A stretch of DNA of 64,000 bases, taken from Bacillota bacterium. Its GTDB lineage: Bacteria > Sysuimicrobiota > Sysuimicrobiia > Sysuimicrobiales > Segetimicrobiaceae. Shown here in pieces: positions 1 to 64,000 of the stretch. Numbering within the stretch: the first letter of the stretch is position 1; each line of letters opens with the position of its first letter. Both the position numbers and the translations under genes were made by a program. The stretch spans positions 12,919 to 76,918 of the forward strand of contig JAJPJJ010000032.1 in the NCBI GenBank assembly GCA_021324295.1. The letters are read 5' to 3'. The notes under the pieces are model-generated. The model was not told where the DNA came from and did no database searches. It saw only the letters and a list, made by a program, of their open reading frames with translations.

Positions 1-272
1 CCTATCGGTGGGCGCTGCTCACCCCGCTGCGGAAGGTCTACTACAACCTCACGGTCACGGGGCTGTCGGTCGCATCCGCGCTGCTCATCGGCGCCATCGA
101 GCTGACCCAGGTGCTCGCCCGCGCGTTCGGGCTCACGGCGGGGCTCTGGGGCCGCTTGGAGGATCTGGACCTCGGGCGGCTCGGCTACCTGATCGTCGCG
201 CTGTTCGTGCTCGTGTGGTCCTGCTCGTACGGCGCCTGGAGGCTCCTGCGCCCGGAGGAAGGGCCGCGCTGA
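1..272 (+). CDS. 3' end of a membrane-protein gene running in from the left edge (partial). Tail reads ...LGYLIVALFVLVWSCSYGAWRLLRPEEGPR*; possibly a NiCoT/HoxN-like transporter C-terminus
   Basis: Frame starting at nt 3 is open and hydrophobic until TGA at 270-272, with no start codon in the window. The track ORF 8..505 is a different, Arg-rich frame. Confidence 0.3.
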   Translation, partial: YRWALLTPLRKVYYNLTVTGLSVASALLIGAIELTQVLARAFGLTAGLWGRLEDLDLGRLGYLIVALFVLVWSCSYGAWRLLRPEEGPR

Positions 273-356
273 CGCTTCTTGCGCCCCGGCTGCGGCTCTT
301 GCGCCTTTCTTGCGGCACCCCCCCCACGAGCACGCACCCCTCTGAGGCCAACATCT

Positions 357-1577
357 CTAGGCTGGCCCCTCGCGCACCAGCAGCACGGCGATGCTCGCGA
401 GCAGGTACGAGACCGCCATGGCCGCGAACGCCGCGGCGAAGTGCCAGCGCGCGATCACGAACCCGAGGACCGCGCTCCACACGGCCCCGCTCACGTTGTC
501 GTTGACGAAGAAGACGCTGAACGCGCCCTCCCGGCCTCGGTCCCCGGTCACCTCCGCGAGCAGCGCCTGCATCAGCGGGCTTTCATTGTAGACGGCCAGC
601 CCCAGGGCGACGAGCGACGCGAGGATGCCGGGCGTCCAGCGGCCGGCGTGGACGAGCCAGAGGGTCGCGAGGGCAGATGCCCACAGCGAAGCGGCGATCA
701 CGGGCCGCCGGCGGCCCAGCCGGTCGGCGAGCCGCCCCGCGAGCACGGGCGACAGCACGCTGCCCGCGGCCAGGATCGTGACGTACGCGCCCGCGGTGGC
801 TGTGCTCAGGTGGAGGCCGGAGATCAGGTAGAGCGGCACGTACGTCAGGACGACGCCGAGGCCGCGCCCGCCCGCGGACGCCGCCCGCCCGAGCAGGAGC
901 ATGCGCACGTTGTGGTCGCGCAGCGCGGCCAGGTACCCCGTCTCCTCCCCGCACCGCCGCGCCTCCTCTCCGCCGGGCCGCGGATCCTCGGCCAGGAGCC
1001 AGAGGAGGAGCCCGACCACGAGGCCGGGGATACCGAACAACATCATGGTGCCGCGCCAGCCCACCCCGGAGACGAGCGCACCGGCCAGCAGCGGCGTGAG
1101 GAGCGTCCCGACGTTCCCGCCGGAGAAGTGCACGGCGAACGCCGACCCCCGCGTGCCGCGGCGGTACCAGTCGGACATGAGCGATGCCCCCGCCGGGTGC
1201 TGCTGGCTCGCCGCGGCGCTGCCGAGCACGCGCCCCGCCGCGAACCCCGGGAAGGCGTGCGCCAGCGCGGCGAGCGCCAGCGAGAGGCCGACGAGCATGT
1301 TACCGCCTCCGCAGAGGCTCGTCCGCCGGACCCGCCGCGACAGCGCTCCGTAGGCGCCCTGGAGGAGGCCGCCGACCAGGTTGGCCGCCCCGATCAGCAC
1401 GCCGAGCTGAGCGTAGCCGACGCCGAACGCACGCATCACCTGGGGATAGACCATGGCGTAGAGGGCCTGCTGCGAGTGCGTGACGGCGTGGGCCGCGCTC
1501 AGCAACGCGAGGTTCCTCGCGCGGGTGTCGGCCGGCGCCGCGGGGAGGGCGGGGGCGGTTCTCACGCGCGAGCCCAC
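357..1577 (-). CDS. MFS transporter
   Basis: 406-aa ORF with about 12 hydrophobic spans, Gly-rich loops and an MFS-like ...GRLADRLGRRR... motif. Confidence 0.75.
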   Translation of the reverse strand: MGSRVRTAPALPAAPADTRARNLALLSAAHAVTHSQQALYAMVYPQVMRAFGVGYAQLGVLIGAANLVGGLLQGAYGALSRRVRRTSLCGGGNMLVGLSLALAALAHAFPGFAAGRVLGSAAASQQHPAGASLMSDWYRRGTRGSAFAVHFSGGNVGTLLTPLLAGALVSGVGWRGTMMLFGIPGLVVGLLLWLLAEDPRPGGEEARRCGEETGYLAALRDHNVRMLLLGRAASAGGRGLGVVLTYVPLYLISGLHLSTATAGAYVTILAAGSVLSPVLAGRLADRLGRRRPVIAASLWASALATLWLVHAGRWTPGILASLVALGLAVYNESPLMQALLAEVTGDRGREGAFSVFFVNDNVSGAVWSAVLGFVIARWHFAAAFAAMAVSYLLASIAVLLVREGPA

Positions 1578-1695
1578 CCCACGAAGTCGCTGAGGTAATG
1601 CGAATCCGTGGGGACCCCGGGCCTCCTCTGGAGGGCTTTCCAGGACATGCTCGTAGCTGCCTCGGCCCGCCGTTCCAAACGGGAGCGCCGGGGCG

Positions 1696-2766
1696 CTACT
1701 GCTTGCCGGGCGCGGCCATCACGGCCTTGATGAGCGCGACGACGTCGCCCGACGGGCGCGCCGCCTCGGCTACGAGCTGCGCGGTCGTGGCGCCGTCCAG
1801 CGGGTCGACCACGAGCCCGGCCCTGGCGGCGTCGGCCCGAAGCTCGGGGCCTCGCAGCGCGGCGGCGAACGCGTCGCGCAGCGCCTGCACGCGGTCGCCC
1901 GGTACCGCCGGGGGCGCCCCGAAGGGGTGGCCGAGGACGGCCTGCGAGAGCAGCAGCCCGGCCAGGGACTTCTTGTCGGGGGGCGCGACCTCGGACAAAA
2001 GAGGTACGTCCGGGTACCGGGAGAGGCGCGCCTTCCCGATCGCGAGGATGATCCGCGCGCCTTCGTTCTGCACGAGCGGCTCGAGCGAGCTGAGCGTGCC
2101 GATCTGGCCGTCCACCTCCCCGCGCAGCATCGCGAGGTCCGCGTCGCTACCCTGGTAGCCCGTGACGATCTTGAGGGCCTTCAGGCCGAAGATGTTCTTC
2201 AGCACCATCGCGTCGATGTAGTCCTCGGATCCGACGCCGTTCGAGGCCTCGGTAAACGTCCGCGTCCCCTCCAGCACGTCCTTGAGCGTCCGGAAGGGCG
2301 ATTGCTTGGACACGATCCAGACCCGCGCCTCGGAGTCGGGGACCCCGATCCACGTGAACTTCGTCATGTCGAACCTGATCCCGCTTGTGCCGGCGATCTG
2401 CGCGACGATCAGGCCCTTGTTGAACGTGCCGATCGTCAAGCCGTCCGGCCTCGCGTTGTAGACCTCGTTGGCCCCGATGATGTGGCCGGCCCCCGGCACG
2501 TTGCGGACGACGACCGTGCTGCCCGCGAGGTACCTCGGCAGGTACTTGGCGAGCAGGCGCGCGTAGGCGTCGTAGCCGCCCCCGGGCTTGGTCGCAACGA
2601 TGATCGTCAGCGTTTTGCCCCGGTAGAAGGCGGCCCCGGAGGTCTCCTGCGACTGGCCGGGCGCGGCCAGCGGCGCGAGCAGGAGCGCGGCGGCGGCCGC
2701 GCACCCAATCGTCCGGCGCGCCAGATCACCCCGCGCCCGCGCGACGGCGCTCTTTGGTCCCTGCAT
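1696..2766 (-). CDS. tctC: Tripartite tricarboxylate transporter substrate-binding protein (TctC/Bug family)
   Basis: Bug-family periplasmic-binding-protein pattern (...ARPDGLTIGT..., ...IVTGYQGSDADLAML...). Start placed at ATG 2766..2764 behind a GGAG RBS. Signal peptide RRTIGCAAAAALLLAPLAAPG. The ORF could instead extend to 2868. Confidence 0.75.
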   Translation of the reverse strand: MQGPKSAVARARGDLARRTIGCAAAAALLLAPLAAPGQSQETSGAAFYRGKTLTIIVATKPGGGYDAYARLLAKYLPRYLAGSTVVVRNVPGAGHIIGANEVYNARPDGLTIGTFNKGLIVAQIAGTSGIRFDMTKFTWIGVPDSEARVWIVSKQSPFRTLKDVLEGTRTFTEASNGVGSEDYIDAMVLKNIFGLKALKIVTGYQGSDADLAMLRGEVDGQIGTLSSLEPLVQNEGARIILAIGKARLSRYPDVPLLSEVAPPDKKSLAGLLLSQAVLGHPFGAPPAVPGDRVQALRDAFAAALRGPELRADAARAGLVVDPLDGATTAQLVAEAARPSGDVVALIKAVMAAPGKQ

Positions 2767-2886
2767 CTCTCCTACCCCCCTCTGCGCGCCCGGGCCATTC
2801 CGGGCCGCCACGTCGAGTCGGCTACCGCGCTCCGCCCCAGTCTTGCGAGGGGCGGCCGGCGAGCTCATGGACAGACCGGCAGCGCA

Positions 2887-4926
2887 TTACGACAGGAGCT
2901 TCGGCACGAAGCCGCTGAACAGCGACAGTTTCATGCCGACGGCAAACACCAGGTAGACGAAGGCCCACGCCCCGGCCGCCGCCGCGACCGCGAACGGCCA
3001 CGCCTCCTTGCTCCGCAGCCTGAGGAAGAGAACGAGGAACGCCGGGATGCTGACCGTGAACCCAAAGAGGAGGGTCAGCACGACGAGCGCGGCGGCCCAT
3101 CCCAGGATGCCGAGGTCGCCCGGACGGTCGGGCGCGCCGGACACGAGGGGGCCGTCCCCGCCGGCCGGAACCGCAACGCCCTCCGCCGCCTGGATCGCGG
3201 CCGGCCAGCGGACCTCCTGTGGCCGGAGGTCGAAGGCGGCCTGGCCCAACGATAGGGCAAGGCCGGCCGCGCCGACCGCGACGGGCATCAGCCTCGCAGG
3301 GCCCGGATACCCGAGCGCCACGGCGAGGTACGCGCAGAACGCCGCGGCCAGGCCGCCGCTGAAGAGGAGCTGCGGGCGCGCCGCCCGAGGGCCGGGCTCC
3401 GCCGGCCGGGCCTGCCGCCCGCCGCGGTCGGGAGGCGCGGCCGGGGCCGAGGCGCGCCCGCGGCGGCGCGCCCACGCATGGACGCCGACCGAGCACAGCG
3501 TCAGGCCGAGGAGCAGCCCGGTGAGGGGGCGCAGGACGAACGCCCAGCCCCAGAGCTGGAGCGCCAGCGACAGGTTGACCTCCGCGAGCCTGCCGAGCAC
3601 CAGACCGATGATGAGCGGCGCGCGGGGGTAGTCGAGCCTCTTCATCGCGTACCCGAGCGCGCCGGCGCCGAGGGAGACCAGCATGTTCTGCCAGGCGCTC
3701 TGCGAGAGGAAGCTTCCGAGGCCGATGAAGACGAGGACGAACGGGACGATAAGCCCCACGCGGACGAACGAGAGCCTGGCCACGAAGCCGCTGGCCGCGA
3801 GAAAGACGATCACGGCCACCACGTTGGCGAGGCCGAGCACCCATACCATCGACCAGACGACGTCCAAGTGCTTCACCAGCATCATCGGGCCCGGCGTCAA
3901 GCCGAGGATGACGAAGGCACCCAGGAGGATCGCCATGCCCGAGCTTCCGGGGACCCCGAAGGCGACCGTCGGGATGAGGGAGCCGCCTTCCTTCGCGTGG
4001 TTCGCGCTCTCGGGCGCGATCACGCCGTCGACGTTGCCGCGCCCGAAGGTGTCGGGGTGCTTCGAGGTCTGGACGGCGTGGCCGTAGCAAATCCATGACG
4101 CCGCGTCCCCGCCGAGCCCCGGGATCAACCCGACGAACGCGCCGATCAGACCGCACCGGACGCACAGCCAGGCCCGGCGCCGGACGTCGGCGACGCCCTG
4201 CAGCACGCCCCGCACGGTGTAGGCCGCGCGCTCGCCGGCCTGGGCGATCGCGCCCTGGTGGCGGCCGAGCTCGATCACCTCCGCGAGCCCGAACAGGCCG
4301 ACCACCACCGCGACCAGGTCCACGCCGTTCCAGAGCCACAGCTGGCCCCACCCGAACCGGTTGATCCCGGTCTGCGGATCCAGGCCGACCGTGGACAGGG
4401 CAAGCCCCAGCGCGCCCGCGGCGAGCCCTCGGAGGAGCGCCCCCCGGCTGACCGCCGCGATCAGCGTGATGCCGAAGACCGCCACCGCGAACACCTCGGC
4501 GGGGCCGAAGGCGAGGACGACCGGGCGCACGATCGGGATGAGGCCGGCCATGAAGAGGTCGCCGACGATGCCGCCCAGCAGGGAGGCGCCGAGGGCCGCG
4601 CCCATCGCGCGGGCGGCCTGCCCCTGGCGCGTCAGCGCGTAGCCATCGGGAACCGCGGCGGCGCTCGGTCCGGTGCCGGGTGTCCCGAACAGGATGCCGG
4701 GGAGCGCCCCGCCCGTGTGCACCACCGAATGCATCCCGAGCAGGAAGGCAAACCCCGCGGCGGGCTGCATCCCGAACACGAAGGGGATGGCCAGCGCCAG
4801 GCCGAGGTTGCCTCCCAGCCCCGGGACCGCGCCGAAGAGCATCCCGATCGGCACGGCCAGAAAGACGAGACCGATGGCGGGCCACGAGAGGGCCAGGACC
4901 AGCCCGTGCCAAACCGCGTCCAGCAT
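2887..4926 (-). CDS. tctA: TctA large permease fused in-frame to a C-terminal TctB-like small permease
   Basis: A 679-aa single ORF. The N-terminal ~500 aa is TctA-like (start MLDAVWHGLVLALSWPAIG..). A Pro/Arg-rich linker and ~150 aa with four hydrophobic helices follow (LLFSGGLAAAFCAYLAVALGYP...), TctB-like. No stop codon separates the two parts. Confidence 0.75.
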   Translation of the reverse strand: MLDAVWHGLVLALSWPAIGLVFLAVPIGMLFGAVPGLGGNLGLALAIPFVFGMQPAAGFAFLLGMHSVVHTGGALPGILFGTPGTGPSAAAVPDGYALTRQGQAARAMGAALGASLLGGIVGDLFMAGLIPIVRPVVLAFGPAEVFAVAVFGITLIAAVSRGALLRGLAAGALGLALSTVGLDPQTGINRFGWGQLWLWNGVDLVAVVVGLFGLAEVIELGRHQGAIAQAGERAAYTVRGVLQGVADVRRRAWLCVRCGLIGAFVGLIPGLGGDAASWICYGHAVQTSKHPDTFGRGNVDGVIAPESANHAKEGGSLIPTVAFGVPGSSGMAILLGAFVILGLTPGPMMLVKHLDVVWSMVWVLGLANVVAVIVFLAASGFVARLSFVRVGLIVPFVLVFIGLGSFLSQSAWQNMLVSLGAGALGYAMKRLDYPRAPLIIGLVLGRLAEVNLSLALQLWGWAFVLRPLTGLLLGLTLCSVGVHAWARRRGRASAPAAPPDRGGRQARPAEPGPRAARPQLLFSGGLAAAFCAYLAVALGYPGPARLMPVAVGAAGLALSLGQAAFDLRPQEVRWPAAIQAAEGVAVPAGGDGPLVSGAPDRPGDLGILGWAAALVVLTLLFGFTVSIPAFLVLFLRLRSKEAWPFAVAAAAGAWAFVYLVFAVGMKLSLFSGFVPKLLS

Positions 4927-5094
4927 GGGCGCCCTCGAGCGGATCTCCTCACCCGCTACTTCGTTCCCGGGCCGTCGTCCCCTCTGTGCGGGCCGCGGGG
5001 AGGGGCGCTGCGCCTGGCCGGGCGCCTCGCGCGGGGCCGGCTACGAGGTGACGCCCGGCCGCGGCACGAATACAGCCCGCGCCGGAGGTGGCCC

Positions 5095-6063
5095 GTGATC
5101 GTCGACGTCCAACACCACTGCGTCCCCCCGGAGCTCGCCCTGCGCCGGGGGTTTGCGCTCGGCGAGCAGCAGATCCTCGTGGAGGGCGGAGCGCCTAAGT
5201 TCACGCTCCACCCCAAGCTCTACGATATCGACGGTCAGCTCCGGGACATGGACACCGCCGGCATCGACGCGGCGGCCCTCTCGTGCAACCTGGGGTGGGA
5301 CGCGCCGCTCGCGGACTGCATCCTCATCAACAACTGGCTGGCCGAGGTCCAGCAGGCGCACCCGGGGCGGCTTGTCGGCCTCGCGCACGCGCCCGTGCTA
5401 GAGGATGGCGGTCTCGCGGAAGTGGAGCGGGCGGTCAAGGACCTGGGCCTGCGGGGGATCACGATCGCCTCGCAGGTGGATGGCCTTCCCCTCGACTCGC
5501 CGCGCCTTGCGCCTCTGTACCGCAAGGCGTGCGAGCTCGACGTCGCCGTCTTCGTGCACCCGGCGATGGCGCCCCGCGGTTACGCCTTCCTCCGGGAGTA
5601 CGATCTCGCGCGCATCCTCGGCCGCGAGCTCGATTTGCAGGTCGCGGTGACGCGCCTCATCGCCGGGGGCGTGCTCGAGGAGTTCAACGCGCTCACGATC
5701 GTCGTCGCCCACCTCGGCGGCGGCATCGCCGCGGTCAAGGAGCGGCTCGCGGCCAAAGCCGGGCGGTTCGGGACCCTCCGGCGCGCGTTCGGCGAGAGCT
5801 TCGATCGCCTGTACTTCGACATGGCCGGGTTCGAGGGCGGCGAGGGCGCCGTGCGGTGCGCGCTGACCGGCATCCGGCCGGAGCGGCTGCTGTTCGCCAC
5901 CGACTACCCGCAGGACTTCACCGGGGCGACGACCCAGACGGGCGCGGGGGTCCCGGGCATCGCCGAGTACGTCCGGTTCGTGAAGAGCCTTCCGCTGCCC
6001 GACGGCGCGGGAGAGGCCATCCTGGGGGCCACGGCGGCCGGCCTGCTCGACCTCGCAGCGTAG
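5095..6063 (+). CDS. Amidohydrolase-2 family (ACMSD/LigW/LigJ-like) metal-dependent decarboxylase or hydratase
   Basis: GTG start at 5095 after a GGAGGTG RBS. N-terminal VIVDVQHHCVP metal motif, TIM-barrel amidohydrolase-2 pattern, ends ...LFATDYPQD.. The upstream part of track ORF 4258..6063 overlaps tctA and is not coding. Confidence 0.7.
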   Translation: MIVDVQHHCVPPELALRRGFALGEQQILVEGGAPKFTLHPKLYDIDGQLRDMDTAGIDAAALSCNLGWDAPLADCILINNWLAEVQQAHPGRLVGLAHAPVLEDGGLAEVERAVKDLGLRGITIASQVDGLPLDSPRLAPLYRKACELDVAVFVHPAMAPRGYAFLREYDLARILGRELDLQVAVTRLIAGGVLEEFNALTIVVAHLGGGIAAVKERLAAKAGRFGTLRRAFGESFDRLYFDMAGFEGGEGAVRCALTGIRPERLLFATDYPQDFTGATTQTGAGVPGIAEYVRFVKSLPLPDGAGEAILGATAAGLLDLAA

Positions 6064-6103
6064 GACCGGCGGCGGTGCACGGACCGTCAAAGGAGGGGAC
6101 GCG

Positions 6104-7525
6104 GTGGGCCACACCGACCTGCGGGACTGGATCGCCCAGGTGGAAGAGCTGAGGGACCTCGCGGCCATCCACGGGGCTGACCGGGACCTGGAGATCGGGA
6201 TCATCACCGAGATCGTGATGCGCCGCCACGGCCCGGCGCTGCTGTTCGACCGCATCCCCGGCTATCCCGCCGGGTATCGCATCGTGGCCAACGCGCTCGG
6301 CGGGCCACGGCGCCTCGCGTTCACGCTGGGGCTGCCGGTCGGGAGCGACACCAGGGAGCTGCTCCGGCTCTGGCGGGAGAAGAAGCGCGCGCTCCGGCCG
6401 GTTCCGCCCAGGGTCGTCACCGACGGCCCTGTCCTGGAACACGTGTCCCGCGGCGACGAGGTGGACCTGCTGAAGTTCCCCGCGCCGCTCTGGCACGAGC
6501 ACGACGGCGGCCGCTATATCGGCACGGGCAGTGTCGATATCACGCGCGACCCGGACGAGGGCTGGGTCAACCTCGGATGCTACCGCGTGATGGTGCACGA
6601 CCGCGCCCACCTCGGCTTCTACATCTCGCCCGGCAAGCAGGGCCGCATCCACCGCGACAAATGGCTCGCCCGCGGTGGCGCGATGCCCGTGGCGATGTCG
6701 TTCGGGCACGATCCGCTGATCTTTCTGGCCGGCTCGCTGGAACTGCCCTGGGGGCTCTCGGAATACGACTGGGTCGGCGGGATCCGCGGCCGCCCGGTCG
6801 AGGTCATCGAAGGCCCGGTCACGGGGCTGCCCATCCCGGCCGACGCCGAGGTCGCGATCGAGGGGTTCGTGGAGCCCGCGCACACGCTACCGGAGGGGCC
6901 GTTCGGCGAATGGACGGGGTACTACGCCAGCGCGAGGCGCGAAGAGCCGGTGGTGACGGTCGCGGCGCTCTACCACCGCGACGATCCGATCCTCCTGGGC
7001 TCGCCGCCGACGAAGCCGCCGTCCGAGCTCGCGTACTACCGCGCGTTTCTGCGTGCGGCCGCGATCGAAGACGAGCTCGCCGCCTCCGGCGTGCCCGACG
7101 TCGCAGGCGTCTGGTGTCACGAGGTGGGGGGGTCCCGGCTGTTCTCGGTGGTCGCGATCCGGCAGCGGTACACCGGACACGCCAAGCAGGCCGCGGTCGT
7201 CGCCTCGCAGTGCCACGCCGGCGCGTACCTCGGCCGCTTCGTGGTCGTCGTCGACGACGACATCGATGTGATGGACCTGGAGGACGTGATGTGGGCGATC
7301 TGCACCCGCTGCGATCCGGAGAGGGATATCGACATCCTGCGGCGCTGCTGGAGCGGGCCGCTCGATCCGATCATCCCCCCCGGGCAGCGGGGCTTCAACT
7401 CGCGCGCGATCATCGACGCCACCCGACCCTGGGAGTGGCGGGACGAGTTCCCCCGCGTCGCCGAGTCGAGCCCGGAGCGCCGCCGCGAGGTGCTGCAGAA
7501 GTGGGGGCACCTCCTCCCCCTCTGA
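6104..7525 (+). CDS. UbiD-family (prFMN-dependent) reversible aromatic decarboxylase
   Basis: 473 aa with UbiD-family blocks (…RIHRDKWLARGGAMPVAMSFGHDPLIFLAGS…, …VVVVDDDIDVMDLEDVMWAICTRCDPERD…). GTG start. Confidence 0.85.
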   Translation: MGHTDLRDWIAQVEELRDLAAIHGADRDLEIGIITEIVMRRHGPALLFDRIPGYPAGYRIVANALGGPRRLAFTLGLPVGSDTRELLRLWREKKRALRPVPPRVVTDGPVLEHVSRGDEVDLLKFPAPLWHEHDGGRYIGTGSVDITRDPDEGWVNLGCYRVMVHDRAHLGFYISPGKQGRIHRDKWLARGGAMPVAMSFGHDPLIFLAGSLELPWGLSEYDWVGGIRGRPVEVIEGPVTGLPIPADAEVAIEGFVEPAHTLPEGPFGEWTGYYASARREEPVVTVAALYHRDDPILLGSPPTKPPSELAYYRAFLRAAAIEDELAASGVPDVAGVWCHEVGGSRLFSVVAIRQRYTGHAKQAAVVASQCHAGAYLGRFVVVVDDDIDVMDLEDVMWAICTRCDPERDIDILRRCWSGPLDPIIPPGQRGFNSRAIIDATRPWEWRDEFPRVAESSPERRREVLQKWGHLLPL

Positions 7526-7538
7526 GGGCGGGGCGGTC

Positions 7539-7988
7539 GTGACCGTCGCGGGCCTGCCGGACCGGCTGTTTCGCATCATGCAGCCGGGGATCCCCGTGGT
7601 GCTGATCACCGTGGGGGCGGACGGCTGGGGCCACGCGGCGCTGACGTGGGCGGCCGCGGCGGCCGCGGACCGCGTCCGCTTCGCGGTCGACCACGGGAGC
7701 ACGACGCTGGCCAACCTGGAGCGCGCCGGGAAGGCCACGCTCCAGGTCATCGGCGCGGAGAACACGCTCGCGCTGATCAAGGGACCGGCGCGCGCGCTGC
7801 GGCCGCGCATCGCCGCCGCCCCGTTCGGCATGGCGATGTGGGAGCTGCAGCCGGCGGAGGTCAGGGATCAGACGTGGGGGCCGGTCGCGGTGGCCCCGCT
7901 CGCGTTTCGCTGGACCGGACCGGAGGCGGACGCGATGCAGGGGATCGAGCGGGCGGTGGTCGCCGAGCTGCGGGACTGGCATCCGTAG
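7539..7988 (+). CDS. PNPOx-like split-barrel FMN- (or F420-) binding protein
   Basis: 149 aa. The pattern ...IPVVLITVGADGWGHAALTWAA...DRVRFAVDHGSTTLANLERAGKATLQV... is typical of pyridoxamine-5'-phosphate-oxidase-like / FDOR split barrels. Starts 13 nt after the UbiD stop. Confidence 0.55.
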   Translation: MTVAGLPDRLFRIMQPGIPVVLITVGADGWGHAALTWAAAAAADRVRFAVDHGSTTLANLERAGKATLQVIGAENTLALIKGPARALRPRIAAAPFGMAMWELQPAEVRDQTWGPVAVAPLAFRWTGPEADAMQGIERAVVAELRDWHP

Positions 7989-8075
7989 CCCGCCGGATCC
8001 GCCGGCCGGGGCGGCAGGACCCGGCCGGGTCAAGGCGAAGGCGAGACCCAGATCAGCACCGAAGGGGGGTGCAGC

Positions 8076-9071
8076 GTGCGGGCGACGCTGAGCAGACGGC
8101 AGTTCCTCCGGGCGTCGGCGACCGCGCTGGCCCTCGGGCCGGCACCGCGCGCCGCGGCGCAGGGCCCGACGAGCCTGACGGTCGGCATGTCCTTCCGCAA
8201 CCTGGACGCGGTGGCGGCGTGGGTGGCCCAGGACAGGCACCTCTTCGAGAAGTACGGGCTGCGGGTCACGATCACGAGCATCCAGGGCGGGGCGCGGACG
8301 GTGGCGGCGATGGCGGCCGGCGAGGTGCCGCTCGCGTTCATCGCGGCGGCCGACGTCATCAACGCCCGGGCGAGGGGATTCCCGCTCGAGATGATCGGCG
8401 GGTTGATCCACAAGTTCCCCTACGACTTCGTCGTGGCGAAGGACATCACCAACGCGGCGCAGCTCCGGGGCACCAAGGGCGCGATCAGCGGCTTCGGCTC
8501 GTCCTCCGAGTTCGCGGTCCGCTACGCCCTCAGCAAGCTGGGGATCGGCCCGCAGGACGTCACGCTCCTGCAGGTGGGCGACGAGACGTCCCGGCTCGCC
8601 GCGCTGAGCTCCGGCCAGATCCAGTTCACCGTGCTGACCGCCGGGCTGGACCTGGCCGCGTTCGAGTACGGCTTCAAGCCGTTCGTGAAGTTGTACACGA
8701 TGGGCCAGCCCTACCAGCACACGGGCATCGGCGCCAACATCGCGTGGGCCAAGGCGCACGCCCCGCTCGTCGACGCGTTCCTCAAGGCGATCATCGCCGC
8801 CGACGTCTACATGAAGAACCCGGCCAACGAGTCCGCGATCGTGCCGATGCTGCTGAAGCAGCTCCCGCTCAAGGAGGACCAGCTCCGCCAGGGGTTCAAG
8901 CTGTACCGCGAGCAGTTCTACACGATCTACCCGCTCGTGAGCCAGGAGGGCATCGAGTTCATCCTCCGCGAGCGGAAGATCGCGCAGCCCGCCTCCGACT
9001 TCTTCGACAACAGCTACGTGCGGGCGCTGCAGGACGCCGGGTTCGCGGCGAAGGTCGCCGGCGGACAGTGA
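8076..9071 (+). CDS. ABC transporter substrate-binding protein, NMT1/THI5-SsuA/TauA-like, with a TAT signal
   Basis: GTG start. Twin-arginine motif SRRQFLRASATALALGPAPRAAAQG, then a periplasmic-binding type-2 fold pattern. Confidence 0.7.
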   Translation: MRATLSRRQFLRASATALALGPAPRAAAQGPTSLTVGMSFRNLDAVAAWVAQDRHLFEKYGLRVTITSIQGGARTVAAMAAGEVPLAFIAAADVINARARGFPLEMIGGLIHKFPYDFVVAKDITNAAQLRGTKGAISGFGSSSEFAVRYALSKLGIGPQDVTLLQVGDETSRLAALSSGQIQFTVLTAGLDLAAFEYGFKPFVKLYTMGQPYQHTGIGANIAWAKAHAPLVDAFLKAIIAADVYMKNPANESAIVPMLLKQLPLKEDQLRQGFKLYREQFYTIYPLVSQEGIEFILRERKIAQPASDFFDNSYVRALQDAGFAAKVAGGQ

Positions 9072-9072
9072 T

Positions 9073-9104
9073 GCCGTTGCGGGGCCCGAGGACCCTGCAA
9101 CGGC
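9073..9104 (+). terminator. GC-rich hairpin directly after the SBP stop codon; putative intrinsic terminator without a U-tract
   Basis: Arm gccgttgcgggg at 9073-9084 pairs with ccctgcaacggc at 9093-9104: 11 of 12 positions Watson-Crick and one G-U. The 8-nt loop begins 2 nt after TGA 9069-9071. Confidence 0.3.
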
Positions 9105-9137
9105 CGCCCGGCGGCCCCACGCGCCGGGCTGAGCGCG

Positions 9138-9458
9138 GTGTCCCGGGTCGACGCGGCCGGTACGATCGGCGGCAGCACGGTCTACGTCGCCGACCTGGTG
9201 CTGCCCGGGGGCGGTGTGACGGCCTCGGACACGCCCGATCGGCGGTCGCGTCTCGTCGAAGAGCACGGGATGTGGACCCGCCCGGCGGCGAGCGCGGCGG
9301 TCGTCGACCGCGCCTTCGAGACGCCGGCCGTGCACCAGGGGCACCTCGAGCCCGAGGCGTGCGCCGCGCGCGTGACCGGAGACGGCCGCGCGGAGGTGTG
9401 GGCCGCACGCAAGTCCCCGTGCCGCTGCCCCGCGCCCAGATCGAGGGCGGGCGCGTGA
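9138..9458 (+). pseudogene. Degraded remnant of a xanthine-dehydrogenase/CoxL-family molybdopterin-subunit gene, with an internal deletion and frameshifted tail
   Basis: Translation MSRVDAAGTIGGSTVYVADLVLPGGG…AVHQGHLEPEACAARVTGDGRAEVWAARKSP aligns to two N-terminal blocks of this window's own CoxL (ARVDGPGKTTGEARYADDLVLP and THLPMEQHSAVAQYDAAGRLTLWTSSQTP). About 190 aa are missing between the blocks and the remaining ~550 aa are absent. Confidence 0.4.
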
Positions 9459-9543
9459 CGGGGTGCGGCTTCGCCCCCTGGCGGACCCGGCCGTCGTGGA
9501 CGTGGCGGTCCGGTCCCGCTGAGTCTGTCCCCGGCGCGCCCGC

Positions 9544-10578
9544 CTAGCGCCGCGCCGTCGCCGTGCGCGGCCCCCCCGAGTACTCCGGCGCGTCCTCCAG
9601 GTACACGACGGAGTCGTACCCCAGGAGCTTGAACAGGCGGTTCTGGGCGGAGAGCAGCAGGAGCGGCGCCGACGGGTCGGCGTTGACGTGCTGGTGCACG
9701 GTGTTCTGGGGGACGTAGAGCAGGTCCCCGGGGCCGAACTCCCAGCGGGTCGGCTCGTGAGCGACGCGCGCCATGTATCGCTCGCCGATCTCGGCCTCCA
9801 CGTCCCAGTGCAGGCTGTAGCCGCGCCCGGCCATCACGTAGAGCGCCTCGTCGGCCATGTGCCAGTGCTTCCCCGAGCGGCTGCCGGCCGGGATCTCCTG
9901 CTGGTAGACATCCACGCTGAACACCCGCACGTCGGTGCGCTCGGGCGACGTGATCACCCGCACGCGGCCGTCCCGGGTCGTCTCCCACCGCGTGTCGGCG
10001 GGCTTGACCACCTTCTTGCGCTCGCTCACGCCGGGCGTCCACAGGCGCGACCAGTCCTCGGGTGGGCCGTAGCGCTCCCCGTCTGCGACCGGGCCGCCCC
10101 GGCCCTGCTGGATCAGGCCGAGGTACATCCACGTCGCCTTCGCCTTGATCACGAGCGCGAGCGCCCGCTTGCCGGGGTCGGCGTTGAAATGCCGGTGTAC
10201 CGAGTCGTTATGCACGACGACGAAGTCGTCCGCTTCCCAGTCGTACCGCTTGCCGTCGTGGATCTCGTAGCCGCGGCCTTCGAGGATGTAGAACGTCGCC
10301 TCGTTCTGGTGGCCGTGCCCCCGGTTGGACCCGCCGGGGAACAACTCCACGAAGTGCATTTGGATCGTCTGCGTGAGGAAGGGATCGTCCCCCGGCCCCA
10401 GGATCCACCAGGTCCGGGACTCCTCGGAGTCGCCGGAGTGGGCCACGCGCGCATCGTCCACCACCGTCCCGGCGCGCCGGACGCGCGGGGCGGCTCGCTG
10501 CCGGCGCCGGAACTCCGAGAGGCTATAGTGCTCCGAGGTGATGCCCCGCAGAAACACGCGCCCTTCGTTGTCGCTCAC
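9544..10578 (-). CDS. Bicupin dioxygenase (gentisate / salicylate / 1-hydroxy-2-naphthoate 1,2-dioxygenase-like)
   Basis: Two cupin modules, each with H-x-H-x3-E…H metal ligands (GHGHQNEATFYILEGRGYEIH and KHWHMADEALYVMAGRGYSLH). GTG start at 10578..10576 checked in sequence; the track ORF extends to 10779 through low-complexity sequence. Confidence 0.7.
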   Translation of the reverse strand: MSDNEGRVFLRGITSEHYSLSEFRRRQRAAPRVRRAGTVVDDARVAHSGDSEESRTWWILGPGDDPFLTQTIQMHFVELFPGGSNRGHGHQNEATFYILEGRGYEIHDGKRYDWEADDFVVVHNDSVHRHFNADPGKRALALVIKAKATWMYLGLIQQGRGGPVADGERYGPPEDWSRLWTPGVSERKKVVKPADTRWETTRDGRVRVITSPERTDVRVFSVDVYQQEIPAGSRSGKHWHMADEALYVMAGRGYSLHWDVEAEIGERYMARVAHEPTRWEFGPGDLLYVPQNTVHQHVNADPSAPLLLLSAQNRLFKLLGYDSVVYLEDAPEYSGGPRTATARR

Positions 10579-10750
10579 GCACGCCACCTCCTCAGAAGCC
10601 GCGCAGGCGCTCCGGGGTCCGTGGGGGCGCCCACAGCCCGTTACGTCGCCGCGCCACCGTTTTCCTGTGCTGCGCGACGACACGCCGGGCACGCGGCACC
10701 GCGCCGCGCGAGAGGAACGGCGGGCGGCGCCCCGAAGAACCCCCCACGGC

Positions 10751-11350
10751 ATGTCTATCGCCTCCCCACGCCGGCTCATCGTGGCCCTCTCGGGATCGAC
10801 GGGCCCCCACTACGGCGTCCGCCTCCTCGAAGTGCTGCGCGCTCATACCGACATCGAGACCCACCTGATCGTGACCGCGGCCGCGAGGAAGACCATCGAA
10901 TACGAGATGCGGCGGGATCCGGCGGCCGTGGCCGCCCTGGCCCACGCCGTGCACGATGAGCGCGATATCGCGAGCGCGCTGGCGAGCGGCACCTTCGTGA
11001 CGGACGGGATGGTCGTCGCCCCCTGCTCGATCAAGACGCTCTCCGCGATCGCCCACAGCTTCAACGACACGCTCCTGACGCGCGCCGCGGACGTCTGCCT
11101 CAAAGAACGGCGCAGGCTGGTGCTCGTGGTGCGCGAGACGCCCCTGCACGCGGGACACCTCCGGCTCATGCTGCAGGCGACCGAGGCCGGTGCCGTGATC
11201 CTGCCGCCCGTGCCCGCGTTCTACCACCTGCCGGAGACGGTGGGCGACATCATCGAGCACACCGTCGTCAAGATCCTCGACCAGTTCGGCATCCACCTGG
11301 ACCTCATCCGGCGCTGGCGGGGGCTGCCCGCCGGACACGCGCCGGCATGA
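10751..11350 (+). CDS. ubiX: UbiX-family flavin prenyltransferase (prFMN synthase)
   Basis: ATG at 10751. MSIASPRRLIVALSGSTGPHYGVRLLEVL… and …DGMVVAPCSIKTLSAIAHSFNDTLLTRAADVCLKERRRLVLVVRETPLH… match UbiX/Pad1. Sits 173 bp divergent from the bicupin gene. Confidence 0.85.
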   Translation: MSIASPRRLIVALSGSTGPHYGVRLLEVLRAHTDIETHLIVTAAARKTIEYEMRRDPAAVAALAHAVHDERDIASALASGTFVTDGMVVAPCSIKTLSAIAHSFNDTLLTRAADVCLKERRRLVLVVRETPLHAGHLRLMLQATEAGAVILPPVPAFYHLPETVGDIIEHTVVKILDQFGIHLDLIRRWRGLPAGHAPA

Positions 11351-11387
11351 GCCGGCCCCGGGGACGCCGCGGGGCGGGGCTGCCGCG

Positions 11388-12569
11388 GTGAAGCGCCGGC
11401 CGGGGGCGCACGGCAAGGGGCGGGCGCTGCGGGTGCGGGCCGCGCGGGCTGCGGCCCCGCGCCGGACGGCGACGAGGGCGCCCGGCGAGATCGAGGAGCG
11501 GAAGGCAGAGCACCTGCGGCTGGCCAGCGGCCCGGAGGCCGGCAGCCGCCTCGGCCCCGGGTGGTCCGACGTCCACCTGCTCCACCACGCCCTGCCGGTC
11601 GCCGACCTCGCCGCGATCGACCTCAGCACGGAGTTCCTGGGACGCCGCCTGCGGGCTCCGCTCGTGGTCTCCGCGATGACCGGAGGTCACCGGGACGCGC
11701 GCGAGATCAACGCCGTCCTGGCGCGCGCCGCGCAGCGCCACGGGCTGGCGATGGGCCTCGGGAGCCAGCGCGCCGCCCTCCGCGAGCCCCGCCTGGCGCG
11801 AACGTACGCGGTCGCCCGCGAGGTCGCGCCGGACGCCTTCCTGATCGCCAACATCGGCGCCGCCCAGCTGGTGGCCCAGGACAGCGGCCCGGGGCTGACC
11901 CCCCGGGAGATCTCCGATGCCGTGGCGATGATCCACGCCGATGCCCTCGCGATCCACTTGAACTTCCTGGAGGAAGCCGTCCAGCCGGAGGGCGACCGCC
12001 GGGCCGCGGGGCTCCGCGAGGCGATCGCCGGGGCGGTCGCCTGCGCGGGGGTGCCCGTCATCGCGAAGGAGACCGGCGCGGGCCTCTCCCACCGGGCCGC
12101 GCTCGAGCTGCGCGAGCTGGGCGTCAGCGCCCTCGATGTCGGCGGGCTCGGGGGGACGAGCTTCGCCGCGATCGAGGCGGCGCGGGCGAGGGCGCGCGGC
12201 GATCTCCAGCGGGCCCGGCTCGGCGAGGCGTACCGCGACTGGGGCATTCCCACGGCCGCCGCGATCGCGGCGGCGCGCGCCGCGGGGCTGCCCCTGATCG
12301 CCACCGGAGGTGTGCGGACGGGCCTCGACGCCGCGAAGGCGATCGCGCTGGGGGCCACGCTCGCGGGCGTCGCCCGGCCTCTCCTCTTGGCCGCGCTGGC
12401 GGGCGAGGCGGCGGTGGACGCGTGGATCGAGCAGTTCCTCGGCGCGCTGCGCCTGGCGATCTTCCTGACCGCCGGGCGGAGCGTCGCCGACCTGCGCTCG
12501 GCCCCCCGCGTGATCCTCGGGAAGACGCGCCGCTGGCTCGAGGCGCTGGGCCTCGAGGCGTCGCCCTGA
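11388..12569 (+). CDS. fni: Type-2 (FMN-dependent) isopentenyl-diphosphate delta-isomerase
   Basis: IDI-2 signature blocks …ERKAEHLRL…, …LVVSAMTGGHRDAREINAVLARAAQRHGLAMGLGSQRAAL…, …NFLEEAVQPEGD…. GTG start 37 nt after the ubiX stop; the N-terminal ~35 aa may be an overcall. Confidence 0.8.
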   Translation: MKRRPGAHGKGRALRVRAARAAAPRRTATRAPGEIEERKAEHLRLASGPEAGSRLGPGWSDVHLLHHALPVADLAAIDLSTEFLGRRLRAPLVVSAMTGGHRDAREINAVLARAAQRHGLAMGLGSQRAALREPRLARTYAVAREVAPDAFLIANIGAAQLVAQDSGPGLTPREISDAVAMIHADALAIHLNFLEEAVQPEGDRRAAGLREAIAGAVACAGVPVIAKETGAGLSHRAALELRELGVSALDVGGLGGTSFAAIEAARARARGDLQRARLGEAYRDWGIPTAAAIAAARAAGLPLIATGGVRTGLDAAKAIALGATLAGVARPLLLAALAGEAAVDAWIEQFLGALRLAIFLTAGRSVADLRSAPRVILGKTRRWLEALGLEASP

Positions 12570-12669
12570 GGGCAGGGCGGGCACGGCGGCGGGGCACCGG
12601 GCACCGCAGGTCGAGCGCCTGCCGGGACGCGCAAGCGCCGGAGGCCGGGCGGACAGGAGGCAGCATGGG

Positions 12670-13242
12670 ATGCAGGGAGGGGTTGCCGTGATCCTCTCGT
12701 TCCAGGGCAAGACGCCGCGCGTCGCACCGTCGGCGTGGATCGCCCCCACCGCCACGCTCATCGGAGACGTCGAGGTCGGCGAGGAGGCCAGCATCTGGTT
12801 CGGGGCCGTCCTGCGGGGGGACGTCGGCCGGATCGAGGTCGGCGCGCGGGTCAACATCCAGGACAACGCCGTGCTGCACACCACCGACCGCGTGCCGACG
12901 ATCGTCGGCGAGGCGGCGACGATCGGGCACGGCGCGGTCCTGGAAGGGTGCACGGTCGAGCGCGGCGCGCTCGTCGGGATGAACGCGGTGGTGCTCCACG
13001 ATGCCGTGGTGGGCGAGGAAGCGCTCGTCGGCGCGGGCAGCGTCGTCACGGACGGGACGCGGATCCCGCCCCGCACGATGGCGGCCGGGGCGCCCTGCCG
13101 GGTCCGCAAGGAGCTCGCTGGCGCCTCGGCGGCCTGGATCGCCGGCGCGGCCGCGACGTACGTGAGGCTGTCGCGGCAGTACCGGGACGAGCGGCGGGCC
13201 CGGCCGGCGGCGGATGCGGCCGGCGGGCCGGTCCCCGGTTAG
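12670..13242 (+). CDS. Gamma-carbonic-anhydrase / left-handed beta-helix hexapeptide protein (YrdA/PaaY/CaiE-like)
   Basis: AGGAGG RBS 5 nt before ATG 12670. Hexapeptide-repeat pattern …ASIWFGAVLRGDVGRIEVGARVNIQDNAVLH…IGHGAVLEGCTVERGALVGMNAVV…. Confidence 0.75.
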   Translation: MQGGVAVILSFQGKTPRVAPSAWIAPTATLIGDVEVGEEASIWFGAVLRGDVGRIEVGARVNIQDNAVLHTTDRVPTIVGEAATIGHGAVLEGCTVERGALVGMNAVVLHDAVVGEEALVGAGSVVTDGTRIPPRTMAAGAPCRVRKELAGASAAWIAGAAATYVRLSRQYRDERRARPAADAAGGPVPG

Positions 13243-13393
13243 ACCGCCGGAGGACGGACCGCCGGAACGAAGGAACCCTCCGGGAGGCCACCAAACACCT
13301 CCAGCGGGCCGGCCCGGCTTGGCGCCGCGCACAGGACGCGGGGACCCCGCCTCGCAGGCGGCGGAGGGAACCGGGCGCGGCACCGGAGGGGGG

Positions 13394-14638
13394 ATGAGCA
13401 TGCGGCGGAGGATCGCGCTCGCGGCTGGTGCGGCGCTGTGCATCGGGCTGCTGGCGGTGCCGGCGCTCGGCGGCGGCGCCGTCTCGATCCGGGCGGTGTG
13501 GATGGAGTACGACGCCCGATACAATACGTTCTGGCAGCAGCTCAAGAAAGACTTCGAGGCGGCCAACCCGGGCATCACGGTGGACACCGTCATCGTCCCC
13601 TGGAGCGAGGGCCACGACCGGCTCGTCACGTGGATCGCGGGCAACCAGGCCCCGGACCTCGCGATCGTCGGCACCCGCTGGATCCTCGAGTTCAACAAGA
13701 TGGGCGTCGTCGAGCCCGTGGACACGTTCATGCCCAAGGCGTTCACCCACAAGTTCATCGGCCCGGCGCTCGAGGCGCGGATCGGCGGCCGGCTCTACGG
13801 CGTGCCGGTCGCGCTCAGCGCCCGGGCCCTCTACTACCGGAGCGATCTCATCAAGACCCCGCCGCGGACCTGGCAGGAGATGCTGGCGGTCGCGCAGCGG
13901 GTGGCGAAGCCGGGCAGCCTCTACGGGATCGGCGTCTCCGGCAAGAAATTCGCGGAGCTGACCGAGTACGTGTACTACCTCTACGGCAACGGCGGCGACT
14001 TCTTCGTCACGAACCCTGACGGCAGCTACGGGAGGTGCCGCGTGAACGACGCCGCCGGGGTCGAGGCCCTGCAGTTCATGACCGACCTGGTGAACAAGTA
14101 CAAGGTCACGGAGCCCAACGTCGCGGAGAACGACCGCGGGACCCTGCAGGACCTGTTCCTGGCCGGCAAGCTCGCGATGATCGAGACCGGACCCTGGTTC
14201 GGGGGGATGATCCAGGAGCGGGCGAAGAGCCTCCCGTTTGCGGTCGCGCCGATGCCGCACAACCAGGGCAAGCCGCAGCACACGCTCCTCGTGACCGACT
14301 CGATCATCGTCTTCAAGAGCGCCAAGCACAAGGACGCGGTCGCGAAATTCCTCGAGTTCGCGTACAACGACCGCCACCGGCTGGAGTTCGACAAGGATTT
14401 CGGGATGCTGCCGGTGGTCAAGACCGTCGCGCGCAACGCGTACTTCCAGACCCCCTTCTACCGGCCGTTCATCGAGCAGCTGCCGACCGCCAAGCCGTGG
14501 CCGCTCGTGGCGGAGTGGTCGAAGGTGGAGGACGTGATGTGGGACGCGGTGACCTCAGCGCTGCTCCGGGCCAAGAGCCCCCGGCAGGCGCTCACCGACG
14601 CGTGCCGGGAGATCGACCAGGCGCGGGGCGTGAAGTAG
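13394..14638 (+). CDS. ABC transporter substrate-binding protein (extracellular solute-binding family 1, carbohydrate type)
   Basis: ATG 13394 after a GGAGGGGGG RBS. Signal peptide MSMRRRIALAAGAALCIGLLAVPALG. Family-1 SBP pattern (…VIVPWSEGHDRLVTWIAGNQAPDLAIVG…). The upstream 60 aa of the track ORF is low complexity. Confidence 0.75.
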   Translation: MSMRRRIALAAGAALCIGLLAVPALGGGAVSIRAVWMEYDARYNTFWQQLKKDFEAANPGITVDTVIVPWSEGHDRLVTWIAGNQAPDLAIVGTRWILEFNKMGVVEPVDTFMPKAFTHKFIGPALEARIGGRLYGVPVALSARALYYRSDLIKTPPRTWQEMLAVAQRVAKPGSLYGIGVSGKKFAELTEYVYYLYGNGGDFFVTNPDGSYGRCRVNDAAGVEALQFMTDLVNKYKVTEPNVAENDRGTLQDLFLAGKLAMIETGPWFGGMIQERAKSLPFAVAPMPHNQGKPQHTLLVTDSIIVFKSAKHKDAVAKFLEFAYNDRHRLEFDKDFGMLPVVKTVARNAYFQTPFYRPFIEQLPTAKPWPLVAEWSKVEDVMWDAVTSALLRAKSPRQALTDACREIDQARGVK

Positions 14639-14660
14639 CGGAGCCTGACCGGCGGCCTCG

Positions 14661-15536
14661 ATGCGGCTCTCGGCGCAGGAACGGCTGGCCTACCCGCTGC
14701 TGGTTCCCGCGGCGGCCCTGATCGGCGCGCTGATCCTGTACCCGATCGGCGCCACGATCGTGACCGCGTTTGCGACGACGGACAAGCTGGGCCGCATCGT
14801 CGGGGTCGCGGGCTGGCGGAACTTCCAGGCGCTGGCCGCGGACCCGGCGTTCTGGCAGATCTTCCGCCGGACGTTCGTCTGGACCGCGATCGCGGTGGCC
14901 GTCAAGACGACCGCGGGCCTGGCGTTCGCTCTGCTGCTCAACCTGCCCTTCCACGGCCGCCGGGCGGTGCGCCTCCTGACCGTCATCCCGTGGGCCCTCC
15001 CCTACCCGATCAGCGCGATGATCTGGCAGTGGACGTACAACAGCCAGTTCGGCCTGCTCAACCGCTTCCTCCAGGCGACCGGGCTCTGGCCGCATCCCCC
15101 GGCCTGGCTTGCATCGCCGGGATCGGCGTTCGCGGCCAATCTGATCGTCGACATCTGGATCGGGCTGCCGTTCTTTGCGCTGGTGTTCCTCGCCGGCCTG
15201 CAGGCGATCTCGCCCGAGTACCACGAGGCCGCGGCCATCGACGGCGCCGGCGCGGCCGCGCGGTTCGCCGCCGTGACGCTGCCCTTCCTCCGCCCGGTCA
15301 TCGTGATGGCCAGCCTGCTGTCGGTCATCTGGACGTTCAACGACTTCTCGGTCCCCTACATCGTCACGAAGGGCGGCCCGATCAACACGACCGACATCCT
15401 GGTGACGCACCTGTACAAAACCGCCTTCCAGTTCCTGGATTTCGGGCCGGCCTCGGCGATCGCGATCATCACGTTCCTGACGCTGCTGGCGTTCAGCCTG
15501 CTGTACGCGCGCCTCTACTTCCGGGAGGTCGGCTAG
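14661..15536 (+). CDS. ABC transporter permease (MalF/UgpA-like)
   Basis: Six TM segments with the EAA-type permease motif …EYHEAAAIDGAGAAARFAAVTLPFLRPV…. Confidence 0.8.
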   Translation: MRLSAQERLAYPLLVPAAALIGALILYPIGATIVTAFATTDKLGRIVGVAGWRNFQALAADPAFWQIFRRTFVWTAIAVAVKTTAGLAFALLLNLPFHGRRAVRLLTVIPWALPYPISAMIWQWTYNSQFGLLNRFLQATGLWPHPPAWLASPGSAFAANLIVDIWIGLPFFALVFLAGLQAISPEYHEAAAIDGAGAAARFAAVTLPFLRPVIVMASLLSVIWTFNDFSVPYIVTKGGPINTTDILVTHLYKTAFQFLDFGPASAIAIITFLTLLAFSLLYARLYFREVG

Positions 15537-16433
15537 GTGGCGCACGGGCCCGCGACGCTGGCCGTGCCCCTGCGGGAAGCGGCGGGGCGGCGGGCCCGCT
15601 CCCGCCTCTGGCGGGCGCTCGTCCTCCACGGCGGGGGGTGGGCGCTGTCGGCGGTCGCCCTCGGGGTCCTGCTGTTTCCGATCTTCGTGATGCTCTCCAC
15701 GTCCGTCAAGACGCTCAACGAGGTCTACCAGGTGCCGCCCGTGTGGGTCCCCGCCGCAGTCACGTGGCGGAACTTCGTCGATATCTGGACCAAGTACCCG
15801 CTGCGCACGTACATGCTGAACAGCCTCATCATCGGCGCGGGCACGACCTGCCTCAACCTGCTGGCGGCGATCCCGGCCGGGTACGCGGTCGCGCGGCTGC
15901 GGTTTCGCGGGCGGCAGGCGTTCATGCTGCTCCTGCTCCTCATCCAGATGTTCTCTCCGATCGTCGTCCTCATCCCGCTGTTCAAGATCATGGCGGCGCT
16001 GCACTGGCTCGACACGTACTGGTCCCTCATCGTGACCAACACGGTCTTCACGCTGGCGTTCTCCACGTGGATGCTGGCGAGCTACTTCCGGGCCATCCCG
16101 GCGGAGATCGAGGAGGCCGCGCTCGTGGACGGGTGCTCGCGCCGGCAGGCGATCCTGCGCGTCGCGATCCCGCTGGCCGCCCCCGGCGTGGTGACCACCA
16201 TCATCTACGTCTTCATCACGGCGTGGAACGAGTTCGTGTTTGCGCTGACGTTCATCTCGCGGACCGAGATGCGCACGCTGACCGTGGGCCTGTACACCTT
16301 CATCGGCCGGTGGGCGGTCCAGTGGCACTACCTGATGGCGGCCGCTCTCGTCGGCGTCCTGCCGGTCGTGATCCTCTTCATGCTGGTGGAGCGGCATCTC
16401 GTGCGCGGCCTCGCCCTCGGCGCGGTCAAGTAG
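15537..16433 (+). CDS. ABC transporter permease (MalG/UgpE-like)
   Basis: GTG start right after the upstream stop. Permease motif …EIEEAALVDGCSRRQAILRVAIPLAAPG…. Confidence 0.8.
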   Translation: MAHGPATLAVPLREAAGRRARSRLWRALVLHGGGWALSAVALGVLLFPIFVMLSTSVKTLNEVYQVPPVWVPAAVTWRNFVDIWTKYPLRTYMLNSLIIGAGTTCLNLLAAIPAGYAVARLRFRGRQAFMLLLLLIQMFSPIVVLIPLFKIMAALHWLDTYWSLIVTNTVFTLAFSTWMLASYFRAIPAEIEEAALVDGCSRRQAILRVAIPLAAPGVVTTIIYVFITAWNEFVFALTFISRTEMRTLTVGLYTFIGRWAVQWHYLMAAALVGVLPVVILFMLVERHLVRGLALGAVK

Positions 16434-16460
16434 GGCGTCCTGCCCGGAAGGGAGGAAGGC

Positions 16461-17681
16461 ATGCCGGAGTACGAGCTGCTCCTCGCAGGCGGGACGGTCA
16501 TCGACCCCTCGCAGGGCCTGCACGCCCCCTCCGACGTCGCAGTCGCGGACGGGCGCATCGCCGCGGTGGGACCCTCCCTCCCCCGGGCGCACGCGCGGCG
16601 CGTCGTCGACGTGGCCGGGAAGCTCGTCGTGCCGGGCCTCATCGACCTCCACACGCACGTCTACTGGGGCGGGAGCTCGCTCGGCGTGGACCCCGACGAC
16701 CTCGCCGCGCGCTCCGGCGTGACCACGATGGTGGACGCGGGCAGCGCGGGCCCCGGCAACTTCGCGGGGTTCCGCCGGCACCTGATCGAGCGCGCGCGCG
16801 TGCGGATCCTGCCGTTCCTCAACATCAGCTTCCCGGGGATCTTCGCGTTCTCGCGGAGCGTCATGGTGGGCGAGTCCGTCGACCTGCGGCTGCTCAGCGT
16901 CTCGGAGGCGGTGCGGGTCGCGCGGGAGCACGCCGGGCTCGTGCTCGGCATCAAGGTGCGCCTCGGCCTGATCGCCGGCTGCGGCCAGGGCATCGCGCCC
17001 CTGCACCTCGCGCTCCAAGCGGCCGACGCCCTCGGCGCGCGCCTGATGGTGCACACCGACCTTCCCCCGCCGACGCGCCGCGAGGTGCTGCCGCTGCTGC
17101 GTCCGGGCGACATCTTCACGCACGCGTTCCGGGCCTTCCCGAACGGCCCCCTCGCCGGCCCGGACGGCGCGGCCCGGGTCCTGCCGGAGCTGTGGGAGGC
17201 GCGGGAGCGCGGCGTCGTGATCGACATCGGACACGGCATGGGCAGCTTCTCGTTCGCGAGCGCCGAAGCGGCGCTCGCGCAGGGGTTCCTGCCGGACGTC
17301 ATCAGCAGCGACGTCCACGCCCTCTGCATCGACGGCCCGGCATACGACCTGCCGACGACGATGTCGAAGCTGCTCAACCTCGGGATGCCGCTGGACTCGG
17401 TGATCGCCGCCTCCACGTGCGCGCCGGCGCGGGCGATCGGCCGTCCCGACCTCGGGACGCTGCGGGTGGGCGCGCCGGCGGACGTGACCGTGCTGGACGA
17501 CCAGAGCGGGGAGTTCCGGTTCGTCGACGCCACCGGCCGCAGCATGAGCGGCCCGCGCCGCCTCGTCCCCCTGGGAGCCCTCATCGGCGGGAGGCCCGTC
17601 GGGCGGTGGCCCGCGGACGATCCGGCGCCGCGCGGTGCGGGCGACCGCGCGGCGCCGGGCGGACGGCCGGAGGACGGGTAG
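16461..17681 (+). CDS. Amidohydrolase / deacetylase-family metal-dependent hydrolase
   Basis: Pattern …LLAGGTVIDPSQGL…DGRIAAVG…VVPGLIDLHTHVYWGG… (the HxH metal site of the amidohydrolase superfamily) plus a later …DIGHG… block. Confidence 0.7.
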   Translation: MPEYELLLAGGTVIDPSQGLHAPSDVAVADGRIAAVGPSLPRAHARRVVDVAGKLVVPGLIDLHTHVYWGGSSLGVDPDDLAARSGVTTMVDAGSAGPGNFAGFRRHLIERARVRILPFLNISFPGIFAFSRSVMVGESVDLRLLSVSEAVRVAREHAGLVLGIKVRLGLIAGCGQGIAPLHLALQAADALGARLMVHTDLPPPTRREVLPLLRPGDIFTHAFRAFPNGPLAGPDGAARVLPELWEARERGVVIDIGHGMGSFSFASAEAALAQGFLPDVISSDVHALCIDGPAYDLPTTMSKLLNLGMPLDSVIAASTCAPARAIGRPDLGTLRVGAPADVTVLDDQSGEFRFVDATGRSMSGPRRLVPLGALIGGRPVGRWPADDPAPRGAGDRAAPGGRPEDG

Positions 17682-17685
17682 CGCG

Positions 17686-18891
17686 GTGTACGCGGGCATG
17701 TTCGTGTACCCCTGGGACCTCGTGGAGGAAGGCCTTGATGCGGTCGCGGAGCGGCTGCGCGCCGCCGGCATCACCACGATCGCCGTGGCGGCGAGCTACC
17801 ACGCGGGCAAGTTCCTGCGCCCCCATGCGCCCCGGAGCCGCGTCGTCTTCCCGGACGACGGGACCGTGTACTTCCGCCCTCGGCCGGACCGCTACCGCGA
17901 CACGCCGCTTCGGCCGGCGGCGAACCGGCTCGTCGACGAGCACGATCTGTTCGCGGTCCTGGCGGACCGCCGCCGGGCGCACGGGCTCGAGGTCGCCGCC
18001 TGGATGGTGGGGCTGCACAACACCCGCCTCGGCACGGCACACCCCGCGTACGTGGTGCGCAACGCCTACGGCGATCCTTACTACTACAGCCTCTGTCCCA
18101 GCCACCCCGAGGTGCGTGCTTACCTGTGCGCGCTGCTCGGCGACTTCGCTTCGACGTACGAGGCGCAGTATGTGATCCTCGAGACGCCCGGCTTCCTGCC
18201 GTACGCGCACGGATTCCACCACGAGTTCAGCCTCGTCCCCCCGGACCCCTGGAGCTCCCTGCTGCTCGCGCTCTGCTTCTGCCCGGCGTGCGGGCGGCGG
18301 GCCGCGGCCTCCGGGCTCGACGCGGAGCGCCTGGCGGCATCCGTCCGCGAGGCGCTCGATGCCTTCCACGCCGATCCATCGCTGCCCCAGCCCTCGGACG
18401 GCCAGGCGCTCCACTGGGTGGTCGCGGATCTCCTGCGCAACCCCGAGCTGGCGGCGTACCTGCGATGGCGGACCGACTGCGTGACATCGCTCGTCCGCGA
18501 GGCCCGCGCGGCGCTGCCCGCGGCGATGCGGCTGTCGGTGATCCCCTCGGTCGACCAGCCGCTCGCGCTGGCCTGGCTCGAGGGCAGCGACCTGTCGGAC
18601 CTGGCGGAGCCCGCGGACATCATCGAAATCCTCGGCTACCGCGCGAGCCCCGGCGAGGTGGCCGCGGACGCCTGGTGGGCCCGCCAGCGCATCGGCGCGC
18701 GGGCCCGTCTCCACGTCACCCTCCGTCCCGCGTACCCGGACACGCCCGACGAAGCCAACCTCCTGGCCAAGGCGCGGGCGGTCCAGGAGGCGGGCATCGA
18801 CGGGATCTCCTTCTACAACTACGGCCACATCCGGCTCGGCCACCTGGCGTGGGTCCGCCGGGCGGTCCGCGCGCTCGGGACCTCCGGGTAG
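17686..18891 (+). CDS. Conserved hypothetical protein, about 400 aa, family not recognised
   Basis: Long non-repetitive ORF. GTG at 17686 lies 5 nt after the upstream TAG, with a GGAGGACGGG RBS, and the next gene follows closely. Cys cluster …LALCFCPACGRR… and …GIDGISFYNYGH… near the C-terminus. Confidence 0.45.
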   Translation: MYAGMFVYPWDLVEEGLDAVAERLRAAGITTIAVAASYHAGKFLRPHAPRSRVVFPDDGTVYFRPRPDRYRDTPLRPAANRLVDEHDLFAVLADRRRAHGLEVAAWMVGLHNTRLGTAHPAYVVRNAYGDPYYYSLCPSHPEVRAYLCALLGDFASTYEAQYVILETPGFLPYAHGFHHEFSLVPPDPWSSLLLALCFCPACGRRAAASGLDAERLAASVREALDAFHADPSLPQPSDGQALHWVVADLLRNPELAAYLRWRTDCVTSLVREARAALPAAMRLSVIPSVDQPLALAWLEGSDLSDLAEPADIIEILGYRASPGEVAADAWWARQRIGARARLHVTLRPAYPDTPDEANLLAKARAVQEAGIDGISFYNYGHIRLGHLAWVRRAVRALGTSG

Positions 18892-18904
18892 CCCGGCGGC
18901 GCGC

Positions 18905-19699
18905 GTGATGCGGATCGACGGGCGCGTGGCGATCGTGACGGGCGCGGGATCGGGCATCGGGCGGGCGATCGCGCTGCGGTTCGCGCGGGCCGGCGCGGCG
19001 ATCGTCGCGGCCGACCTCGACGCGGGTGCCGGGGAGGAGACCGCCCGCCTGATCAGGGAAGCGGGAGGGGACGCGCTCTGCGTGGCCGCCGATGTGGCCG
19101 CAGCCGAGCAGGTCAGCACGCTCGTGGCCTCCGCCGAGGCGCACTACGGGGCGATCGACATCCTCGTCAACAACGCGGCGATCGCGACGGGGCACGGCAT
19201 CCTCGAGATCACGCCCGAGGTGTGGGACCGCGACCTCGCCGTCGATCTGCGGGGGCCGTACCTGTGCACGCGGGCCGCGCTGCCCGCGATGCTGCGGAGG
19301 GGGCGCGGCGCCATCGTGAACGTCAGCTCGGTGAATGCCCTGCTCGGTCTCGGGCACCACGCGTACAGCGCGGCGAAGGCCGGGCTGATCTCGCTCACGC
19401 AGAACGTCGCCGTCGAGTTCGGGGACCGAGGCATCCGCGCGAACGTGATCTGCCCGGGCACGGTGCGCACGCCGATCTGGGCCGATCGCCTGGCGCGCGC
19501 GCCGGATCTGCTGGAGCGGCTGCGCGCATGGTACCCGCTGCGGCGGATCGCCGAGCCCGAGGAGATCGCCGCGGTCGCGCTATTTCTCGCCTCGGATGAG
19601 GCATCGTTCGTGACCGGCGCGGTGATCGTGGCAGACGGCGGGCTGACGGCCGGCATCCGGCGCATGGCCGACGAGCTCATGGCGCGCGAGGCGCGCTGA
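18905..19699 (+). CDS. SDR-family oxidoreductase
   Basis: TGxxxGIG Rossmann motif (AIVTGAGSGIGRAIA), NNAA motif, catalytic S…YxxxK (SSVNALLGLGHHAYSAAKAG). Confidence 0.8.
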   Translation: MMRIDGRVAIVTGAGSGIGRAIALRFARAGAAIVAADLDAGAGEETARLIREAGGDALCVAADVAAAEQVSTLVASAEAHYGAIDILVNNAAIATGHGILEITPEVWDRDLAVDLRGPYLCTRAALPAMLRRGRGAIVNVSSVNALLGLGHHAYSAAKAGLISLTQNVAVEFGDRGIRANVICPGTVRTPIWADRLARAPDLLERLRAWYPLRRIAEPEEIAAVALFLASDEASFVTGAVIVADGGLTAGIRRMADELMAREAR

Positions 19700-19761
19700 C
19701 GCCGGCTGCCGTGTGATGCCGCATTCCGCCCTCGGCCGCCGGGCCGGCCTCCCGGGGAGCT

Positions 19762-19792
19762 TTGCGATACCTTTACAGAGGGCTGCTATGCT
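19762..19792 (+). promoter_or_regulatory. Putative sigma70-like promoter upstream of the two-component system
   Basis: TTGCGA at 19762-19767 and TATGCT at 19787-19792 with a 19-nt spacer, in a locally AT-richer patch about 40 nt upstream of GTG 19832. Weak match. Confidence 0.2.
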
Positions 19793-19831
19793 CCGCGCAG
19801 TCGCGGACGGAGAGACTCCAGGGGGTGTCGT

Positions 19832-20635
19832 GTGAGGCTCGCGGTGCGCGGGCAGGCCGGAGCGGACGCCCCGGCGGACCCCGAGACCGGGCGGCGCGGC
19901 CGCATCGCCGACGCAGGCGGCCGTCCCGCGGGCGCCGCCGCCCCCGAGGGTGCGACGGTCCTCGTCGTGGACGACGATCCCAAGCTCGTGTCGCTCGTCC
20001 GGATGTACCTCGAGCGCGACGGGTTCCAGGTCGTCGCCGCCTATGACGGCGCGCAGGCGCTTGGGATGGTCGCGCGGCACGACCCGGCGTTCATCATCCT
20101 CGACCTGATGCTCCCCCGGGTCGACGGGATCGCGGTCTGCCGCCAGATCCGCGCGACCTCACGCGTCCCGATCCTGATGCTCACCGCCCGGGTGGAGGAG
20201 GCCGACAAGCTCGCGGGCCTCGGGGTGGGGGCGGACGACTACGTCACCAAGCCGTTCAGCCCGCGTGAGCTGGTGGCCCGCGTCCGGGCGATCCTCCGGC
20301 GGGCGGCCCCGCCGGCGCCGCGGCTCGTTGCGGGCCCGCTCGTCATGGACCTCGATCGCCGCGAGGTATCGCTCGACGGCCGCGAGGTCCGCCTCACGGT
20401 GATCGAGTTCAAGCTCCTGCAGGCGCTGATGGAGTTCCCCGGCCGCGTCTTCACGCGCGACCAGCTGCTGGCCCACGTCTACGCGTTCGAGGAGGTGGAC
20501 GTGATCGACCGGACGATCGACGTCCACATCGGGAAGCTGCGGGAGAAGCTCGGCGACGACGCCGCGCACCCCCGGTTCATCCAGACGATCCGCGGGGTCG
20601 GCTACAAGCTGCTGCCGAGCGGCCGTGCGGGATAG
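19832..20635 (+). CDS. OmpR/PhoB-family response regulator
   Basis: Receiver-domain pattern …VLVVDDDPKLVSLVRMYLERDGFQVVAAYDGAQAL…DLMLPRVDG…, then a winged-helix region …LTVIEFKLLQALMEFPGRVFTRDQLL…GYKL. The N-terminal ~40 aa may be an overcall. Confidence 0.8.
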   Translation: MRLAVRGQAGADAPADPETGRRGRIADAGGRPAGAAAPEGATVLVVDDDPKLVSLVRMYLERDGFQVVAAYDGAQALGMVARHDPAFIILDLMLPRVDGIAVCRQIRATSRVPILMLTARVEEADKLAGLGVGADDYVTKPFSPRELVARVRAILRRAAPPAPRLVAGPLVMDLDRREVSLDGREVRLTVIEFKLLQALMEFPGRVFTRDQLLAHVYAFEEVDVIDRTIDVHIGKLREKLGDDAAHPRFIQTIRGVGYKLLPSGRAG

Positions 20636-21773
20636 CCTCCTCTGGCGCCTGCTCGGCGCCCAGCTCCTGGTGATCGCGATCGGCGTCGTCGCCTCCGGGG
20701 TGATGATCACCGATCTCGCCTCGCACGCGTTCATGACCATCATGGCGCGCTACCACATCGAGCCCACCGCGGTCGAGGCGGAGTTCCTCGCCGCCACACA
20801 CCGCATCCTGCTGGTGAGCAGCATGGTGGCCGCCTCCGTCGCGATGCTGCTCGGGTGGATCCTCGTGCGGCGGCTGGTGCGCCCGGTGGCGCGGATGATG
20901 GTCCTCGCGGAGTCCATCGCGCAGGGGGACTACGCCGGCCGCGTCGATCCGCGGGGGCCCGACGAGATCGCGCGGCTCGCCGATGCGCTCAACCGGATGG
21001 CGGAGGGTCTGCAGCGGATCGAAGCGCTCCGGCGGGACCTCATCGCCAACGTGGCCCACGAGCTCCGAACGCCGCTCAGCACCCTGCGGGGGTATCTCGA
21101 GGCGCTGCGCGACGGCCTGGTACCGGCCGACCCGCAGATCCTCGCGTCCCTGCACGAGGAGGTGCTCCGGCTGGTGCGCCTGGTCGACGCCCTGCACCAG
21201 TTGAGCCAGTTCGATGCGCGGATCTCCCGGCTGCGTCCCACAGAGGTGGACCTCCCCGCGCTGGTCCGCGGGCTGCTCGAGGTGTACGGCCCCGAGCTCG
21301 CCCGGCGCGGGATGACGGTGCGCGCGGTCCACGATGCCCGCGTGCCGCGCGTGCGCGCGGACGCGGACCTCGTGGCGCAGGCGCTGCGCAACCTCCTGGA
21401 CAACGCCGCGCGGTACGCGCCCGACCGCGCGGATGTCGTGATCGCGACCTCCCGCGAGGACGGGGCCGTGCGCGTCACGGTCCAGAACACCGGCGAGGGC
21501 ATCTCCCCCGAGGACCTCCCGCACATCTTCGAGCGCTTCTACCGCGGCGAGAAGTCCCGGTCGCGCGAGACCGGCGGGGCGGGGATCGGCCTCGCGCTCG
21601 TGCAGGAGATCGCCCGGGCCCACGGGGGCGGTGCGGGCGCCGCGAGCGCGGACGGCCGCACGAGCGTGTGGTTCAGCCTCGCGCTCGAGCCCGCGGCGGC
21701 GCCTGCCACGCCCGCGGCCGGGGCGGAGGGAGCCGCGGACGAGCCGGGAGGATCCCGCGCGAGCCTCGGCTAG
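20625..21773 (+). CDS. Sensor histidine kinase
   Basis: Two TM segments, HisKA H-box (…IANVAHELRTPLSTLRGYLEAL…), and HATPase N/G boxes (…LDNAARYAP… and …GTGEGISPEDLPHIFERFYRGE…GGAGIGLALV…). GTG start overlaps the RR stop by 11 nt. Confidence 0.8.
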   Translation: MRDSLLWRLLGAQLLVIAIGVVASGVMITDLASHAFMTIMARYHIEPTAVEAEFLAATHRILLVSSMVAASVAMLLGWILVRRLVRPVARMMVLAESIAQGDYAGRVDPRGPDEIARLADALNRMAEGLQRIEALRRDLIANVAHELRTPLSTLRGYLEALRDGLVPADPQILASLHEEVLRLVRLVDALHQLSQFDARISRLRPTEVDLPALVRGLLEVYGPELARRGMTVRAVHDARVPRVRADADLVAQALRNLLDNAARYAPDRADVVIATSREDGAVRVTVQNTGEGISPEDLPHIFERFYRGEKSRSRETGGAGIGLALVQEIARAHGGGAGAASADGRTSVWFSLALEPAAAPATPAAGAEGAADEPGGSRASLG

Positions 21774-22633
21774 TGGCGCGCCGGCCGCCAGGCCTCGAAG
21801 CGGCGCTCGAGGCTGCGCAGCAGCATATCCAGGCCGATCCCCATCGTCGTGATGATCATCACGGCGACGAACAGCTTGTCGGTCTGGAACGTCGAGCCGT
21901 AGACCGCGATGAGGTAGCCGATCCCGGCGTTGGCCGCGTACAACTCCCCGAGCACGATGCCGACGAGGCCGCGCCCGGCGCCGATCCGGAGGCCGGAGAT
22001 CAGGAACGGGATCGCGCTGGGGAGCGCGATCGTGCGGAACACCTGGCCGTCGCGCGCGCCGAACGACCGCGAGACCGTGAGCAGCGACGCGTCCATCGTG
22101 TGCATCGCCGTCATCATGTTGAACAGGATCGGAAAGACCGCGCCGAGGAACACGAGCGCGACCTTGGACCAGATCGCGATCCCGAGCCAGATGACGATGA
22201 GCGGCATCATCGCCTCCCGCGGCGTCGCGTTGATGCCGGAGATGAACGGGTTGGAGGCGGCGAACGCCCATCGGTACCACCCGACCGCGATGCCGATCGG
22301 CACACCGACCACGATCGCGAGGCCAAACCCCAGCCCGAACTCCGAAAGGCTCACCCGCAGGTGCGGCCAGATCTCCCCGCTCGCGAACATCTTCTCGGCG
22401 GCGGCGGCGATGCGCGAGGGGCTGCTGATGAACAGCGGCTGGATGCGCCCGCTGGCCGTCACCCACTCCCAGAGGGCGAGGAACGCGGCGACCGACAGCA
22501 GGCCGATGAGCAGGTTGCCGCTGCGGACGATCCGCCGCCGCTGTCGTGCCCGGCGCTCGAACTGGGCGACCGCGGTCACCTCGGCGCCGGCCGCGCCCGC
22601 CGGCGTGCTAAGCACCGGCGGCCCCCCGGGCAT
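21770..22633 (-). CDS. ABC transporter permease, NitT/TauT (SsuC-like) family
   Basis: Six-TM BPD_transp_1 pattern (…LRVSLSEFGLGFGLAIVVGVPIGIAVG…, …DASLLTVSRSFGARDGQVFRTIALPSAIPFL…). The true start may lie downstream of 22633. Confidence 0.75.
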   Translation of the reverse strand: MPGGPPVLSTPAGAAGAEVTAVAQFERRARQRRRIVRSGNLLIGLLSVAAFLALWEWVTASGRIQPLFISSPSRIAAAAEKMFASGEIWPHLRVSLSEFGLGFGLAIVVGVPIGIAVGWYRWAFAASNPFISGINATPREAMMPLIVIWLGIAIWSKVALVFLGAVFPILFNMMTAMHTMDASLLTVSRSFGARDGQVFRTIALPSAIPFLISGLRIGAGRGLVGIVLGELYAANAGIGYLIAVYGSTFQTDKLFVAVMIITTMGIGLDMLLRSLERRFEAWRPARH

Positions 22634-23417
22634 TGCGCTTCACCTCGTCCTCGATCAACCGCCAGATCCGGTCCTCGTACGCCAGGAACGTGGGGTCCCG
22701 CTTGATCGAAAGGGCGCGCGGGCGGGGCAGGCGGACCTCGATGACCGCGCGCACCCTCCCCGGCCGTGAGCTGAAGACGACGACGCGATCCGCGAGGAAG
22801 ACCGCCTCGCTGATCTGGTGCGTGATGAACAGCGACGTCTTCCGGGTCTCCCGCCAGATGCGGACCAGCTCGGCCTGCATCAACTCTCGCGTCTGCGCGT
22901 CGAGGCTGGCGAACGGCTCATCGAGGAGCAGGATCTCGGGATCGCACACCAGCGCCCGGGCGATGTTCACGCGCTGCTGCATCCCGCCCGACAGCTCGTT
23001 CGGGTAGTAGCGCTCGAAGCCCCGCAGGCCCACCAAGTCGATGTAGTGCTGCGCGCGGGCCTTTGCCTGGCGCGCCGGCACGCCCTGGAGCTGCAGCCCA
23101 TAGATCACGTTCCCCATCACGGTCCGCCAGGGCAGCAGCGAGGCCTGCTGGAAGATGACGGCGCGATCCCGCCCGGGCGCGGTGACCGGGCGGCCGGCGA
23201 TCCGGATCTCCCCGGCCTGGATCGGGATCAGCCCGTCCACGGCCGAGAGGAAGGTCGTCTTGCCGCACCCCGACGGGCCGACGATCGCCACGAACTCCTC
23301 GTCGGCGACGTCGAGGTCGATGCCCTCGAGCGCGTGCGTGCGTGTGCCCGTGCGCTCGTTGAAGTACATCACCGAGACGCCCCGGGCCTGGAGCTTGGCG
23401 ACCGCCGTGCCCATCAC
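22608..23417 (-). CDS. ABC transporter ATP-binding protein (SsuB/TauB-like)
   Basis: Walker A GPSGCGKTT, signature LSGGMQQRVNIARAL, Walker B ILLLDEPFASLD, H-loop FITHQ. Confidence 0.85.
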   Translation of the reverse strand: MMGTAVAKLQARGVSVMYFNERTGTRTHALEGIDLDVADEEFVAIVGPSGCGKTTFLSAVDGLIPIQAGEIRIAGRPVTAPGRDRAVIFQQASLLPWRTVMGNVIYGLQLQGVPARQAKARAQHYIDLVGLRGFERYYPNELSGGMQQRVNIARALVCDPEILLLDEPFASLDAQTRELMQAELVRIWRETRKTSLFITHQISEAVFLADRVVVFSSRPGRVRAVIEVRLPRPRALSIKRDPTFLAYEDRIWRLIEDEVKRNARGAAGA

Positions 23418-23467
23418 ACGCTCACCGCTCGGCCTCGCGCTGTCCGGGCATCACCAGCCTCCGCCCG

Positions 23468-24010
23468 CTACGCCGACTCCGCGCCGCCCGCGCGGCCCGC
23501 CTCGCCGGCTGGACGCGCCCGGGCTCCGCCCTCCAGCTCGGCCCGCAGCGCCTGGGCAAACTGCGCCATGATCCCGTCCGCCTTGTGCTGGACGATGCCG
23601 TGACCCAGCGCGCCCAGCTTGCCGAGGATGCTCGCATCGGAGGCGATCACGAGCCGCGAACTCGTGCCAGCGGCCTCCAGGCGGAGGTCGAGGGAGACCC
23701 GCAGCGAGCTCCCCACAGACGCGTCGCGCCCGGAGGCCACGGCCACGAGGCGGCGCGGCGCCTCCGCCTGCAGGACCCGAATCTCCAGGGGGAATCGGAC
23801 CGTGAACGGGCCGATGCGCTCGCTCACCACGGCCTCGTAGCGGTCGTGCGGCACAACCACGCGCACGTCCTGGCACCCGGGAAGGCACCGTGCCACGCGC
23901 TCCACGTCCCAGAGGAGCGCCCACACCGCCTCCGGAGGGGCCCCGACCGTGATCTCCTTCTCGAACTTCACCGCGCTCCCCCAGCCATGCCGCCGCGAGG
24001 AGACCCGCAT
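23468..24010 (-). CDS. SRPBCC-family protein, CoxG-like
   Basis: …VKFEKEITVGAPPEAVWALLWDVERVARCLPGCQDV… is typical of carbon-monoxide-dehydrogenase subunit G / polyketide-cyclase-like folds. An alternative GTG start at 23971 was checked in sequence. Confidence 0.6.
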   Translation of the reverse strand: MRVSSRRHGWGSAVKFEKEITVGAPPEAVWALLWDVERVARCLPGCQDVRVVVPHDRYEAVVSERIGPFTVRFPLEIRVLQAEAPRRLVAVASGRDASVGSSLRVSLDLRLEAAGTSSRLVIASDASILGKLGALGHGIVQHKADGIMAQFAQALRAELEGGARARPAGEAGRAGGAESA

Positions 24011-24177
24011 CGCCGTGCCGGCCGCCGGACCGCCGCGCGCCGCCAGACGGCCCGCCGGGTAATTCCACGCGCTCGGGCGGACTCCCGCTGGGTATCGGGG
24101 CGCGCCGTCGCGCGCACGGATCCCCGAGGCCGGGGGCAGACGCAGGGTAGCGGCGGGCCGCGCGGGAAGAAGGTGGC

Positions 24178-25431
<1,254 letters not shown>

Positions 25432-25438
25432 GGCCGCC

Positions 25439-26413
25439 TCAGTACGCGGCGAGGGCCCGGATCGCGCCCGCGATCTCCTCGACCTGCGGCTGGAACGCCG
25501 CCTCGAGCACGGGGCTGTGCGGGACCGGGGTGTCCTCGCTGGCGAGCCGCACCACGGGGCCGTCCAGCGACTCGAACGCCTCCTCCGCGATCAGCGCGGC
25601 CACCTCGGCGCCCACGCCCGCGGTCCGCGTCGCCTCGTGAACGATGAGGGCCTTCCCGGTTTTGCGCACCGTGCCGAGGATCGCGTCCCGGTCGAGCGGA
25701 AGGAGGCTGCGCAGGTCGAGGACCTCGGCCGCGATCCCATCCCGGGCGGCCGCGTCCGCGGCGGCGAGGCACTTGTGGAGCATCCACCCGTAGGAGATGA
25801 CGGACAGCGCCGTCCCCTCGCGCGCCACGTGGGCGCGGCCGATCGGGGTCACGTGCTCACCGTCCGGCACCTCCTCCCGCCGGTACCGGTACAGGTGCTT
25901 GTGCTCGAAGTACAGGACCGGGTTGGGATCGCGGATCGCCGCGAGCAGCAGCCCCTTCGCATCGCCGGCGGTCGCAGGCGCGACCACCTTGAGGCCGGGC
26001 GTGTGCACGAACCACGCCTCCTTGCACTGCGAGTGGAACGGCCCGCCCTTCACGTCGCCGCCGTAGGGCATGCGGAGGACCAGCGGCAGCGGACACCCGG
26101 TCCGCCAGTGGAACGTCGCGGCCATGTTGACGACCTGCGTGAACGCGTCCGTGACGAAGTCGGCGAACTGGAGTTCGACGACCGGCCGCATGCCCATCAC
26201 CGCGGCCCCGATCCCCGCCCCGACGTTGGCCGCTTCCGACAGCGGGGCGTCGATCACCCGCCAGGGGCCGAACTCGTCGAGAAACCCCTTCGTGATCCCG
26301 AACGCCCCGCCGTGGACGCCGATGTCCTCGCCGAGGACGAACACGCGGGGGTCGCGCCGCATCTCGCTGCGCAGCGCCTCCCGGATCGCTTCGAGGTAGG
26401 TCATCTGCGCCAC
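25439..26413 (-). CDS. 2-oxoacid dehydrogenase E1 component beta subunit (TPP-dependent, pyruvate/acetoin/BCKDH type)
   Basis: MAQMTYLEAIREALRSEMRRDPRVFVLGEDIG…GGAFGITKGFLDEFGPWRVIDAPLSE… is a canonical E1beta transketolase-like domain. Confidence 0.85.
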   Translation of the reverse strand: MAQMTYLEAIREALRSEMRRDPRVFVLGEDIGVHGGAFGITKGFLDEFGPWRVIDAPLSEAANVGAGIGAAVMGMRPVVELQFADFVTDAFTQVVNMAATFHWRTGCPLPLVLRMPYGGDVKGGPFHSQCKEAWFVHTPGLKVVAPATAGDAKGLLLAAIRDPNPVLYFEHKHLYRYRREEVPDGEHVTPIGRAHVAREGTALSVISYGWMLHKCLAAADAAARDGIAAEVLDLRSLLPLDRDAILGTVRKTGKALIVHEATRTAGVGAEVAALIAEEAFESLDGPVVRLASEDTPVPHSPVLEAAFQPQVEEIAGAIRALAAY

Positions 26414-26419
26414 GCGTGC

Positions 26420-27427
26420 TCACCGTCCGTCGCTGGCCGCATACACGCCCTCCGCCACCGACGCCGGCGCGGGCTCCGGGCTTGCCTCGGCCCACGCCAG
26501 CGCCTCCTCCACCTCCTGCGCGATCCGTCCCTGCATCGCGCGGTCGGCCTCGGCCGTCAGCTGCCCTTCCTCCCGCAGCCGGCGCTCGAACAGCGCGATC
26601 GGGTCGCGCGCCGCCCACGCCGCCAGCAGCTCCCGCGGCACATACGCGAAGTGGTCCGCCTCGCTGTGGCCGCGCATGCGCATCGTTCGGCACTCGATCA
26701 GCGTGGGGCCGCCCCCGTCCCGCGCGCGCGCGACGGCGGCGCGCGCGGCGGCGTACACCGCGAGCACGTCGTTGCCGTCGACCGCGACCCCGGGGATCCC
26801 GTACCCCGGCGCCTTGTCAACGAGCGCGCGCGCCGCGGTCTGGCGGTCGAGCGGCGTCGAGTACGCGTACTGGTTGTTCTCGAGGACCAGCACGACCGGC
26901 AGGCGGAGCACCGCGGCGAAGTTCACGCCCTCGTGCCAGGCGCCGGTGCTGGTCGCCCCGTCGCCGAAGAACGTCAGCACGACGCGCGCCTGGCCGCGCT
27001 GCCGGCAGGCGAGCGCCATCCCGGCGGCCACCGGCACGGACGCTGCCATGTGGCTGATGAACGGGAGGATGCCGAGACGCGGGTCGCCCATGTGGATGTT
27101 GCCGTCGCGGCCCCGCGTGAGGCCGCCTTCCCGGTCGAGGAACTGCGCGAACACCCGGCGCGCCGGGATCCCCCGCATGAGGTACGCGGCGAGGTCGCGG
27201 TGCATCGGCGCCAGCAGGTCTGCGGGCCCGAGCGCGTAGGTCGCCCCCACGGCGATCGCCTCGTGTCCCCACCCGGTGAAGTACGCGCCGGGGATCCGCC
27301 CCTGGTAGTACAGCTTGATGGCGCGGTCCTCGATCGCGCGCTGCAGGCGCATGTAGTACAGCATCTCGAGCAGCTCGCCCGGGGTGAGCGCATCCCCCGC
27401 CCGCGACGTGGCCTCGATCGTGCTCAT
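26420..27427 (-). CDS. 2-oxoacid dehydrogenase E1 component alpha subunit (TPP-binding)
   Basis: ATG 27427..27425 verified in sequence. …YRMMLLQRAIEDRAIKLYYQGRIPGAYFTGWGHEAIAVG… and the TPP motif …GDGATSTGAWHEGVNFAAVLRLPVVLVLENNQYA…. The upstream 300 aa of the track ORF is low complexity and overlaps the NMO gene. Confidence 0.85.
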   Translation of the reverse strand: MSTIEATSRAGDALTPGELLEMLYYMRLQRAIEDRAIKLYYQGRIPGAYFTGWGHEAIAVGATYALGPADLLAPMHRDLAAYLMRGIPARRVFAQFLDREGGLTRGRDGNIHMGDPRLGILPFISHMAASVPVAAGMALACRQRGQARVVLTFFGDGATSTGAWHEGVNFAAVLRLPVVLVLENNQYAYSTPLDRQTAARALVDKAPGYGIPGVAVDGNDVLAVYAAARAAVARARDGGGPTLIECRTMRMRGHSEADHFAYVPRELLAAWAARDPIALFERRLREEGQLTAEADRAMQGRIAQEVEEALAWAEASPEPAPASVAEGVYAASDGR

Positions 27428-28551
27428 CGCCCCTCGCGCACGCGGCGTGCGAGGTGCGTGAGCACGTCGCGCGCCTCCGCGACGATCCGGCGGACGACGT
27501 CGCCGGCGCCCGGCAGGTCGTGGATCAGCCCGGCGCTCTGTCCGGCCAGCATCGGGAAGTACTCCCCGTCCCCCCGGCGCACCGCCTCCGCGTAGATGTC
27601 CTGGGCCGCTCCGGCCTGCAGGAGGCCGGGGAGGACCGGGGCGCCCGAGGCCTCGTACTCGCCGGCGAAGGTGTTGCGGAGCGCGCGGGCGTACAGCCCG
27701 GTGAACGCGTCCGTCACGGTGGTCGCATCGCTCGTCCGCTCGAGCAGCGCCCGCTTCCAGAACTCCGGCGCCATCGACTCGCGGGTGGCGACGAAGCGCG
27801 TGCCGAGGAGCACGCCCTCGGCGCCCAGCGCCAGCGCGGCCACCATCCCCCGCCCGTCCACGATGCCGCCGGCTGCGATGACGGGGACCCCTACCGCGTC
27901 GACGATCTCCGGCACCAGCGCCGCGAGCCCCACGCTCGCGCCGTCGCGTGAGCGCGGCTTCACCCAGGTCGACCGGTGTCCTCCGGCCTCGCTGCCCTGG
28001 GCGACGATCGCGTCCACGCCGGAGCGCGCGACGGTGCGCGCGTCCTCGACGGTCGCGACCATCGCGATCACCTTGATGCCCCGCTCGTGGCAGCGGCGCA
28101 CCATCCCGGGCCCCGGATCGCCGAGGCCGATGCTCCACACGGGCACGCGCTCCTCGAGGATCACCTCGAACGCGGCATCGACAAGATCCGGGAGACGCTC
28201 CGGCCTCCCCCACGCCTCGGGGATGCCGAGCCGCGCGCGGAACCGGTTGAGGGCGCCGTGCACCGCCCGCACCGTCGCCTCGGGGATGCGCGCCGCGTCG
28301 ACCGGCGGTCGGATCTCGGTGTGCAGCCACAGGTTGACCCCGAAGGGGCGGTCGGTCAGCTCGCGCACGCGCCGGATCTGCGCGCGAAGCGCGTCCGGCG
28401 CCAGGTGCAGCCCGGCCAGGATGCCCAGTCCCCCGGCGCGGGAGACTTCGGCGGCCAGGTCGGGGCCGGCCACGCGGCCCATGCCGGACTGGATGATCGG
28501 GTAGTCGATCCCGAGCAGGTCACACAGCGTGGTCCGGAGGGTTGCGTCCAT
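27424..28551 (-). CDS. Nitronate monooxygenase / 2-nitropropane-dioxygenase-family FMN enzyme (FabK-like)
   Basis: ATG 28551..28549 verified in sequence. …LLGIDYPIIQSGMGRVAGPDLAAEVSRAGGLGILAG… and …PVIAAGGIVDGRGMVAALALGAEGVLLGTRF… are NMO TIM-barrel signatures. Its stop lies immediately before the E1alpha start. Confidence 0.8.
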   Translation of the reverse strand: MDATLRTTLCDLLGIDYPIIQSGMGRVAGPDLAAEVSRAGGLGILAGLHLAPDALRAQIRRVRELTDRPFGVNLWLHTEIRPPVDAARIPEATVRAVHGALNRFRARLGIPEAWGRPERLPDLVDAAFEVILEERVPVWSIGLGDPGPGMVRRCHERGIKVIAMVATVEDARTVARSGVDAIVAQGSEAGGHRSTWVKPRSRDGASVGLAALVPEIVDAVGVPVIAAGGIVDGRGMVAALALGAEGVLLGTRFVATRESMAPEFWKRALLERTSDATTVTDAFTGLYARALRNTFAGEYEASGAPVLPGLLQAGAAQDIYAEAVRRGDGEYFPMLAGQSAGLIHDLPGAGDVVRRIVAEARDVLTHLARRVREGR

Positions 28552-28600
28552 GGTGGCCTCCTGCGCCCGGCCCGATCCCTGCGATCGGGGGGCGACCGCA

Positions 28601-29617
28601 CTACCGGGCTCCACCCGGTGCGCCGTCGTATGGCAGCCCGGCGAGCTCCCGCAGCGCGCGCTCGACGTAGACGCGCGCCATCCGCTTGCGGTAACCGATC
28701 GTGAGGTCCGCGTTGTCGAGCGGCTTGGCGGGCTCGGAGGCCGCCTGGGCGACGCGCCCGATGAGGTCGGCGGTGAGGCGCTGTCCCATCACGAGGCCGG
28801 CGGCGCGGGTGGCGACGACCGGGCGGGACGCCACGGCGCCGAGGACGATCCGCGCGTCCTCGATCACGCCGCCCGGCCCCGACCGCAGGGCCACGGCCAC
28901 GCCCAGGATCGGGAAGTCGAACGAGCCCCGGCGGCGGAGCTTCCAGTAGGTCGACCGCCAGCCGTCGGCGGGCGGTAGGATGACATCGACGAGGATTTCG
29001 TCCGGCGCCTTGCTCAGGTAGCGCATCCCGTCGTCGCGGTAGAGATCGGCCGCGGAGACGACGCGCTCTCCCCCGGCGCCCACCAGGCGCACCCGCGCGC
29101 CGAGCGCGATCGCGGCTGGCGCCGCGTCCGTGGAGGACAGCGCCCAGCACCGGGGGCTGCCGGGGGCGACGAGGCAGATGTCGCCGTCCTTCTTCATGCA
29201 GAACCCGATCGATTTCCGCCAGTGATAGGTCTGGTTGTAGTAGTTGCACCGGGTATCGAGGCACAGGTTGCCGCCGAGGGTGCCCATGTTCCGCAGCGGA
29301 GGCGTGCTCACCGCGCCCGCCGCGAGCGCGAGCGCCCGGTAGCCCTCGGCGACGGCCGGGTGAGAGGCGACCTGCGCGAGCGTGGCGCAGGCTCCGATCG
29401 CCAGCCCCTGCGCCGGCGTCCCCGAGATCCGGCCGAGGTCGCGGATCCCGCGCAGCCCGACGAGCACCTTGGGCTCGAACTGCCGGCGCTTCATGTTGGG
29501 ATAGAGGTCCGTCCCGCCGGCCACGAGCATCCCTTCGGGACCGGCCTCCCCGATCTGCCCGACGGCCTGCTCTAGGGTGCGCGGGGCCAGGTAGGTGAAC
29601 GGGGGGAGGCGGAGCAT
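28601..29617 (-). CDS. Mo-hydroxylase FAD-binding medium subunit (CoxM/XdhB-like)
   Basis: MLRLPPFTYLAPRTLEQAV…MLVAGGTDLYPNMK…MGTLGGNLCL is a molybdopterin-dehydrogenase FAD-binding domain. Confidence 0.8.
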   Translation of the reverse strand: MLRLPPFTYLAPRTLEQAVGQIGEAGPEGMLVAGGTDLYPNMKRRQFEPKVLVGLRGIRDLGRISGTPAQGLAIGACATLAQVASHPAVAEGYRALALAAGAVSTPPLRNMGTLGGNLCLDTRCNYYNQTYHWRKSIGFCMKKDGDICLVAPGSPRCWALSSTDAAPAAIALGARVRLVGAGGERVVSAADLYRDDGMRYLSKAPDEILVDVILPPADGWRSTYWKLRRRGSFDFPILGVAVALRSGPGGVIEDARIVLGAVASRPVVATRAAGLVMGQRLTADLIGRVAQAASEPAKPLDNADLTIGYRKRMARVYVERALRELAGLPYDGAPGGAR

Positions 29618-29684
29618 CAGGCGCGCCTGTCCCGCTGCCGTCGCGGCACGTGCGCCCCGGCGACGGCGCCTAGCCGCCGCGCCA

Positions 29685-32186
29685 TCACGGTTCCTCCGGC
29701 GCCTCGCGATCGCGCGGCCGCGCGTCGCTCGGCGCCGTGCCGGTGGGCAGGTCGTCCGGCAGTCCCGGCGCGCCGCCGGCGACCGGCAGCCCCCGGCGCC
29801 ACGGCACGCTCCAGCCCGCGGGCGGCTCGACCTTGATGGGATCGCGGAACCGGAACGGCGGGACCCGCCGGGGTCCCACCCGTCCCACGCCGCCCCGGGC
29901 CGCCTGGTCCAGCGCGGCCAGCACCTTGTCGGGCGTGATCGGCACCTCGTCGATCCGCACGCCGACCGCGTCGTACACGGCGTTCGCGACCGCCGGGATC
30001 ACCGGCAGGAGCGGTCCCTGGCCGGCCTCCTTCGCGCCGAACGGTCCCTCGGGATCGTCGGTCACCACCAGGATCGTCTCCACCGGCGGCATCTCGAGGA
30101 ACGTCGGGCTCTTGTACTCCAGCATCGACGGGATCTTGTGGAGCCCCTTGCGGAAGACCTGCTCTTCCATCAAGGCCTCGCCGAGCGCCATGTAGACGCT
30201 GCCCTCGATCTGGCCGATCACGAGCGTCTCGTTGATCGCGCGGCCGATGTCGTGGGCGATCCAGACCCGCTGCGGCCGGACCTCCCCGGTCGCCGGGTCC
30301 ACGGCGACCTCGACGACGGCGGCGGAGAACGAGTACGCCGGGGACGGGCCGACGCCGGACCCCTTGTAGGGTCCGGCGAGCCTGGGCGGCCGGTACGAGC
30401 CGACGGTCACGAGCGTGCCGAACCTCGCCTCGGCCAGCGCCGCCGCCTCCGGGAACGTCACGCCGCGCTCCGGTTGCGCCGCGGCGTGGATGCGGTGGTC
30501 GCCGACGACCAGGCCGTCGGGCTCCACCTCGAGGTGCGCGGAGGCGGCCGCGACGAGCAACTCGCGCATCTTCCGCGCGGCCTCGAGCGCCGCGTTGCCG
30601 GCCATGAAGGTGACCCTGCTGCTGTACGACCCGAGATCGATCGGGGTCAGGTCCGTGTCCGCGGTCACGAGGCCGATCTCCGAGGGGGCGAGGCCCAGCA
30701 CCTCCGCGACGATGCCGGCGAGCACCGAGTCGCTGCCCTGCCCGATGTCGATCGCCCCGCAGGACACCAGCACGCCGCCGCCCCGGTCCACGCGGATCTG
30801 CACCTCGCTGTGCGGCATGTCGTTCCAATAGATCGGGAGCCCCGCGCCGCTCAGGTACGTGCTGACCGCGAGGCCCACGCCGCGGCCGAACGGCAGGCGC
30901 CGGTGCTTCGCGCGAAAGCCGCTCGCCTCCGCCACGCGCTCGATGCACTCCCGCAGCCCGTTGCTCGTGATGCGGAGGTGGTTCACGGTGCGGGTGAACG
31001 GCTCGGTGGCGTTGGCGAGGCGGATCGCGACCGGATCCAGGCCGAGGTCCTCCGCGAGCTTGTCCATCTGTGCCTCGATCGCGAACCGGGGCTGCGGCGT
31101 CCCGTGGCCGCGCTTGGGCCCGCACGGCGGCTTGTTCGTCCACAGGCGCGTGCCCTCGAACTTGTACGCCGGGATCTTGTACGTGACCGTCTGCAGCGCG
31201 CCGGTGTAGTACGTCGTCGCGATGCCGTAGGAGCCGTACGCGCCGCCGTCGAGGAACGTCTTGATGTGGCACGCCGTGATCCGGCCGTCGCGCCGCACCC
31301 CTGTCCGGAGCCACATCAACACCGGGTGACGGCCCCGGTGGGCGTAGAATACCTCCTCGCGCGTGAGCGTGATCTTCACCGGGCGGCCCGTCGCCACCGC
31401 GAGCTTGGCCGCGCAGAGCTCGTGGCTAAACGGGTCGCTCTTGCCGCCGAACCCGCCGCCGACCGGCGTCGCGATCACGCGGATCCGGCTCATCGGCAGG
31501 CCGAGCACCTTGGCGAGCGCGCGGTGGACGTAGTGCGGCGTCTGCGAGGACGTCCAGAGCGTGAGCCGGCCGGCCGCGTCGTACTGCGCCACCGCGCTGT
31601 GCTGCTCCATCGGCAGGTGCGTGTTGCCCTGGAAGAAGAACACGTCCTCGCGGATGTGGTCGGCCTGCGCAAACCCCTGCGCGACGTCGCCGAATTCGAG
31701 GGAGACGTTCTTGTGGACGTTGGGGACCGGGCCGTCGCCGTGCTCCTGCACCCGGACGGACGTCTCGGCGACCGCCTCCTCGATCGACATGACCGGCGCG
31801 AGCGGCTCGTACTCGACCTCGATCGCCTCGCACGCGCGCTCCGCGGTCTCCTCGTCCAGCGCCGCCACGGCGGCGATCGGGTCACCGACGTACCGCACTT
31901 TCTCCAGGCACAGCGCCTCCTCGTCCTGGCTGGTCGGCATGATCCCGAACCGGACCGGCAGATCGCGCCCGGTGATCACGGCGTGCACCCCGGGCAGGGC
32001 GCGTGCGCGGGAGGTGTCCAGGCGGACGATCCGGGCGTGCGGCAGGTGGCTGCGCAGCAGCTTGCCGTAGAGCATCCGCGGCAGGACGAGGTCGTCCGCG
32101 TACCGCGCCTCCCCGGTCGTCTTCCCGGGGCCATCGACCCTGGCCCAGGGCCTGCCGATGAACCGCGGACCGCCGCCGGCGGTCAC
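29685..32186 (-). CDS. Xanthine-dehydrogenase / aldehyde-oxidase-family molybdopterin-binding large subunit (CoxL-like)
   Basis: GTG 32186..32184 verified in sequence, overlapping the coxS stop as GTGA. Blocks …GEARYADDLVLPRMLYGKLLRSHLPHARI… (a/b hammerhead) and …ATPVGGGFGGK… (Mo-cofactor binding). The upstream 180 aa of the track ORF is low complexity. Confidence 0.85.
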   Translation of the reverse strand: MTAGGGPRFIGRPWARVDGPGKTTGEARYADDLVLPRMLYGKLLRSHLPHARIVRLDTSRARALPGVHAVITGRDLPVRFGIMPTSQDEEALCLEKVRYVGDPIAAVAALDEETAERACEAIEVEYEPLAPVMSIEEAVAETSVRVQEHGDGPVPNVHKNVSLEFGDVAQGFAQADHIREDVFFFQGNTHLPMEQHSAVAQYDAAGRLTLWTSSQTPHYVHRALAKVLGLPMSRIRVIATPVGGGFGGKSDPFSHELCAAKLAVATGRPVKITLTREEVFYAHRGRHPVLMWLRTGVRRDGRITACHIKTFLDGGAYGSYGIATTYYTGALQTVTYKIPAYKFEGTRLWTNKPPCGPKRGHGTPQPRFAIEAQMDKLAEDLGLDPVAIRLANATEPFTRTVNHLRITSNGLRECIERVAEASGFRAKHRRLPFGRGVGLAVSTYLSGAGLPIYWNDMPHSEVQIRVDRGGGVLVSCGAIDIGQGSDSVLAGIVAEVLGLAPSEIGLVTADTDLTPIDLGSYSSRVTFMAGNAALEAARKMRELLVAAASAHLEVEPDGLVVGDHRIHAAAQPERGVTFPEAAALAEARFGTLVTVGSYRPPRLAGPYKGSGVGPSPAYSFSAAVVEVAVDPATGEVRPQRVWIAHDIGRAINETLVIGQIEGSVYMALGEALMEEQVFRKGLHKIPSMLEYKSPTFLEMPPVETILVVTDDPEGPFGAKEAGQGPLLPVIPAVANAVYDAVGVRIDEVPITPDKVLAALDQAARGGVGRVGPRRVPPFRFRDPIKVEPPAGWSVPWRRGLPVAGGAPGLPDDLPTGTAPSDARPRDREAPEEP

Positions 32187-32725
32187 GATGCCCCTCCTGA
32201 ACGCTGGGGCACGCGCGCGGCCGGGGGCCCGCCGTCCCCCGTCGGCTGGGGGGCGTCGCCCCGCGCCCGCGCGGCGGCCAGCTCGACCGCCTCGAGGATC
32301 TTGAGGTAGCCGGTGCACCGGCAGAGGTTGCCCGCAAGCCACGCCGACACGTCCTCGCGCGCGGGCGCGGGGTTCCGGTCCAGCAGCGCCTTGGCCGCGA
32401 GCAGCATCCCCGGCGTGCAGTACCCGCACTGCGCCGCCCCCAGCTCGGTGAACGCCACCTGCAGCGGGTGCAGCTCGCCGCCCCGCGCAAGGCCCTCGAT
32501 CGTGGTGATCTCGCGGTCCTGCACCTCCACGGGCAGGGTCAGGCAGCTCAGCACCGGCGTCCCGTCGACGAGCACCGTGCAGGTGCCGCACTCCCCGAGC
32601 TCGCACCCGTGCTTGGTCCCCGTAAGGCCCAGGTCTTCCCGGAGGACCTCGAGGAGCGTCTTGTGGACCGGGGCGATGACGTCGCGGGCCTCCCCGTTGA
32701 TGCGAAGCGTGAGGGCCACCTTCAT
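32183..32725 (-). CDS. (2Fe-2S)-binding small subunit of the Mo-hydroxylase (CoxS-like)
   Basis: ATG 32725..32723 verified in sequence. MKVALTLRINGE…, plant-type ferredoxin cysteines (CELGECGTCTV) and a second cluster (CGYCTPGM…NLCRCTGY). Confidence 0.85.
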   Translation of the reverse strand: MKVALTLRINGEARDVIAPVHKTLLEVLREDLGLTGTKHGCELGECGTCTVLVDGTPVLSCLTLPVEVQDREITTIEGLARGGELHPLQVAFTELGAAQCGYCTPGMLLAAKALLDRNPAPAREDVSAWLAGNLCRCTGYLKILEAVELAAARARGDAPQPTGDGGPPAARVPQRSGGAS

Positions 32726-32883
32726 GCACGTCGCCTCCCCGTCGCCCGCCCCACCCGTGGCGTGCGGCCGCGATCGGCGCCGGCCGCCCGGCACAGGGTA
32801 AGTACGCCGCCTGCCCGCAGGAGTCCCCTCCCCCCCACGAAAGTAGTCTGCGAGGCGCTGTCTACACGAGGAGGGATCGGACC

Positions 32884-33399
32884 GTGACGAGCACCCGAGC
32901 CGCACGGAGCAACAGGGCGGTCCGCGGCGACAAGGCCCTGCGCGAGGACCTGCTGCAGCTGCTGGGCGGGCGCGGCGCGCACGTGGACTTTGGGCGCGCG
33001 GTCGCCGGCCTCGACGAGAAGCTGAGGGGAACGAGGCCGAGAGGGCTCCCGTATTCGCCCTGGCAGCAGGTCGAGCACATGCGCATCTGCCAGTGGGACA
33101 TCCTGGACTACATCCGCAACCCCCACTACGTCGAGCGCCGGTGGCCGGACGAGTACTGGCCCGCGCCGGCGCCCCCGAGCCCGGACGCGTGGGACAAGAG
33201 CGTCAAGGCGTTCCGGGCCGACCTCAAGGCGCTGCAGGAGATGGTGGCGGACCCGGCGACGGATCTGCTGGCACCGGTGGCCTCCGACGGGAACGGGCCG
33301 ACGATCCTGCACGAGATCCTGCTCGTGGCCGACCACAACGCCTACCACCTCGGGCAGCTCATCGTGCTGCGCCGGCTGCTCGGCGCCTGGCAGGACTGA
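32884..33399 (+). CDS. DinB/YfiT-like (DinB_2) family protein
   Basis: 171 aa. A four-helix metal-binding pattern and …LLVADHNAYHLGQLIVLRRLLGAW near the C-terminus are typical of DinB-family proteins. Confidence 0.65.
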   Translation: MTSTRAARSNRAVRGDKALREDLLQLLGGRGAHVDFGRAVAGLDEKLRGTRPRGLPYSPWQQVEHMRICQWDILDYIRNPHYVERRWPDEYWPAPAPPSPDAWDKSVKAFRADLKALQEMVADPATDLLAPVASDGNGPTILHEILLVADHNAYHLGQLIVLRRLLGAWQD

Positions 33400-33674
33400 T
33401 CCGAAAGTGCCGCGCGTGGGCGCGGCAGCCACGCGCATCGCGACGAGGCCAAGCGGCCGTGGAGCCGAAGTGGGCGGCATCGGCCGCCCCGGGGGGCCGG
33501 GGCCTGGAACCGCGCACCACGACGTCGGAAGACGGCAGTGGAGCCGAGGCGCCCTCGATCGGCGCGGGGGCTTGCCGAAGAGGGTTTTGCGCCGGGCCCG
33601 CCTAACCCCGAAGGGGGTTCTGGGGTAAGGGATGCCGTCCCGCGCCGCAGAACACCCCCGAGGACGGTGACCAC

Positions 33675-35273
33675 GTGGCGCACGCGATCGCCAGCCGGCG
33701 CGCGATCCTGCCCCGGGGCGTGAGCCCGCGCACGTTCGCGCGGGCGATCCGCGAGTTCACCGAGATCGTCGGCGGCCGGAACGTCTCGGTCTCGCCCGCC
33801 GAGCTCGTCCCGTACGCGCACGACGTGATCATGGTGCCCCCGATCTGGCCGTCCGCGGTCGTCCGGCCCGGCTCGGTCGAGGAGATCCAGCGCATCGTCC
33901 GGGTCGCCGGCGCGCTCCGGATCCCGCTCTGGCCGCTCAGCACCGGGAAGAACATCGCCTACGGCCGGATGATGGCCGTGGATCCGGGCAACGTGATCGT
34001 GGACCTCGCGCGGATGAACCGGATCCTCGAGGTCAACGAGCAGCTCGCGTACGCGGTCGTCGAGCCGGGCGTCACCTACGCCCAGCTCTACAAGCACCTG
34101 CGCGACCGGAACCTCCCGCTGTGGCTGGACCCGCCGGCGACCGCGCCGGGCGCCGGCCCGCTTGGCAACACCGTCGAGCGCGGGGTCGGGTACACGCCGT
34201 ACGGCGAGCACTTCCTCTTCTCGTGCGGGATGTAGGTCGTGCTCCCGGACGGCCGGCTGCTGCGCACCGGCTCCGGCGCGCTGCCGGGGTCGCGGACGTG
34301 GCACATCTTCAAGTGGGGGTTCGGCCCGTACCTCGACGGGCTGTTCACGGCCAGCAACTACGGCATCGTGACGAAGCTCGGGATCTGGCTGATGCCGGAG
34401 CCGCCCGCCCACCAGCCGATCCTGATGACGTGCCCGCGGGAAGACGACATCGTGGCGATCATGGACGTCCTGCGTCCGCTCAAGATCTCCCACACGCTGC
34501 CCAGCGCGGTCGTCGTCGCGCACGCGCTGCTCGCGCTCGCCGCGGAGGCGGAGTACCCGTGGCACCTCACCGGCGGCACACGGCCCGTCCCCGATGGCTG
34601 GATCCGCGAGGAGGCGCGGAAGCGGATGCTCGGGATCTGGAACATCGCCGGGTGCGTCTACGGTTCGCCGGCGACCGTCGCGGAGACCGCCGCCGCCGTG
34701 CGCCGCACGGTGGCCGCCGCCCTGCCGCAGGCCACGGTGCTGGATGTCGAGGAGGCGCGCCAGAGTCCGTACTGGGACCACAAGGTCCGCAACATGACCG
34801 GGGTCCCGTCGATGGTCGAATACAGCCGGCTGTCGTGGCGTGGCGGCGGCAACGCGTTCGTCGCGCCGGTGGTCCCCCTCTTCGGCGAGGAGGCACGCCG
34901 GCACATGGAGATCGCCCGGCCGATCTTCTGGAGGCACGGGTTCGACTACATCGGCGAGTTCATCGCGGCGACGCGGGATCAGCACCACGTGATGATGCTG
35001 CTGCACAAGCAGCCGGACGAGATGGAGCGCGCGATGCGGTGCTACCGGGAGCTGACCGACGCGTTCTGCGACGAGGGCTACCTCCCCTATCGCACCAACG
35101 TCGCGTTCATGGAGCACACGATGAGCCGGCTGGACCCCGTGTTCCGGGACGTCTGCGTGCGGATCAAGCGGGCGCTCGACCCGCACGGGATCCTGGCGCC
35201 CGGCAAGAACGGGATCCGGGTGGACGGCGCGCCGGCGCCGCGCAGCCGCCGCCGGCGGGGCGGGACGCGATGA
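33675..35273 (+). pseudogene. VAO/PCMH-family FAD-linked oxidase (vanillyl-alcohol oxidase / p-cresol methylhydroxylase type), interrupted by an in-frame TAG at 34233-34235
   Basis: Two same-frame ORFs (33675..34235 and 34239..35273). The N-terminal half is a VAO-like FAD-binding domain (…PLWPLSTGKNIAYG…VVEPGVTYAQLYKHL…[31 protein letters not shown]…). VAO has …[27 protein letters not shown] here, so the TAG replaces a conserved Glu (GAG). Confidence 0.6.
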
Positions 35274-36667
35274 GCCGCCGGCGGCCTGCCCGCGCGGGGA
35301 ACGGCCGACGCGCCGGCGGCGTGAGCGGGGCGGACCTCCGCCGGGAGATCGAGGCCAAGGGGATCAACCTGTTCGAGTGCTACACCTGCCGGCTCTGCAC
35401 CGAGGAGATGCAGCGCGGCATCCTGACGCTGACCGAGCCCTACCGCAAGGCGTTCGGGGAGGCCGAGTGGAGGCGCGACCTGTTCAACGAGCCGGTGTGC
35501 CCCACGTGGGACTACTACCGCCACGAAGCGTACACCGCCTACGGCCGGGCGCTCCTGGCCCGCGACCTGGCGGACGGCCTGGCGGTCGACCCGGCGGATC
35601 CCCGGCTGCGCGAGGTCGTGTACACCTGCCTGCTTTGCACCGGGTGCCAGGAGCTGTGCTTCTCCCGCAACCGCGTGCCGCTGATGAAGCCGTTCATGGA
35701 GCTGCCGCGCGAGGTCTGGGACATCCACGGGATCCTGCTGGCCGAGCGGAAGTGGCTGTTCGAGCGCCACGGCTGGGCCGCCGTGCCCGAGGGGCTGGCC
35801 GCGCTGGCGCAGCGGATCCTCCAGAGCGGCACCGCCACCGGCGAGCCGCGCCGCGGGGCGACGCGCTGGATCGAGGCCACCGGCAGCGAGGTCGTGGATC
35901 TCAGCCGCGCCGGGCGCGCCGACGTCCTCCTCCTGCTCGATGCGCAGGCGCCGTACGAGCGCGCGCTGTGGCCGGCGCTCGCCGCGATGGTGCGCCTGCT
36001 GCGCGCGGCGGGGCTGGTGGTGGGCGTGCTCGGCGCGGAGGAGATCGCCACCGGGCTCGCGGTGCTCGCGTGCGGCGACGTCCAGGACTACCTCCGGCTG
36101 AACCACGAGGCGGTCCGCCGCGTCGCGCAGGTCGCGGACCGCGCGGGGGTCGGATGCGTCGTCACGGTGGACGACACCGGGTACCTGGCGTGGACGGCGC
36201 CGGCCAAGCACTACGGGCTGGCCGGCGACCTCCCGTTTCCGTTCGCCCACGCCGTGCCGTTCCTCCACTCCCTGCTCGAGGAGGGCCGGGTGCCCCTCGT
36301 GCGGCCGGTCGAGATGGAGGTCGTGCTGCTCGACTCCTGCCACCTGGGACGGTACAGCAAAGTCCTCGACGCGCCGCGCCGGATCCTCGCCCGCGTGCCG
36401 GGCCTCCGCGTGCAGGAGGCGCACCTGCGGCGTGAGTACCTCTACTGCTGCGGCGCCGCGGCCGGGGTGCCGGAGGCCTATCCGGCGCAGGCCGCGTGGT
36501 GGGGCCGGAAGCGGCTGGGCCAGGCCCGGGAGGTCCTCCACACCGGGCGCACCGTGGTGACGACGTCGCTCGTCTGCGGCGCGCACCTGCGCCGGATCGC
36601 TGCGGGCACGGGCGATGCGCTCGAGGTGCGGGACCTCGCGGAGGTCGTGGCCGCGGCCCTGGCCTGA
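35270..36667 (+). CDS. Iron-sulfur protein with two 4Fe-4S motifs and two CCG domains (GlcF/HdrD/LldE-F-like)
   Basis: ATG 35270 overlaps the upstream TGA as ATGA. CYTCRLC…CP and CLLCTGCQELC ferredoxin-like motifs; CCG-type cysteine motifs …DSCHLGR… and …YLYCCGAAAG…. Confidence 0.75.
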   Translation: MSRRRPARAGNGRRAGGVSGADLRREIEAKGINLFECYTCRLCTEEMQRGILTLTEPYRKAFGEAEWRRDLFNEPVCPTWDYYRHEAYTAYGRALLARDLADGLAVDPADPRLREVVYTCLLCTGCQELCFSRNRVPLMKPFMELPREVWDIHGILLAERKWLFERHGWAAVPEGLAALAQRILQSGTATGEPRRGATRWIEATGSEVVDLSRAGRADVLLLLDAQAPYERALWPALAAMVRLLRAAGLVVGVLGAEEIATGLAVLACGDVQDYLRLNHEAVRRVAQVADRAGVGCVVTVDDTGYLAWTAPAKHYGLAGDLPFPFAHAVPFLHSLLEEGRVPLVRPVEMEVVLLDSCHLGRYSKVLDAPRRILARVPGLRVQEAHLRREYLYCCGAAAGVPEAYPAQAAWWGRKRLGQAREVLHTGRTVVTTSLVCGAHLRRIAAGTGDALEVRDLAEVVAAALA

Positions 36668-36678
36668 CGGGCGCACGT

Positions 36679-37869
36679 ATGTCGCAAAGGGGGGTGGTGA
36701 CCACGTTGCTGTCTGTGTCACGGAGGCTCGCCGGCATCGTCCTCGGGGTCGCCCTGGCCGCGGGGATCCTCGTGCCCGAACGCACCGTGCTCGGACAGGG
36801 AGCGCCGATCAAGATCGGCACGGTGTTCGCGGTGACCGGCCCGGCGAGCTCACTCGGCAAGCCGGAGAAGGATACGGCGACGATGCTCCAGGCGCAGCTC
36901 GCCGCCGCCGGCGGGGTGGGCGGCCGGCCGGTGCAGATCATCACCTACGACAGCGAGACGGATCCGACGAAGGCGCTGCTCCTCATGAAGAAGGCCGTCA
37001 CGGAGGACAACGTGACCGCGGTGGTCGGCGGGACGACGAGCCCGGAGTCGCAGGCGATGGCCGACTACGCGATGCAGGCGGACATCCCCTTCATGTCCGT
37101 GGCCGCGAGCACGACGCTCAGCGTCCCGAGCCGCGCGTGGGTGTTCCAGATGCCGCAGCGCAACAGCATCGCGGCCGCCAAGGCGGTCGAGTACCTCGCC
37201 GCCATCCACGCGCGGACGTTCGCGTTCCTCTATCGCAACGACGACTTCGGCCAGGACGGCCTCGTCGCGCTGCGGACGTACGGCGGGCAGCGCGGGATGG
37301 CGATCGTCGACGCGGAGCCGTTCGCGGCCACCGACACCGATCTGAGCGCTCAGGTCGCCCGCGCGCGGGTCAAGAACCCCGACGCGATGGTGGTCTGGAG
37401 CACGCCCCCGACCGCCTCGATTGCGGCCAAGGACATCCGGCAGCTCGGGATGCGGGTGCCGATCGTGGAGAGCCACGGCATCGCCAACAAGGCGTTCATC
37501 CAGCTCGCCGGCCCGGCCGCGGAGGGGGTCGTGTTCCCGTCGGGCAAGCTGCTCATCGCCGGCCAGCTCCCGGCGGACGACCCGCAGAAGGCGCTGCTCC
37601 TCCGCTACGCCAAGGATTTCGAGGCCGCGAACCACTACACGGCCAACACGTTCGGCGGCCACGCGTGGGACGGCCTCACGATGCTCCTCGACGCGATCCG
37701 GCACGTGGGCCCGGACAAGGCCCGGATCCGGGACTACGTGGAGCACGTGCGGGGGTTCATCGGCACGGGGGGCGTGTTCACCATGTCGCCGCAGGATCAC
37801 AACGGTCTGTCCACCCGCGACATGGCGCTCATCGTCATCCGGCACGGCGACTGGTCCCTCTGGAAGTAG
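36679..37869 (+). CDS. livK: Branched-chain amino-acid ABC transporter substrate-binding protein (LivK/LivJ-like)
   Basis: ATG 36679 verified in sequence. Signal peptide MSQRGVVTTLLSVSRRLAGIVLGVALAAG. Type-I PBP pattern …IKIGTVFAVTGPASSLGKPEKD…. Confidence 0.8.
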   Translation: MSQRGVVTTLLSVSRRLAGIVLGVALAAGILVPERTVLGQGAPIKIGTVFAVTGPASSLGKPEKDTATMLQAQLAAAGGVGGRPVQIITYDSETDPTKALLLMKKAVTEDNVTAVVGGTTSPESQAMADYAMQADIPFMSVAASTTLSVPSRAWVFQMPQRNSIAAAKAVEYLAAIHARTFAFLYRNDDFGQDGLVALRTYGGQRGMAIVDAEPFAATDTDLSAQVARARVKNPDAMVVWSTPPTASIAAKDIRQLGMRVPIVESHGIANKAFIQLAGPAAEGVVFPSGKLLIAGQLPADDPQKALLLRYAKDFEAANHYTANTFGGHAWDGLTMLLDAIRHVGPDKARIRDYVEHVRGFIGTGGVFTMSPQDHNGLSTRDMALIVIRHGDWSLWK

Positions 37870-37893
37870 CGGAGGAGGGTCCTCCGCCGCGCG

Positions 37894-38769
37894 ATGCTCG
37901 CCCTGCTGCCGCAGCTCGTGCTGACCGGGCTCACCGTCGGGAGCATCTACGCGCTCGTCGCCCTCGGCTTCGTCGTGATCTACAACGTCACAGGGATCCT
38001 GAACTTCGCGCAGGGCGAGTTCCCGATGCTGGGCGCGCTGCTGTGCGCCTCGCTGCTCGCCGGGGGGCTCTCCGTCCCCCTCGCCGCGGTCGCCGCGGTG
38101 GCGGCGGTCTGCGTCCTCGGGGCGCTCGTGGAGCGGCTGGCCGTGGAGCCGGCGTACGGGAGCCACCCGCTCACGCTGATCATCATTACCTTCGGCGTCT
38201 CGATGGCGTTCCGGGGTCTCGCCCTGATGGTCTGGGGCGCCGACCCGTACACGCTGCCGGAGTTCACGCCGGGCGCCCCGCTCGTGCTGTTGAGCGGGGT
38301 CCTCACCCGCCAGGCGGTCTGGGCGATCGGCCTGTCCCTCGCCGTCGTCGCCGCGCTGTTCCTGTTCTTCGCGTGCACGGTCCCGGGCGCCGCGGTCCGG
38401 GCGTGCGCCGACAACCCGTTCGCCAGCCGGCTCGTGGGCATCAGCCCGCGGCGGACGTCCCTGTTCGCGTTCACGCTGAGCGCCGGGCTCGGGGCGGTCG
38501 CAGGCATCGTGATCGCCCCCATCACCGGCGCCACCTATGACATGGGGCTGGGGCTCGGGCTCAAGGGGTTCGTCGCGGCGGTGATCGGCGGGCTGACCAA
38601 CGCGCCGGCCGCGGTCGTCGGCGGCTACCTCGTGGGGCTCATCGAGGCGCTCGCGACCGGCTTCCTCACACCCGGGTACAGCGGGGCGATCACGTTTCTC
38701 GTGCTCCTCCTCGTCCTGTTCCTCCAGCGGGAAGGGCTGCTCCATGGCGCCCAGCGCAGGCGGGCCTGA
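37894..38769 (+). CDS. livH: Branched-chain amino-acid ABC permease (LivH-like)
   Basis: …LTVGSIYALVALGFVVIYNVTGILNFAQGEF… is a canonical LivH N-terminus; eight TM helices. Confidence 0.85.
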   Translation: MLALLPQLVLTGLTVGSIYALVALGFVVIYNVTGILNFAQGEFPMLGALLCASLLAGGLSVPLAAVAAVAAVCVLGALVERLAVEPAYGSHPLTLIIITFGVSMAFRGLALMVWGADPYTLPEFTPGAPLVLLSGVLTRQAVWAIGLSLAVVAALFLFFACTVPGAAVRACADNPFASRLVGISPRRTSLFAFTLSAGLGAVAGIVIAPITGATYDMGLGLGLKGFVAAVIGGLTNAPAAVVGGYLVGLIEALATGFLTPGYSGAITFLVLLLVLFLQREGLLHGAQRRRA

Positions 38770-38801
38770 TACAGCCCGGCAGCCGCTTCCCGGCAGAGGC
38801 A

Positions 38802-38843
38802 GGGGGTGTGGGGTCTGTCCTTCGCTCCAGCCCCCACACCCCC
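38802..38843 (+). repeat. Perfect 12-bp G/C-rich inverted repeat (stem-loop) inside the liv operon, between livH and livM
   Basis: gggggtgtgggg at 38802-38813 and ccccacaccccc at 38832-38843, separated by an 18-nt loop. Confidence 0.35.
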
Positions 38844-38936
38844 TCCCACCCGCCGCCAGCCTAAGGCGAGCGTGTGGCAGCGCGATGTCGCCGGCGGCCG
38901 GCCGCAGCCGGAGCAGGGTCGAGGTTCGGTGATCCG

Positions 38937-40007
38937 ATGAGCGGGGAGCGCCTGGGGCTGGCCGCCCTCGCCGTGGCGCTCGCGGCGGTGCCGGCCCTCG
39001 CCCCCACCGCCTACGTCGTCACCCTCCTCAACGTCATCGGCCTGTACGCGATCGTCACCCTGGGCCTCATCCTGCTCGGATGCAGCGGACAGGTGTCGCT
39101 CGGGCAGGCCGCGTTCTACGGCCTGGGCGCGTACACCTCGGCGCTGCTCAGCCGGGACCTGGGATGGCCCCCCGCGGCGACCATCCCGCTCGCGCTCGGG
39201 CTCGTGGCCGGGACCGCCTACGTGGTGGGGGTGCCGACGCTGCGGCTGGCCGAGCACTTCTTCGTGCTCGCCACGCTCGGCGTCGGCATCATCGTCAACG
39301 TGCTGATGGTGCAGCTCGTGCCGCTCACGGGCGGGGCGAGCGGGCTGCGCGATATCCCCGGCCTCGCGCTGCCGGGCGTCCGCATCACCACGGACCGCCA
39401 GTTCTACTACCTCATCTGGACGCTCGTCTTCGTCACCCTCATCCTCGCGCGCAACATCACGTCCCACCGCACCGGCCGCGCCCTGCGTGCCATCCTCGGG
39501 AGCGAGGTCGGCGCCGCCGCGCTCGGGGTCGAGGTCTCCCGGTACAAGATGCACGTCTTCGTGCTGAGCGCCGTCTACGCCGCGCTCGCCGGCGCGCTGT
39601 ACGCCCACTACATCCGGTTCATCTCCCCCTCGCCGTTCTCGCTGTACGCGTCGCTGTTCTTCCTCATCATGGCGGTCGTGGGCGGCCTGACGAACATCTG
39701 GGGAGGCCTGCTGGGCGCGGCGGCGGTGACGATCCTCGACCAGATCATCCGGGCGGAGGTACCGCGCGTCTTCCCCCGCGTGGGAGGCGAGTACCAGACG
39801 GCGATCTACGGCATCCTCCTCGTGCTCATCATGATCTTCTTCCCCTCGGGCATCGTCCGCGGGGCGCTGGACCTGCGGCGGCTGCTCGTCCGCAGCGCCG
39901 CCCGCCCTGCCCCGGTCCCCGCCGGCGCCCAGGATCCGCCCACGCTCGGCGACCCGCCGCCCGTGGCGCCCCGGGCCAAGCCCGCCGACGGCGGAGGTGG
40001 GATGTGA
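38937..40007 (+). CDS. livM: Branched-chain amino-acid ABC permease (LivM-like)
   Basis: ATG 38937 verified in sequence. …YVVTLLNVIGLYAIVTLGLILLGCSGQVSLGQAAFYGLGAY… is LivM-like. The track ORF from 38874 adds an Arg-rich extension. Confidence 0.8.
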   Translation: MSGERLGLAALAVALAAVPALAPTAYVVTLLNVIGLYAIVTLGLILLGCSGQVSLGQAAFYGLGAYTSALLSRDLGWPPAATIPLALGLVAGTAYVVGVPTLRLAEHFFVLATLGVGIIVNVLMVQLVPLTGGASGLRDIPGLALPGVRITTDRQFYYLIWTLVFVTLILARNITSHRTGRALRAILGSEVGAAALGVEVSRYKMHVFVLSAVYAALAGALYAHYIRFISPSPFSLYASLFFLIMAVVGGLTNIWGGLLGAAAVTILDQIIRAEVPRVFPRVGGEYQTAIYGILLVLIMIFFPSGIVRGALDLRRLLVRSAARPAPVPAGAQDPPTLGDPPPVAPRAKPADGGGGM

Positions 40008-40804
40008 GCGGGGCCCTGCTCGAGGCGCAGGACCTCAGCCGGCGGTTCGGGGGCGTCGTCGCGCTGCGGCGGGTGAGCTTCGCCGTGGCGCCGCAGGAGA
40101 TCGTCGCGGTGATCGGACCGAACGGCGCGGGCAAGACGACGCTCTTCAACGTGGTCACAGGGCTGCTGGCGCCGACGGCGGGCCGGATCCGGTACCGCGG
40201 GGCCGACCTCGCCGGGCTGTCCCCGGCCCGGATCGCGGCGCTCGGAATCATCCGGACCTTCCAGAACCCGATGGTCTTCGGCGAGATGACGGTCGCGGAG
40301 AACGTGATGGTCGGCTGCCACCGGTGGACGCGGACCGGGCTGCTCGCCGCCGCGCTCGCACTGCCCGGGGCGATCCACGAAGACCGCCTCGTCTCCCGCG
40401 CGGCGCTCGAGGCGCTGGTCCTCGTCGGCCTGCGGGATCGCGCCGCGGATCCCGCCCGCGATCTGCCGGCCGGCCAGCAGCGCCTGCTGGAGATCGCCCG
40501 CGCGCTCGCAGCCCGCCCCACGCTGCTGCTCCTCGACGAGCCCACGGCGGGCCTGAGCGCCGGGGAGGCGCGCCACTTGGTCGAGGTCATCCGGCGGCTC
40601 CGGGCCGACGGCATCACGTTCATCGTCATCGAGCACAATATGGACGTCGTGATGGAGGCCGCCGATCGCGTCATCGTGCTCGACTACGGGGAGAAGATCG
40701 CGGAGGGGACGCCGCCGGAGATTCAGCGCGATCCGCGCGTCATCGCCGCCTACCTCGGCGAGGAGCCGGATGCGGTGCCGGCGGCCGGGGTGAGCCTGCC
40801 GTGA
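40004..40804 (+). CDS. livG: Branched-chain amino-acid ABC ATP-binding protein (LivG-like)
   Basis: GTG 40004 overlaps the livM stop as GTGA. Walker A GPNGAGKTT, signature …LPAGQQRLLEIARALA…, Walker B LLLLDEPTAGL. Confidence 0.85.
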   Translation: MSGALLEAQDLSRRFGGVVALRRVSFAVAPQEIVAVIGPNGAGKTTLFNVVTGLLAPTAGRIRYRGADLAGLSPARIAALGIIRTFQNPMVFGEMTVAENVMVGCHRWTRTGLLAAALALPGAIHEDRLVSRAALEALVLVGLRDRAADPARDLPAGQQRLLEIARALAARPTLLLLDEPTAGLSAGEARHLVEVIRRLRADGITFIVIEHNMDVVMEAADRVIVLDYGEKIAEGTPPEIQRDPRVIAAYLGEEPDAVPAAGVSLP

Positions 40805-41544
40805 CCGCGCCGCTGCTCGAGGTCTGCGGCATCAGGACCCGCCGCGGGGGCATCGAGGTCCTCCACGGGATCGATCTGGACGTCCGCGCGGGCGAGATCG
40901 TCGCGGTGATCGGCCCGAACGGCGCCGGAAAGTCCACCCTCCTCGGCACGATCGCCGGCGTGTTTCCGCCGGCGGGCGGCCGCGTGCGCCTGGCGGGTCA
41001 CGATCTCGGCCGGCGGGCAGCGGAGGAGATCGTGCGGATGGGAGTCTGCCTGGTCCCCGAGCGGCGGCAGATCTGGAGCGGCCTGACCGTCCGGCAGAAC
41101 CTGCTCCTGGGCGGGTACCACCGATACTGGCGCGATCGGGCGGGTGTGCGGGCGGATGTCGCGCGGCCGCTCCGGATCTTCCCGAAGCTGGCGGAGCTGA
41201 TCCACCGCGCCGGCGGGCATCTCAGCGGCGGTGAACAGCAGATGCTGGCGATCGCGCGGGGGCTGATGTCCCGGCCCCGCGTCCTGCTGCTCGACGAGCC
41301 CTCGCTCGGGCTCGCCCCGCGCGTCGTCCGGGAGATCACGCAGACGCTGGAGCAGCTGCGCCGGGCGGAGGGGCTCGCGGTCGTGCTCGTGGAGCAGAAC
41401 GTGAAGGCCGCGATGCTCGTCGCCGACCGGGTCTGCGTGATGGAGCGGGGCCGGATCGTGCTCCGCGGTCGGCCGGCGGAGCTGCTCGCGCATCCCGGTG
41501 TCCGCTCGGCCTACCTCGGCAAGGGATACGAGGTGGCGGGGTGA
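40801..41544 (+). CDS. livF: Branched-chain amino-acid ABC ATP-binding protein (LivF-like)
   Basis: GTG 40801 overlaps the livG stop as GTGA. Walker A GPNGAGKST, signature LSGGEQQMLAIARGL, Walker B LLLDEPSLGL. Confidence 0.85.
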   Translation: MTAPLLEVCGIRTRRGGIEVLHGIDLDVRAGEIVAVIGPNGAGKSTLLGTIAGVFPPAGGRVRLAGHDLGRRAAEEIVRMGVCLVPERRQIWSGLTVRQNLLLGGYHRYWRDRAGVRADVARPLRIFPKLAELIHRAGGHLSGGEQQMLAIARGLMSRPRVLLLDEPSLGLAPRVVREITQTLEQLRRAEGLAVVLVEQNVKAAMLVADRVCVMERGRIVLRGRPAELLAHPGVRSAYLGKGYEVAG

Positions 41545-41569
41545 GCGCGCGAGACGGCAGGGGCGCACG

Positions 41570-42565
41570 GTGAGCGCCGGGCGCGAGGCGGCGCCGGGGG
41601 ACCGCGACCGGGCCCGGGTGTTGATCGTCGGGTGCGGCGCGATCGGCGGCATCTACGCGGCGCGGCTCGCCCGGGTGGCGGACGTCTGCGTGCTGGACGT
41701 CTGGAGGGAGCACGTCGAGACGATCCGGGCCCGGGGGCTGCGCCTCGTGGTCCGGACGGAGGACGTCGCCGAGACCCTGACCGCGTACCCCTCCGCCGCC
41801 GCGGAGCCCGCGGCCCTCCCGCCGGGGCCGTGGAGCCACGCGCTCGTCGCGGTGAAGGGACCCGAGACGCGCGCGGCGCTGCGCGGGCTCGCGAGCCGCC
41901 TCGGCGGGGCGATCGTGCTGACGATCCAAAACGGGCTCGGCAACGCGGAGACGATCGCGGCCGCGTGCGACGCGCCGGTCTGCCAGGGGGTGACGATGAA
42001 CGCGGGCGAGGCGGCCGGCCCGGGCGAGATCCTCCAGACCGAGATCGGCCGGACGTGGCTCGGGCCCCACCGCGCCAGCCTCGAGGAGGCCCGGGCGTGG
42101 GGCGCGCTGCTGCGCCGGGCCGGCATGGCGGCCGATGTCCTCGAGGATCCGCGCGGAGCTGTGTGGGCCAAGCTGATCTTCAACTCCGCGGTGAACCCGC
42201 TCCCGGTGCTCACCGGCCTTCGCCTCTCGGAGGTCTACGCGGACCCGCACACGTACGCGCTCCTCCGCACGCTCGTGGAGGAGGGCACCGCCGTCGCCGC
42301 CGCGCTCGGGATCTCGCTGCCGCACGATCCGATGGCGGTGATCGACGCGCACCGGGCGCTGGGATCCGCCCACGCGCACGTCGGCTCGATGAAACAGGAC
42401 ATCGACCGGGGGCGGCCGACCGAGATCGAGACGCTCACCGGCGCGATCGTGGCCGCGGCCGATCGCGCGGGCGTGCCCGCGCCGGCGCTGCGCACGGTGT
42501 ACCGCCTCGTCAAGGCGATCGAGGCGCGGAGGGCGACCTCCGCCGGCGCGCCCGTGCCGCCATGA
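41570..42565 (+). CDS. 2-dehydropantoate 2-reductase family (ApbA/PanE-like ketoacid reductase)
   Basis: GTG 41570, 25 nt after the livF stop. …RVLIVGCGAIGGIYAARLA… Rossmann motif and the …GSMKQDIDRGRPTEIETLTGAIV… C-terminal block of the KPR family. Confidence 0.75.
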   Translation: MSAGREAAPGDRDRARVLIVGCGAIGGIYAARLARVADVCVLDVWREHVETIRARGLRLVVRTEDVAETLTAYPSAAAEPAALPPGPWSHALVAVKGPETRAALRGLASRLGGAIVLTIQNGLGNAETIAAACDAPVCQGVTMNAGEAAGPGEILQTEIGRTWLGPHRASLEEARAWGALLRRAGMAADVLEDPRGAVWAKLIFNSAVNPLPVLTGLRLSEVYADPHTYALLRTLVEEGTAVAAALGISLPHDPMAVIDAHRALGSAHAHVGSMKQDIDRGRPTEIETLTGAIVAAADRAGVPAPALRTVYRLVKAIEARRATSAGAPVPP

Positions 42566-43452
42566 CGCGCCGCACGCCGCGACGCCTGCGCCCCCGCCGC
42601 GCGCAGCACGCGCCGTCCCCGCCGCGGCCGTCGCCCCGGGACGCCGGCGGGCCTCCGCGGCGGCGCTACCTCGTCAACGCGGTCGAGCGAGCGCTCGGCA
42701 TCCTCGAGCACGTCGACGGCAGCGCGCGCGGCACGGGCATCACCGAGCTGAGCCGGCGGCTCGGGCTGGGGAAGAGCACCGTGCACCGGCTCTGCGCGAC
42801 GCTCGAACACCACGGCTATCTGATCCGCGATCCCGCCACCGGCCGCTACCGGCTGAGCCTGCGCGTCTTCCAGATCGGCAGCACGGCGCTCAGCGACCTG
42901 GGCCTGCCGGCTCGCGCGATGCCCGCGCTCGAAGACCTCGGCGCCTCCGTCCAGGAGACGGTGCACCTCGCGATCCTCGACGGCAGCGAGATCGTGTTCA
43001 TCGGCAAGGTGGAGAGCTCCCGGCCGCTGGGCCTGTATTCCCGGGTGGGGCGCCGCTCCCCGGCGCACTGCACGGCGCTCGGCAAGGTGCTGCTCGCGCA
43101 CGCGGCGGCGGAGGCGCGCGCGCACGTGCTCTCCCGACCGCTCGCGCGCTACACGGCCGCGACGATCACCACGCCGCAGGCGCTGGAGCGCGCGCTGGAC
43201 GAGGTCCGCCGCCGCGGATACGCCGTGGACGACCAGGAGTTCGAGGACGGCGTTCGCTGCGTGGCCGCGCCGGTCCGCGACCACAGCGGCCGCGTCGTGG
43301 CGGCGCTCAGCGTCTCGGCGCCCGCGGGCCGGCTGCCGCGCGGCCGCGTCCCGTCCCTCGCCGAGCAGGTCGTGGCCGCCGCCCGGCGCGTCTCGCGGGA
43401 GCTCGGGTGGCTGGAGCCGCAGGCCGCGGAAGGGGCGCGCCGTGGGACGTGA
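42562..43452 (+). CDS. IclR-family transcriptional regulator
   Basis: ATG 42562 overlaps the upstream TGA as ATGA. HTH …LGILEHVDGSARGTGITELSRRLGLGKSTVHRLCATLEHHGYL… followed by an IclR effector domain. Confidence 0.8.
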   Translation: MTRRTPRRLRPRRAQHAPSPPRPSPRDAGGPPRRRYLVNAVERALGILEHVDGSARGTGITELSRRLGLGKSTVHRLCATLEHHGYLIRDPATGRYRLSLRVFQIGSTALSDLGLPARAMPALEDLGASVQETVHLAILDGSEIVFIGKVESSRPLGLYSRVGRRSPAHCTALGKVLLAHAAAEARAHVLSRPLARYTAATITTPQALERALDEVRRRGYAVDDQEFEDGVRCVAAPVRDHSGRVVAALSVSAPAGRLPRGRVPSLAEQVVAAARRVSRELGWLEPQAAEGARRGT

Positions 43453-45271
43453 CCGGGCCTGGCTGATCGGCGGCCGCACGGGCGAGGGCGTGGACTCGGC
43501 CGGCGACGTGTTCGCGCGCGCGGCGGCGCGGTGCGGGCTGGAGGTGCACACGTTCCGGCTGTTCCCGCCGATCATCAAAGGCGGGCCCACCTCCTACGAG
43601 GTGCGAATGGCCGAGCGCCCCCTCTACGCGCGCAGCGACGCGCTCGACTGCGTCATCGCGCTGGACGACGAGACCGTCGCCCGCCACGCGCCGGCGCTGC
43701 GGCCCGGCGGGCTCCTCGTCGTCGACGACCCCAGGGTCACGGCCCGCCCGGGGACGGCGCCGGACGTCGCGGTGTGGCCCGCGCCCCTCACCGCGCTGGC
43801 CCGGGAGGCAGGCGACGGCATCATGCGGAACATCGTCGCCCTCGGCGTCTCCGCCCGCCTCCTCGGCCTCGACAGGGCGGTGCTGCAGGAGACGGTCCGC
43901 GAGCGCTTCGCCGGCAAGGGCGCGCAGGTGTGCGCGCGGAACGTCGCCGCGGTGGACGCCGGGTGGCGCCACGCGGAGGCGCATCCGGATCGGTGGCCCC
44001 CCCTCGGGACGGCGGGGGGCGCGCGGGGCGCGGACGCCCGCGGCGCACCGTGCCGGATGCGGTATCTCCTGTCGGGCAACGACGCGATCGCGCTCGGCGC
44101 GCTCGCCGCCGGGTGCCGGCTGTACGCCAGCTATCCGATCACGCCGGCGAGCGACGTGCTGGAGTGGATGGCCGAGCACCTGCCGGAGGTCGGCGGCGCG
44201 GCGTTCCAGACCGAGGACGAGATCGCCGCGCTCGGCATCGTGCTCGGCGCCGGCTACGCCGGCGTGCGGGCGATGACCGCGACCTCGGGCCCCGGCCTCT
44301 CGCTGATGACCGAGACGCTCGGGCTGGCCGGGATGGCCGAGATCCCGGCCGTGATCGTCGCCGCGCAGCGCCCCGGGCCGAGCGCCGGGATGCCCACCAA
44401 GCACGAGCAGAGCGACCTGCTGCACATCGTCTTCGCATCGCACGGCGAGTTCCCCCGCATCGTGCTCGCCCCCGGGACCCTCGAGGAGTGCTTCCTCGAT
44501 ACGGCGCTCGCGTTCAACCTCGCGGAGCGGTACCAGTGCCCGGTGATCGTCGCGGCGGACCAGGACCTCGTGCTGAAGAAGCGGACGGTCACGGGCCTGC
44601 CGGTGGAGGAGGTCCGCATCGACCGGGGCGAGCGGCTGAGCGACGACGAGGCCGCCGCGCTCGGGAGGGCGTACCGACGGTACGCCCTGACCCCGAGCGG
44701 CATCTCGCCGCGCGCCGTGCCGGGGCAGCCGGGCGCGGTGTTCCTGAGCAGCGGCGACGCGCACGACGACCGGGGCGTGATCGACGTGGAGGACCCGGCC
44801 GTCCGGCGGGCGATGGTGGACAAGCGCCTGCGCAAGACGCGCGCGGTGTGGGCGGACGTCAGCGGGACCCGCGTCGAGGGAGACGGCGACCTCCTGGTCG
44901 TCTCCCTCGGCTCGCCGTGCGGCCCCGTACGGGAGGCGCTCGCGCGGTTGGCCCGGGACGGCGTGCGCGCGCGCTTCCTGCAGGTCCGGTGCCTGTGGCC
45001 GTTTCCGACGCACGAGATCGGGCCCGAGGTGGCGCGGGCCCGGCGCGTCGCGGTCGTCGAGCACAACGCGACCGGTCAGCTCGCGACGCTCGTCCTCGCG
45101 CAGGTCGGCGGGCACGGCAAGATCGCCGGGGTGCGCAAGTACGATGGGCTCCCGTTCACGCCGGGCGAGGTGGAAGGCCGCCTCCGCGAGATCATCGGCG
45201 GGGACGGCCGCATCGATCGTCTGGCTGCCGAGGTGCGGCGGTGCTCGTCTCACGACTCCGGCGCCAGCTAG
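43442..45271 (+). CDS. 2-oxoacid:ferredoxin oxidoreductase, fused gamma-alpha subunit (KorA/VorA-type)
   Basis: GTG start overlaps the iclR end by 11 nt. The N-terminal ~190 aa is a POR gamma-type domain (…LIGGRTGEGVDSAGDVFARAAARCGLEVHTFRLFPPIIKGGPTSYEVRM…). The alpha domain follows (…RYLLSGNDAIALGALAAGCRLYASYPITPASDVLEWMAEHLPEVGGAAFQTEDEIAALGIVLGAGYAGVRAMTATSGPGLSLM…). Confidence 0.8.
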   Translation: MGRDRAWLIGGRTGEGVDSAGDVFARAAARCGLEVHTFRLFPPIIKGGPTSYEVRMAERPLYARSDALDCVIALDDETVARHAPALRPGGLLVVDDPRVTARPGTAPDVAVWPAPLTALAREAGDGIMRNIVALGVSARLLGLDRAVLQETVRERFAGKGAQVCARNVAAVDAGWRHAEAHPDRWPPLGTAGGARGADARGAPCRMRYLLSGNDAIALGALAAGCRLYASYPITPASDVLEWMAEHLPEVGGAAFQTEDEIAALGIVLGAGYAGVRAMTATSGPGLSLMTETLGLAGMAEIPAVIVAAQRPGPSAGMPTKHEQSDLLHIVFASHGEFPRIVLAPGTLEECFLDTALAFNLAERYQCPVIVAADQDLVLKKRTVTGLPVEEVRIDRGERLSDDEAAALGRAYRRYALTPSGISPRAVPGQPGAVFLSSGDAHDDRGVIDVEDPAVRRAMVDKRLRKTRAVWADVSGTRVEGDGDLLVVSLGSPCGPVREALARLARDGVRARFLQVRCLWPFPTHEIGPEVARARRVAVVEHNATGQLATLVLAQVGGHGKIAGVRKYDGLPFTPGEVEGRLREIIGGDGRIDRLAAEVRRCSSHDSGAS

Positions 45272-45443
45272 AGGCGTGGGGGTGGGGCCTGCCCTCCGCT
45301 CCCAGCCGACGCGGTCTTCGCTTCGGAGCGGCGGGCGGGCGGAAATCGGCGCGCCGACCGGAGTCCGCGCCGGACAGGTCCCCGTCCCCCTCCCCGCGCC
45401 GCCACCGGATATCGGCAACGGAGCACTACCAGGGGGGCCAGCG

Positions 45444-46319
45444 ATGGCGACGGCGCTGACGTTCAAGGACTTCGCCGGGCAGAAGGCGATGTGGTGCCCG
45501 GGGTGCGGCGACTTCGCGGTCCTGCGCGCCCTGCAGGAGGCGTGCGCCCGGCTCGCCCTGCCCCCGCACCGCATCGTGCTGGTCTCCGGCATCGGCTGCT
45601 CCGGCAAGATCACGTCGTACTTCTCGTCCTACGGGTTCCACGTGCACCACGGACGGACGCTGCCGATCGCCACGGGGATCGCCCTCGCCAACCGCGACCT
45701 CGCGGTGATCGCCGCGGGCGGCGACGGAGACGGGTACGGGATCGGCCTCAACCACCTCATCCACGCGATCCGGCGCGACGTGGACCTCACCTACGTCGTG
45801 ATGGACAACGGGGTCTACGGCAACACGAAGGGCCAGACGTCCCCGACGACGGTGGCGGGGACCATCACCCCCTCGTCCCCCTCCGGGGCGGTCGAGGAGC
45901 CGGTCCACCCGCTCCGGCTCGCGCTCGCCGCCGGGATCACGTACCTCGCCCAGGGTGTGAGCAGCGACGTCCCGCAGCTCGTGCGGCTCATCGCAGGCGG
46001 CATCGAGCACCGCGGGTTCGCGCTCATCAACGTGCTGAGCCCCTGCCCGACCTACGACCGCCTGCGCACGTATCAGTGGTGGCGGGCGCGCCTCGTGAAC
46101 CTCGACGAGGAGCCGTCGTACCGCCCGGACTCGCGCGAGCTGGCGGTGGAGGCGGTCTCGAGCCGCGATGCGTCGATCGTCGGGCTCGTCTACCGGGCCC
46201 CGGGGCGGCCGTTCCAGAGCCGCCTGCCCCGCTTTCGCCCTTCGCCGCTCGCCTCCGAGCGGCTCGCGCCGGATGGGGAGCGGGCCCGGCGGATCCTCGA
46301 CGCGCGGTACGCCGTATGA
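45444..46319 (+). CDS. 2-oxoacid:ferredoxin oxidoreductase beta subunit (TPP-binding)
   Basis: ATG 45444 verified in sequence. …WCPGCGDFAVLRALQEA… and the TPP motif …GGDGDGYGIGLNHLIHAIRRDVDLTYVVMDNGVYGNTKGQ…. Confidence 0.85.
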   Translation: MATALTFKDFAGQKAMWCPGCGDFAVLRALQEACARLALPPHRIVLVSGIGCSGKITSYFSSYGFHVHHGRTLPIATGIALANRDLAVIAAGGDGDGYGIGLNHLIHAIRRDVDLTYVVMDNGVYGNTKGQTSPTTVAGTITPSSPSGAVEEPVHPLRLALAAGITYLAQGVSSDVPQLVRLIAGGIEHRGFALINVLSPCPTYDRLRTYQWWRARLVNLDEEPSYRPDSRELAVEAVSSRDASIVGLVYRAPGRPFQSRLPRFRPSPLASERLAPDGERARRILDARYAV

Positions 46320-47647
46320 GCGCCCCGAGCCCGCCCCCCGGCGACCCGGCCCTCTTCGTCGACCGCACGCTGGAGACGATGAGCCGGGAGGACCTCGTCG
46401 AGTACCAGTGGCAGCGGCTGGCCCCGATGCTCGGCCGGATCCTCGAAGGCAACGCCTTCTACGGCCGGAAGTGGGCCGGCACCGTGCGCCACGCGCGCGG
46501 GATCCGGGGGTGGGACGAGTTCCGGAGGCTCCCGTTCACCACGAAGGCCGAGCTCGCCCGCGACCAGGCGGAGCATCCGCCGTTCGGCACGAACCTGACG
46601 TACCCGCTGGAGCGCTACGTGCGCTTCCATCAGACGTCCGGGACGACCGGCCGCCCGATGCGCTGGCTGGATACGGCGGAATCGTGGGACTGGTGGATCC
46701 GCTGCTGGACCTTCGTATACCGGGCCGCCGGCGTCGGCGCCGGCGACCGGATCTTCTTTGCGTTCTCGTTCGGGCCGTTCGTCGGATTCTGGGCCGGGTT
46801 CGACGCGGCCCGGCGGGTCGGGGCGCTCGCGATCCCGGGCGGGGGGCTCGACTCGCGGCTGCGGGTACGGATGCTGGTCGAGACGCAGCCCACCGTGCTC
46901 GTGTGCACGCCATCCTACGCGCTGCGGCTGGCCGAGGTGGCGCGGGCGGGGGACGTCGATCCCGCGGCGCTCGGGATCCGGGTCACGATCCACGCCGGCG
47001 AGCCCGGGGCGAGCATCCCGGCGACCCGCCGGCGGATCGAGGCGGCCTGGGGCGCGCGGTGCATCGACCACACCGGGCTCACCGAGGTCGGCGCGACCGG
47101 GTTCACCTGCGCCGCGGGGCAGGTGCACCTCACCGAGAGCGAGTTCATCGCCGAGGTCCTCGACCCCGAGCGCGGGACGGTGAGCCCGGACGGCGAGGGC
47201 GAGCTGGTGCTGACCAACCTGGGACGGGAAGGCTCCCCGGTGGTCCGGTATCGCACCGGCGACCGCGTCCGGCTCAGCGTCGAGCGGTGCCCCTGCGGCC
47301 GCACGTTCGCGCGGATGGTCGGCGGCATCCTCGGACGAGCCGATGACATGCTGGTCGTGCGCGGGATGAACGTGTTCCCGAGCACCATCGAGGACGTCGT
47401 CCGGCGGTTTGCCTGTGTCGACGAGTTCCGGATCGAGGTGCGGCGGCGCGCGGAGATGGCGGACCTCCGCGTCGTGGTGGAGGTCGACGACGCGCGCCAC
47501 GGGCCGGAGGTGGTCGCGCGGACGCTCGCCGACCTGCGCGAGCAGCTCCGGCTCGCCTGCGGCATCCGAATCGACGCGCACGCGGTGACCGCGGGCACGC
47601 TCCCGCGATTCGAGCTGAAGGCCCGACGGGTCGTGCACATCGAGTAG
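46316..47647 (+). CDS. Phenylacetate-CoA-ligase-family (PaaK-like, AMP-forming) aryl/acyl-CoA ligase
   Basis: ATG 46316 overlaps the upstream TGA as ATGA. …RFHQTSGTTGRPMRWLDT… AMP-binding motif and PaaK-family N-/C-terminal blocks (…EYQWQRLAPMLGRILEGNAFYGRKW…). Confidence 0.85.
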   Translation: MSAPSPPPGDPALFVDRTLETMSREDLVEYQWQRLAPMLGRILEGNAFYGRKWAGTVRHARGIRGWDEFRRLPFTTKAELARDQAEHPPFGTNLTYPLERYVRFHQTSGTTGRPMRWLDTAESWDWWIRCWTFVYRAAGVGAGDRIFFAFSFGPFVGFWAGFDAARRVGALAIPGGGLDSRLRVRMLVETQPTVLVCTPSYALRLAEVARAGDVDPAALGIRVTIHAGEPGASIPATRRRIEAAWGARCIDHTGLTEVGATGFTCAAGQVHLTESEFIAEVLDPERGTVSPDGEGELVLTNLGREGSPVVRYRTGDRVRLSVERCPCGRTFARMVGGILGRADDMLVVRGMNVFPSTIEDVVRRFACVDEFRIEVRRRAEMADLRVVVEVDDARHGPEVVARTLADLREQLRLACGIRIDAHAVTAGTLPRFELKARRVVHIE

Positions 47648-47697
47648 CATTACGGCGGCCAGGCGCCCCCTCGACAGCGCGGACGCGTCCTCGGGCC

Positions 47698-48759
47698 CTA
47701 CGCTCGCGGGCGGTGGCGCGCCATGATCCGCTGAACCTCGTCCAGCGGCAGAGCGTGGACCGTGCCCCGCCGACCCTCCATCGTCTCCGCGGCGGTGAGC
47801 GCGTTCAAGATGGACTCTTCCACCGCCTCCGCGACCGCCTCGAAGAACGGATCCAGGTGCTCGTGGGGGATCATCTTCAGATCGTAGGGGCCCGCGGGCG
47901 GGTCCGGCATGTGGTTGCCGGTGGCAAACGCGAGGAACAGGTCGCCGCTGCTGTTGAACCCCATCCCCCCAACGCGCGCCAGCCCGGCTGTCGCCCGCCG
48001 GGCGAGCCGCGCGCACTGGACGGCCAGGAGCGGCGCGTCGGTGGCGATGACCACGATGATCGATCCTTTGGGGTCGGACGAGGACGCCTGCCGGCGTTCC
48101 AGCTCCATTCCGACGGGAACGCCGTCGATGCGCAGGTCGCGCAGCCGGCCGTAGTTGGCCTGCACCAGCGCGCCGATCGTGTACCGGCCGCTCGGGCTGT
48201 CGACGAGCCTGGACGACGTCCCGATGCCTCCCTTGCAGCCGTGGCACCGCATCCCGGTGCCGCCGCCGACGTTGCCCTCCTCGACCGGCCCCCCGTGGGC
48301 CGCGGCGAGCGCCTCGAGCGCGTGCTCCCGCGACACGGGGAACGCTTCGATGTCGTTTAGAAAGCCGTCGAAGGTCTCCGCCACCACCGGCAGGTGGAAC
48401 CGGTGGCTGTACCCATGCGCGATCGCGTACGCCACGAGCGCGTCGCGCACGATCCCGACCGCGTAGGTGTTGGTGATCCCGATCGGCGACCCGAGCAGGC
48501 CCGACTCCTCGATCCAGGGGATCCCGGTCATCTCCCCGTTCCCGTTGAACGAGTGGTAGCCCGCGAAGGCGTAGTCGGTCCAGATCGCGCCCTCCCGCGG
48601 CACGATCATGGTCACGCCGGTACGCGTGATGCGCGGCCGATCGTAGACGAGCGTCCGGTGGCCGACCAGCACCCCCGGCACGTCGGTGATCGCGTTGTAC
48701 GCCCCGGGGGGCATCCGGCCGATCGTGATTCCGAGGTCGCGCAGGCGGGCGCGGCCCAT
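47698..48759 (-). CDS. Peptidase S58 / DmpA-family (L-aminopeptidase D-Ala-esterase/amidase; Ntn-hydrolase)
   Basis: ATG 48759..48757 behind a GGGAGGAG RBS. …GITIGRMPPGAYNAITDVPGVLVGH… and the autoprocessing site …GNVGGGTGM…. The upstream 65 aa of the track ORF is Arg-rich noise. Confidence 0.75.
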   Translation of the reverse strand: MGRARLRDLGITIGRMPPGAYNAITDVPGVLVGHRTLVYDRPRITRTGVTMIVPREGAIWTDYAFAGYHSFNGNGEMTGIPWIEESGLLGSPIGITNTYAVGIVRDALVAYAIAHGYSHRFHLPVVAETFDGFLNDIEAFPVSREHALEALAAAHGGPVEEGNVGGGTGMRCHGCKGGIGTSSRLVDSPSGRYTIGALVQANYGRLRDLRIDGVPVGMELERRQASSSDPKGSIIVVIATDAPLLAVQCARLARRATAGLARVGGMGFNSSGDLFLAFATGNHMPDPPAGPYDLKMIPHEHLDPFFEAVAEAVEESILNALTAAETMEGRRGTVHALPLDEVQRIMARHRPRA

Positions 48760-48838
48760 CAAGCTCCTCCCTATCGCGCGATGGATGCGGCGGGCATCGG
48801 CAAGGGGCGTCCGTGATACGCTGGGACGCTCAGGCCAC

Positions 48839-49132
48839 TCAGGGCAGGGCCGATACGATCTTGCGGTACTCCTCCTCGGTGAACGCTCGCAGCGTCTCGG
48901 TGCGGATGTAGCCCTGTGACGCCGCACCGAGCGCGCCGGCGGCCGCCACCTCATCGTTGGGCGCTTCGACGATCGTCACCGCATCGTATCGCCCCATCGT
49001 GAGGTAGAACGCCTTGATCTCCGCGCCCCTCTCGCGGGCTCGCTGCTTCGCCGCGGCGAGCCGCTCGGGGCCTTCCTTGATGTTCTCGGCGCCCTTCTGG
49101 GTGAAGGTGATGAGCGTGATGTACGTGGGCAC
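48839..49132 (-). CDS. GYD-domain protein
   Basis: 97 aa: MPTYITLITFTQKGAENIKEGPERLAAAKQRARERGAEIKAFYLTMGRYDAVTIVEAPNDE… matches the GYD family end to end. GTG start. Confidence 0.7.
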   Translation of the reverse strand: MPTYITLITFTQKGAENIKEGPERLAAAKQRARERGAEIKAFYLTMGRYDAVTIVEAPNDEVAAAGALGAASQGYIRTETLRAFTEEEYRKIVSALP

Positions 49133-49225
49133 GGTGGTCCACCCCCTTTTTTGCCTCTCCGCGCACGCCCCCTGCCATGGCGCTACTTCGGGCGGCGTCG
49201 TCCCCTGCCCTCCGCGCCCGGCGTC

Positions 49226-49969
49226 TCAGGGCAGCACCACGACCTGCCCGTCCTCGGCGTGCTCGCAGGGCAGGCTGTCGAGGTGCGCCAGGACATCCGG
49301 GCCCATGTGCGTGACGATCACCCGCCGGGCCTGCAGCTCATCGCGGTGGGCCAGCAGGGTGCCGAGGTCCATGTGGAACGGGATCGCGCGGCCGTACGCG
49401 TTGCACTCCGCGATGAACAGGTCGGCACCGCGGGCGGCGGCGATCAGCGTCGCCGTCCACTCGGTATCGCCGGAGTAGGCGATCGTCCGTCCGTCGCACT
49501 CGATCCGCAGGGCGGAGGACGGAGCGCCGGAGGGATGCTGAACCGGGTAGGGCGTCACCGTGGCCGCGCCAAGGCGGTGAGGGCGCTCCAGGCTCATCTC
49601 GACGAGGTGCAGCGGATAGCGCAGCTTCATCGTCGAGGATCCCGGGAAGAGCGCCTCCATCGCCTGCTCGATCCTCGCCGGGGTGCCCGGAGGGCCCGCG
49701 ACGACGAGCGGCCGGGCGCGTCTGCCCGCAAAGTGAGCATCCAGGAGGAAGAAGGGCACACCGCCGAAGTGGTCCCCGTGCAGGTGGCTGAGGACGATCG
49801 CGTCGATCGCCCCGGGGTCCACGCCGAACCGGTGCATCGCGATCGTCGACGACGCGCCGCAGTCGATCAGGAGCTGCCCGGCCTCCCCGCTGAGCAGGAT
49901 GCAGGTGTGGAACCGCCCGCCGCTCCCGAACGCGTCTCCCGTGCCGAGGAACCAGACCTGGACGGCCAC
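49226..49969 (-). CDS. MBL-fold metallo-hydrolase
   Basis: …WFLGTGDAFGSGGRFHTCILL…IDCG…AIVLSHLHGDHFGG… (HxHxDH motif). Confidence 0.7.
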   Translation of the reverse strand: MAVQVWFLGTGDAFGSGGRFHTCILLSGEAGQLLIDCGASSTIAMHRFGVDPGAIDAIVLSHLHGDHFGGVPFFLLDAHFAGRRARPLVVAGPPGTPARIEQAMEALFPGSSTMKLRYPLHLVEMSLERPHRLGAATVTPYPVQHPSGAPSSALRIECDGRTIAYSGDTEWTATLIAAARGADLFIAECNAYGRAIPFHMDLGTLLAHRDELQARRVIVTHMGPDVLAHLDSLPCEHAEDGQVVVLP

Positions 49970-50043
49970 GATCTACCGTGGCATCGCGGCGACTCCGCGG
50001 CAGACGCGGAGGCGTGCGGCGGCCCGCGGCCGCCTGGGGGCGC

Positions 50044-51339
50044 TCACTTCTTTCGGAACTGGCTCAGCACCTGATCCGCCTGCTGCTGCGCCGTCCGGAG
50101 CGCCTGCGCCGGGGCCTTCGCGCCGGTGAGGGCGGCCTGCAGGTTGTCCGAGAAGATCTTCTGGACCTGGCCGCTCTGGTGCGTGGACAGCTCGGCCTGC
50201 GCGTACGGGAGCTGGTCGCGGGCCGTCAGCGCCTGGGGGAACTTCTCCGTGTACTCCTGGTAGAGCTTGATGCCAAACGCCGACTTCCGCACGGCGACGT
50301 AGCCGGAGGCCTCGCTCCACCGCGCGGCCTGCTGGGGCGCGGTCATCCACTGGATGAACTCCCACGCCGCCTTCTGCCGCTCGGGCGGGATGCTGCGGAA
50401 GATGTACAGGTTGCCGCCGCCCGTGGGCGTGCCGTACTGCTTGTCCGCGGGCATGAACGCCGCCCCGAACTTGAACGGGGCGCTCGTGCGGATGAACGTC
50501 AGGCTGCCGGTCGAGTGGTAGATCATCGCGAACCGGCCGGCGACGAACTGCGTCGGCAGCGTCCCCCAGTCGGTGATCCCCTTGGGCTCGACGCGCAGGT
50601 CCTGCAGCCGGAGCCAGAAGTCGAGCGCCCGGCGGGTCTGCGGGGTGTCGAAGTAGACCTCGGTCCCCTCCGGGTTGGCCAGCCGGGCCTGGCCGGCCTC
50701 GGCCACGAACCCCTGGAACAGCCAATACGTGAACCCGGTCGAGGGGATCCCCACGCCCCACTGCGTGACGTTGCCGGAGGCATCCCGCACCGTCAGCTTC
50801 TGCGCGTCCTGCACGAGCTCGGTCCAGGTCCTGGGAGGCCGGGCCGGATCGAGGCCGGCCTTCCGGAAGGCGTCCTGGTTGTAGTACAGGATGATCGTGC
50901 TGCGCTGGAACGGGATCGAGTAGGTCGTCTTCCCGACGCGCGAGTTGAGCCAGAACGCGTCGAAGAAGTCGTTGCGGAAGCGATCGCCGCCGGCCTCGTT
51001 GATGTAGCCGTCCAGCGGGATGATCGCGTTCATGTCGAGGAGCGTGAAGAGGTCGGTCGAGAGCAGCACGGCGACGTCCGGCGGGTTGCCGCCCAGCACG
51101 GCCGTCTGGGTCTTGGCCATCGCCTCGTCGTAGCCGCCCGCGAACACCGGCGTCACATGGATTCCCGGGCGGATCCGGTCGAAGTCCGCCACCATGCCAT
51201 CCATGACCTTGGCGAGCGGCCCCGAGACGCTCACCGGATAGTAGAACTTCAGCTCGACCGCCGCGCCCGCGGGCCGCGCCGGGAGGAACGGAAGTGCCAC
51301 CGCGAGCGCAAGCAGCACGGCAAGCAGCCGCATCACCAT
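50044..51339 (-). CDS. ABC transporter substrate-binding protein (extracellular solute-binding family 1)
   Basis: ATG 51339..51337 verified, behind a GGAGGTG RBS. Signal peptide MVMRLLAVLLALAVALPFLPARPAGAA. SBP pattern …VTPVFAGGYDEAMAKTQTAVLGGNPPDVAVLLS…. Confidence 0.7.
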   Translation of the reverse strand: MVMRLLAVLLALAVALPFLPARPAGAAVELKFYYPVSVSGPLAKVMDGMVADFDRIRPGIHVTPVFAGGYDEAMAKTQTAVLGGNPPDVAVLLSTDLFTLLDMNAIIPLDGYINEAGGDRFRNDFFDAFWLNSRVGKTTYSIPFQRSTIILYYNQDAFRKAGLDPARPPRTWTELVQDAQKLTVRDASGNVTQWGVGIPSTGFTYWLFQGFVAEAGQARLANPEGTEVYFDTPQTRRALDFWLRLQDLRVEPKGITDWGTLPTQFVAGRFAMIYHSTGSLTFIRTSAPFKFGAAFMPADKQYGTPTGGGNLYIFRSIPPERQKAAWEFIQWMTAPQQAARWSEASGYVAVRKSAFGIKLYQEYTEKFPQALTARDQLPYAQAELSTHQSGQVQKIFSDNLQAALTGAKAPAQALRTAQQQADQVLSQFRKK

Positions 51340-51579
51340 GAGAGGCACCTCCGGGCACGATCGCGACACGCCAGAGGGGCGCGGGAGGAGCCGGCCCGCG
51401 CGGCCCCCTGCCGTCCACGGCCGGCACATTTCAGGCCGGCGCGGCGGATCTCCTCCCCGTCTCCCCGGGGCTCGCGGCTCCGCTCTACGGCAGCCCGGCG
51501 ATCGGCGGGGTCATGGGGCGGGGCCTGCCCGGAGCGGAGGCCAAGCCCCGCCCGTCGGCTGGGTCCGTCGCTCGCCGGC

Positions 51580-52587
51580 CTACTGGACGATGATCACACC
51601 CTTCATGCCCTGCGGCACGTGGACGACGCACCAGTAGTTGTAGGTCCCCGGCTTCGTAAAGGTGAGCGAGTAGGCCTTCGGGCCGGGCACCACCGTGGGG
51701 GTCAGGATGCCCGAGTTGTAGTAGCCCTGGCCCTGGTGCGCCGCCCCGCCGAGCGGGCCCGCGGCCTTGGGGTTGAAGTAGAACCGGGGCGGCCCCTGGG
51801 GCTGCGGCTCGGGGACGATGAACGCCGGCGGCTGCTGGCCCCCGACGAACGTGATGGTGTGGATCTCGAACGGATCCTTCATCACCCACCGAACCGTGTC
51901 CCCGGCCTTGATGGTCAGGGCCTCGGGGGCGAACCGGATGATCGAACTCCGCGCCGGCGCGCTCCCGGGAAGCGGGATCGTGTACTCCGTGCCCCCCGGC
52001 CCCGCCGCCGTCGAGACCTTGCTGGCTTCGAGGGCCGCCCGCCCCCCCTGCAGCTCCGCCACCCTCTGCCGCTGCGCGATCTGCTCGTAGTCGGCCTGCG
52101 TCTTCGGCAGCGTGGCCCCCCGCGGCTGCACGATCACCGTGCCGGCCATCCCCGGGTGGATCAGGCAGTCGTACCGGTACCGGCCCGGCCGGGTGAACGT
52201 CAGCGTGTAGGTCTTCCCCTTGCCCTCCAGGAAGCCCGAGCTGGCGAGCCCCCGCCCCGCGTACGTCCGGCCGCCCTGCGGGAGCGCGATCAGCGGGTTG
52301 AACTCCAGCTTGCCGCCCGCCCGCGGGAGGGCGATGTCGGGCGGCCGGGCCCCGGACAGGAAGGATACGGTGTGCGCAAAGTCCGCGGTCATCGTCCACG
52401 TGATGGTATCGCCGGCGTCGATGGTAATCGTGCGCGGGAAGAAGTCCTGCGCCTGGATCCCGTGGTCGGGCGAGTCCGCGCCGATCCCCACCTTCCATGC
52501 CATGGGCGCCGCCTGCGCCGTACCGGACGCGGCGGCGATCCCCACCACGAGAGCGCATGCGAGCAGCCACGCCAAAGATCGGACCAT
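51580..52587 (-). CDS. Secreted tandem cupredoxin with two type-1 copper sites (amicyanin/plastocyanin-like)
   Basis: ATG 52587..52585 behind a GGAGGG RBS. Signal peptide MVRSLAWLLACALVVGIAAASGTAQA. Domain 1 ligands …FAHTV…YRYDCLIHPGMAG; domain 2 ligands …FEIHTI…YNYWCVVHVPQGMKG. Confidence 0.7.
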   Translation of the reverse strand: MVRSLAWLLACALVVGIAAASGTAQAAPMAWKVGIGADSPDHGIQAQDFFPRTITIDAGDTITWTMTADFAHTVSFLSGARPPDIALPRAGGKLEFNPLIALPQGGRTYAGRGLASSGFLEGKGKTYTLTFTRPGRYRYDCLIHPGMAGTVIVQPRGATLPKTQADYEQIAQRQRVAELQGGRAALEASKVSTAAGPGGTEYTIPLPGSAPARSSIIRFAPEALTIKAGDTVRWVMKDPFEIHTITFVGGQQPPAFIVPEPQPQGPPRFYFNPKAAGPLGGAAHQGQGYYNSGILTPTVVPGPKAYSLTFTKPGTYNYWCVVHVPQGMKGVIIVQ

Positions 52588-52739
52588 CCGTTCCCTCCTG
52601 GGGCCACGACTCAGAGCCGAAGCAATGAGGCGCAGAAAGTAAAAACCTCTTTTTCTTCGATTGCCGGCGCCGCCTCTCCTGCCGCTCCCGCAAAGTGTCC
52701 CGGGCCCGTGGCCGCTCTCTGGGGGCGCTGCGGGGACCC

Positions 52740-53645
52740 TCAGCGTGCCACCGTCTGCCGCAGCCGCTCCAGCCGCCGGAACTGCTCGTCCACGGTCAGC
52801 CCGAAGCGGTTCATGTCGAAGAACACCTCCGTGACGCCGAGGTCGGCGAGCCGCCGGAGGTCCTCCGCCACCTGCGCGTACGAGCCGGAGAGCGGCGGCC
52901 GCGGGTCGGGCGCCGGGTCGTCCCCGGGGGCCGTGTTGGTCCGGGCGACGATCGGCAGCGCGTCTGGATCGCGTCCGGCGGCCCGGGCGGCCCGGCGAAA
53001 GCGGTCGACGGCTCCCTCGAACGCGCTCCACTCCGCCGGGATCGCGTGCAGCCCGTCCCCGATGCGGGCGGCGCGTTCTACGGCCGCCGGCGCCTGCGCG
53101 GCGATGAGCACGGGCGGCCCACCCGGCTGCACCGGCTTCGGATTGATCTGCGACTCCGGGACCCGGTAGAAACGACCGCTGAAGCGAACCGGATCCGGTC
53201 CCCACGCGGCCCGGAGCGTGGCCACAAATTCGCCAAGCGCAGCGCCCCGCCGCTGCGTCGGCACGTTGACCGCCTCGAACTCCTCCTCCGACCACCCCAG
53301 GCCGAGCCCGGCGACCACGCGGCCGCCGCTGAACCGGTCGAGCGTGGCGAGCCGCTTGGCCAGCAGCACGGGGACGTGGAACGGGGCGACCAGGATGCTC
53401 GTGCCCAGCCTGATCCGCTCGGTATGCGCCGCGACGAACGTCAGCGTCTCGATCGGATCGTACGCGGTCGCGTACGATTCGGGCATGGGGCGGCCGGAGG
53501 ACCCGCGGGGGTGCAGCGGCCGCAGCAGACGCTCGAGCACCCACGCGGTCGCGTAGCCGCGCCGCTCCGCCTCCTGCGCGGCCCGGACCAGCGCCTCGGG
53601 CGAGGCGTGCACCCCTGTCTGCGGAAGCGCGAACCCGAACTCCAT
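52740..53645 (-). CDS. LLM-class (luciferase-like) F420/flavin-dependent oxidoreductase
   Basis: MEFGFALPQTGVHASPEALVRAAQEAERRGYATAWVLERLL…; luciferase-like TIM-barrel pattern. Confidence 0.75.
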   Translation of the reverse strand: MEFGFALPQTGVHASPEALVRAAQEAERRGYATAWVLERLLRPLHPRGSSGRPMPESYATAYDPIETLTFVAAHTERIRLGTSILVAPFHVPVLLAKRLATLDRFSGGRVVAGLGLGWSEEEFEAVNVPTQRRGAALGEFVATLRAAWGPDPVRFSGRFYRVPESQINPKPVQPGGPPVLIAAQAPAAVERAARIGDGLHAIPAEWSAFEGAVDRFRRAARAAGRDPDALPIVARTNTAPGDDPAPDPRPPLSGSYAQVAEDLRRLADLGVTEVFFDMNRFGLTVDEQFRRLERLRQTVAR

Positions 53646-53682
53646 CCGACCTCCCTCCAGCGCGCCCCTCGTTACCGGCGGC

Positions 53683-54441
53683 TCAACGAAACAGATCGCG
53701 CGACGGGTCCCGCAGCAGCCTGGCGGCGCCGCCTGGTCCTTGGGCGATCCGGATGCCGCGGATCAACACGGCCGGCGTCCCTTCATCGCACTGACCCTGC
53801 AGCAGGGTCGCCGCTGCGGCGAGCTCGTCCGCCACCGCCTCCACGGACGTCCTCAGCGTGTAGCCGTAGAGGTCGGGCCGACCCACGAGGCTCAGGAGCG
53901 GCTCCAGCCCCGCCGCGCCGATGCACACCCCCACCGCGCCCTCCCGGTGCGGCCGACCGTGGCTGTCGTTGATGATCACCGCGATCGGAACGCCGAACGC
54001 GGTGTGCACGGCGTCCCGGATCGCGCCCGCGGAGGCATCCGGATCCCGCGGCAGCAGGCTCACGACCTCGGGGCCGAGCCCGACGTTGCTGTGGTCCACC
54101 CCGGCGTTCGCGCAGATGAAGCCGAGACGGTGCTCGGTGATCAGCACACCGTGATGCGCCCGGACGACGCGGGTGGACTCGCGGAGGATCACCTCGACCA
54201 GACGGGGATCCTTGACCGCCTCGCGCGCGAGGCGGCGAGCCTCGTCCCCCGGCGTGACGGTCGCCAGGTCGACGAGGTGCCCTTCGGCCTTGCTGACGAC
54301 CTTCTGCGCGACGACCAGCACGTCCCCGTCGGCAGGCCGGAGTCCCGCCCTCTCGAGGGCCCGCACCAGCAGGTCGGGGAGGGACATCCCGGGCCGGACG
54401 TCGGGGAGGCCCGGAATGGCGACGAGGGTGGCCTCAGCCAT
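53683..54441 (-). CDS. cofE: Coenzyme F420-0:L-glutamate ligase (CofE), stand-alone form
   Basis: ATG 54441..54439 verified. …VLVVAQKVVSKAEGHLVDL… and …LGFICANAGVDHSNVG…AVIINDSHGRPHREGAVGVCIG… are CofE/FbiB N-domain signatures. There is no C-terminal nitroreductase-like FbiB domain. Confidence 0.8.
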   Translation of the reverse strand: MAEATLVAIPGLPDVRPGMSLPDLLVRALERAGLRPADGDVLVVAQKVVSKAEGHLVDLATVTPGDEARRLAREAVKDPRLVEVILRESTRVVRAHHGVLITEHRLGFICANAGVDHSNVGLGPEVVSLLPRDPDASAGAIRDAVHTAFGVPIAVIINDSHGRPHREGAVGVCIGAAGLEPLLSLVGRPDLYGYTLRTSVEAVADELAAAATLLQGQCDEGTPAVLIRGIRIAQGPGGAARLLRDPSRDLFR

Positions 54442-54518
54442 CGCGGGGCGGTGGCAGGCGCGCGATCCCGCCCGGCGCGGAGCTGCTCTCCGACGGGTGC
54501 GTCGCCCCGCGCCCCTCG

Positions 54519-55511
54519 TCACGCGGGCCCGGCGAGCCGCCGCAGCGCGGGGAGCACCTGCTCGCCGAGGAGCCCGATCGTGGCGTCCTGGTCTACGGAC
54601 GTGACCTGCACCGTCACGATGTCCGCGCCGACCTCGACCAACGGGCGGTAGATCTCGACCAGCTCCTCCGCCGTGCGAGCCCACGCGTACTTGCCGATGA
54701 TCTCGCGCCGGTCCATGGCATCGGCCCGTGCCCGGAGGACGGACGGGTCCACCTCGTCGAGCCGGCCTTCCACCCGCAGCCCTCGCCAGGCCCGGAGAGC
54801 CTGCCACGCCGCGCCCTCGTCCCGTGCCAGGATCGACCACCGCTGCGCGACCACCGTTGGCTTCGGCCGGCCCGCGTCGCGGGCGGCCCGCACACAGGGG
54901 TCGATCACCTGCTCCCGCGCGTCCTCCGGCGCCTTGACGCTGACGATGAGCCCGTCCGCGAGCCGGCCGGCCAGCGTGGCGGACTGGGGCCCGCCGGCCG
55001 CCATCCAGATCGGGACGCGCGCGAGCGGCGGGCTGTAGAGCCTGGCCGCCTGCGTCCGGTAGAACTTCCCGGCGAAGTCGAGCTTCTCGCCGTCCAGCAG
55101 GCGGCGCATGATCGCGATGGCCTCCGCCATGCGAGCACGCCGTTCCCTGGGACCCGGGAACTCCCATCCGAGCGGGCGCTCGTTGATCCCTTCGCCGCTC
55201 CCGACGCCGAGCGCAAACCGGCCGCCGGACAGCCGGTCGACGGCGGCCGCCGCCTGCGCGACCAGCGCCGGATGGTAGCGAAAGAGGGGACAGGTCACCG
55301 CGGTCGCGATCCGCGCGCGCCGTGTCCGGATGGCGAGCGCGCCGAGCCAGCTCCAGACGAAGGCCGAGGCCGAGGCGTCATCGACCCAGGGGTGGAAGTG
55401 ATCGGAGACCGCGAGCGCATCGAACCCGACCGCCTCCGCCCGAACCGCGTGCTCCAGGAGCACCTCGGGCTGGAATTGTTCGGTGCCGCAGAAGTAGGCA
55501 AACTGAGCCAT
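54519..55511 (-). CDS. LLM-class F420-dependent oxidoreductase of the glucose-6-phosphate-dehydrogenase (FGD) family
   Basis: MAQFAYFCGTEQFQPEVLLEHAVRAEAVGFDALAVSDHFHPW… closely parallels FGD1-type N-termini (…SDHFQPW…). Confidence 0.75.
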   Translation of the reverse strand: MAQFAYFCGTEQFQPEVLLEHAVRAEAVGFDALAVSDHFHPWVDDASASAFVWSWLGALAIRTRRARIATAVTCPLFRYHPALVAQAAAAVDRLSGGRFALGVGSGEGINERPLGWEFPGPRERRARMAEAIAIMRRLLDGEKLDFAGKFYRTQAARLYSPPLARVPIWMAAGGPQSATLAGRLADGLIVSVKAPEDAREQVIDPCVRAARDAGRPKPTVVAQRWSILARDEGAAWQALRAWRGLRVEGRLDEVDPSVLRARADAMDRREIIGKYAWARTAEELVEIYRPLVEVGADIVTVQVTSVDQDATIGLLGEQVLPALRRLAGPA

Positions 55512-55543
55512 CGTCTCCCCTTCCGGCCCGCCGCTCCTCAGAG

Positions 55544-56569
55544 CTAACGATCAGAGAGAGCCCCGGCGGTCCTTCCCCGCAGGTAGTCGCACCCGGCGTC
55601 GATGACCCGCCGCACCTCGGCCTCCTCGGTGGAGACCGGCTGGAGGATCGGGAGGCGCACGCCCGCCTCCGCGTAGGCCGCGAGGCGCTCGAGCACGTCG
55701 TCGGCCGTGCCCGCCAGCGTGAAGACGTCGAGGAGGTCGTCCCCCACCTGCCGGGAGGCGCCGGCGAGATCGCCGCGCCAGAACGCGTCGGCGATGCCGC
55801 GCTTCGCGGCGGGGTCCACGCCGCTTTCGGCGAGCACGCGATCCTCGATCACCGCGAGCTGGTAGACGACGAAGGGATCGCGCCGCATCGCGTCACGGGC
55901 CGCGTCCCGGTCACGGTCCACCGCGCAGAGGATGTACGCCGCGGCATCGACGGCGTCCGCGGGCCGGCCGTGCGCGACCGCTGCCGCCTGCACCGCGCCG
56001 ATCAGGCGCCGGCACGAGGCCGGCGATTCGACCGGGCGGGCGAGATATCCCTCGCAGAGCTCGCCGGCGAGCCGCAGCATGCGCGGCCCCCAACCGGCGA
56101 GGTAGACCGGGATCGGGCGCGCGGGCCGGACGGTGACCGCCACGTTCGTCAGGGCGAAGCGTCCGCCGGCCTCGGTTACCTTCTCCCCCTGCCAGAGGCG
56201 CCGCACCAGGGTGATGCTCTCCCGCATCGTCGCGATCGGGTGCGGGTACGCGATGCCCTGCTCCCGCAGCCGCGCCGGGTAGCCCGTCCCGAGCCCCATC
56301 GCCACGCGCCCGCCGCTCAGCTCGTCGAGCGTGGCCAGCGAGGATGCGATCAGGACCGGATGCCGGGTGTAGGGGTTGATGCAGCCCGTGCCGAGCCCCA
56401 GCCGCTCGGTGCTGACCGCGATCGCCGACAGGTAGGTCAGCGCGTCGCGGTTCCAGTACGCCTCGTGGAGCCAGCACGACTCGAAGCCGTGCCCCTCCGC
56501 GTACCGGGCGTACTCGACGGCCCGGCGGACCGGGAGGTTGCCGTTGAGACCGAGCGCGATGCGGCTCAC
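55544..56569 (-). CDS. LLM-class F420/flavin-dependent oxidoreductase (Mer-like)
   Basis: MSRIALGLNGNLPVRRAVEYARYAEGHGFESCWLHEAY…; luciferase-like pattern. Its start overlaps the upstream M16 gene by 4 nt. Confidence 0.75.
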   Translation of the reverse strand: MSRIALGLNGNLPVRRAVEYARYAEGHGFESCWLHEAYWNRDALTYLSAIAVSTERLGLGTGCINPYTRHPVLIASSLATLDELSGGRVAMGLGTGYPARLREQGIAYPHPIATMRESITLVRRLWQGEKVTEAGGRFALTNVAVTVRPARPIPVYLAGWGPRMLRLAGELCEGYLARPVESPASCRRLIGAVQAAAVAHGRPADAVDAAAYILCAVDRDRDAARDAMRRDPFVVYQLAVIEDRVLAESGVDPAAKRGIADAFWRGDLAGASRQVGDDLLDVFTLAGTADDVLERLAAYAEAGVRLPILQPVSTEEAEVRRVIDAGCDYLRGRTAGALSDR

Positions 56570-57888
56570 GCGGGGACCGCCGTGGCGACGGTGTACCCGT
56601 CCAACCGGAAGTAACGGCGGGCCGCCGCGCCGATCTGCTCGGGCGTCACGGCGCGGATGAGGCCGGGATAGCGGAGGAGGTAGTCGAGGCCCAGGTCGAA
56701 CAGCTCGATCTCCAGCAGCGCCTGCGCGATGCCGGCGTCGGTCTCCAGCCGCACCGCGAGCGACCCGGTCAGGTACTCCTGCGCATCATGCAGCTCGCCG
56801 TCACGCACAGGCTCCCGCTGCACGCCCGCGATCTCCCGCAGGATGCCCTCGATCGCGCGGTCCACGTTCCGCGGATTCACGCCGGCACGCACGACCCACG
56901 GCCCGGGCAGGAACCCTGCCTCCGCGTGGCTGAAGACGTAGTAAGCGAGCCCCTCCTCGTCGCGCACCGTCGCGCCGAGGCGCCCCATCAGCCCCAGGCG
57001 TCCGAGGATCAAGTCCGCCATCATCCCCGCGTAGTAATCCGGGCTCGTGCGGCTGAACCCCGGCACCCCCAGCACGATATCGGCCTGACTCTTGCCGGGG
57101 ATCGCAAGCGTGCGGCGCTGCACGGCGGGCGCGGGGGCCGCCGGAGGGATCACGACCGGCCCTGGCGGCGGGGCGCCCCGCCAGCCGTCCAAAGCGGAGG
57201 CGAGGTGCTCCAGGATCCGCGGCGCCGCCACGTCGCCGACGATCGCCACAACGGCCTTCTCGGGGCGGTACCAGGTCCGGTGGAAGGCGACGAGATCGTC
57301 GCGCGTGATCGCCGCCACGGTCTCCTCCTCGCCTTCGGGCGTTCGGCGATGAGGGTGGGCGGACGAATACGCGGCCGCGCGGAACGCCTTCTCGGCGGCC
57401 GCGCGGGTATCGTGGCGGGCCTCGCGGATCCCGGTGACGATCCGGGCCCGCTGCTTCTCGATCTCGTCTGGGGGAAACGTCGGTCGGACGAGCACCTCCG
57501 CGAGCAGATCGATGAGCTGCGTGACGTCCTCGGCCAGGCACCGCGCGGCGAACGACACACCCTCGATGTCCGCGCGAACGCTCAGGCTGGCGCCGAGCGA
57601 GTCCAGCATCAGCGCCAGGCTCTCCGATGTGTGCATCGTGGTCCCGCGCGTCACCATCGACGCGGCGAACATCGCGAGGCCCTCCCGGCCGGGCGGGTCG
57701 TGCAGCGCGCCGCCGTCGAGGTACCCCCGGATCGCCACGGACGGGGTAGCCCGGGTCTCGCGGATCAGGGCGACGGCTCCCCCGCCGAAGGCCTGCCGCA
57801 CGACCGACTCGGGCGTGATCGGGACCGCGGGAGCGCGGACCCCGGTGCGCGGGTCGAGGCGAGGGCCGGGCTCACGCATCGACGGCAC
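56566..57888 (-). CDS. M16-family peptidase, non-catalytic partner subunit
   Basis: M16 two-domain architecture but no HxxEH motif. Overlaps the preceding M16 gene by 17 nt. Confidence 0.75.
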   Translation of the reverse strand: MPSMREPGPRLDPRTGVRAPAVPITPESVVRQAFGGGAVALIRETRATPSVAIRGYLDGGALHDPPGREGLAMFAASMVTRGTTMHTSESLALMLDSLGASLSVRADIEGVSFAARCLAEDVTQLIDLLAEVLVRPTFPPDEIEKQRARIVTGIREARHDTRAAAEKAFRAAAYSSAHPHRRTPEGEEETVAAITRDDLVAFHRTWYRPEKAVVAIVGDVAAPRILEHLASALDGWRGAPPPGPVVIPPAAPAPAVQRRTLAIPGKSQADIVLGVPGFSRTSPDYYAGMMADLILGRLGLMGRLGATVRDEEGLAYYVFSHAEAGFLPGPWVVRAGVNPRNVDRAIEGILREIAGVQREPVRDGELHDAQEYLTGSLAVRLETDAGIAQALLEIELFDLGLDYLLRYPGLIRAVTPEQIGAAARRYFRLDGYTVATAVPA

Positions 57889-59284
57889 CCCGGCCGGGGG
57901 CGGCCCCTGCCCCGCCAGCGGTGGATCGCCGCTCGGACGCGTCGCTGCGGGCCACGCCGGCGGCGGTCGAGATCGCCACCGGCTCCTCGGCGGCGCGATC
58001 GGGGAAGTACCAGCCGACCGTCCGGTTGCGGTCGGTGAACGTGCGCGCGGCCACCTCCAGGATCTGGGCCGGCGTTACGGCCAGCAGGCGGTCCCAGAAA
58101 CGCGCGAGGAACTCGCCGCCCGCCACGATCTCCGTGCTGCCGAGCAGCACGGCCTGCTGCGAGACCCCGTCGCAGGCGTACACCCACTGGGCGCGGGCCT
58201 GCTTGCGCACCTTGTCCAGCTCGCCGGCGCCCACCGGTTCTTCGCTGATGCGGCGGAGCTCCGCGAGGATCGCCTCCTCGACCTGCTCGGGCGGCACGCC
58301 CGGCCGCAGCGTGGCGCCGATCTCCAAGAGCGTGGGATCCAGCGACGGCCGGAACGCGCTCCCCACCTCGACGGCAAGCTGCCGCTCCACGAGGGCCCGG
58401 TACAGCCGGCTGCTGCGCGCGCCGATCGCTTCGCCGCCGAAGACGCCGGGTCCCTTGAACCCCGACAGCACGCCGTCCACCAGGAGCAGCGGGAAGAAGT
58501 CCGGGTGGGAGGCCGCGGGCGCGTGGAACGCCATCTGCACGATGGGAACAGCTCCCCCCGGCCGGCGGAGCACCACGCGCCGTTCGCCCTCCTGGGGAGG
58601 CTCGACGGTGCGGACCGGCGGCGGCGGAGGCCCGGCGGGGATCGGCTCGAACGCCGCGCGGATCTCCCGCAGCAGCGCGTCGCTGTCGAAGTCCCCGACG
58701 GCCACCACCACGGCGTTGTTCGGCGTGTAGTACGTGCGGTAGTGACGGATCAGGTCGTCGCGCGTGATCGCCCGCAGGTCGCTCTTGTAGCCGATGACCG
58801 CATGCCGGTAGGAGTGCACCCGGTAGGCGGCGGCTTCCACCTCTTCGTACAGCGCATAATCCGGGTTGTTCTCGGCGCCCTCCCGCTCGGAGATGATCAC
58901 CGTGCGCTCGCTCTCGACTTCATCCGGCTCGAACAGGCTGTTGACCATGCGGTCCGATTCGATCCGGACGCCGAGCCCCACGTGCGCCGCGGGCAGGGTT
59001 TCGAAGTAGGCGGTGAAGTCCTTCCACGTGAACCCGTTCCAGGTGCCGCCGTGGCGGTTGACGAGGCGCGAGAACTCCCCCTTGCCCAGCGTCGGGGTGC
59101 CCTTGAACAGCATGTGCTCCACCCAGTGGGAGATGCCGGTGATCCCCGGCACCTCGTTCCGGCTCCCGACGCGATACCACGCCCAGAACGTGGCCACCGG
59201 GGCCGTGTGCACCTCGCGCAGCAGCACCGCGAGGCCGTTGGGGAGCACGGCCCGGACCGTGGGCGTCGGTGGTGTCGGGGTCAT
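57872..59284 (-). CDS. M16-family zinc peptidase, catalytic subunit (inverzincin HxxEH)
   Basis: ATG 59284..59282 verified. …GISHWVEHMLFKGT… carries the HxxEH zinc motif. The upstream 64 aa of the track ORF is low complexity. Confidence 0.8.
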   Translation of the reverse strand: MTPTPPTPTVRAVLPNGLAVLLREVHTAPVATFWAWYRVGSRNEVPGITGISHWVEHMLFKGTPTLGKGEFSRLVNRHGGTWNGFTWKDFTAYFETLPAAHVGLGVRIESDRMVNSLFEPDEVESERTVIISEREGAENNPDYALYEEVEAAAYRVHSYRHAVIGYKSDLRAITRDDLIRHYRTYYTPNNAVVVAVGDFDSDALLREIRAAFEPIPAGPPPPPVRTVEPPQEGERRVVLRRPGGAVPIVQMAFHAPAASHPDFFPLLLVDGVLSGFKGPGVFGGEAIGARSSRLYRALVERQLAVEVGSAFRPSLDPTLLEIGATLRPGVPPEQVEEAILAELRRISEEPVGAGELDKVRKQARAQWVYACDGVSQQAVLLGSTEIVAGGEFLARFWDRLLAVTPAQILEVAARTFTDRNRTVGWYFPDRAAEEPVAISTAAGVARSDASERRSTAGGAGAAPGRGAVDA

Positions 59285-59333
59285 CGTCTCTCCCTCGTGG
59301 CGATCTCGGTGAGGACGCGCGGGGGCGCCGCGG

Positions 59334-59804
59334 CTACGCGACCTTCTTGACTGCCGCCTCGACCTCGTCGTACGGGGGCTCGACGCCAGGGTTGTCCGAC
59401 ACCCACGTGTAGACGACCCTGCCGTCCTTGTCGAGCACGAACACCGACCGCTTCGCGATCCCGTCCAGCAGGCCAAGGAAGCTGGGATCGTACACGCCGT
59501 ACGCCTTCATCGCCTGGTGGTTGAAGTCGCTGAGCAGGGCAAACGACAGGTTGTGCTGCTTGGCGAACTCCGCCTGCACGAAGGGCGTGTCGGCGCTGAT
59601 CCCGACGACCTCCGCGCCGAGCGCAGCGAACCGGCCCAAGTCGTCCCGGAAGCGGCACATCTCCCTCGTGCAGGTGCCGGTGAACGCGGCGGGAAAGAAC
59701 GCGAGCACCGTCGGCTTGCCGCGCAGGTCGCTGATCTTGACCTGCCGGCGGTCTTGGCTCACGAGAATCGCCTCCGGTGCCTGCTGGCCCACCTGCACTG
59801 GCAT
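59334..59804 (-). CDS. Peroxiredoxin (AhpC/TSA-Bcp-like thiol peroxidase)
   Basis: ATG 59804..59802 has a perfect AGGAGG six nt upstream. …GKPTVLAFFPAAFTGTCTREMC… carries the peroxidatic Cys motif (T-x-x-C). Confidence 0.8.
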   Translation of the reverse strand: MPVQVGQQAPEAILVSQDRRQVKISDLRGKPTVLAFFPAAFTGTCTREMCRFRDDLGRFAALGAEVVGISADTPFVQAEFAKQHNLSFALLSDFNHQAMKAYGVYDPSFLGLLDGIAKRSVFVLDKDGRVVYTWVSDNPGVEPPYDEVEAAVKKVA

Positions 59805-59870
59805 GCACGTCCTCCTGGGACCCCCGCGCGCCTGCGGCGGCGCCGCCGGGAGAAAGTGGACGTACATTCA

Positions 59871-59898
59871 ATTATAGCGTATAGCGCGTAGAGGCCAA
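59871..59898 (-). promoter_or_regulatory. Near-consensus sigma70-type promoter driving the peroxiredoxin gene (and possibly the long minus-strand run)
   Basis: On the minus strand: TTGGCC (59898..59893), a 16-nt spacer, then a perfect TATAAT (59876..59871), inside an AT-rich patch. About 60 nt upstream of the Prx start. Confidence 0.35.
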
Positions 59899-59964
59899 AC
59901 GTGCCGGGGGATGGGCGGATTCCCTCTCGACGCCGCCCGCTCGGAGCCCCGCCCGGCCCGTGGT

Positions 59965-61320
59965 CTAGGCCACCTCCGCGAACCGTTCCAGGAGGTGCGC
60001 CATCAACACGATCGTCTCCCGAAAGTCGCTCGCGCGGACGTTCTCGTCGGGCGCGTGGGCCCGGCTGTTCCAGTACCCGCCGCCCACGCTCACGAGGGGG
60101 ATGCCCAGGACCGGGCCGAGGTCGTGCATCGGGCCGGTCCCCGCAGACGTCGGGTAGAGCAGCGTCTCCCGGCCGGTCGCGTGGGCGACGGCGTCGCGCA
60201 CCGTCTCCACGAACGGGTCCTCCAGGTCCGTGCGCCACGGGAACTCCGCGGCGAGCACGCGGAGCCCGACATCGGTGAACCCATGGGCGTCCAGGTGCCG
60301 GCGGACAGCCTGGGCGACCTCGTGCGGGTCCTGGTCGGGGACGAGGCGGAAGTCCACCTTGGCGCGCGCGACGCGGGGCAGCACGGTCTTCGCGCCCTGC
60401 CCCGTGTATCCGCCCCACAGGCCGCAGATCGTGCACGTCGGCGCGAGCAGGAGCTGCCGCACCGCGGCCGAAGCGTCCGGGTCGCCGATCAGCCGCCGCA
60501 CGCCGACCTGCTGCTGCACGGCGCTCACGACGTCCGGCGGGATCCGACGGATCGCCTCCTCCTCGGCGGGCGTCGGGGGGCGGACCCGGTCGTAGTGGCC
60601 GGGGATCAGGACGCGCCCGGACGGGTCTTTGAGCGTGCTGAGGGCCCACGCCAGGCGGAAGCCGGCGCCTTCGATGATCGCGCCGAGCGACGAGTGCAGG
60701 TCGACGTTCGCCGTGGTGGCCTCGAGCTCCAGGTAGCACAGGCCCTTCATCCCGCAGACGATGTGCATCCGCTCCTCGTGGTCGCGCTCGCCATACTCCC
60801 AGACGCACGCGTCGGCCCGCAGCACCTCGACGTGCGCCCGCGTGATGGCGCCGAAGTGCACGCTCCCGATCTCCTCCTCGCCCTCGACCGCGAACTTCAC
60901 GCGACAGGGGAGCGCGCCCCGGGCGGCGCGTAGCGCCCGCAGCGCGGCGATGCGGGTCACGAGGTCCCCCTTGTTGTCGGAGACGCCCCGCCCGAGCAGC
61001 AGGCCGTCCCGCTCCGTCAGATCGAACGGCGGGACGCTCCACTCGTCGAGCGGCTCCGCGGGCTGCACATCGTAGTGGTTGTAGAAGAGGAGCGTCCTCG
61101 GCGACCGCCCGTCGAACTCCGCGGTGACGACCGGGTTCGCGCCCTCGTGCTCGAGCACGTGCACGTGCCCGCCCGCCTCCCGCAACAGCTCGCTCGTCGC
61201 CTGCACCGCCTCGGGGATGCCCTGCCGCTGCGCCGCGACCGAGGGAATCCGCACCAGCCGGCGCAGATCCGCAACTGCCCTGGGGATCTCCCGATCGACG
61301 CACGCCCGAAGCGCCTCCAC
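59965..61320 (-). CDS. M20-family metallopeptidase (ArgE/DapE/dipeptidase or desuccinylase type)
   Basis: …LLFYNHYDVQPAEPLDEWSVPPFDLTERDGLLLGRGVSDNKGDL… with the H…D…E metal-ligand pattern of M20. Confidence 0.8.
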   Translation of the reverse strand: MEALRACVDREIPRAVADLRRLVRIPSVAAQRQGIPEAVQATSELLREAGGHVHVLEHEGANPVVTAEFDGRSPRTLLFYNHYDVQPAEPLDEWSVPPFDLTERDGLLLGRGVSDNKGDLVTRIAALRALRAARGALPCRVKFAVEGEEEIGSVHFGAITRAHVEVLRADACVWEYGERDHEERMHIVCGMKGLCYLELEATTANVDLHSSLGAIIEGAGFRLAWALSTLKDPSGRVLIPGHYDRVRPPTPAEEEAIRRIPPDVVSAVQQQVGVRRLIGDPDASAAVRQLLLAPTCTICGLWGGYTGQGAKTVLPRVARAKVDFRLVPDQDPHEVAQAVRRHLDAHGFTDVGLRVLAAEFPWRTDLEDPFVETVRDAVAHATGRETLLYPTSAGTGPMHDLGPVLGIPLVSVGGGYWNSRAHAPDENVRASDFRETIVLMAHLLERFAEVA

Positions 61321-61497
61321 GCCACGCCCTCCGTGACCCTCGTCGTGTCCCCTCAGAGATTGGCGGGCCGCGGCGCGTTTCCCTCGCCGCGCGCAGCGCC
61401 GTCCCCGGTCGCCGGGGAGGGAGCCTGTCCGGCGGGGCGGAATCTTGTGGGGGCGCCGCGCACCGGCGATTCGCGCCAGGCAGAGAGGTTGAACACG

Positions 61498-62550
61498 ATG
61501 GACACCCTCCCCGTCCTGCAGTCGCTATCCAATGCCTTTGGTGTCTCCGGCTTCGAAGACGACGTCCGGGGCGTCATCGAGCGACACGTCGCCCCGTTCG
61601 CCGACAGCGTGCGGACCGATGTGCTCGGCAACCTGATCGTGACCCGCCACGGACGACGCGAGCGCACGCTGATGCTCGATGCGCACATGGACGAGGTCGG
61701 GTTGATGATCAACCACGTGGAGGACGACGGGTTCCTGCGCTTCACGACGATCGGCGGCTGGGATCCGCGGGTCCTCGTCGCCCACGCGGTGACGATCCGC
61801 ACGCGATCCGGCGCGACGGTGCGCGGGGTGATCGGCAGCCTCCCGCCCCACATCCTCACCGCCGAGGAGCGCGAGAAGCCGGTTCCGGTGGACGGCATGT
61901 TCATCGACGTGGGTGCCCGCTCCGCCGAGGAGGTCACCCGCTGGGGCATCCGGCTCGGGGATCCGGCCGTGCTCGCGTACCCGTGCGAGCCCCTGCGGGA
62001 CGGGACCGTCCTCGGTAAGGCGCTCGACGACCGCGCCGGGTGCGCCGTGATGGTAGCCGTCCTCGAGCGCCTGGCGAGGGAGACGCTCGACCTGACGCTC
62101 GTGTGCAACTTCGCGGCCGGCGAGGAGGTCGGCGCGCGCGGCGCCCGGACGGCCGCGTACCAGATCATGCCTGAGCTGGCCCTGGCGATCGAAGGGACCA
62201 TCGCCGCGGACGTGCCCGGCGTCTCCGGGCCCCGCCGGCTGACCCGCCTGGGGGCGGGCCCTGCGATCACGCTCGCCGACCGGTCCCTGATCGTGAGCCC
62301 CCGGTTCGTCCAGGCGCTGGAGCGCGTCGCCGAGGAGCACCGCATCCCGTACCAGTACAAGCGGCCGGCCTTCGGGGGAACCGATGCGGGCGCGATCCAC
62401 ACCAGCGGCGGCGGCGTCCTGGCCGGTGCCGTCTCGGTGCCGTGCCGCTACATCCATGCCCCGCTCGGCCTGCTGCGCCTCAGCGATGTCGAGGAGACCA
62501 TCCGGCTGGTGACGGCGTTCGTCGCGGATGCGGACCGGCTCTTCGAGTGA
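61498..62550 (+). CDS. M42-family aminopeptidase (FrvX/glutamyl-aminopeptidase-like)
   Basis: ATG 61498 after an AGAGAGG RBS. MDTLPVLQSLSNAFGVSGFEDDVRGVIERHV…LMLDAHMDEVGLMI…KALDDRAGCAVM… are M42 signatures. Confidence 0.8.
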   Translation: MDTLPVLQSLSNAFGVSGFEDDVRGVIERHVAPFADSVRTDVLGNLIVTRHGRRERTLMLDAHMDEVGLMINHVEDDGFLRFTTIGGWDPRVLVAHAVTIRTRSGATVRGVIGSLPPHILTAEEREKPVPVDGMFIDVGARSAEEVTRWGIRLGDPAVLAYPCEPLRDGTVLGKALDDRAGCAVMVAVLERLARETLDLTLVCNFAAGEEVGARGARTAAYQIMPELALAIEGTIAADVPGVSGPRRLTRLGAGPAITLADRSLIVSPRFVQALERVAEEHRIPYQYKRPAFGGTDAGAIHTSGGGVLAGAVSVPCRYIHAPLGLLRLSDVEETIRLVTAFVADADRLFE

Positions 62551-62578
62551 CCCCGCGCTCCCCGTCCCCGGGTATGCG

Positions 62579-63433
62579 GTGCGCCCCATCACCGACCGGG
62601 AGACCCTACGCCGGTGCGAGGACCTCCAGATGGCCGTCTGGGGCATGGGCGACCGGGAGACGGTCCCCTTCAATCAGCTCCTGGCGGCGACGGCGGCGGG
62701 CGGGCTCGTCATCGGCGCCTTCGACGCGGCCGGCGCCCTGGTCGGCTTCGCGTACGCGTTCCCCGGATACCGCGAGGGGCGCCCGCTGTGGTACTCGCAC
62801 ATGACCGGCGTGCTCCCGGCGCATCGAGGTCGCGGGCTCGGGCTCCGCCTCAAATGTGCCCAGCGCGACGCGGCCCTCGCCGCGGGCGTCGAGCGAATCG
62901 TCTGGACCTACGACCCGTTGCAGGCGGCGAACGCGCGCTTCAACGTCGGCCGGCTGGGGGTGGTGGCGTCGCGATACCACGTGGACTACTACGGCGCGAT
63001 GACGGACGCGATCAACGAGGGGCTGCCGAGCGACCGGCTCGAGGTGGATTGGTGGCTCCGCTCGCCGCGGGTGGCGGCCCGGATCGCCGCCGCGCTCGCG
63101 GGACGCCCGCGTCCGCCGCGGCTCGCCGGCGGCCCATGGGCGCTGGCCGCAACGGGCGCGGGCTCCCTGGCGCCGCCTGGGCCCCCGGCCCTCGACCTGT
63201 CCGCGCCTGCGATCCTCGCCGAGATCCCGCCCGACGTGGCGCGCCTCAAGAGGGAGGCCCCGGCGACTGCGGTCCGGTGGCGGGAGGCCACGCGGGCCGT
63301 GCTCCGGCACTACTTCGGCCGCGGGTACGCCGTCACCGAGGCGGGCCGGTATCCCGGCGAGGACGGCCCCCGCGCCGTGTACCTTCTGACCACCGGGGGG
63401 AACCCACCCGCGGAGGGAGGCGCGCCCGCATGA
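62579..63433 (+). CDS. GNAT-family N-acyltransferase
   Basis: GTG 62579, just after the M42 stop. Acetyl-CoA-binding motif …HMTGVLPAHRGRGLGLRLKCAQRDAALAAG…. The track ORF from 62528 overlaps the M42 gene. Confidence 0.55.
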   Translation: MRPITDRETLRRCEDLQMAVWGMGDRETVPFNQLLAATAAGGLVIGAFDAAGALVGFAYAFPGYREGRPLWYSHMTGVLPAHRGRGLGLRLKCAQRDAALAAGVERIVWTYDPLQAANARFNVGRLGVVASRYHVDYYGAMTDAINEGLPSDRLEVDWWLRSPRVAARIAAALAGRPRPPRLAGGPWALAATGAGSLAPPGPPALDLSAPAILAEIPPDVARLKREAPATAVRWREATRAVLRHYFGRGYAVTEAGRYPGEDGPRAVYLLTTGGNPPAEGGAPA

Positions 63434-64000
63434 AGATCGAACGCGTCGAGCTGCGGCAGATCCGCATGCCGTACACGTTTCCCTTCGAGACGGCGGTGGA
63501 CCGCGACACCGACAAGGACTGCCTGCTGGTCCGGGCGTGGGCGGACGGCCTGTCCGGCTGGGGCGAGTCGCCGGTGTCGGCGAAGCCCTTCTATAAGGAA
63601 GAGACCGTCGACACGGCGTGGCCGATCCTCACGCAGTTCCTCATCCCGCGGGTACTGGGCCTCAGGTTCGCGCATCCCCATGAGGTCGCGGACCGGCTGC
63701 GTCCGGTCCGCCGGAACTACCTCGCCAAGGCGGGACTCGAGGCCGCCGCGTGGGACATCTACGCACAGGCACACGGCGTCTCGCTCGCCCGCGCGCTCGG
63801 CGGCAGCCGCACGCGGATCGCGGTCGGGATGAGCGTCGGGATCGAGCCTACGATCGACGCGCTGCTCGGCCGGATCGAGACCTGGCTCGCCCAGGGCTAC
63901 CGGCGGATCAAGGTGAAGATCAAGCCGGGGTTCGACCGCGAAGTCGTCGCGGCGATCCGGCGCCGGTTCGGGCCGATCCCGCTGCAGGTCGACGCCAACA
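63430..64000 (+). CDS. Enolase-superfamily enzyme (o-succinylbenzoate synthase / N-succinyl-amino-acid racemase / MLE subgroup), 5' part; continues past the window edge
   Basis: ATG 63430 overlaps the GNAT stop as ATGA. MKIERVELRQIRMPYTFPFETAVDRDTDKDCLLVRAWADGLSGWGES… and …IKVKIKPG…LQVDAN… (KxK motif) are enolase-superfamily markers. Not in the ORF track because there is no stop in the window. Confidence 0.7.
   Translation, partial: MKIERVELRQIRMPYTFPFETAVDRDTDKDCLLVRAWADGLSGWGESPVSAKPFYKEETVDTAWPILTQFLIPRVLGLRFAHPHEVADRLRPVRRNYLAKAGLEAAAWDIYAQAHGVSLARALGGSRTRIAVGMSVGIEPTIDALLGRIETWLAQGYRRIKVKIKPGFDREVVAAIRRRFGPIPLQVDAN

Follow-up and report, generated by a model that had tools for sequence, protein, structure and literature searches.

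An in-frame TAG in a 4-phenol-oxidising flavoprotein gene is private to one assembly of a near-uniform soil population and is probably a consensus error

We analysed a window of 64 kb (the whole stretch of DNA under study, with a G+C content of ~73% throughout) in which a flavoprotein gene is interrupted by one in-frame TAG. The T at position 34233 that creates this stop is confined to a single assembly of a population that otherwise hardly varies between sites and years, and the lesion is no feature of the gene as the population carries it, whether it is an artefact or a real allele. Because the stop was found in one assembly only, and the Glu codon in ten others, the TAG is most likely a consensus (sequencing or assembly) error, to which we assign a probability of about two in three, and at most a private mutation. 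Since every other recovery of the population has the gene intact, this is a case of neither recoding nor a split enzyme nor an established pseudogene, and the locus has no bearing on genetic-code variation or split enzymes. The host appears to be an uncultured high-GC bacterium of the Centralia coal-fire soils, and the underlying gene would be an ordinary intact one, encoding a 4-alkylphenol-oxidising flavoprotein and sharing its operon with genes for an HdrD/GlcF-like Fe-S electron-transfer partner and for an ABC uptake system.

Inspection of the frame from 33675 to 35273 showed that the TAG at 34233-34235 is its sole in-frame stop, and the flanking peptide was as first read in a preliminary description of this DNA. 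The remaining 531 codons translate exactly to an intact protein (P0001), in agreement with the earlier statement that both halves are otherwise undamaged. An intact 532-aa protein with Glu187 is on record at 100% identity, as P0001 in NCBI, Logan and ENA and as P0122 in JGI; the two fragments flanking the stop (P0016 and P0121) have been recorded from one NCBI contig only (106,806 bp). The TAG falls within the FAD_binding_4 domain (residues 59-199) and aligns with the Glu of the motif CGMEVVL in p-cresol methylhydroxylase (PCMH; structure 1DII, see below). The ORF that follows the stop is not an independent gene. Coordinates of these features, and of the other substitutions private to the window, are collected in Table 1.

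Table 1 Features of the flavoprotein locus and other window-private substitutions (window positions)
Feature	Position	Strand	Remarks
PCMH/VAO-type 4-phenol-oxidising flavoprotein gene	33675..35273	+	532 codons, broken at codon 187
In-frame TAG	34233..34235	+	T at 34233 in the window; G (GAG, Glu187) in 12/12 other contig stretches of the population
N-terminal fragment ORF, 186 aa	33675..34235	+	annotation consequence of the stop; P0121, NCBI only; ends within FAD_binding_4
C-terminal fragment ORF, 344 aa from GTG 34239	34239..35273	+	annotation consequence of the stop; P0016, NCBI only
Fe-S partner gene, 465 aa, CCG domain and 4Fe-4S dicluster motif, HdrD/GlcF-like	35270..36667	+	ATGA overlap with the flavoprotein stop
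A>T at 7145 (T348S) and C>A at 7172 (P357T), window-private	7145..7172	+	UbiD-like gene 6104-7525
C>A (A127S), window-private	22255	-	ABC permease gene 21770-22633; C in six other assemblies
T>C (T293A), window-private	50463	-	solute-binding protein gene 50044-51339; T in six other assemblies

The same population was recovered repeatedly from the coal-seam-fire soils of Centralia, Pennsylvania, for which the JBAI* assemblies and the SRR246775xx-6xx runs are tabulated per sample, each JBAI assembly being paired with its read set (Barnett and Shade 2024, PMC11237453). That project used phenol-chloroform DNA extraction, NovaSeq reads and metaSPAdes in assembler-only mode (PMC11237453). Our comparison set consisted of 40 contig stretches from 16 assemblies, fetched around P0001 and the neighbouring genes and spanning positions 4661-64000 of the window. 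All 12 stretches covering 34233 presented G, and they came from ten other assemblies, identical or nearly so to the window over 59 kb: ERZ27279673 and ERZ27279671 (ENA), 3300005532 (JGI), SRR24677568 and SRR24677611 (Logan), and JBAIHT, JBAIHZ, JBAIGM, JBAIGN and JBAIGS (NCBI). The T allele is therefore private to the window's assembly. The stretches from ERZ27279673 and 3300005532 (L001 and L010; 21,599 bp) differed from the window solely at this base, and the one G-to-T change, from GAG to TAG, that had been proposed from the window itself was thus borne out.

The residue affected is invariant: Glu187 was found in 121/121 full-length homologues with identities of 44-100%, as anticipated when the stop was first placed at a conserved Glu codon. 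Five related soil MAGs (SMAG; 85-87% amino-acid identity) carried the gene unsplit, with GAG or GAA at the site, and a shared lesion was absent both from these orthologues and from the other assemblies of the population. None of the orthologues had a stop or a split gene here, which the preliminary description had considered as the sign of a conserved two-gene arrangement; the TAG is consequently a lesion or an error. Two candidates, a fixed pseudogene and a conserved split gene, were rejected on these grounds, namely the restriction of the lesion to this assembly and the unsplit state of the orthologues.

The stop is one of five substitutions private to the window in the 59.3 kb from 4661 to 64000; three of them are G>T or C>A, none is synonymous and one, 34233 G>T (E187*), is nonsense. 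The window versions of the UbiD-like and solute-binding proteins were on record in no other indexed assembly. Private substitutions were also counted in six per-sample metaSPAdes assemblies (JBAIGL, JBAIGM, JBAIGN, JBAIGS, JBAIHT and JBAIHZ), which presented 29 in 217.6 kb. Of these, G>T and C>A made up 16; by effect, 21 were missense and 2 nonsense, 4 were synonymous and 2 fell between genes. Contigs from MEGAHIT (ENA), JGI and Logan had 3 in 204.7 kb, a count that leaves out one clearly divergent strain, SRR24677571; none was G>T or C>A and 2 were synonymous. The rates of the JBAI batch and of the MEGAHIT, JGI and Logan contigs differed (P = 3e-6), and that of the window was compatible with the JBAI batch (P = 0.41) but not with the others (P = 0.017). 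Judged by the rate and spectrum of its private variants, the window's contig would belong to a metaSPAdes-type assembly.

Sibling GAG>TAG singletons were found at 34611 (E313*), in the flavoprotein gene itself (JBAIGS010007925.1), which gave the database fragments P0123 and P0124, and at 45059 (E540*), in the PFOR gene (JBAIHT010002958.1). Of random G>T and C>A changes in these genes, missense ones should make up 62.6%, synonymous ones 32.6% and nonsense ones 4.7%. Synonymous changes amounted to 4/32 of the genic private changes, fewer than an assumed 60% under purifying selection (P = 4e-8) and fewer also than the ~30% of the random expectation (P = 0.02), so that the private changes are incompatible with variation filtered by purifying selection. 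The divergent strain SRR24677571, taken as a model of real variation, had 5/8 transitions, and 3/7 of its genic changes were synonymous. No error motif was evident around the 19 G>T or C>A singletons.

For some of the JBAI singletons the same reads had been assembled independently by Logan. Direct flank matching showed the consensus base in SRR24677575 at 20085 (JBAIHT, mid-contig) and in SRR24677612 at 42769 (JBAIGL, 70 nt from the contig end). At 59129 (JBAIHT, 12 nt from the contig end) Logan had the consensus base in the blastn pile-up, where the JBAIHT base was not re-confirmed by flank matching. Proximity to a contig end (within ~150 nt) was seen for around half of the JBAI singletons, whereas position 34233 is far from either end of its contig.

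As a consensus error, the TAG would be a single-base G-to-T discrepancy belonging with the selection-blind singletons, rich in G>T/C>A, that are scattered through the per-sample metaSPAdes assemblies. Damaged or miscalled reads at modest coverage, kept by the assembler, probably gave rise to the T at 34233, which would then not be the true majority base in the window's reads. The case resembles assembly-level false pseudogenes in that a private allele at an invariant residue is accompanied by other G>T/C>A singletons that show no sign of selection and were not reproduced by a second assembler. Several points count against an error. A contig as long as 107 kb points to decent coverage, at which few consensus errors would be expected; 34233, unlike around half of the JBAI singletons, is not near a contig end; just one mid-contig singleton (20085) was compared with a second assembler; and the C>A/G>T artefacts documented for 8-oxoG arising in sample preparation occur at low allelic fraction (PMC3616734).

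The main alternative is a real, very recent GAG-to-TAG nonsense mutation in a clone or sub-population dominating one soil sample, i.e., a nascent pseudogene, which we consider possible but rather unlikely. It agrees with the presence of the base in the deposited assembly, far from the contig ends, and with the undamaged rest of the gene, as expected of a very young lesion, but the allele is missing from every other assembly of the population, which is in other respects near-uniform across samples from 2014 to 2021, and the other four private changes of the window are all non-synonymous. G>T also arises naturally through oxidative mutation, so the type of base change on its own cannot tell an artefact from a real allele. 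The pattern of the window's private changes fits a batch-specific class of singletons contradicted by a second assembler on the same reads at two directly confirmed sites. The second nonsense singleton in the same gene, from the assembly of another sample (34611), could mean that the gene is dispensable. Against this, 3 private changes were observed in the flavoprotein gene and ~1.9 were expected (an estimate allowing for the deeper sampling of the locus); the gene is thus not enriched in private changes and recurrent targeted inactivation is unsupported. A variant of the real-mutation reading is that T is a real minor allele which the assembler happened to follow; this is possible. A real allele would amount to a young loss-of-function mutation of an ordinary kind. 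It is quite improbable that both E187* and the independent GAG>TAG at codon 313 (Cen15-2016 sample) are real, in which case a clonal thermal-soil population would be repeatedly losing the enzyme per soil patch, through relaxed or negative selection and with oxidative G>T as the driver.

The preliminary description had listed four explanations for the stop, two of which, the error and the recent nonsense mutation, are those weighed above; the other two, two separate polypeptides and amber readthrough, found no support. A functional enzyme made of the 186-aa piece and of the 344-aa piece restarted at GTG 34239 is very improbable. That GTG does exist, 3 nt past the stop, and is called by annotation pipelines, but the proposed division into FAD-domain and cap-domain polypeptides does not correspond to a domain boundary, since the break lies inside FAD_binding_4, and the gene is unsplit in 5/5 orthologues and in every other assembly of the population. 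The 20 nt before the GTG (tctcgtgcgggatgtaggtc) contain no GGAG, GAGG or AGGA-type motif; an SD-like motif precedes the majority of the other gene starts examined, the flavoprotein's own included, though ~40% of them also lack one.

Programmed decoding of the TAG into a full-length enzyme (by pyrrolysine, a suppressor tRNA or context-dependent readthrough), for which the sole point in favour is the frame running on perfectly past the stop, is effectively refuted by GAG in every other population assembly, GAG or GAA in the related MAGs, no orthologue with TAG, the invariance of the affected Glu and the use of stops in the window. The 55 genes called between 4661 and 64000 end in TGA (32) or TAG (23) and none in TAA, so that TAG is a routine terminator here; this count, which had been suggested as a check on recoding, leaves recoding, as well as low-level amber readthrough, unsupported. 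No tRNA gene was found in the 64-kb window. Taken together, the G in all other assemblies, the unsplit orthologues, the routine use of TAG and the lack of an SD-like motif leave the recoding, suppression and two-polypeptide readings unsupported.

The finding has little biological weight. It is a warning that private substitutions occur about once per 7-8 kb in this project's per-sample metaSPAdes contigs; most are G>T or C>A and most alter a protein, and in 59 kb of one population they include three GAG>TAG stops that look false. Stops of this kind create fragment ORFs that enter protein databases (here P0016, P0121, P0123 and P0124) and may pass for pseudogenes or recoding. A useful by-product is a measured error-like signature of this public assembly batch.

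Regarding the protein itself, its assignment to the VAO/PCMH-type flavoproteins, already made from the window, was confirmed. With the stop masked, Pfam FAD_binding_4 (PF01565) matched the domain over the full profile length with 94.5 bits (cut-off 26.4). The best match among solved structures was PCMH (1DII, E = 3.7e-137, query residues 8-516), with 1WVE likewise matched, followed by the newer bacterial 4-phenol oxidases 9FFK and 8S7N (E 1e-130 to 1e-123), eugenol oxidase (5FXD, E about 1e-103) and vanillyl-alcohol oxidase (VAO; 1VAO, E about 6e-96); all of these aligned end to end. The similarity to solved PCMH/VAO members is therefore full-length, cap domain included. Residues Y96, E178, E382, Y472 and R473 correspond in the alignment to PCMH Tyr95, Glu177, Glu380, Tyr473 and Arg474. 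They comprise the Tyr/Tyr/Arg triad (Y96, Y472 and R473), whose role in phenolate binding we take to be established for the family. A pair of histidines at 437-438, in a DQHHV motif aligned to the DMHHV motif of PCMH, presumably marks the position where VAO bears its FAD-linking histidine.

The closest relative of known structure is thus PchF, the PCMH flavoprotein (1DII, 1WVE), with the five aligned residues kept and the broken codon corresponding to PCMH Glu186. There are, however, several differences. The FAD-linking tyrosine of PCMH is Tyr384, whereas Leu386 stands at the aligned position here, which does not provide for an 8-alpha-O-tyrosyl FAD link. PchF has the cytochrome c subunit PchC alongside, whereas the partner gene here encodes a CCG-domain Fe-S protein and no cytochrome domain was found among the called neighbours. 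The gene in this assembly also bears, unlike that of PCMH, the stop at codon 187. Lacking both the tyrosyl-FAD link and a cytochrome c partner, the protein is a member of the 4-phenol-oxidising family rather than a canonical PchF/PchC enzyme and a new yet unremarkable one. Compared with VAO and eugenol oxidase, members of the same family like 9FFK and 8S7N, the Fe-S partner argues for a putative dehydrogenase that would hand electrons on to it.

The downstream Fe-S partner had been described as overlapping the flavoprotein gene in ATGA fashion, and this was verified: its ATG at 35270 overlaps the flavoprotein TGA at 35271-35273. The partner matched Pfam CCG with 31.2 bits (cut-off 20.6) and Fer4_8 with 24.9 bits, under the cut-off of 27. 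Weak NCBIfam matches to TfrB, TmcB, DsrK and HmcF (HdrD-like) were all far under cut-off, and no NCBIfam equivalog was above it. GlcD/GlcF-type pairs (glycolate oxidase, D-lactate dehydrogenases) follow the same operon logic, a FAD_binding_4 flavoprotein and then a CCG/4Fe-4S protein, but the flavoprotein here is of the 4-phenol-oxidising branch, with GlcD models reaching 68 bits against a cut-off of 568. The operon goes on with a branched-chain-type ABC uptake system, an ApbA-family reductase and an IclR regulator, and also holds a 2-oxoacid:ferredoxin oxidoreductase pair and a PaaK-like ligase. Part of this neighbourhood is shared by the related MAGs, as judged where their contigs reach far enough: the CCG Fe-S partner, a solute-binding protein and a permease lie downstream of the orthologue in L022, L025 and L026, and a Mo-hydroxylase large subunit and a Fer2 gene lie upstream in L023, L024 and L028. 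Next to an archaeal homologue of the flavoprotein (L027), the following gene encodes a CCG protein 25% identical to the partner.

Over window 4661-64000, comparison with the contig stretches (L001-L049) showed almost no variation in the population between assemblies, whose samples came from several Centralia sites. JGI assembly 3300005532, ENA assembly ERZ27279673 and most of the Logan contigs presented no private differences, i.e., substitutions found in one assembly alone, over up to 59 kb. A distinct strain was present in one run, SRR24677571 (L049), at 99.86% identity; its changes were mostly transitions, with a higher share of synonymous ones.

Two additional private GAG to TAG (G to T) nonsense singletons were found in sibling per-sample assemblies of the same population, one of them in the flavoprotein gene that carries the window stop. 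The public gene calls for these assemblies follow the stops: the flavoprotein gene is represented there by two fragment ORFs (P0123 and P0124) and the PFOR alpha gene by a truncated product of 539 aa. As to stop codon usage, the 55 genes called in window 4661-64000 end in TGA (32) or TAG (23) and none in TAA; TAG is unusually common and TAA wholly absent, even at a genomic G+C content of 73%.

Two of the five private substitutions of the window, at 7145 (T348S) and 7172 (P357T), are located in the UbiD-like gene only 27 nt apart. This spacing is shorter than the span of a single read, so their closeness would fit an assembler taking one erroneous or minor-variant read path. Short breaks in the JBAI contigs (per-sample metaSPAdes assemblies) also split or shorten gene calls: a CO-dehydrogenase-like FAD subunit was called as 99 + 255 aa vs 338, a permease as 279 vs 287 aa, and a solute-binding protein as 379 vs 414 aa. 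The breaks in L018 and L045 look like scaffold gaps of the kind seen in L002/L015.

Features of the window and of the compared contigs, by window position
Feature	Window position	Contig or locus	Remark
GAG to TAG	34611	L009 (JBAIGS010007925.1)	codon 313, same flavoprotein gene as the window stop
GAG to TAG	45059	L034 (JBAIHT010002958.1)	codon 540, PFOR alpha gene
10 N run + 4 extra bases	28971	L002/L015	
10 unaligned bases	21830-21865	L018	replace 34 nt of window
10 unaligned bases	13593-13709	L045	replace 115 nt of window
PCMH-like flavoprotein + CCG Fe-S protein	33675-36667	L022, L025, L026, L027	counterparts

Translation of the PCMH-like flavoprotein is coupled to that of an HdrD/GlcF-like CCG Fe-S protein, whereas the partner of PCMH is a cytochrome c subunit; in addition, the FAD-linking Tyr384 of PCMH is replaced by Leu386. 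The pairing is kept in related soil MAGs (L022, L025 and L026), and a CCG protein also lies 3' of an archaeal (Hecatellales) flavoprotein homologue of 40% identity (L027). The family of the CCG partner is small: some 24 clusters exceed 70% identity, one lies at 44%, and there are few more distant ones. The pair may be a hitherto undescribed way for 4-phenol dehydrogenases to pass on electrons.

Genes of aromatic and heterocycle catabolism are abundant around the flavoprotein (window 5095-13242, 25439-32725 and 43442-47647). Among them are a UbiD/UbiX-type decarboxylase pair, a cupin, an FMN-dependent dehydrogenase and a CoxSML-like molybdenum hydroxylase with CoxG. A PaaK-like ligase accompanies a 2-oxoacid:ferredoxin oxidoreductase, and several F420-type luciferase-like oxidoreductases occur together with an F420 ligase.

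Follow-up and report, generated by a model that had tools for sequence, protein, structure and literature searches.

Members of the 4-phenol oxidoreductase family (VAO, EUGO and PCMH) serve as model enzymes for the choice between O2 and a protein acceptor and for the purpose of covalent flavinylation, and they find use in the biocatalytic conversion of lignin-derived phenols. The members covered by recent family-wide work are either O2-dependent oxidases or dehydrogenases that depend on cytochrome c, and all except one bind FAD covalently (PMC11148156, PMC7617285). The window analyzed here, a stretch of 64,000 nucleotides, contains a genuine pair of genes encoding a flavoprotein and a CCG-type Fe-S protein, for which a sequence-only reading had proposed an unusual combination of a VAO/PCMH-type flavoprotein with a partner unlike those of characterized two-component systems. 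The family papers agree with the latter point. Does the flavoprotein belong to the VAO clade or to the GlcD/D-LDH clade, and is the pairing more than chance adjacency?

Family placement and flavin site of the flavoprotein

The flavoprotein gene (33675..35273, plus strand, 532 codons, GC3 0.96-0.97) is interrupted by a stop codon in the window, which is considered in the last section. Its product matches PchF of PCMH (PDB 1DII) over the full length, with residues 8-516 aligned to residues 5-517 (509 residues, 42% identity, E 3.7e-137). Other matches in PDB are nsVAO (6.7e-130), VAD (~1e-123), EUGO (1e-103) and VAO (~1e-96). The homology spans both the FAD_binding_4 domain (Pfam, 94.5 bits) and the VAO-type cap domain. 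Residues Y96, Y472 and R473 are invariant across the alignment of homologues; they correspond to PCMH Tyr95, Tyr473 and Arg474, the phenolate-binding triad seen in the PCMH and VAO structures. The glutamates equivalent to PchF Glu177 and Glu380 are invariant as well.

The GlcD model TIGR00387, whose cutoff is 567.9 bits, gives only 66.2 bits and covers residues 62-253 only, PRK11230 gives 45 against 897, and the match to D-LDH (1e-23) is confined to the FAD domain. The Pfam FAD-oxidase_C score, 18.2 bits, is under the 21.2-bit cutoff. Judged by sequence, the flavoprotein is a member of the 4-phenol (PCMH/VAO) clade and lies outside the GlcD/D-LDH clade, as the sequence-only reading had assumed.

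The flavin site was compared using the residue roles listed in Table 1 of PMC7617285. Throughout the CCG-linked clade (17 proteins), the PCMH Tyr384 site is occupied by Leu and the VAO His site (His422/His390) by Asn; Ala-Thr stands at the flavin N5 site in 16, and the seventeenth sequence covers the C-terminal part only. Of the 103 further top homologues, 94 retain Tyr at the Tyr384 site, and most have Ala-Pro at N5. The covalent-FAD His that was to be sought according to the earlier reading is therefore lacking throughout the clade, together with the Tyr that has this function in dehydrogenases. The Ala-Thr pair fits neither published signature: the Pro or Ile that follows the small residue in dehydrogenases is replaced, and the acidic residue characteristic of oxidases is absent. 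Since Leu and Asn occupy the two linkage sites, FAD is predicted to be held non-covalently.

Only one 4-phenol oxidoreductase with non-covalent FAD has been described, nsVAO from Novosphingobium sp. (PDB 9FFK, 9FGE), which shows that the covalent bond is dispensable in this family; it has Thr/Val at N5 and reacts slowly with O2 (PMC7617285). The window protein and nsVAO both carry Leu at the Tyr site, lack His at the His site and have a non-canonical N5 pair, but the residues themselves differ (Leu at the His site and Thr/Val at N5 in nsVAO, Asn and Ala/Thr here), and nsVAO, described as a slow oxidase, has neither a known partner nor a reported Fe-S subunit. Because Ala-Thr fits neither signature and nsVAO does react slowly with O2, some oxidase activity of the window flavoprotein is possible.

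Among the closest known systems is the flavocytochrome c PchCF of Pseudomonas putida (PDB 1DII, 1WVE), to which the eugenol hydroxylase EhyAB and the pinoresinol hydroxylases can be added. The window flavoprotein shares with it the phenolate triad, the active-site glutamates and, as in dehydrogenases, a small first residue (Ala) in the N5 pair, and in both systems a dedicated electron-accepting subunit is encoded beside the flavoprotein. In contrast to PchCF, Leu takes the place of Tyr384, which forms the 8-alpha-O-tyrosyl-FAD link, the GGGG loop is one residue shorter, and Thr replaces Pro155. PCMH is periplasmic, whereas the window enzyme is predicted to be cytoplasmic; neither a signal peptide nor a transmembrane segment was found in the flavoprotein or the Fe-S protein. 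The pair is accompanied by no cytochrome c gene, and pchX and aldehyde dehydrogenase genes are not among its neighbours; the partner is instead a 465-aa Fe-S/CCG protein.

The Fe-S partner and conservation of the pair

The partner gene (35270..36667, plus strand) overlaps the end of the flavoprotein gene in an ATGA stop/start arrangement (35270..35273), which agrees with the translational coupling noticed earlier. Both frames are supported by codon-position GC (GC3 0.95-0.99). The 4-nt overlap is repeated in two relatives (L010 and L011), and the genes are 6 nt apart in the divergent locus L007.

Pfam detects one CCG domain in the Fe-S protein (residues 351-441, 31.2 bits) and, weakly, Fer4_8. 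Two invariant ferredoxin-type motifs, C37xxC40xxC43...C77P and C120xxC123xxC126xxxC130, are predicted to bind [4Fe-4S] clusters. The family and EtfD alignments further reveal an N-terminal CCG-fold half that has lost every motif cysteine throughout the family, followed by a C-terminal CCG motif with four of five cysteines (C357, C393, C394, C436) and with Ser433 in the first Cys position of CXXC. Thus the two ferredoxin-type clusters described previously stand, but of the two CCG domains only one is intact. Among next-tier relatives, 90 of 107 keep two CCx motifs.

The closest relative of the Fe-S protein appears to be the soluble part of mycobacterial EtfD (Rv0338c and its M. smegmatis counterpart, PDB 9OJN), an HdrD-family ETF:menaquinone oxidoreductase located in the membrane. 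The EtfD profile match has E 2.1e-30, compared to 1.7e-5 for HdrB. Foldseek, run on the predicted structure, likewise places EtfD first (EtfD E 3.7e-15, TMq 0.60; LutA 6e-9; HdrB 5e-7), with a query model of moderate quality (pLDDT 68.6, pTM 0.74; pLDDT below 50 at residues 41-92 and 124-149). In both proteins two cubane [4Fe-4S] motifs come first and two CCG-fold domains after them, and the ligands of EtfD clusters D3 and D4 and most of those of D2 can be aligned: C120/123/126/130 with EtfD 412/415/418/422, and C357/393/394/436 with D2 ligands 637/672/673/712. EtfD likewise takes electrons from the FAD of a flavoprotein, although its donor is ETF and not a VAO-type protein.

There are also substantial differences. 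A membrane domain of five transmembrane helices with haem b and a menaquinone site is present in EtfD but not in the window protein, whose highest 19-residue hydropathy (1.94) lies within the conserved fold. The first CCG domain of EtfD holds a linear [3Fe-4S] cluster, D1, all ligands of which are missing here. At the D2 site, Cys709 corresponds to Ser433 and His583 has no equivalent, so that a cluster at this four-Cys site may or may not be of the D2 type. No membrane anchor, haem-b subunit or domain, transmembrane segment or HdrE/NarI-type partner was found in the Fe-S protein or among the Pfam-scanned ORFs of the window, nor was a quinone-site signature.

Wherever the DNA upstream of a related CCG gene is available, the immediately preceding gene is that of the flavoprotein; this applies to L010/L011, L012, L015 and L016 and to all 11 metagenome loci. 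Members of the Fe-S family are very few, and each one with upstream DNA follows a PchF/VAO-type flavoprotein. The pair is kept even in L007, from an organism with 49% GC, in an unrelated context and at 62% and 44% identity; these two genes alone stay together between the 73% GC and 49% GC lineages. Flavoprotein relatives with at most 48% identity have the canonical layout of cytochrome c, PchX, PchF and aldehyde dehydrogenase, and the cytochrome c subunit gene is present in L017 and L018. No CxxCH motif occurs in the 50 window genes, no Cytochrome_CBB3 gene is found near the pair, and the operon contains no second FAD_binding_4 gene (GlcE). On these genomic grounds the pairing is conserved and clade-specific, beyond chance adjacency, and the partner and the flavin site change together.

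Gene context, proposed role and alternatives

Downstream of the pair, on the plus strand, is a Liv/HAAT-type ABC importer (36679..41544) identified from gene calls and Pfam, with a substrate-binding protein (36679-37869), permeases (37894-38769, 38937-40007) and ATPases (40004-40804, 40801-41544). It is conserved at this place in all close relatives. The binding protein is most similar in PDB to 4DQD and 3SG0 (1.8e-47) and to 3TX6-type proteins (~1e-36), which we take to be aromatic-acid-binding proteins of R. palustris; the match to LivJ is weaker (1e-18). The operon continues with an oxidoreductase of the ketopantoate reductase (ApbA/PanE) family (41570..42565; Pfam ApbA and ApbA_C, TIGR00745 213 bits), an IclR-family regulator (42562..43452; HTH_IclR, IclR_C), and a two-subunit 2-oxoacid:acceptor (ferredoxin) oxidoreductase, OFOR (43442..46319; alpha 43442-45271, beta 45444-46319), with TIGR03710 (611.8 bits) and TIGR02177 (287.9 bits) both over cutoff and Pfam POR, POR_N and TPP_enzyme_C. 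The last plus-strand gene encodes a PaaK-type aryl-acetate/aryl-carboxylate CoA ligase (46316..47647; AMP-binding_C_2), for which PaaK models give 243-249 bits, under their equivalog cutoffs.

A divergent minus-strand unit (28601..32725; beta 28601-29617, alpha 29685-32186, gamma 32183-32725) encodes a molybdenum enzyme resembling 4-hydroxybenzoyl-CoA reductase (Hcr). TIGR03194 reaches 884.7 bits, under its cutoff of 994.6, and the next family 533; TIGR03195 gives 285 and TIGR03193 190. Alignments of Xdh models to the beta subunit break into two pieces, leaving out a Cys-rich insertion at residues ~120-156. Between the divergent units lies a plus-strand gene for a DinB_2-family protein (32884..33399; Pfam assignment from the public gene call, no NCBIfam match). 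Directly 5' of the flavoprotein start there is an imperfect inverted repeat at 33613..33657 (20-nt arms, 75% complementary, 5 nt spacer; no strand assigned), possibly an operator.

The reading we favour, with moderate confidence, is that the pair forms a cytoplasmic, Fe-S-coupled, two-subunit 4-hydroxyaromatic dehydrogenase with non-covalent FAD, encoded in a 4-hydroxybenzoyl-CoA operon. The Tyr/Tyr/Arg triad of the large subunit would hold the phenolate, and hydride would pass from the benzylic carbon to FAD, after which the resulting quinone methide would take up water, a chemistry suggested by family membership. Electrons would move not to O2 or cytochrome c but to the HdrD/EtfD-like subunit, with which the flavoprotein is predicted to bind. 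By analogy with EtfD, they could enter the single CCG-domain cluster (the D2 equivalent), continue through the two cubane [4Fe-4S] clusters and leave to an acceptor encoded outside the operon. The most probable acceptor would be the membrane quinone pool, with or without a separately encoded membrane partner in between; given the absence of an anchor, haem-b subunit and quinone-site signature noted above, the quinone link is one of analogy.

The importer, ApbA-type, OFOR and PaaK-type ligase genes, together with the divergent Hcr-like enzyme, point to a role in the conversion of 4-hydroxyaromatic acids. The enzyme probably starts an oxygen-independent route from an imported acid to 4-hydroxybenzoyl-CoA and benzoyl-CoA. 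Our preferred guess for the substrate is 4-hydroxyphenylacetate, with 4-hydroxymandelate as the intermediate, and p-cresol would be an alternative; the assignment draws on the gene context of the high-GC soil lineage, L007 keeping just the gene pair. We further propose, tentatively and as a rather unlikely generalization, a third electron-acceptor class of 4-phenol oxidoreductases: cytoplasmic enzymes with non-covalent FAD and a cut-down EtfD/HdrD-type subunit that passes electrons through a single CCG cluster to quinone. In the soil lineage such an enzyme would hydroxylate 4-hydroxyphenylacetate (or its CoA ester) at the alpha carbon without the use of oxygen, giving 4-hydroxymandelate and 4-hydroxyphenylglyoxylate and feeding 4-hydroxybenzoyl-CoA reductase. 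It would replace the PadBCD-type molybdenum enzyme, the known catalyst of the 4-hydroxyphenylacetate step in denitrifiers.

Could the pair instead be an ordinary glycolate or D-lactate oxidase of the GlcD/GlcF type that lacks GlcE, the outcome that the earlier reading named as its own refutation? The partner does belong to the broad Fe-S/CCG superfamily of GlcF, GlpC and LutA, and GlcD models weakly match the FAD-binding domain. In GlcDEF, YdiJ/Dld-II, LutABC and GlpABC, too, a flavoprotein dehydrogenase is thought to feed the quinone pool through a GlcF/GlpC/LutA-type protein without transmembrane helices. LldD, also named in the earlier reading, does not belong in this series, as it is an FMN enzyme without a CCG partner, and the CCG lactate system is LutABC. 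However, these systems act on 2-hydroxy acids or glycerol-3-phosphate and not on phenols, and their partners have two cysteine-bearing CCG domains against one here. The full-length PCMH homology, the conserved 4-phenol triad and the sub-cutoff GlcD and FAD-oxidase_C scores already refute this reading at the sequence level and leave it practically no likelihood.

It is improbable, though less so, that the two proteins are operon neighbours and not redox partners, the flavoprotein being an nsVAO-like oxidase or using a diffusible acceptor and the Fe-S protein serving another step. The properties of nsVAO and the departure of Ala-Thr from the canonical dehydrogenase pair are consistent with this, and the complex of the two proteins is a prediction from gene data. 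But such neighbours would hardly explain the ATGA overlap, the retention of just these two genes across lineages of 73% and 49% GC or the constant position of the tiny Fe-S family behind such flavoproteins; the missing acidic N5 residue and the anaerobic-type context (the Hcr-like enzyme and the ferredoxin-dependent OFOR) also speak for the dehydrogenase. We consider very improbable a catalytic, HdrB-like CCG subunit whose cluster reduces a disulfide or small-molecule acceptor with no involvement of quinone. Phenol benzylic oxidation is a relatively high-potential couple and is expected to be a poor reductant for disulfides, and the operon has no thiol-cofactor genes. The CCG fold, the HdrB matches and the under-coordination of the site relative to EtfD D2 would suit such a function, open coordination being tied to catalysis in Hdr (PMC13083937). 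Yet HdrB requires two noncubane clusters, one per CCG motif, and one motif here is cysteine-less; the best match by far, EtfD, is an electron wire.

The Fe-S-coupled dehydrogenase that we prefer points to an undescribed wiring of the PCMH-type family, in which an Fe-S partner takes the place of cytochrome c and the flavin-bonding residue is lost. A natural clade in which both changes coincide offers a ready-made comparison that could reveal joint evolution of partner, flavin potential and cellular compartment. It would also add a kind of flavoprotein donor to those known for the EtfD/HdrD-type wire, in a seemingly minimal version with a single CCG cluster site, and suggests an unrecognized oxygen-independent entry into the 4-hydroxybenzoyl-CoA pathway of uncultured soil bacteria.

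An in-frame TAG in the flavoprotein gene

The earlier reading overlooked a TAG codon at 34233..34235 (plus strand) inside the flavoprotein gene. It stands in place of the invariant Glu of the CGMEVVL motif (GAG elsewhere; PchF Glu186, counted on the PchF alignment) and splits the frame into ORFs of 186 and 344 aa. If the TAG is real, the invariant Glu is destroyed, the protein ends after residue 186 and the locus is an inactive pseudogene in the source genome; both fragments are indeed called on one deposited NCBI contig of 106,806 bp. We judge this not very likely, and assembly or sequencing noise is the more likely explanation. Position 34233 is G (GAG, Glu) in six of six other public copies, and the intact 532-aa gene is called on five other public contigs (L001-L005). 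The TAG is the sole difference over 13.4 kb from L001 and L002, two independent 157-kb assemblies. Behind the TAG the gene looks undamaged, with GC3 0.96 and no frameshift. The pattern of differences confined to a single assembly also resembles such noise: transversions are frequent (5 of 11 are G->T or C->A) and include a separate G->T in one of the other copies, L006, which likewise splits the flavoprotein gene.

Pairing of a PchF-type flavoprotein with a CCG iron-sulfur protein

The flavoprotein gene at 33675-35273 (+) belongs to the PCMH/VAO clade. The PDB comparison was made with a sequence in which an in-frame stop codon had been repaired. The P. putida PCMH flavoprotein PchF (1DII) matched at E 3.7e-137 (residues 8-516 against 5-517), followed by nsVAO (9FFK, E 6.7e-130), vanillyl alcohol dehydrogenase (8S7x, E ~1e-123), eugenol oxidase (5FXD, E 1e-103), and VAO (1VAO and related entries, E ~1e-96). 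In contrast, D-lactate dehydrogenase (8JDC) aligned at E 1e-23 and in the FAD domain only, and the GlcD equivalog model reached 66 bits where its cutoff is 568. This ranking and the GlcD score therefore place the protein outside the GlcD/D-lactate dehydrogenase group, the alternative that the sequence-only reading had set against its own proposal of a PCMH-type flavoprotein with a GlcF-like CCG subunit. The phenolate-binding Tyr/Tyr/Arg residues and the active-site glutamates are retained. The partner gene (35270-36667, +) encodes a 465-aa Fe-S protein, and its ATG overlaps the flavoprotein TGA as ATGA at 35270-35273, so the gene pair and the overlap are real.

The pairing, described earlier as unusual, is also supported by co-occurrence. 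Homologues of the Fe-S protein are few: soil metagenomes and 'SMAG' soil MAGs yield about 23 clusters with 71-78% identity, a single one (P0023) follows at 44%, and no other exceeds ~31%. When 1.84 billion cluster representatives were scanned exhaustively with HMMER, P0023 scored 804 bits and the full-length protein ranked after it 193 bits. At every locus having upstream DNA (L010/L011, L012, L015, L016, and 11 of 11 metagenome loci), a PchF-like gene lies immediately upstream of the Fe-S gene. The pair is also present at L007, on a contig with 49% GC, compared with 73% here, and with unrelated neighbouring genes; only the pair is shared with the window, the flavoproteins being 62% and the Fe-S proteins 44% identical. 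The flavoproteins next in similarity, with at most 48% identity, have the classical layout, and L017 (Betaproteobacteria) and L018 (Solirubrobacterales) carry cytochrome c, PchX, PchF, and aldehyde dehydrogenase genes. None of the 50 window genes contains a CxxCH motif, so no c-type cytochrome is encoded in the window.

The association with a flavoprotein is particular to this Fe-S family, since the CCG relatives at ~30% identity (P0026 and P0027) have no flavoprotein beside them; the exception is a distant cluster, L019. This cluster (L019:3457-11275; GCA_964467965.1, CAYXUV010000004.1) includes a CCG relative at 27% identity and comprises four FAD_binding_4 genes, two CCG genes, and one SCP2 gene, with a PaaK-type ligase, a DUF35/ChsH2-like protein, and a thiolase encoded upstream. 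The three flavoproteins tested have their best matches among 4-phenol oxidoreductases, in the FAD domain only (213 residues at 41% identity to the window protein), and the one that was aligned with the window protein has no Tyr-Arg phenolate motif. The cluster represents a further uncharacterised type of VAO-like and CCG pairing.

According to two recent family-wide papers, dehydrogenases of the 4-phenol oxidoreductase family depend on cytochrome c and oxidases on O2, and the FAD is covalently bound except in nsVAO (PMC11148156; PMC7617285). Geobacter PCMH has been proposed to deliver its electrons to menaquinone via a complex resembling cytochrome bc1 (PMC4122944). Searches of open-access full text found no PchF-type enzyme described together with a CCG/Hdr-like subunit. 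The two proteins probably act as redox partners in place of the flavocytochrome arrangement. Electron transfer from flavoproteins to CCG proteins as such is well known from GlcDEF, LutABC, GlpABC, and ETF-EtfD; the pair is therefore regarded as a variant and not as a separate category. We consider the overall interpretation of the pair somewhat probable.

Flavin site and iron-sulfur clusters

The residue linking the flavin and those contacting its N5 distinguish the known enzymes: Y384 and A154/P155 in PCMH, Y381 and T/I in EUGH, H422 and D/L in VAO, H390 and D/L in EUGO, and no linking residue (L409/L418) and T/V in nsVAO (Table 1, PMC7617285). In alignments with PchF and nsVAO, the Tyr site of the window flavoprotein holds Leu, its N5 site holds Ala-Thr, and its GGGG loop has lost one residue; at the site of the covalent-FAD His, which the sequence-only reading had proposed to look for, the protein has Asn. 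Leu occupies the Tyr site in all 17 CCG-linked flavoproteins, and Ala-Thr the N5 site in 16, the 17th being a C-terminal fragment without this region. Both features are present in the L007 flavoprotein, which is 62% identical. In contrast, Tyr is found in 94 of the other 103 top homologues, most of the 94 with Ala-Pro. The change of partner thus goes together with loss of the covalent bond to the flavin, and FAD is predicted to be non-covalently bound throughout this clade. In VAO and PCMH, the flavin potential falls when the covalent link is removed, and a lower potential would suit electron transfer to Fe-S clusters. No signal peptide was detected in the flavoprotein or the Fe-S protein sequence. 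A candidate Tat signal at the flavoprotein N-terminus (SRRAIL) was rejected, as it aligns with the mature PchF N-terminus and no hydrophobic region follows.

The Fe-S protein was compared with known structures at the sequence and model levels. A single-sequence phmmer search of the PDB gave no match at E<=1, and a profile search with the Fe-S family found EtfD at E 2.1e-30. An alignment of 10 sequences was used for the AlphaFold model, which is of moderate quality (pLDDT 68.6, pTM 0.74), with a poor cofactor-binding N-terminus and a good CCG-fold half. Among known structures, the model most resembles M. smegmatis EtfD (9OJN; E 3.7e-15, TMq 0.60), and LutA and HdrB come next. EtfD contains a linear [3Fe-4S] cluster, D1, in its first CCG domain and a noncubane [4Fe-4S] cluster, D2, in the second, and its chain continues through the cubane clusters D3 and D4 and haem b to menaquinone; D2 may be the electron entry point from FAD in some homologues (PMC13083937).

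In the alignment, C120/C123/C126/C130 of the Fe-S protein correspond to EtfD Cys412/415/418/422, and C357/C393/C394/C436 to the D2 ligands 637/672/673/712. Unlike EtfD, the protein has Ser433 in place of Cys709, none of the D1 ligands, and no equivalent of His583. Pfam recognizes a single CCG domain, at residues 351-441 (31.2 bits), and matches Fer4_8 weakly; of the two CCG domains proposed initially, the C-terminal one stands and the N-terminal one is degenerate. This single-cluster CCG arrangement is a derived feature of the family, because two CCx motifs are kept in 90 of 107 next-tier relatives of similar length. No transmembrane segment was found in the Fe-S protein; a candidate helix at residues 236-254 was rejected, as this stretch belongs to the conserved CCG fold, in which it forms a helix and a strand. 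A HdrE/NarI-like gene was not found in the window. Quinone is a possible final acceptor, proposed here tentatively. The N-terminus of the Fe-S protein is Arg-rich ('MSRRRPARAGNGRR') and not conserved, and the true start could be a downstream GTG.

Internal stop codon in the flavoprotein gene

The GC content of the window is 70-77%, and real frames were chosen by codon-position GC. A single frame at 33675-35273 (+), with GC3 of ~0.96-0.97, translates into a 532-residue FAD_binding_4 protein. It is interrupted by TAG at 34233-34235 ('...TGC GGG ATG TAG GTC GTG CTC...'), so that mechanical ORF calling in the window gives products of 186 aa and 344 aa; the sequence-only reading had overlooked this stop. 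The TAG takes the place of the Glu in the CGMEVVL motif, which is invariant across all aligned homologues.

An identical Fe-S protein is encoded on 14 public contigs, six of which were compared with the window. The independent 157-kb assemblies JGI 3300005532 and ENA ERZ27279673 differ from it by one base in 13,398, a G at 34233 that restores GAG, and four NCBI MAG contigs also have G at this position. The intact 532-aa gene is called on five of the six contigs. Both fragments, 186 aa and 344 aa, are recorded on one deposited NCBI contig (106,806 bp); the TAG is therefore present in a deposited assembly and not peculiar to the window. Transversions are frequent among the differences confined to a single assembly (G->T or C->A in 5 of 11), a pattern suggestive of sequencing or assembly noise in these MAGs, and the gene shows no additional decay 3' of the TAG. 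Given these observations, the GAG copies, and the one-base difference, noise is the more likely origin of the TAG than a true pseudogene, and a real nonsense allele seems rather unlikely.

Another G->T, at window position 34611 in the contig L006, coincides with a split of the flavoprotein gene into 312 and 215 aa. Two deposited MAG assemblies of one population thus have a different G->T each, each coinciding with a split of this gene. The C-terminal tails of the flavoproteins are Arg-rich and differ in length among relatives; the window copy ends in '...PRSRRRRGGTR' (region 35222-35330).

Operon context and candidate substrates

The pair stands first in an operon that is conserved within the high-GC lineage. 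Downstream of it are genes for a Liv-type ABC importer, and the operon includes an ApbA/PanE-family reductase, an IclR regulator, a two-subunit 2-oxoacid:ferredoxin oxidoreductase (OFOR), and a PaaK-type ligase. The importer binding protein matches 4DQD/3SG0 at 1.8e-47 and 3TX6-type entries at ~1e-36, all of which we take to be R. palustris aromatic-acid-binding proteins, and LivJ at 1e-18. Divergently transcribed upstream is a three-subunit molybdenum enzyme, whose nearest family by a wide margin is 4-hydroxybenzoyl-CoA reductase (885 bits, under the equivalog cutoff, versus 533 for xanthine dehydrogenase). The genomic context would fit an oxygen-independent route to benzoyl-CoA.

Two versions of this route can be considered. 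The flavoprotein could hydroxylate 4-hydroxyphenylacetate, or its CoA ester, at C-alpha to 4-hydroxymandelate. This would then be oxidised by the ApbA-family enzyme, proposed for this step because D-mandelate dehydrogenases belong to the same family, and OFOR would turn the product into 4-hydroxybenzoyl-CoA. Alternatively, p-cresol would be converted to 4-hydroxybenzaldehyde and 4-hydroxybenzoate, and OFOR would merely give reduced ferredoxin to the 4-hydroxybenzoyl-CoA reductase-like enzyme. Because an ABC importer is encoded and no aldehyde dehydrogenase is, as seen in one lineage, we favour the route through 4-hydroxymandelate; 4-hydroxyphenylacetate itself remains a doubtful assignment as the substrate.

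The Hcr-like beta subunit (28601-29617, -) has a Cys-rich insertion at about residues 119-157 ('CLDTRCNYYNQ...C...C...C'), skipped by xanthine dehydrogenase models and spanned by the 4-hydroxybenzoyl-CoA reductase beta model. 4-Hydroxybenzoyl-CoA reductase has an extra [4Fe-4S] loop, with which the insertion agrees. A second ATGA overlap, between the OFOR beta gene stop and the PaaK-type ligase gene start (46316-46319), suggests tight translational coupling along the operon. Just 5' of the flavoprotein start lies an imperfect inverted repeat (33613-33657; 20 nt, 75% complementary, 5-nt spacer) that may serve as an operator for the operon's IclR regulator. Scans for promoters and terminators over 32700-33800 gave nothing, and in the whole 64-kb window there is no tRNA gene, nor does any Rfam family reach its gathering score.

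Elsewhere in the window, genes for a UbiD-family decarboxylase (5984-7525, +), a bicupin protein (9544-10809, -), and a PF02441 flavoprotein of UbiX/Dfp type (10529-11350, +) lie close to one another and beside TctA, TctC, and MFS transporter genes (357-5040), and they may form a second aromatic-acid (de)carboxylation module. Three luciferase-like monooxygenase genes (52740-53762, 54519-55550, and 55544-56785, all on the - strand) are located close together.

Follow-up and report, generated by a model that had tools for sequence, protein, structure and literature searches.

Precedents for the locus reported here come from aromatic catabolism. In the Pad pathway, a CoA ligase, an alpha-oxidation, and a phenylglyoxylate oxidoreductase lead to benzoyl-CoA (PMC5109826). 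The combination of p-cresol methylhydroxylase (PCMH) with 4-hydroxybenzoyl-CoA reductase (HCR) is the known anaerobic p-cresol module of Geobacter and Thauera (PMC1924859). KorAB, established in anaerobic clusters, is embedded among aromatic genes as a reducer of ferredoxin (PMC9973337).

Here, we analyzed a window of 64,000 nucleotides from an uncultured soil bacterium. As the likeliest of several readings, we tentatively propose that ten of its genes form the central part of a ~22-kb catabolic supercluster (about 25439 to 47647), conserved among relatives, that would carry tyrosine-derived para-hydroxyphenyl acids to benzoyl-CoA. We infer the pathway steps from family-level gene identities, conserved synteny, conserved diagnostic residues, and the neighborhoods in which homologues lie, and all of the specificities from homology of 25 to 45% identity or from gene context.

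Organization of the locus

Frame-plot gene calling and the public annotation of the identical contig both yield ten genes on the plus strand from 36679 to 47647 (Table 1). Neighboring genes overlap at five junctions: GTGA at 40004 and 40801 (LivM-like/LivG and LivG/LivF), ATGA at 42562 (PanE/IclR) and 46316 (OFOR beta/ligase), and 11 nt at 43442 to 43452 (IclR/OFOR alpha). The initial annotation had counted nine genes and four overlaps; its co-oriented row stands, but its counts do not. It was right that the IclR gene is embedded, overlapping both neighbors, that the longest gap is 172 nt (45272 to 45443, OFOR alpha to beta), and in all of its family assignments, which Pfam and NCBIfam models confirmed. 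The second-widest gap, 167 nt (38770 to 38936), separates the LivH-like and LivM-like genes. In the relatives L087 and L092, LivH overlaps LivM and OFOR alpha overlaps beta; besides the window, only L007 has a comparable alpha-beta spacer, and the sequence there differs. The beta start codon, ATG at 45444, is backed by all orthologues. Judged from these comparisons and from the repeat copies in Table 1, both long gaps are lineage-specific repeat insertions.

The unit does not start at livK, as had been claimed, because two conserved co-oriented genes (33675 to 35273 and 35270 to 36667) precede the SBP gene and are retained along with the rest. They are joined by a 4-nt overlap (ATGA), and 11 nt separate the second from the SBP gene; the left end of the conserved unit is the flavoprotein gene. 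The right end is the ligase gene, beyond which the next gene is convergent. No sigma-70-like promoter or plus-strand terminator-like site was found inside 33300 to 48200, although such an absence carries little weight in this organism. The arrangement suggests that the ten-gene row probably forms one operon.

Table 1. Features of the supercluster and its surroundings, in window coordinates
Feature	Position	Strand	Basis or remark
E1 beta, TPP-dependent 2-oxoacid dehydrogenase/decarboxylase	25439-26404	-	NCBIfam PDH E1 beta subfamily, 333 bits (cut-off 321)
E1 alpha, TPP-dependent 2-oxoacid dehydrogenase/decarboxylase	26420-27427	-	286 bits, below cut-off
NMO/FabK-like FMN oxidoreductase	27424-28551	-	Pfam NMO, 269 bits
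Reductase beta/FAD subunit	28601-29617	-	HCR model, 285 bits (cut-off 404.6)
Reductase alpha/Mo subunit	29685-32186	-	HCR model, 884.7 (cut-off 994.6)
Reductase gamma/2Fe-2S subunit	32183-32725	-	HCR model, 190.5 (cut-off 257.8)
DinB_2-family protein	32884-33399	+	Pfam; first plus-strand gene past the divergent intergenic region
PCMH/VAO-type flavoprotein, 532 aa	33675-35273	+	Full-length PchF match
Fe-S protein, CCG + Fer4_8 domains (GlcF/HdrD/TfrB-like)	35270-36667	+	Pfam
SBP	36679-37869	+	HAAT/Liv-type ABC importer (Pfam, NCBIfam)
LivH-like permease	37894-38769	+	HAAT/Liv-type importer
GC-rich repeat, copy 1	38810-38833	+	Inside a long hairpin; fills the 167-nt LivH-LivM gap
LivM-like permease	38937-40007	+	HAAT/Liv-type importer
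LivG ATPase	40004-40804	+	HAAT/Liv-type importer
LivF ATPase	40801-41544	+	HAAT/Liv-type importer
PanE/ApbA (ketopantoate-reductase) family NAD(P)-dependent 2-oxoacid/2-hydroxyacid oxidoreductase	41570-42565	+	TIGR00745 subfamily
IclR-family regulator	42562-43452	+	Pfam HTH_IclR + IclR_C
OFOR alpha (domains III-I-II)	43442-45271	+	TIGR03710, 611.8 bits (cut-off 482.8)
GC-rich repeat, copy 2	45284-45307	+	Same repeat as copy 1; in the 172-nt OFOR alpha-beta spacer
OFOR beta	45444-46319	+	TIGR02177, 287 bits (cut-off 261.9)
PaaK-family (phenylacetate-CoA-ligase-like) aryl-carboxylate CoA ligase	46316-47647	+	AMP-binding + AMP-binding_C_2 domains

Conservation among relatives

The supercluster consists of HCR beta-alpha-gamma (with or without IclR2), transcribed divergently from PCMH-like, CCG, SBP, LivHMGF, PanE, IclR, OFOR alpha-beta, and ligase. 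It recurs in more than 10 related metagenome contigs at about 63 to 89% amino-acid identity, and in more than eight contigs the reductase trio keeps its divergent orientation relative to the plus-strand genes. The loci that keep gene order are L013, L014, L087/L098, L092/L106, L099/L104, L101, L103, L105, L108, L109, and L112; order kept at about 63 to 88% identity is far beyond chance. Across relatives, the genes for PanE, IclR, the PCMH-like flavoprotein, and the CCG protein are present or absent as one set. In L007, which lacks that set, the OFOR still sits between the Liv genes and the ligase gene, and no HCR occurs within 10 kb; L008 and L010 keep the ligase and lack the OFOR. The parts can thus occur apart, which leaves the order of steps uncertain.

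Proposed pathway

The overall route would lead from hydroxyphenyl acids through aryl-CoA and 4-hydroxybenzoyl-CoA to benzoyl-CoA, with candidate substrates of the 4-hydroxyphenylacetate, 4-hydroxyphenylpyruvate, 4-hydroxyphenyllactate, or 4-hydroxyphenylglyoxylate type. The Liv-type system would take up the aromatic acid, and the PaaK-family ligase would convert the free acid to aryl-CoA. The OFOR would oxidatively decarboxylate an aryl-2-oxoacid (4-hydroxyphenylpyruvate and/or 4-hydroxyphenylglyoxylate) to the aryl-acyl-CoA, and the ferredoxin so reduced would power removal of the para-hydroxyl by the HCR-type reductase. Ferredoxin, aldehyde dehydrogenase, and benzoyl-CoA-degrading genes were not found in the 64-kb window.

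The PanE-family protein, predicted to interconvert 2-hydroxy and 2-oxo acids, scores 213.5 bits against TIGR00745 (cut-off 141), passes none of the NCBIfam equivalog models, and has 3hwr as its best PDB match (134 bits). The IclR protein, which would control the unit, falls under the cut-offs of the BhcR, KdgR, and PcaR/PcaU models.

The divergent reductase and the ligase

The minus-strand genes from 28601 to 32725 encode an HCR-type molybdenum enzyme: HCR is the best NCBIfam model for all three subunits, with all scores below the equivalog cut-offs, and the alpha subunit reaches only 533 against the XdhA model. The beta subunit carries a four-Cys insertion (C124, C140, C148, and C157). L097, L098, and L099 conserve it; L089, whose gene call starts later, shows three of the four. 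This extra [4Fe-4S] loop is a typical HCR feature, and the HCR-type beta subunit needs a low-potential electron donor.

At the end of the divergent operon lies an E1 pair (Pfam Transket_pyr and E1_dh), with no E2 or E3 gene beside it. The pair adjoins the reductase genes in L098, L101, L104, L106, and L107, and in Kyrpidia (L096) an E1 alpha/beta pair also comes after the homologous Liv genes. The NMO/FabK-like protein scores 255 bits against the FabK model (cut-off 453), and its gene, missing from L098, is not in every relative. The DinB_2 gene is present in L099/L104 and absent from L098.

The ligase had been called PaaK-type, and the family call holds; its identity as PaaK was rejected at 243 to 249 against equivalog cut-offs of 646 to 700. 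Its matches to PaaK1/2, 2-hydroxyisobutyryl-CoA synthetase, and BT_0428 are equally distant, at about 200 bits. Of 71 loci with homologues in other phyla (Binatia, Chloroflexota, Limnocylindria, Rokubacteria, Thermodesulfobacteriota, Verrucomicrobia, and Actinomycetes; 49 to 63% identity), 35 have the ligase gene next to HCR-like gamma-alpha-beta genes, and relatives at 63 to 64% are grouped with HCR-like, Liv, and paaA/C/D-like genes. An OFOR is missing from the neighborhood of most HCR-ligase pairs in other phyla. Across phyla, the conserved partner of the ligase is the HCR-type reductase and not an OFOR.

The OFOR

The enzyme is a two-subunit 2-oxoacid:ferredoxin oxidoreductase (OFOR) that lacks a ferredoxin domain. 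Its catalytic motifs are intact: YPITP, the TPP and Cys motifs, and the Arg that corresponds to R344a of StOFOR1. The pocket signature is P43-I44, A315, and D439 in alpha and K and N in beta. Where the M. marinus KOR and mainstream KorA-like sequences have A-E or S-R, T, L/S/V, and beta R and L (S-R, T, and S/V/L in the mainstream hits), this OFOR has P-I, A, D, and beta K and N, a more hydrophobic set. Orthologues are 70 to 81% identical, followed by a sharp step down to at most 57%; the clade contains no characterized member, and its nearest outgroups (47 to 57%) lie in nonaromatic contexts, L093 with beta-oxidation genes and L095.

An alternative that we judge less likely is that the OFOR is a 2-oxoglutarate: or pyruvate:ferredoxin oxidoreductase that merely regenerates ferredoxin for the HCR-type reductase and has no aromatic substrate, in which case the rest of the cluster would still be a para-hydroxy-aromatic pathway, e.g., of the 4-hydroxybenzoate or p-cresol type. 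KorAB serves the benzoyl-CoA reductase of Thauera aromatica in this way. Its placement inside anaerobic aromatic clusters is established (PMC9973337), the HCR-type beta subunit requires a low-potential donor, the best solved match of OFOR alpha is the M. marinus 2-oxoglutarate enzyme (385 bits), and an unrelated OFOR lies 5 kb from an HCR-ligase pair of an Actinomycetes MAG (L080). The pocket, however, is unlike those of the M. marinus and mainstream KorA-like enzymes, the OFOR persists between Liv and ligase in L007 although no HCR lies within 10 kb, and most HCR-ligase pairs of other phyla lack a neighboring OFOR. The earlier expectation that the OFOR is not the TCA-cycle 2-oxoglutarate enzyme and works with the ligase on aromatic 2-oxoacid/acid pairs finds support in the Chloroflexota locus L022, where a bona fide IorAB (714 bits, cut-off 651) and a near-PaaK ligase (554 bits, cut-off 646) occupy the equivalent position after a homologous Liv transporter.

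The flavoprotein and its Fe-S partner

The best match of the flavoprotein is PchF (1dii/1wve; 463 bits, full length), followed by VAO and eugenol oxidases. It keeps the phenolate-binding Tyr95, Tyr473, and Arg474 of PchF and has Leu for the covalent-FAD residue Tyr384. In the window, its gene is broken by an in-frame TAG (34233 to 34235); the public contig reads GAG at this codon, with G at 34233, and orthologues (84 to 89%) hold the same position in 14 contigs. The Fe-S gene always follows it in relatives, and the Fe-S protein, which weakly resembles the TfrB C terminus, is probably its electron acceptor. Under the proposed pathway, the two would oxidize the benzylic carbon of a para-hydroxyphenyl substrate by quinone-methide chemistry; to our knowledge, no PCMH-type enzyme has been described that oxidizes 4-hydroxyphenylacetate or the corresponding CoA ester.

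It seems improbable that these genes instead form a p-cresol or 4-alkylphenol route, in which the PCMH-type enzyme would turn a neutral alkylphenol into an aldehyde, and oxidation of that aldehyde would supply 4-hydroxybenzoate for the ligase and reductase, with Liv, PanE, and OFOR as accessories or passengers. The closeness to PchF, the Geobacter and Thauera precedent, and a ligase-HCR pairing across phyla that suits 4-hydroxybenzoate activation speak for it, but the cluster has neither an aldehyde dehydrogenase nor a cytochrome c subunit gene, Tyr384 is lost, a carboxylate-type importer sits between the flavoprotein and ligase genes, and the co-occurrence of the PanE/IclR/PCMH-like/CCG set argues for a role shared with 2-oxo/2-hydroxy acid enzymes.

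The importer

With the LivJ/K NCBIfam model (cut-off 477), the score of the SBP is 71.5. Its top PDB sequence matches are 4dqd, a 3-phenylpyruvate complex, and 3sg0, followed by CouP-type binders, with LivJ and LivK at only 55 to 70 bits. Foldseek with its AF2 model (pLDDT 92.5) placed LivJ at rank 15; ranks 1 to 14 include structures with bound 3-phenylpyruvate, p-coumarate, or caffeate, and the other titles name no ligand. Identity to the phenylpyruvate binder is only 29%. In L007, L008, and L010, genes for HpaB, an HpaC-like protein, an extradiol dioxygenase, and an FAA hydrolase flank the importer orthologues (78 to 82%). The HpaB abutting these SBP-Liv-(OFOR)-ligase units is at equivalog level (696 bits, cut-off 480), and the HpaC-like neighbor is a flavin reductase. 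Cultured Kyrpidia spormannii has a 45 to 46% transporter homologue in the same kind of 4-hydroxyphenylacetate cluster. Sequence and fold matches and these gene neighborhoods together suggest that the substrate is probably an aromatic carboxylate rather than the branched-chain amino acid of the initial annotation.

That annotation's wider model, a self-contained module importing branched-chain or aromatic amino acids and interconverting amino acid, 2-oxoacid, and acyl-CoA, possibly run in reverse as biosynthetic reductive carboxylation, now appears very improbable. The transporter is of the Liv type by family, the OFOR and PaaK-family ligase resemble IOR-PaaK pairs (L022), and PanE-family enzymes can be general alpha-keto-acid reductases (bioRxiv 10.1101/2024.01.05.573888). 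Nonetheless, aminotransferase and amino-acid dehydrogenase genes are absent, the SBP is remote from LivJ/K and near aromatic-acid binders, and the unit extends to PCMH-type, Fe-S, and divergent HCR-type genes; its conserved partners, PCMH-type, HCR-type, or Hpa, are all catabolic for para-hydroxy aromatics. The context lends no support to reductive carboxylation toward amino acids. Least credible of all is that transporter, PanE-IclR, OFOR, and ligase are independent small operons packed together, as the modularity of L007, L008, and L010 and room for internal promoters in the 167- and 172-nt gaps might suggest, against five translational overlaps, gaps that are repeat insertions where L087 and L092 genes overlap, and the same order in more than 10 contigs.

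Comparison with known systems

The row is best read as the middle of a larger catabolic cluster rather than as a branched-chain amino-acid module. Its OFOR had been considered unexpected for an aerobe; ferredoxin-domain-free (alpha-beta)2 OFORs, however, are the class described from aerobes and are relatively O2 tolerant (PMC5020499).

A candidate aromatic-acid supercluster

The genes at 36679-47647 and their neighbors offer a reading quite different from the amino-acid module proposed in the initial annotation. We think it possible, if rather unlikely, that an uncultured soil phylum uses them to turn 4-hydroxyphenylacetate or 4-hydroxyphenylpyruvate into benzoyl-CoA by a route that needs no oxygen and balances its own redox. 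Along such a route, a p-cresol methylhydroxylase (PCMH)-type flavoprotein with an Fe-S partner (for the cytochrome) and a PanE-family dehydrogenase would replace PadBCD, a two-subunit 2-oxoacid:ferredoxin oxidoreductase (OFOR) would replace the five-subunit phenylglyoxylate oxidoreductase, and the ferredoxin reduced by the OFOR would directly feed a neighboring dehydroxylase of the 4-hydroxybenzoyl-CoA reductase (HCR) type.

Gene order, boundaries, and conservation

Because the window is 73% G+C, we called genes by third-position G+C and cross-checked the calls against the public calls of an identical contig, JGI 3300005532 Ga0070739_10000137 (157 kb), which matches the window without difference over 36316-47647, the entire finding. 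Ten plus-strand genes lie within 36679-47647, and five of their junctions overlap (GTGA twice, ATGA twice, and 11 nt once). The initial annotation had counted nine genes and four overlaps, a small miscount; its coordinates, its family calls, the embedded IclR gene, and the 172-nt gap are all correct, and its interpretation as a whole holds in part.

We assessed conservation by tblastn of the window proteins against 80 genome loci retrieved via the ligase and 15 metagenome loci retrieved via the upstream flavoprotein (loci of this comparison carry L numbers), and added six individual locus contexts. The ten-gene order is retained in more than 10 contigs at ~63 to 88% identity, and these contigs always have two further genes at the start of the unit, one for a 532-aa FAD protein followed by one for a CCG/Fer4_8 Fe-S protein. 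Close relatives show the cluster to be modular: L007 carries Liv, OFOR, and ligase genes without the PCMH-like, CCG, PanE, and IclR genes, L008 and L010 carry Liv and ligase genes only, and in the short contig L012 the ligase directly follows LivF. A second Liv system 3' of the ligase is usual in relatives and absent from the window, where convergent genes stand in the place of the relatives' second complete Liv-type transporter (L087:11390-15995). An insert of ~5 kb in L103, L105, L108, and L112, between the PCMH-like gene and a second IclR gene on the reductase side of the cluster, holds CAP-domain and sortase genes and is unrelated.

Features of the cluster and its surroundings (window positions)
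Feature	Position	Strand	Remark
UbiD-family decarboxylase	5984-7525	+	
128-aa ORF	9072-9458	+	weak partial MoCoBD_1 match, 22.5 bits
Bicupin protein	9544-10809	-	
UbiX-like flavoprotein	10529-11350	+	
E1 alpha/beta pair	25439-27427	-	no adjacent E2/E3
Divergent operon: xanthine-oxidase-family gamma/alpha/beta, E1 alpha/beta	25439-32725	-	faces the unit
532-aa FAD protein (PCMH-type flavoprotein)	33675-35273	+	first gene of the unit
CCG/Fer4_8 Fe-S protein	35270-36667	+	ATGA junction with the FAD protein gene; 11-nt gap to the binding-protein gene
Ten-gene row: binding protein, two permeases, two ATPases, PanE/ApbA-family reductase, IclR, OFOR alpha, OFOR beta, PaaK-family ligase	36679-47647	+	
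First long gap	38770-38936		167 nt
GC-rich motif	38810-38833	+	intergenic, inside a strong hairpin
OFOR alpha tail and alpha-beta spacer	45182-45443		
Second long gap	45272-45443		172 nt
GC-rich motif	45284-45307	+	intergenic, inside a strong hairpin
S58 peptidase, GYD, and metallo-beta-lactamase-fold genes	47698-49969	-	convergent
GC-rich motif	51526-51549	-	intergenic, inside a strong hairpin
Three luciferase-like monooxygenase genes, F420 ligase (CofE-like) gene, cupredoxin gene	52740-57600	-	in a run

The two long gaps each contain one copy of a GC-rich motif, GGGGNCTGNCCTNCGCTCCNAGCC. The chance expectation for the copies is 0.03, which overstates the excess since the pattern was derived from the same two gaps; 1.5 Mb of other, related loci hold no copy, and the motif may be a genome-specific REP-like element. 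The genes flanking both gaps, OFOR alpha and beta among them, overlap in the homologous loci L087 and L092, and the gaps thus resemble repeat insertions particular to one lineage more than they do conserved internal promoters. The C-terminal tail of OFOR alpha (~25 to 30 aa) and the 172-nt spacer that follows it are confined to the window and its closest relative (L007:8772-8946), and the two spacer sequences are unrelated. A GTG start at 45276, which would close this gap, is ruled out by the orthologues, all of which begin at the Met matching 45444. Rfam returned no known RNA in the two gaps, only a spurious sub-threshold IRES match, and a riboswitch was rejected on folding energies no better than those of shuffled sequence (z = -0.2 and -1.3). 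A promoter and terminator scan, uninformative here, gave no sigma-70-like site or plus-strand terminator.

A Liv-type importer whose binding protein resembles aromatic-acid binders

The importer has the full HAAT/Liv-type architecture in Pfam terms, with a Peripla_BP_6 binding protein (SBP), two BPD_transp_2 permeases, and LivG-like and LivF-like ATPases with a BCA_ABC_TP_C tail. The branched-chain amino acid cargo first assigned to it is not supported: the SBP scores 71.5 bits against the high-affinity LivJ/K model NF011933 (cut-off, 477), and aromatic-acid binders match it best. Its top PDB sequence matches are 4dqd and 3sg0 at 166 bits, followed by CouP-type proteins, whereas the Escherichia coli LivJ and LivK chains reach only 55 to 70 bits. 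Foldseek with the AlphaFold model (pLDDT, 92.5) returned aromatic-acid complexes (3-phenylpyruvate [4DQD], p-coumarate, and caffeate) among ranks 1 to 14, the other titles naming no ligand, and LivJ at rank 15.

Gene context points the same way. Transporter orthologues that are 78 to 82% identical adjoin 4-hydroxyphenylacetate genes in L007, L008, and L010, namely, those for HpaB (an equivalog at 696 bits versus 480), a flavin reductase, an extradiol dioxygenase, an FAA hydrolase, and a DHDPS-family protein, and the cultured Kyrpidia spormannii carries a 46% homologue in the same kind of cluster. From the SBP matches, the fold ranks, and these neighbors, the cargo is therefore most likely a para-hydroxyphenyl C2/C3 acid.

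A PCMH-type flavoprotein with an Fe-S partner

The pair of genes that opens the unit might be taken from its Pfam domains (FAD_binding_4 and CCG) for glycolate oxidase GlcD/GlcF, an assignment we rejected at 47 to 68 bits against GlcD models with cut-offs of 568 to 897. The flavoprotein instead aligns over its full length with the PCMH subunit PchF at 463 bits, and its Y96, Y472, and R473 align with PchF Tyr95, Tyr473, and Arg474, the phenolate-binding residues of the PCMH/VAO literature. Leu386 occupies the position of Tyr384, which carries the covalent 8-alpha-O-tyrosyl-FAD, and the adjoining partner is the CCG/Fer4_8 Fe-S protein, not the cytochrome c subunit PchC. Loss of the tyrosine is consistent with an Fe-S protein standing in for the cytochrome subunit.

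A T at 34233 creates an in-frame TAG in the window, which breaks the flavoprotein gene into two pieces of 186 and 344 aa. Every public copy has G there; in Ga0070739_10000137 the codon is GAG (Glu), and this is the sole difference between that contig and the window in 21.4 kb. The TAG may reflect a genuine variant, mark a pseudogene, or stem from an error in the window copy. A second lone single-base difference lies at 50463, inside an SBP_bac_1 gene on the minus strand, where the window has C and all six public copies have T.

The ligase and its conserved partner

The ligase belongs to the PaaK-like aryl-CoA ligase subgroup (ANL class I), with ~440 aa and AMP-binding plus AMP-binding_C_2 domains, and it aligns over its full length with the PaaK1/2 structures (residues 9 to 440 versus 2y4o). 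PaaK1/2, 2-hydroxyisobutyryl-CoA synthetase, and BT_0428 all lie at an equal distance from it. The earlier call of a PaaK-type ligase stands for the family and fails for the equivalog, at 242.6 bits against TIGR02155 (cut-off, 646) and 248.7 bits against NF041878 (cut-off, 700); the near-PaaK ligase of L022, a homologous Liv-IOR-PaaK locus, reaches 554 bits. On these scores, we class the enzyme as a PaaK-family ligase other than PaaK itself.

The decisive result comes from the gene neighborhoods. Among 71 loci from other phyla, 35 have ligase homologues of 49 to 63% identity that directly adjoin gamma-alpha-beta reductase genes, which are mostly 59 to 75% identical to those of the window. The conserved partner of the ligase is this reductase, not an OFOR. 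Relatives at 63 to 64% also have Liv and paaA/C/D-like genes nearby.

A distinct clade of two-subunit OFOR

The OFOR is of the two-subunit KorAB/StOFOR type, a type defined here by a beta subunit with the TPP motif and Cys ligands for one [4Fe-4S] cluster and by the lack of a delta/ferredoxin domain. The alpha subunit (domain order III-I-II) scores 611.8 bits against TIGR03710 (cut-off, 482.8) and the beta subunit 287.1 bits against TIGR02177 (cut-off, 261.9), the catalytic motifs are all intact (YPITP, WCPGCGDF, GIGCSGK, SPCPTY, and GDGDG...NGVYG), and Pfam finds no Fer4 domain. Orthologues are 70 to 81% identical, after which identity falls to 57% or less; the clade shows the motif series FPPIIKGG...GPSAG...SGDEHD. 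Its presence had been called unexpected in an apparent aerobe; OFORs without a ferredoxin domain are, however, described from aerobes and are relatively oxygen tolerant (PMC5020499), so there is little to surprise.

Models for substrate-specific enzymes fall far short, including those for indolepyruvate oxidoreductase (IOR) (TIGR03336 [IOR_alpha], 62.6 bits versus 650.9) and for the five-subunit phenylglyoxylate dehydrogenase PadEFGHI (PadG, 56.1, and PadI, 38.8 bits, versus 700). L022 has a true IorAB in the OFOR slot. The 2-oxoglutarate-specific KOR models give 224.7 bits for NF007206 (cut-off, 579) and 173 bits for NF007207 (cut-off, 364), and five pocket positions are unlike those of Magnetococcus marinus 6N2N, from whose alignment, with the discussion in Yan et al. 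2016, we took the 2-oxoglutarate-binding residues exclusively. Scores and pocket together argue against membership of the 2-oxoglutarate-specific KORs, though the enzyme may still act on 2-oxoglutarate. Its pocket seems less polar than that of 2-oxoglutarate enzymes.

Pocket residues of the OFOR clade and of compared enzymes
StOFOR1 position	This clade	M. marinus KOR	Mainstream KorA-like
S41a and next residue	P-I	A-E	S-R
T349a	A	T	T
D468a	D	L	S/V/L
K49b	K	R	
L123b	N	L	

The PanE/ApbA-family enzyme scores 213.5 bits against the ApbA subfamily model TIGR00745 (cut-off, 141) and below cut-off in all equivalog models. A six-frame scan of the window for CxxCxxCxxxC[PAG] gave no ferredoxin gene. L093:1-4252 has a pPIWI_RE module (pPIWI_RE_Z and pPIWI_RE_X/MID/RNaseH) beside a 52% OFOR homologue, unrelated to the finding.

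An HCR-type reductase in the divergent operon

HCR is the best model for all three subunits of the facing reductase, with 885 bits for alpha versus 533 for XdhA, and all three fall below the equivalog cut-offs (alpha, 884.7 versus 994.6; beta, 285.3 versus 404.6; gamma, 190.5 versus 257.8). An insertion with four cysteines (C124, C140, C148, and C157; spacing, 16/8/9) is present in the FAD subunit, and XdhB models align to this subunit only as two pieces flanking the loop. The insertion is kept in L097 to L099, and the truncated gene call of L089 shows three of the cysteines. To our knowledge, a four-Cys loop for an extra [4Fe-4S] cluster in the FAD subunit is unique to HCR within the xanthine-oxidase family, and the spacing matches that of the loop in Thauera aromatica HcrB. 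By these residues, the loop marks a predicted ferredoxin-dependent, low-potential reductase.

The reductase operon ends in the conserved E1 alpha/beta pair, and a comparable pair (L096:14892-16960) follows the homologous Liv transporter in the Kyrpidia 4-hydroxyphenylacetate cluster. The E1 pair of the operon might decarboxylate an arylpyruvate or arylglyoxylate.

Proposed pathway and its rivals

Family identities, diagnostic residues, synteny, and homologue contexts are what we observed, and from these we infer every substrate and the order of the steps. An aromatic acid would first be imported; aryl-CoA would form from the free acid via the ligase and from the aryl-2-oxoacid via the OFOR, the benzylic carbon would be oxidized by the flavoprotein/Fe-S pair, and the PanE-family enzyme would interconvert 2-hydroxy and 2-oxo acids. 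The product of these steps would be 4-hydroxybenzoyl-CoA, which the reductase would dehydroxylate using ferredoxin reduced by the OFOR.

The main rival explanation holds that the OFOR merely regenerates ferredoxin from 2-oxoglutarate or pyruvate, the role that KorAB plays in Thauera (PMC9973337); the divergent pocket weighs on the other side for 2-oxoglutarate. A p-cresol route is a lesser rival, favored by the flavoprotein's closeness to PchF and weakened by the missing cytochrome c subunit and aldehyde dehydrogenase. The amino-acid module, also a lesser rival, has the Liv family architecture in its favor and the SBP matches and the ligase's partnership with the reductase against it. Mere adjacency of genes, a lesser rival too, sits poorly with an order retained across so many contigs.

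Surroundings and significance

About 25 kb upstream lie genes for a UbiD-family decarboxylase, a bicupin protein, and a UbiX-like flavoprotein, adjoined by TctABC and MFS transporters. They could form an aromatic-acid (de)carboxylase and dioxygenase set, and the region suggests a wider aromatic-acid island. The 128-aa ORF among them may be the remnant of a molybdenum-enzyme gene. On the other side, the luciferase-like monooxygenase run points to F420-dependent redox chemistry in the organism.

All parts of the cluster come from known families. Within the literature searched, three things appear to be undescribed: their combination, a PCMH-type enzyme that has an Fe-S partner and lacks the covalent-FAD tyrosine, and the distinct clade of OFOR. 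[quoted passage not shown] Carboxylated para-hydroxyphenyl substrates and a new electron-transfer partner would also be added to PCMH/VAO-type chemistry, and an abundant uncultured soil lineage would have an aromatic catabolism that depends on ferredoxin and CoA thioesters, next to the aerobic Hpa route known from its close relatives. Annotations such as "Liv/BCAA transporter," "PaaK," "PanE," and "KorAB" in such clusters misdirect metabolic reconstructions from MAGs. If the pathway is false, what remains is an ordinary catabolic gene cluster, if a well-conserved one.

Comparison with known systems

The anaerobic phenylacetate/4-hydroxyphenylacetate (Pad) pathway of Thauera, Azoarcus, and Aromatoleum runs from the PadJ ligase through alpha-oxidation by PadBCD and the phenylglyoxylate oxidoreductase PadEFGHI to HCR (PMC5109826). 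The proposed logic is the same: a PaaK-family ligase, oxidation of the benzylic carbon to an arylglyoxylate, a TPP/Fe-S oxidoreductase yielding the aroyl-CoA, and reductive removal of the para-hydroxyl (PMC5109826). The window cluster, however, has no PadBCD-type molybdenum enzyme; its candidate alpha-oxidation enzymes (the PCMH-type flavoprotein, the Fe-S protein, and the PanE-family dehydrogenase) are non-homologous, and its oxidoreductase is much simpler, with two subunits and no ferredoxin domain.

A 2-oxoglutarate:ferredoxin oxidoreductase, KorAB, is found in the benzoyl-CoA clusters of T. aromatica and some Rhodopseudomonas palustris strains (PMC9973337). The likeness to T. aromatica is one of arrangement, a two-subunit OFOR within an aromatic CoA-thioester cluster with a ferredoxin-dependent reductase (PMC9973337), whereas the pocket residues of the window OFOR differ from those of the solved 2-oxoglutarate enzyme and the ferredoxin consumer in the window is the HCR-type enzyme, benzoyl-CoA reductase not being seen there. 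Liv-IorAB-PaaK operons such as that of L022, whose Liv proteins are 40 to 54% identical, share the order transporter, 2-oxoacid:ferredoxin oxidoreductase, and PaaK-family ligase; the window oxidoreductase is of the KorAB/StOFOR type, not IOR, and its ligase comes from another PaaK-family clade.

With the module of Geobacter and Thauera that converts p-cresol to 4-hydroxybenzoyl-CoA (PMC1924859), the window shares a full-length PchF homologue with the putative phenolate-binding triad near HCR genes; it differs from PchCF in having the Fe-S CCG protein for the cytochrome c subunit, Leu for the covalent-FAD tyrosine, and no aldehyde dehydrogenase. The aromatic-acid SBPs of R. palustris (CouP family; 3SG0 and 4DQD) have the Peripla_BP_6 fold in common with the window SBP and are its top sequence and structure matches, at only 25 to 29% identity. 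Finally, StOFOR1/2 of Sulfolobus tokodaii and the M. marinus KOR share with the window OFOR the III-I-II plus VI architecture, YPITP, the carboxylate-binding Arg, a single [4Fe-4S] cluster, and the TPP motif (PMC5020499). The window enzyme is about equally distant from StOFOR, the M. marinus KOR, and any other clade; it shares the Asp (D468a) and Lys (K49b) with StOFOR and has Pro, Ala, and Asn at S41a, T349a, and L123b.
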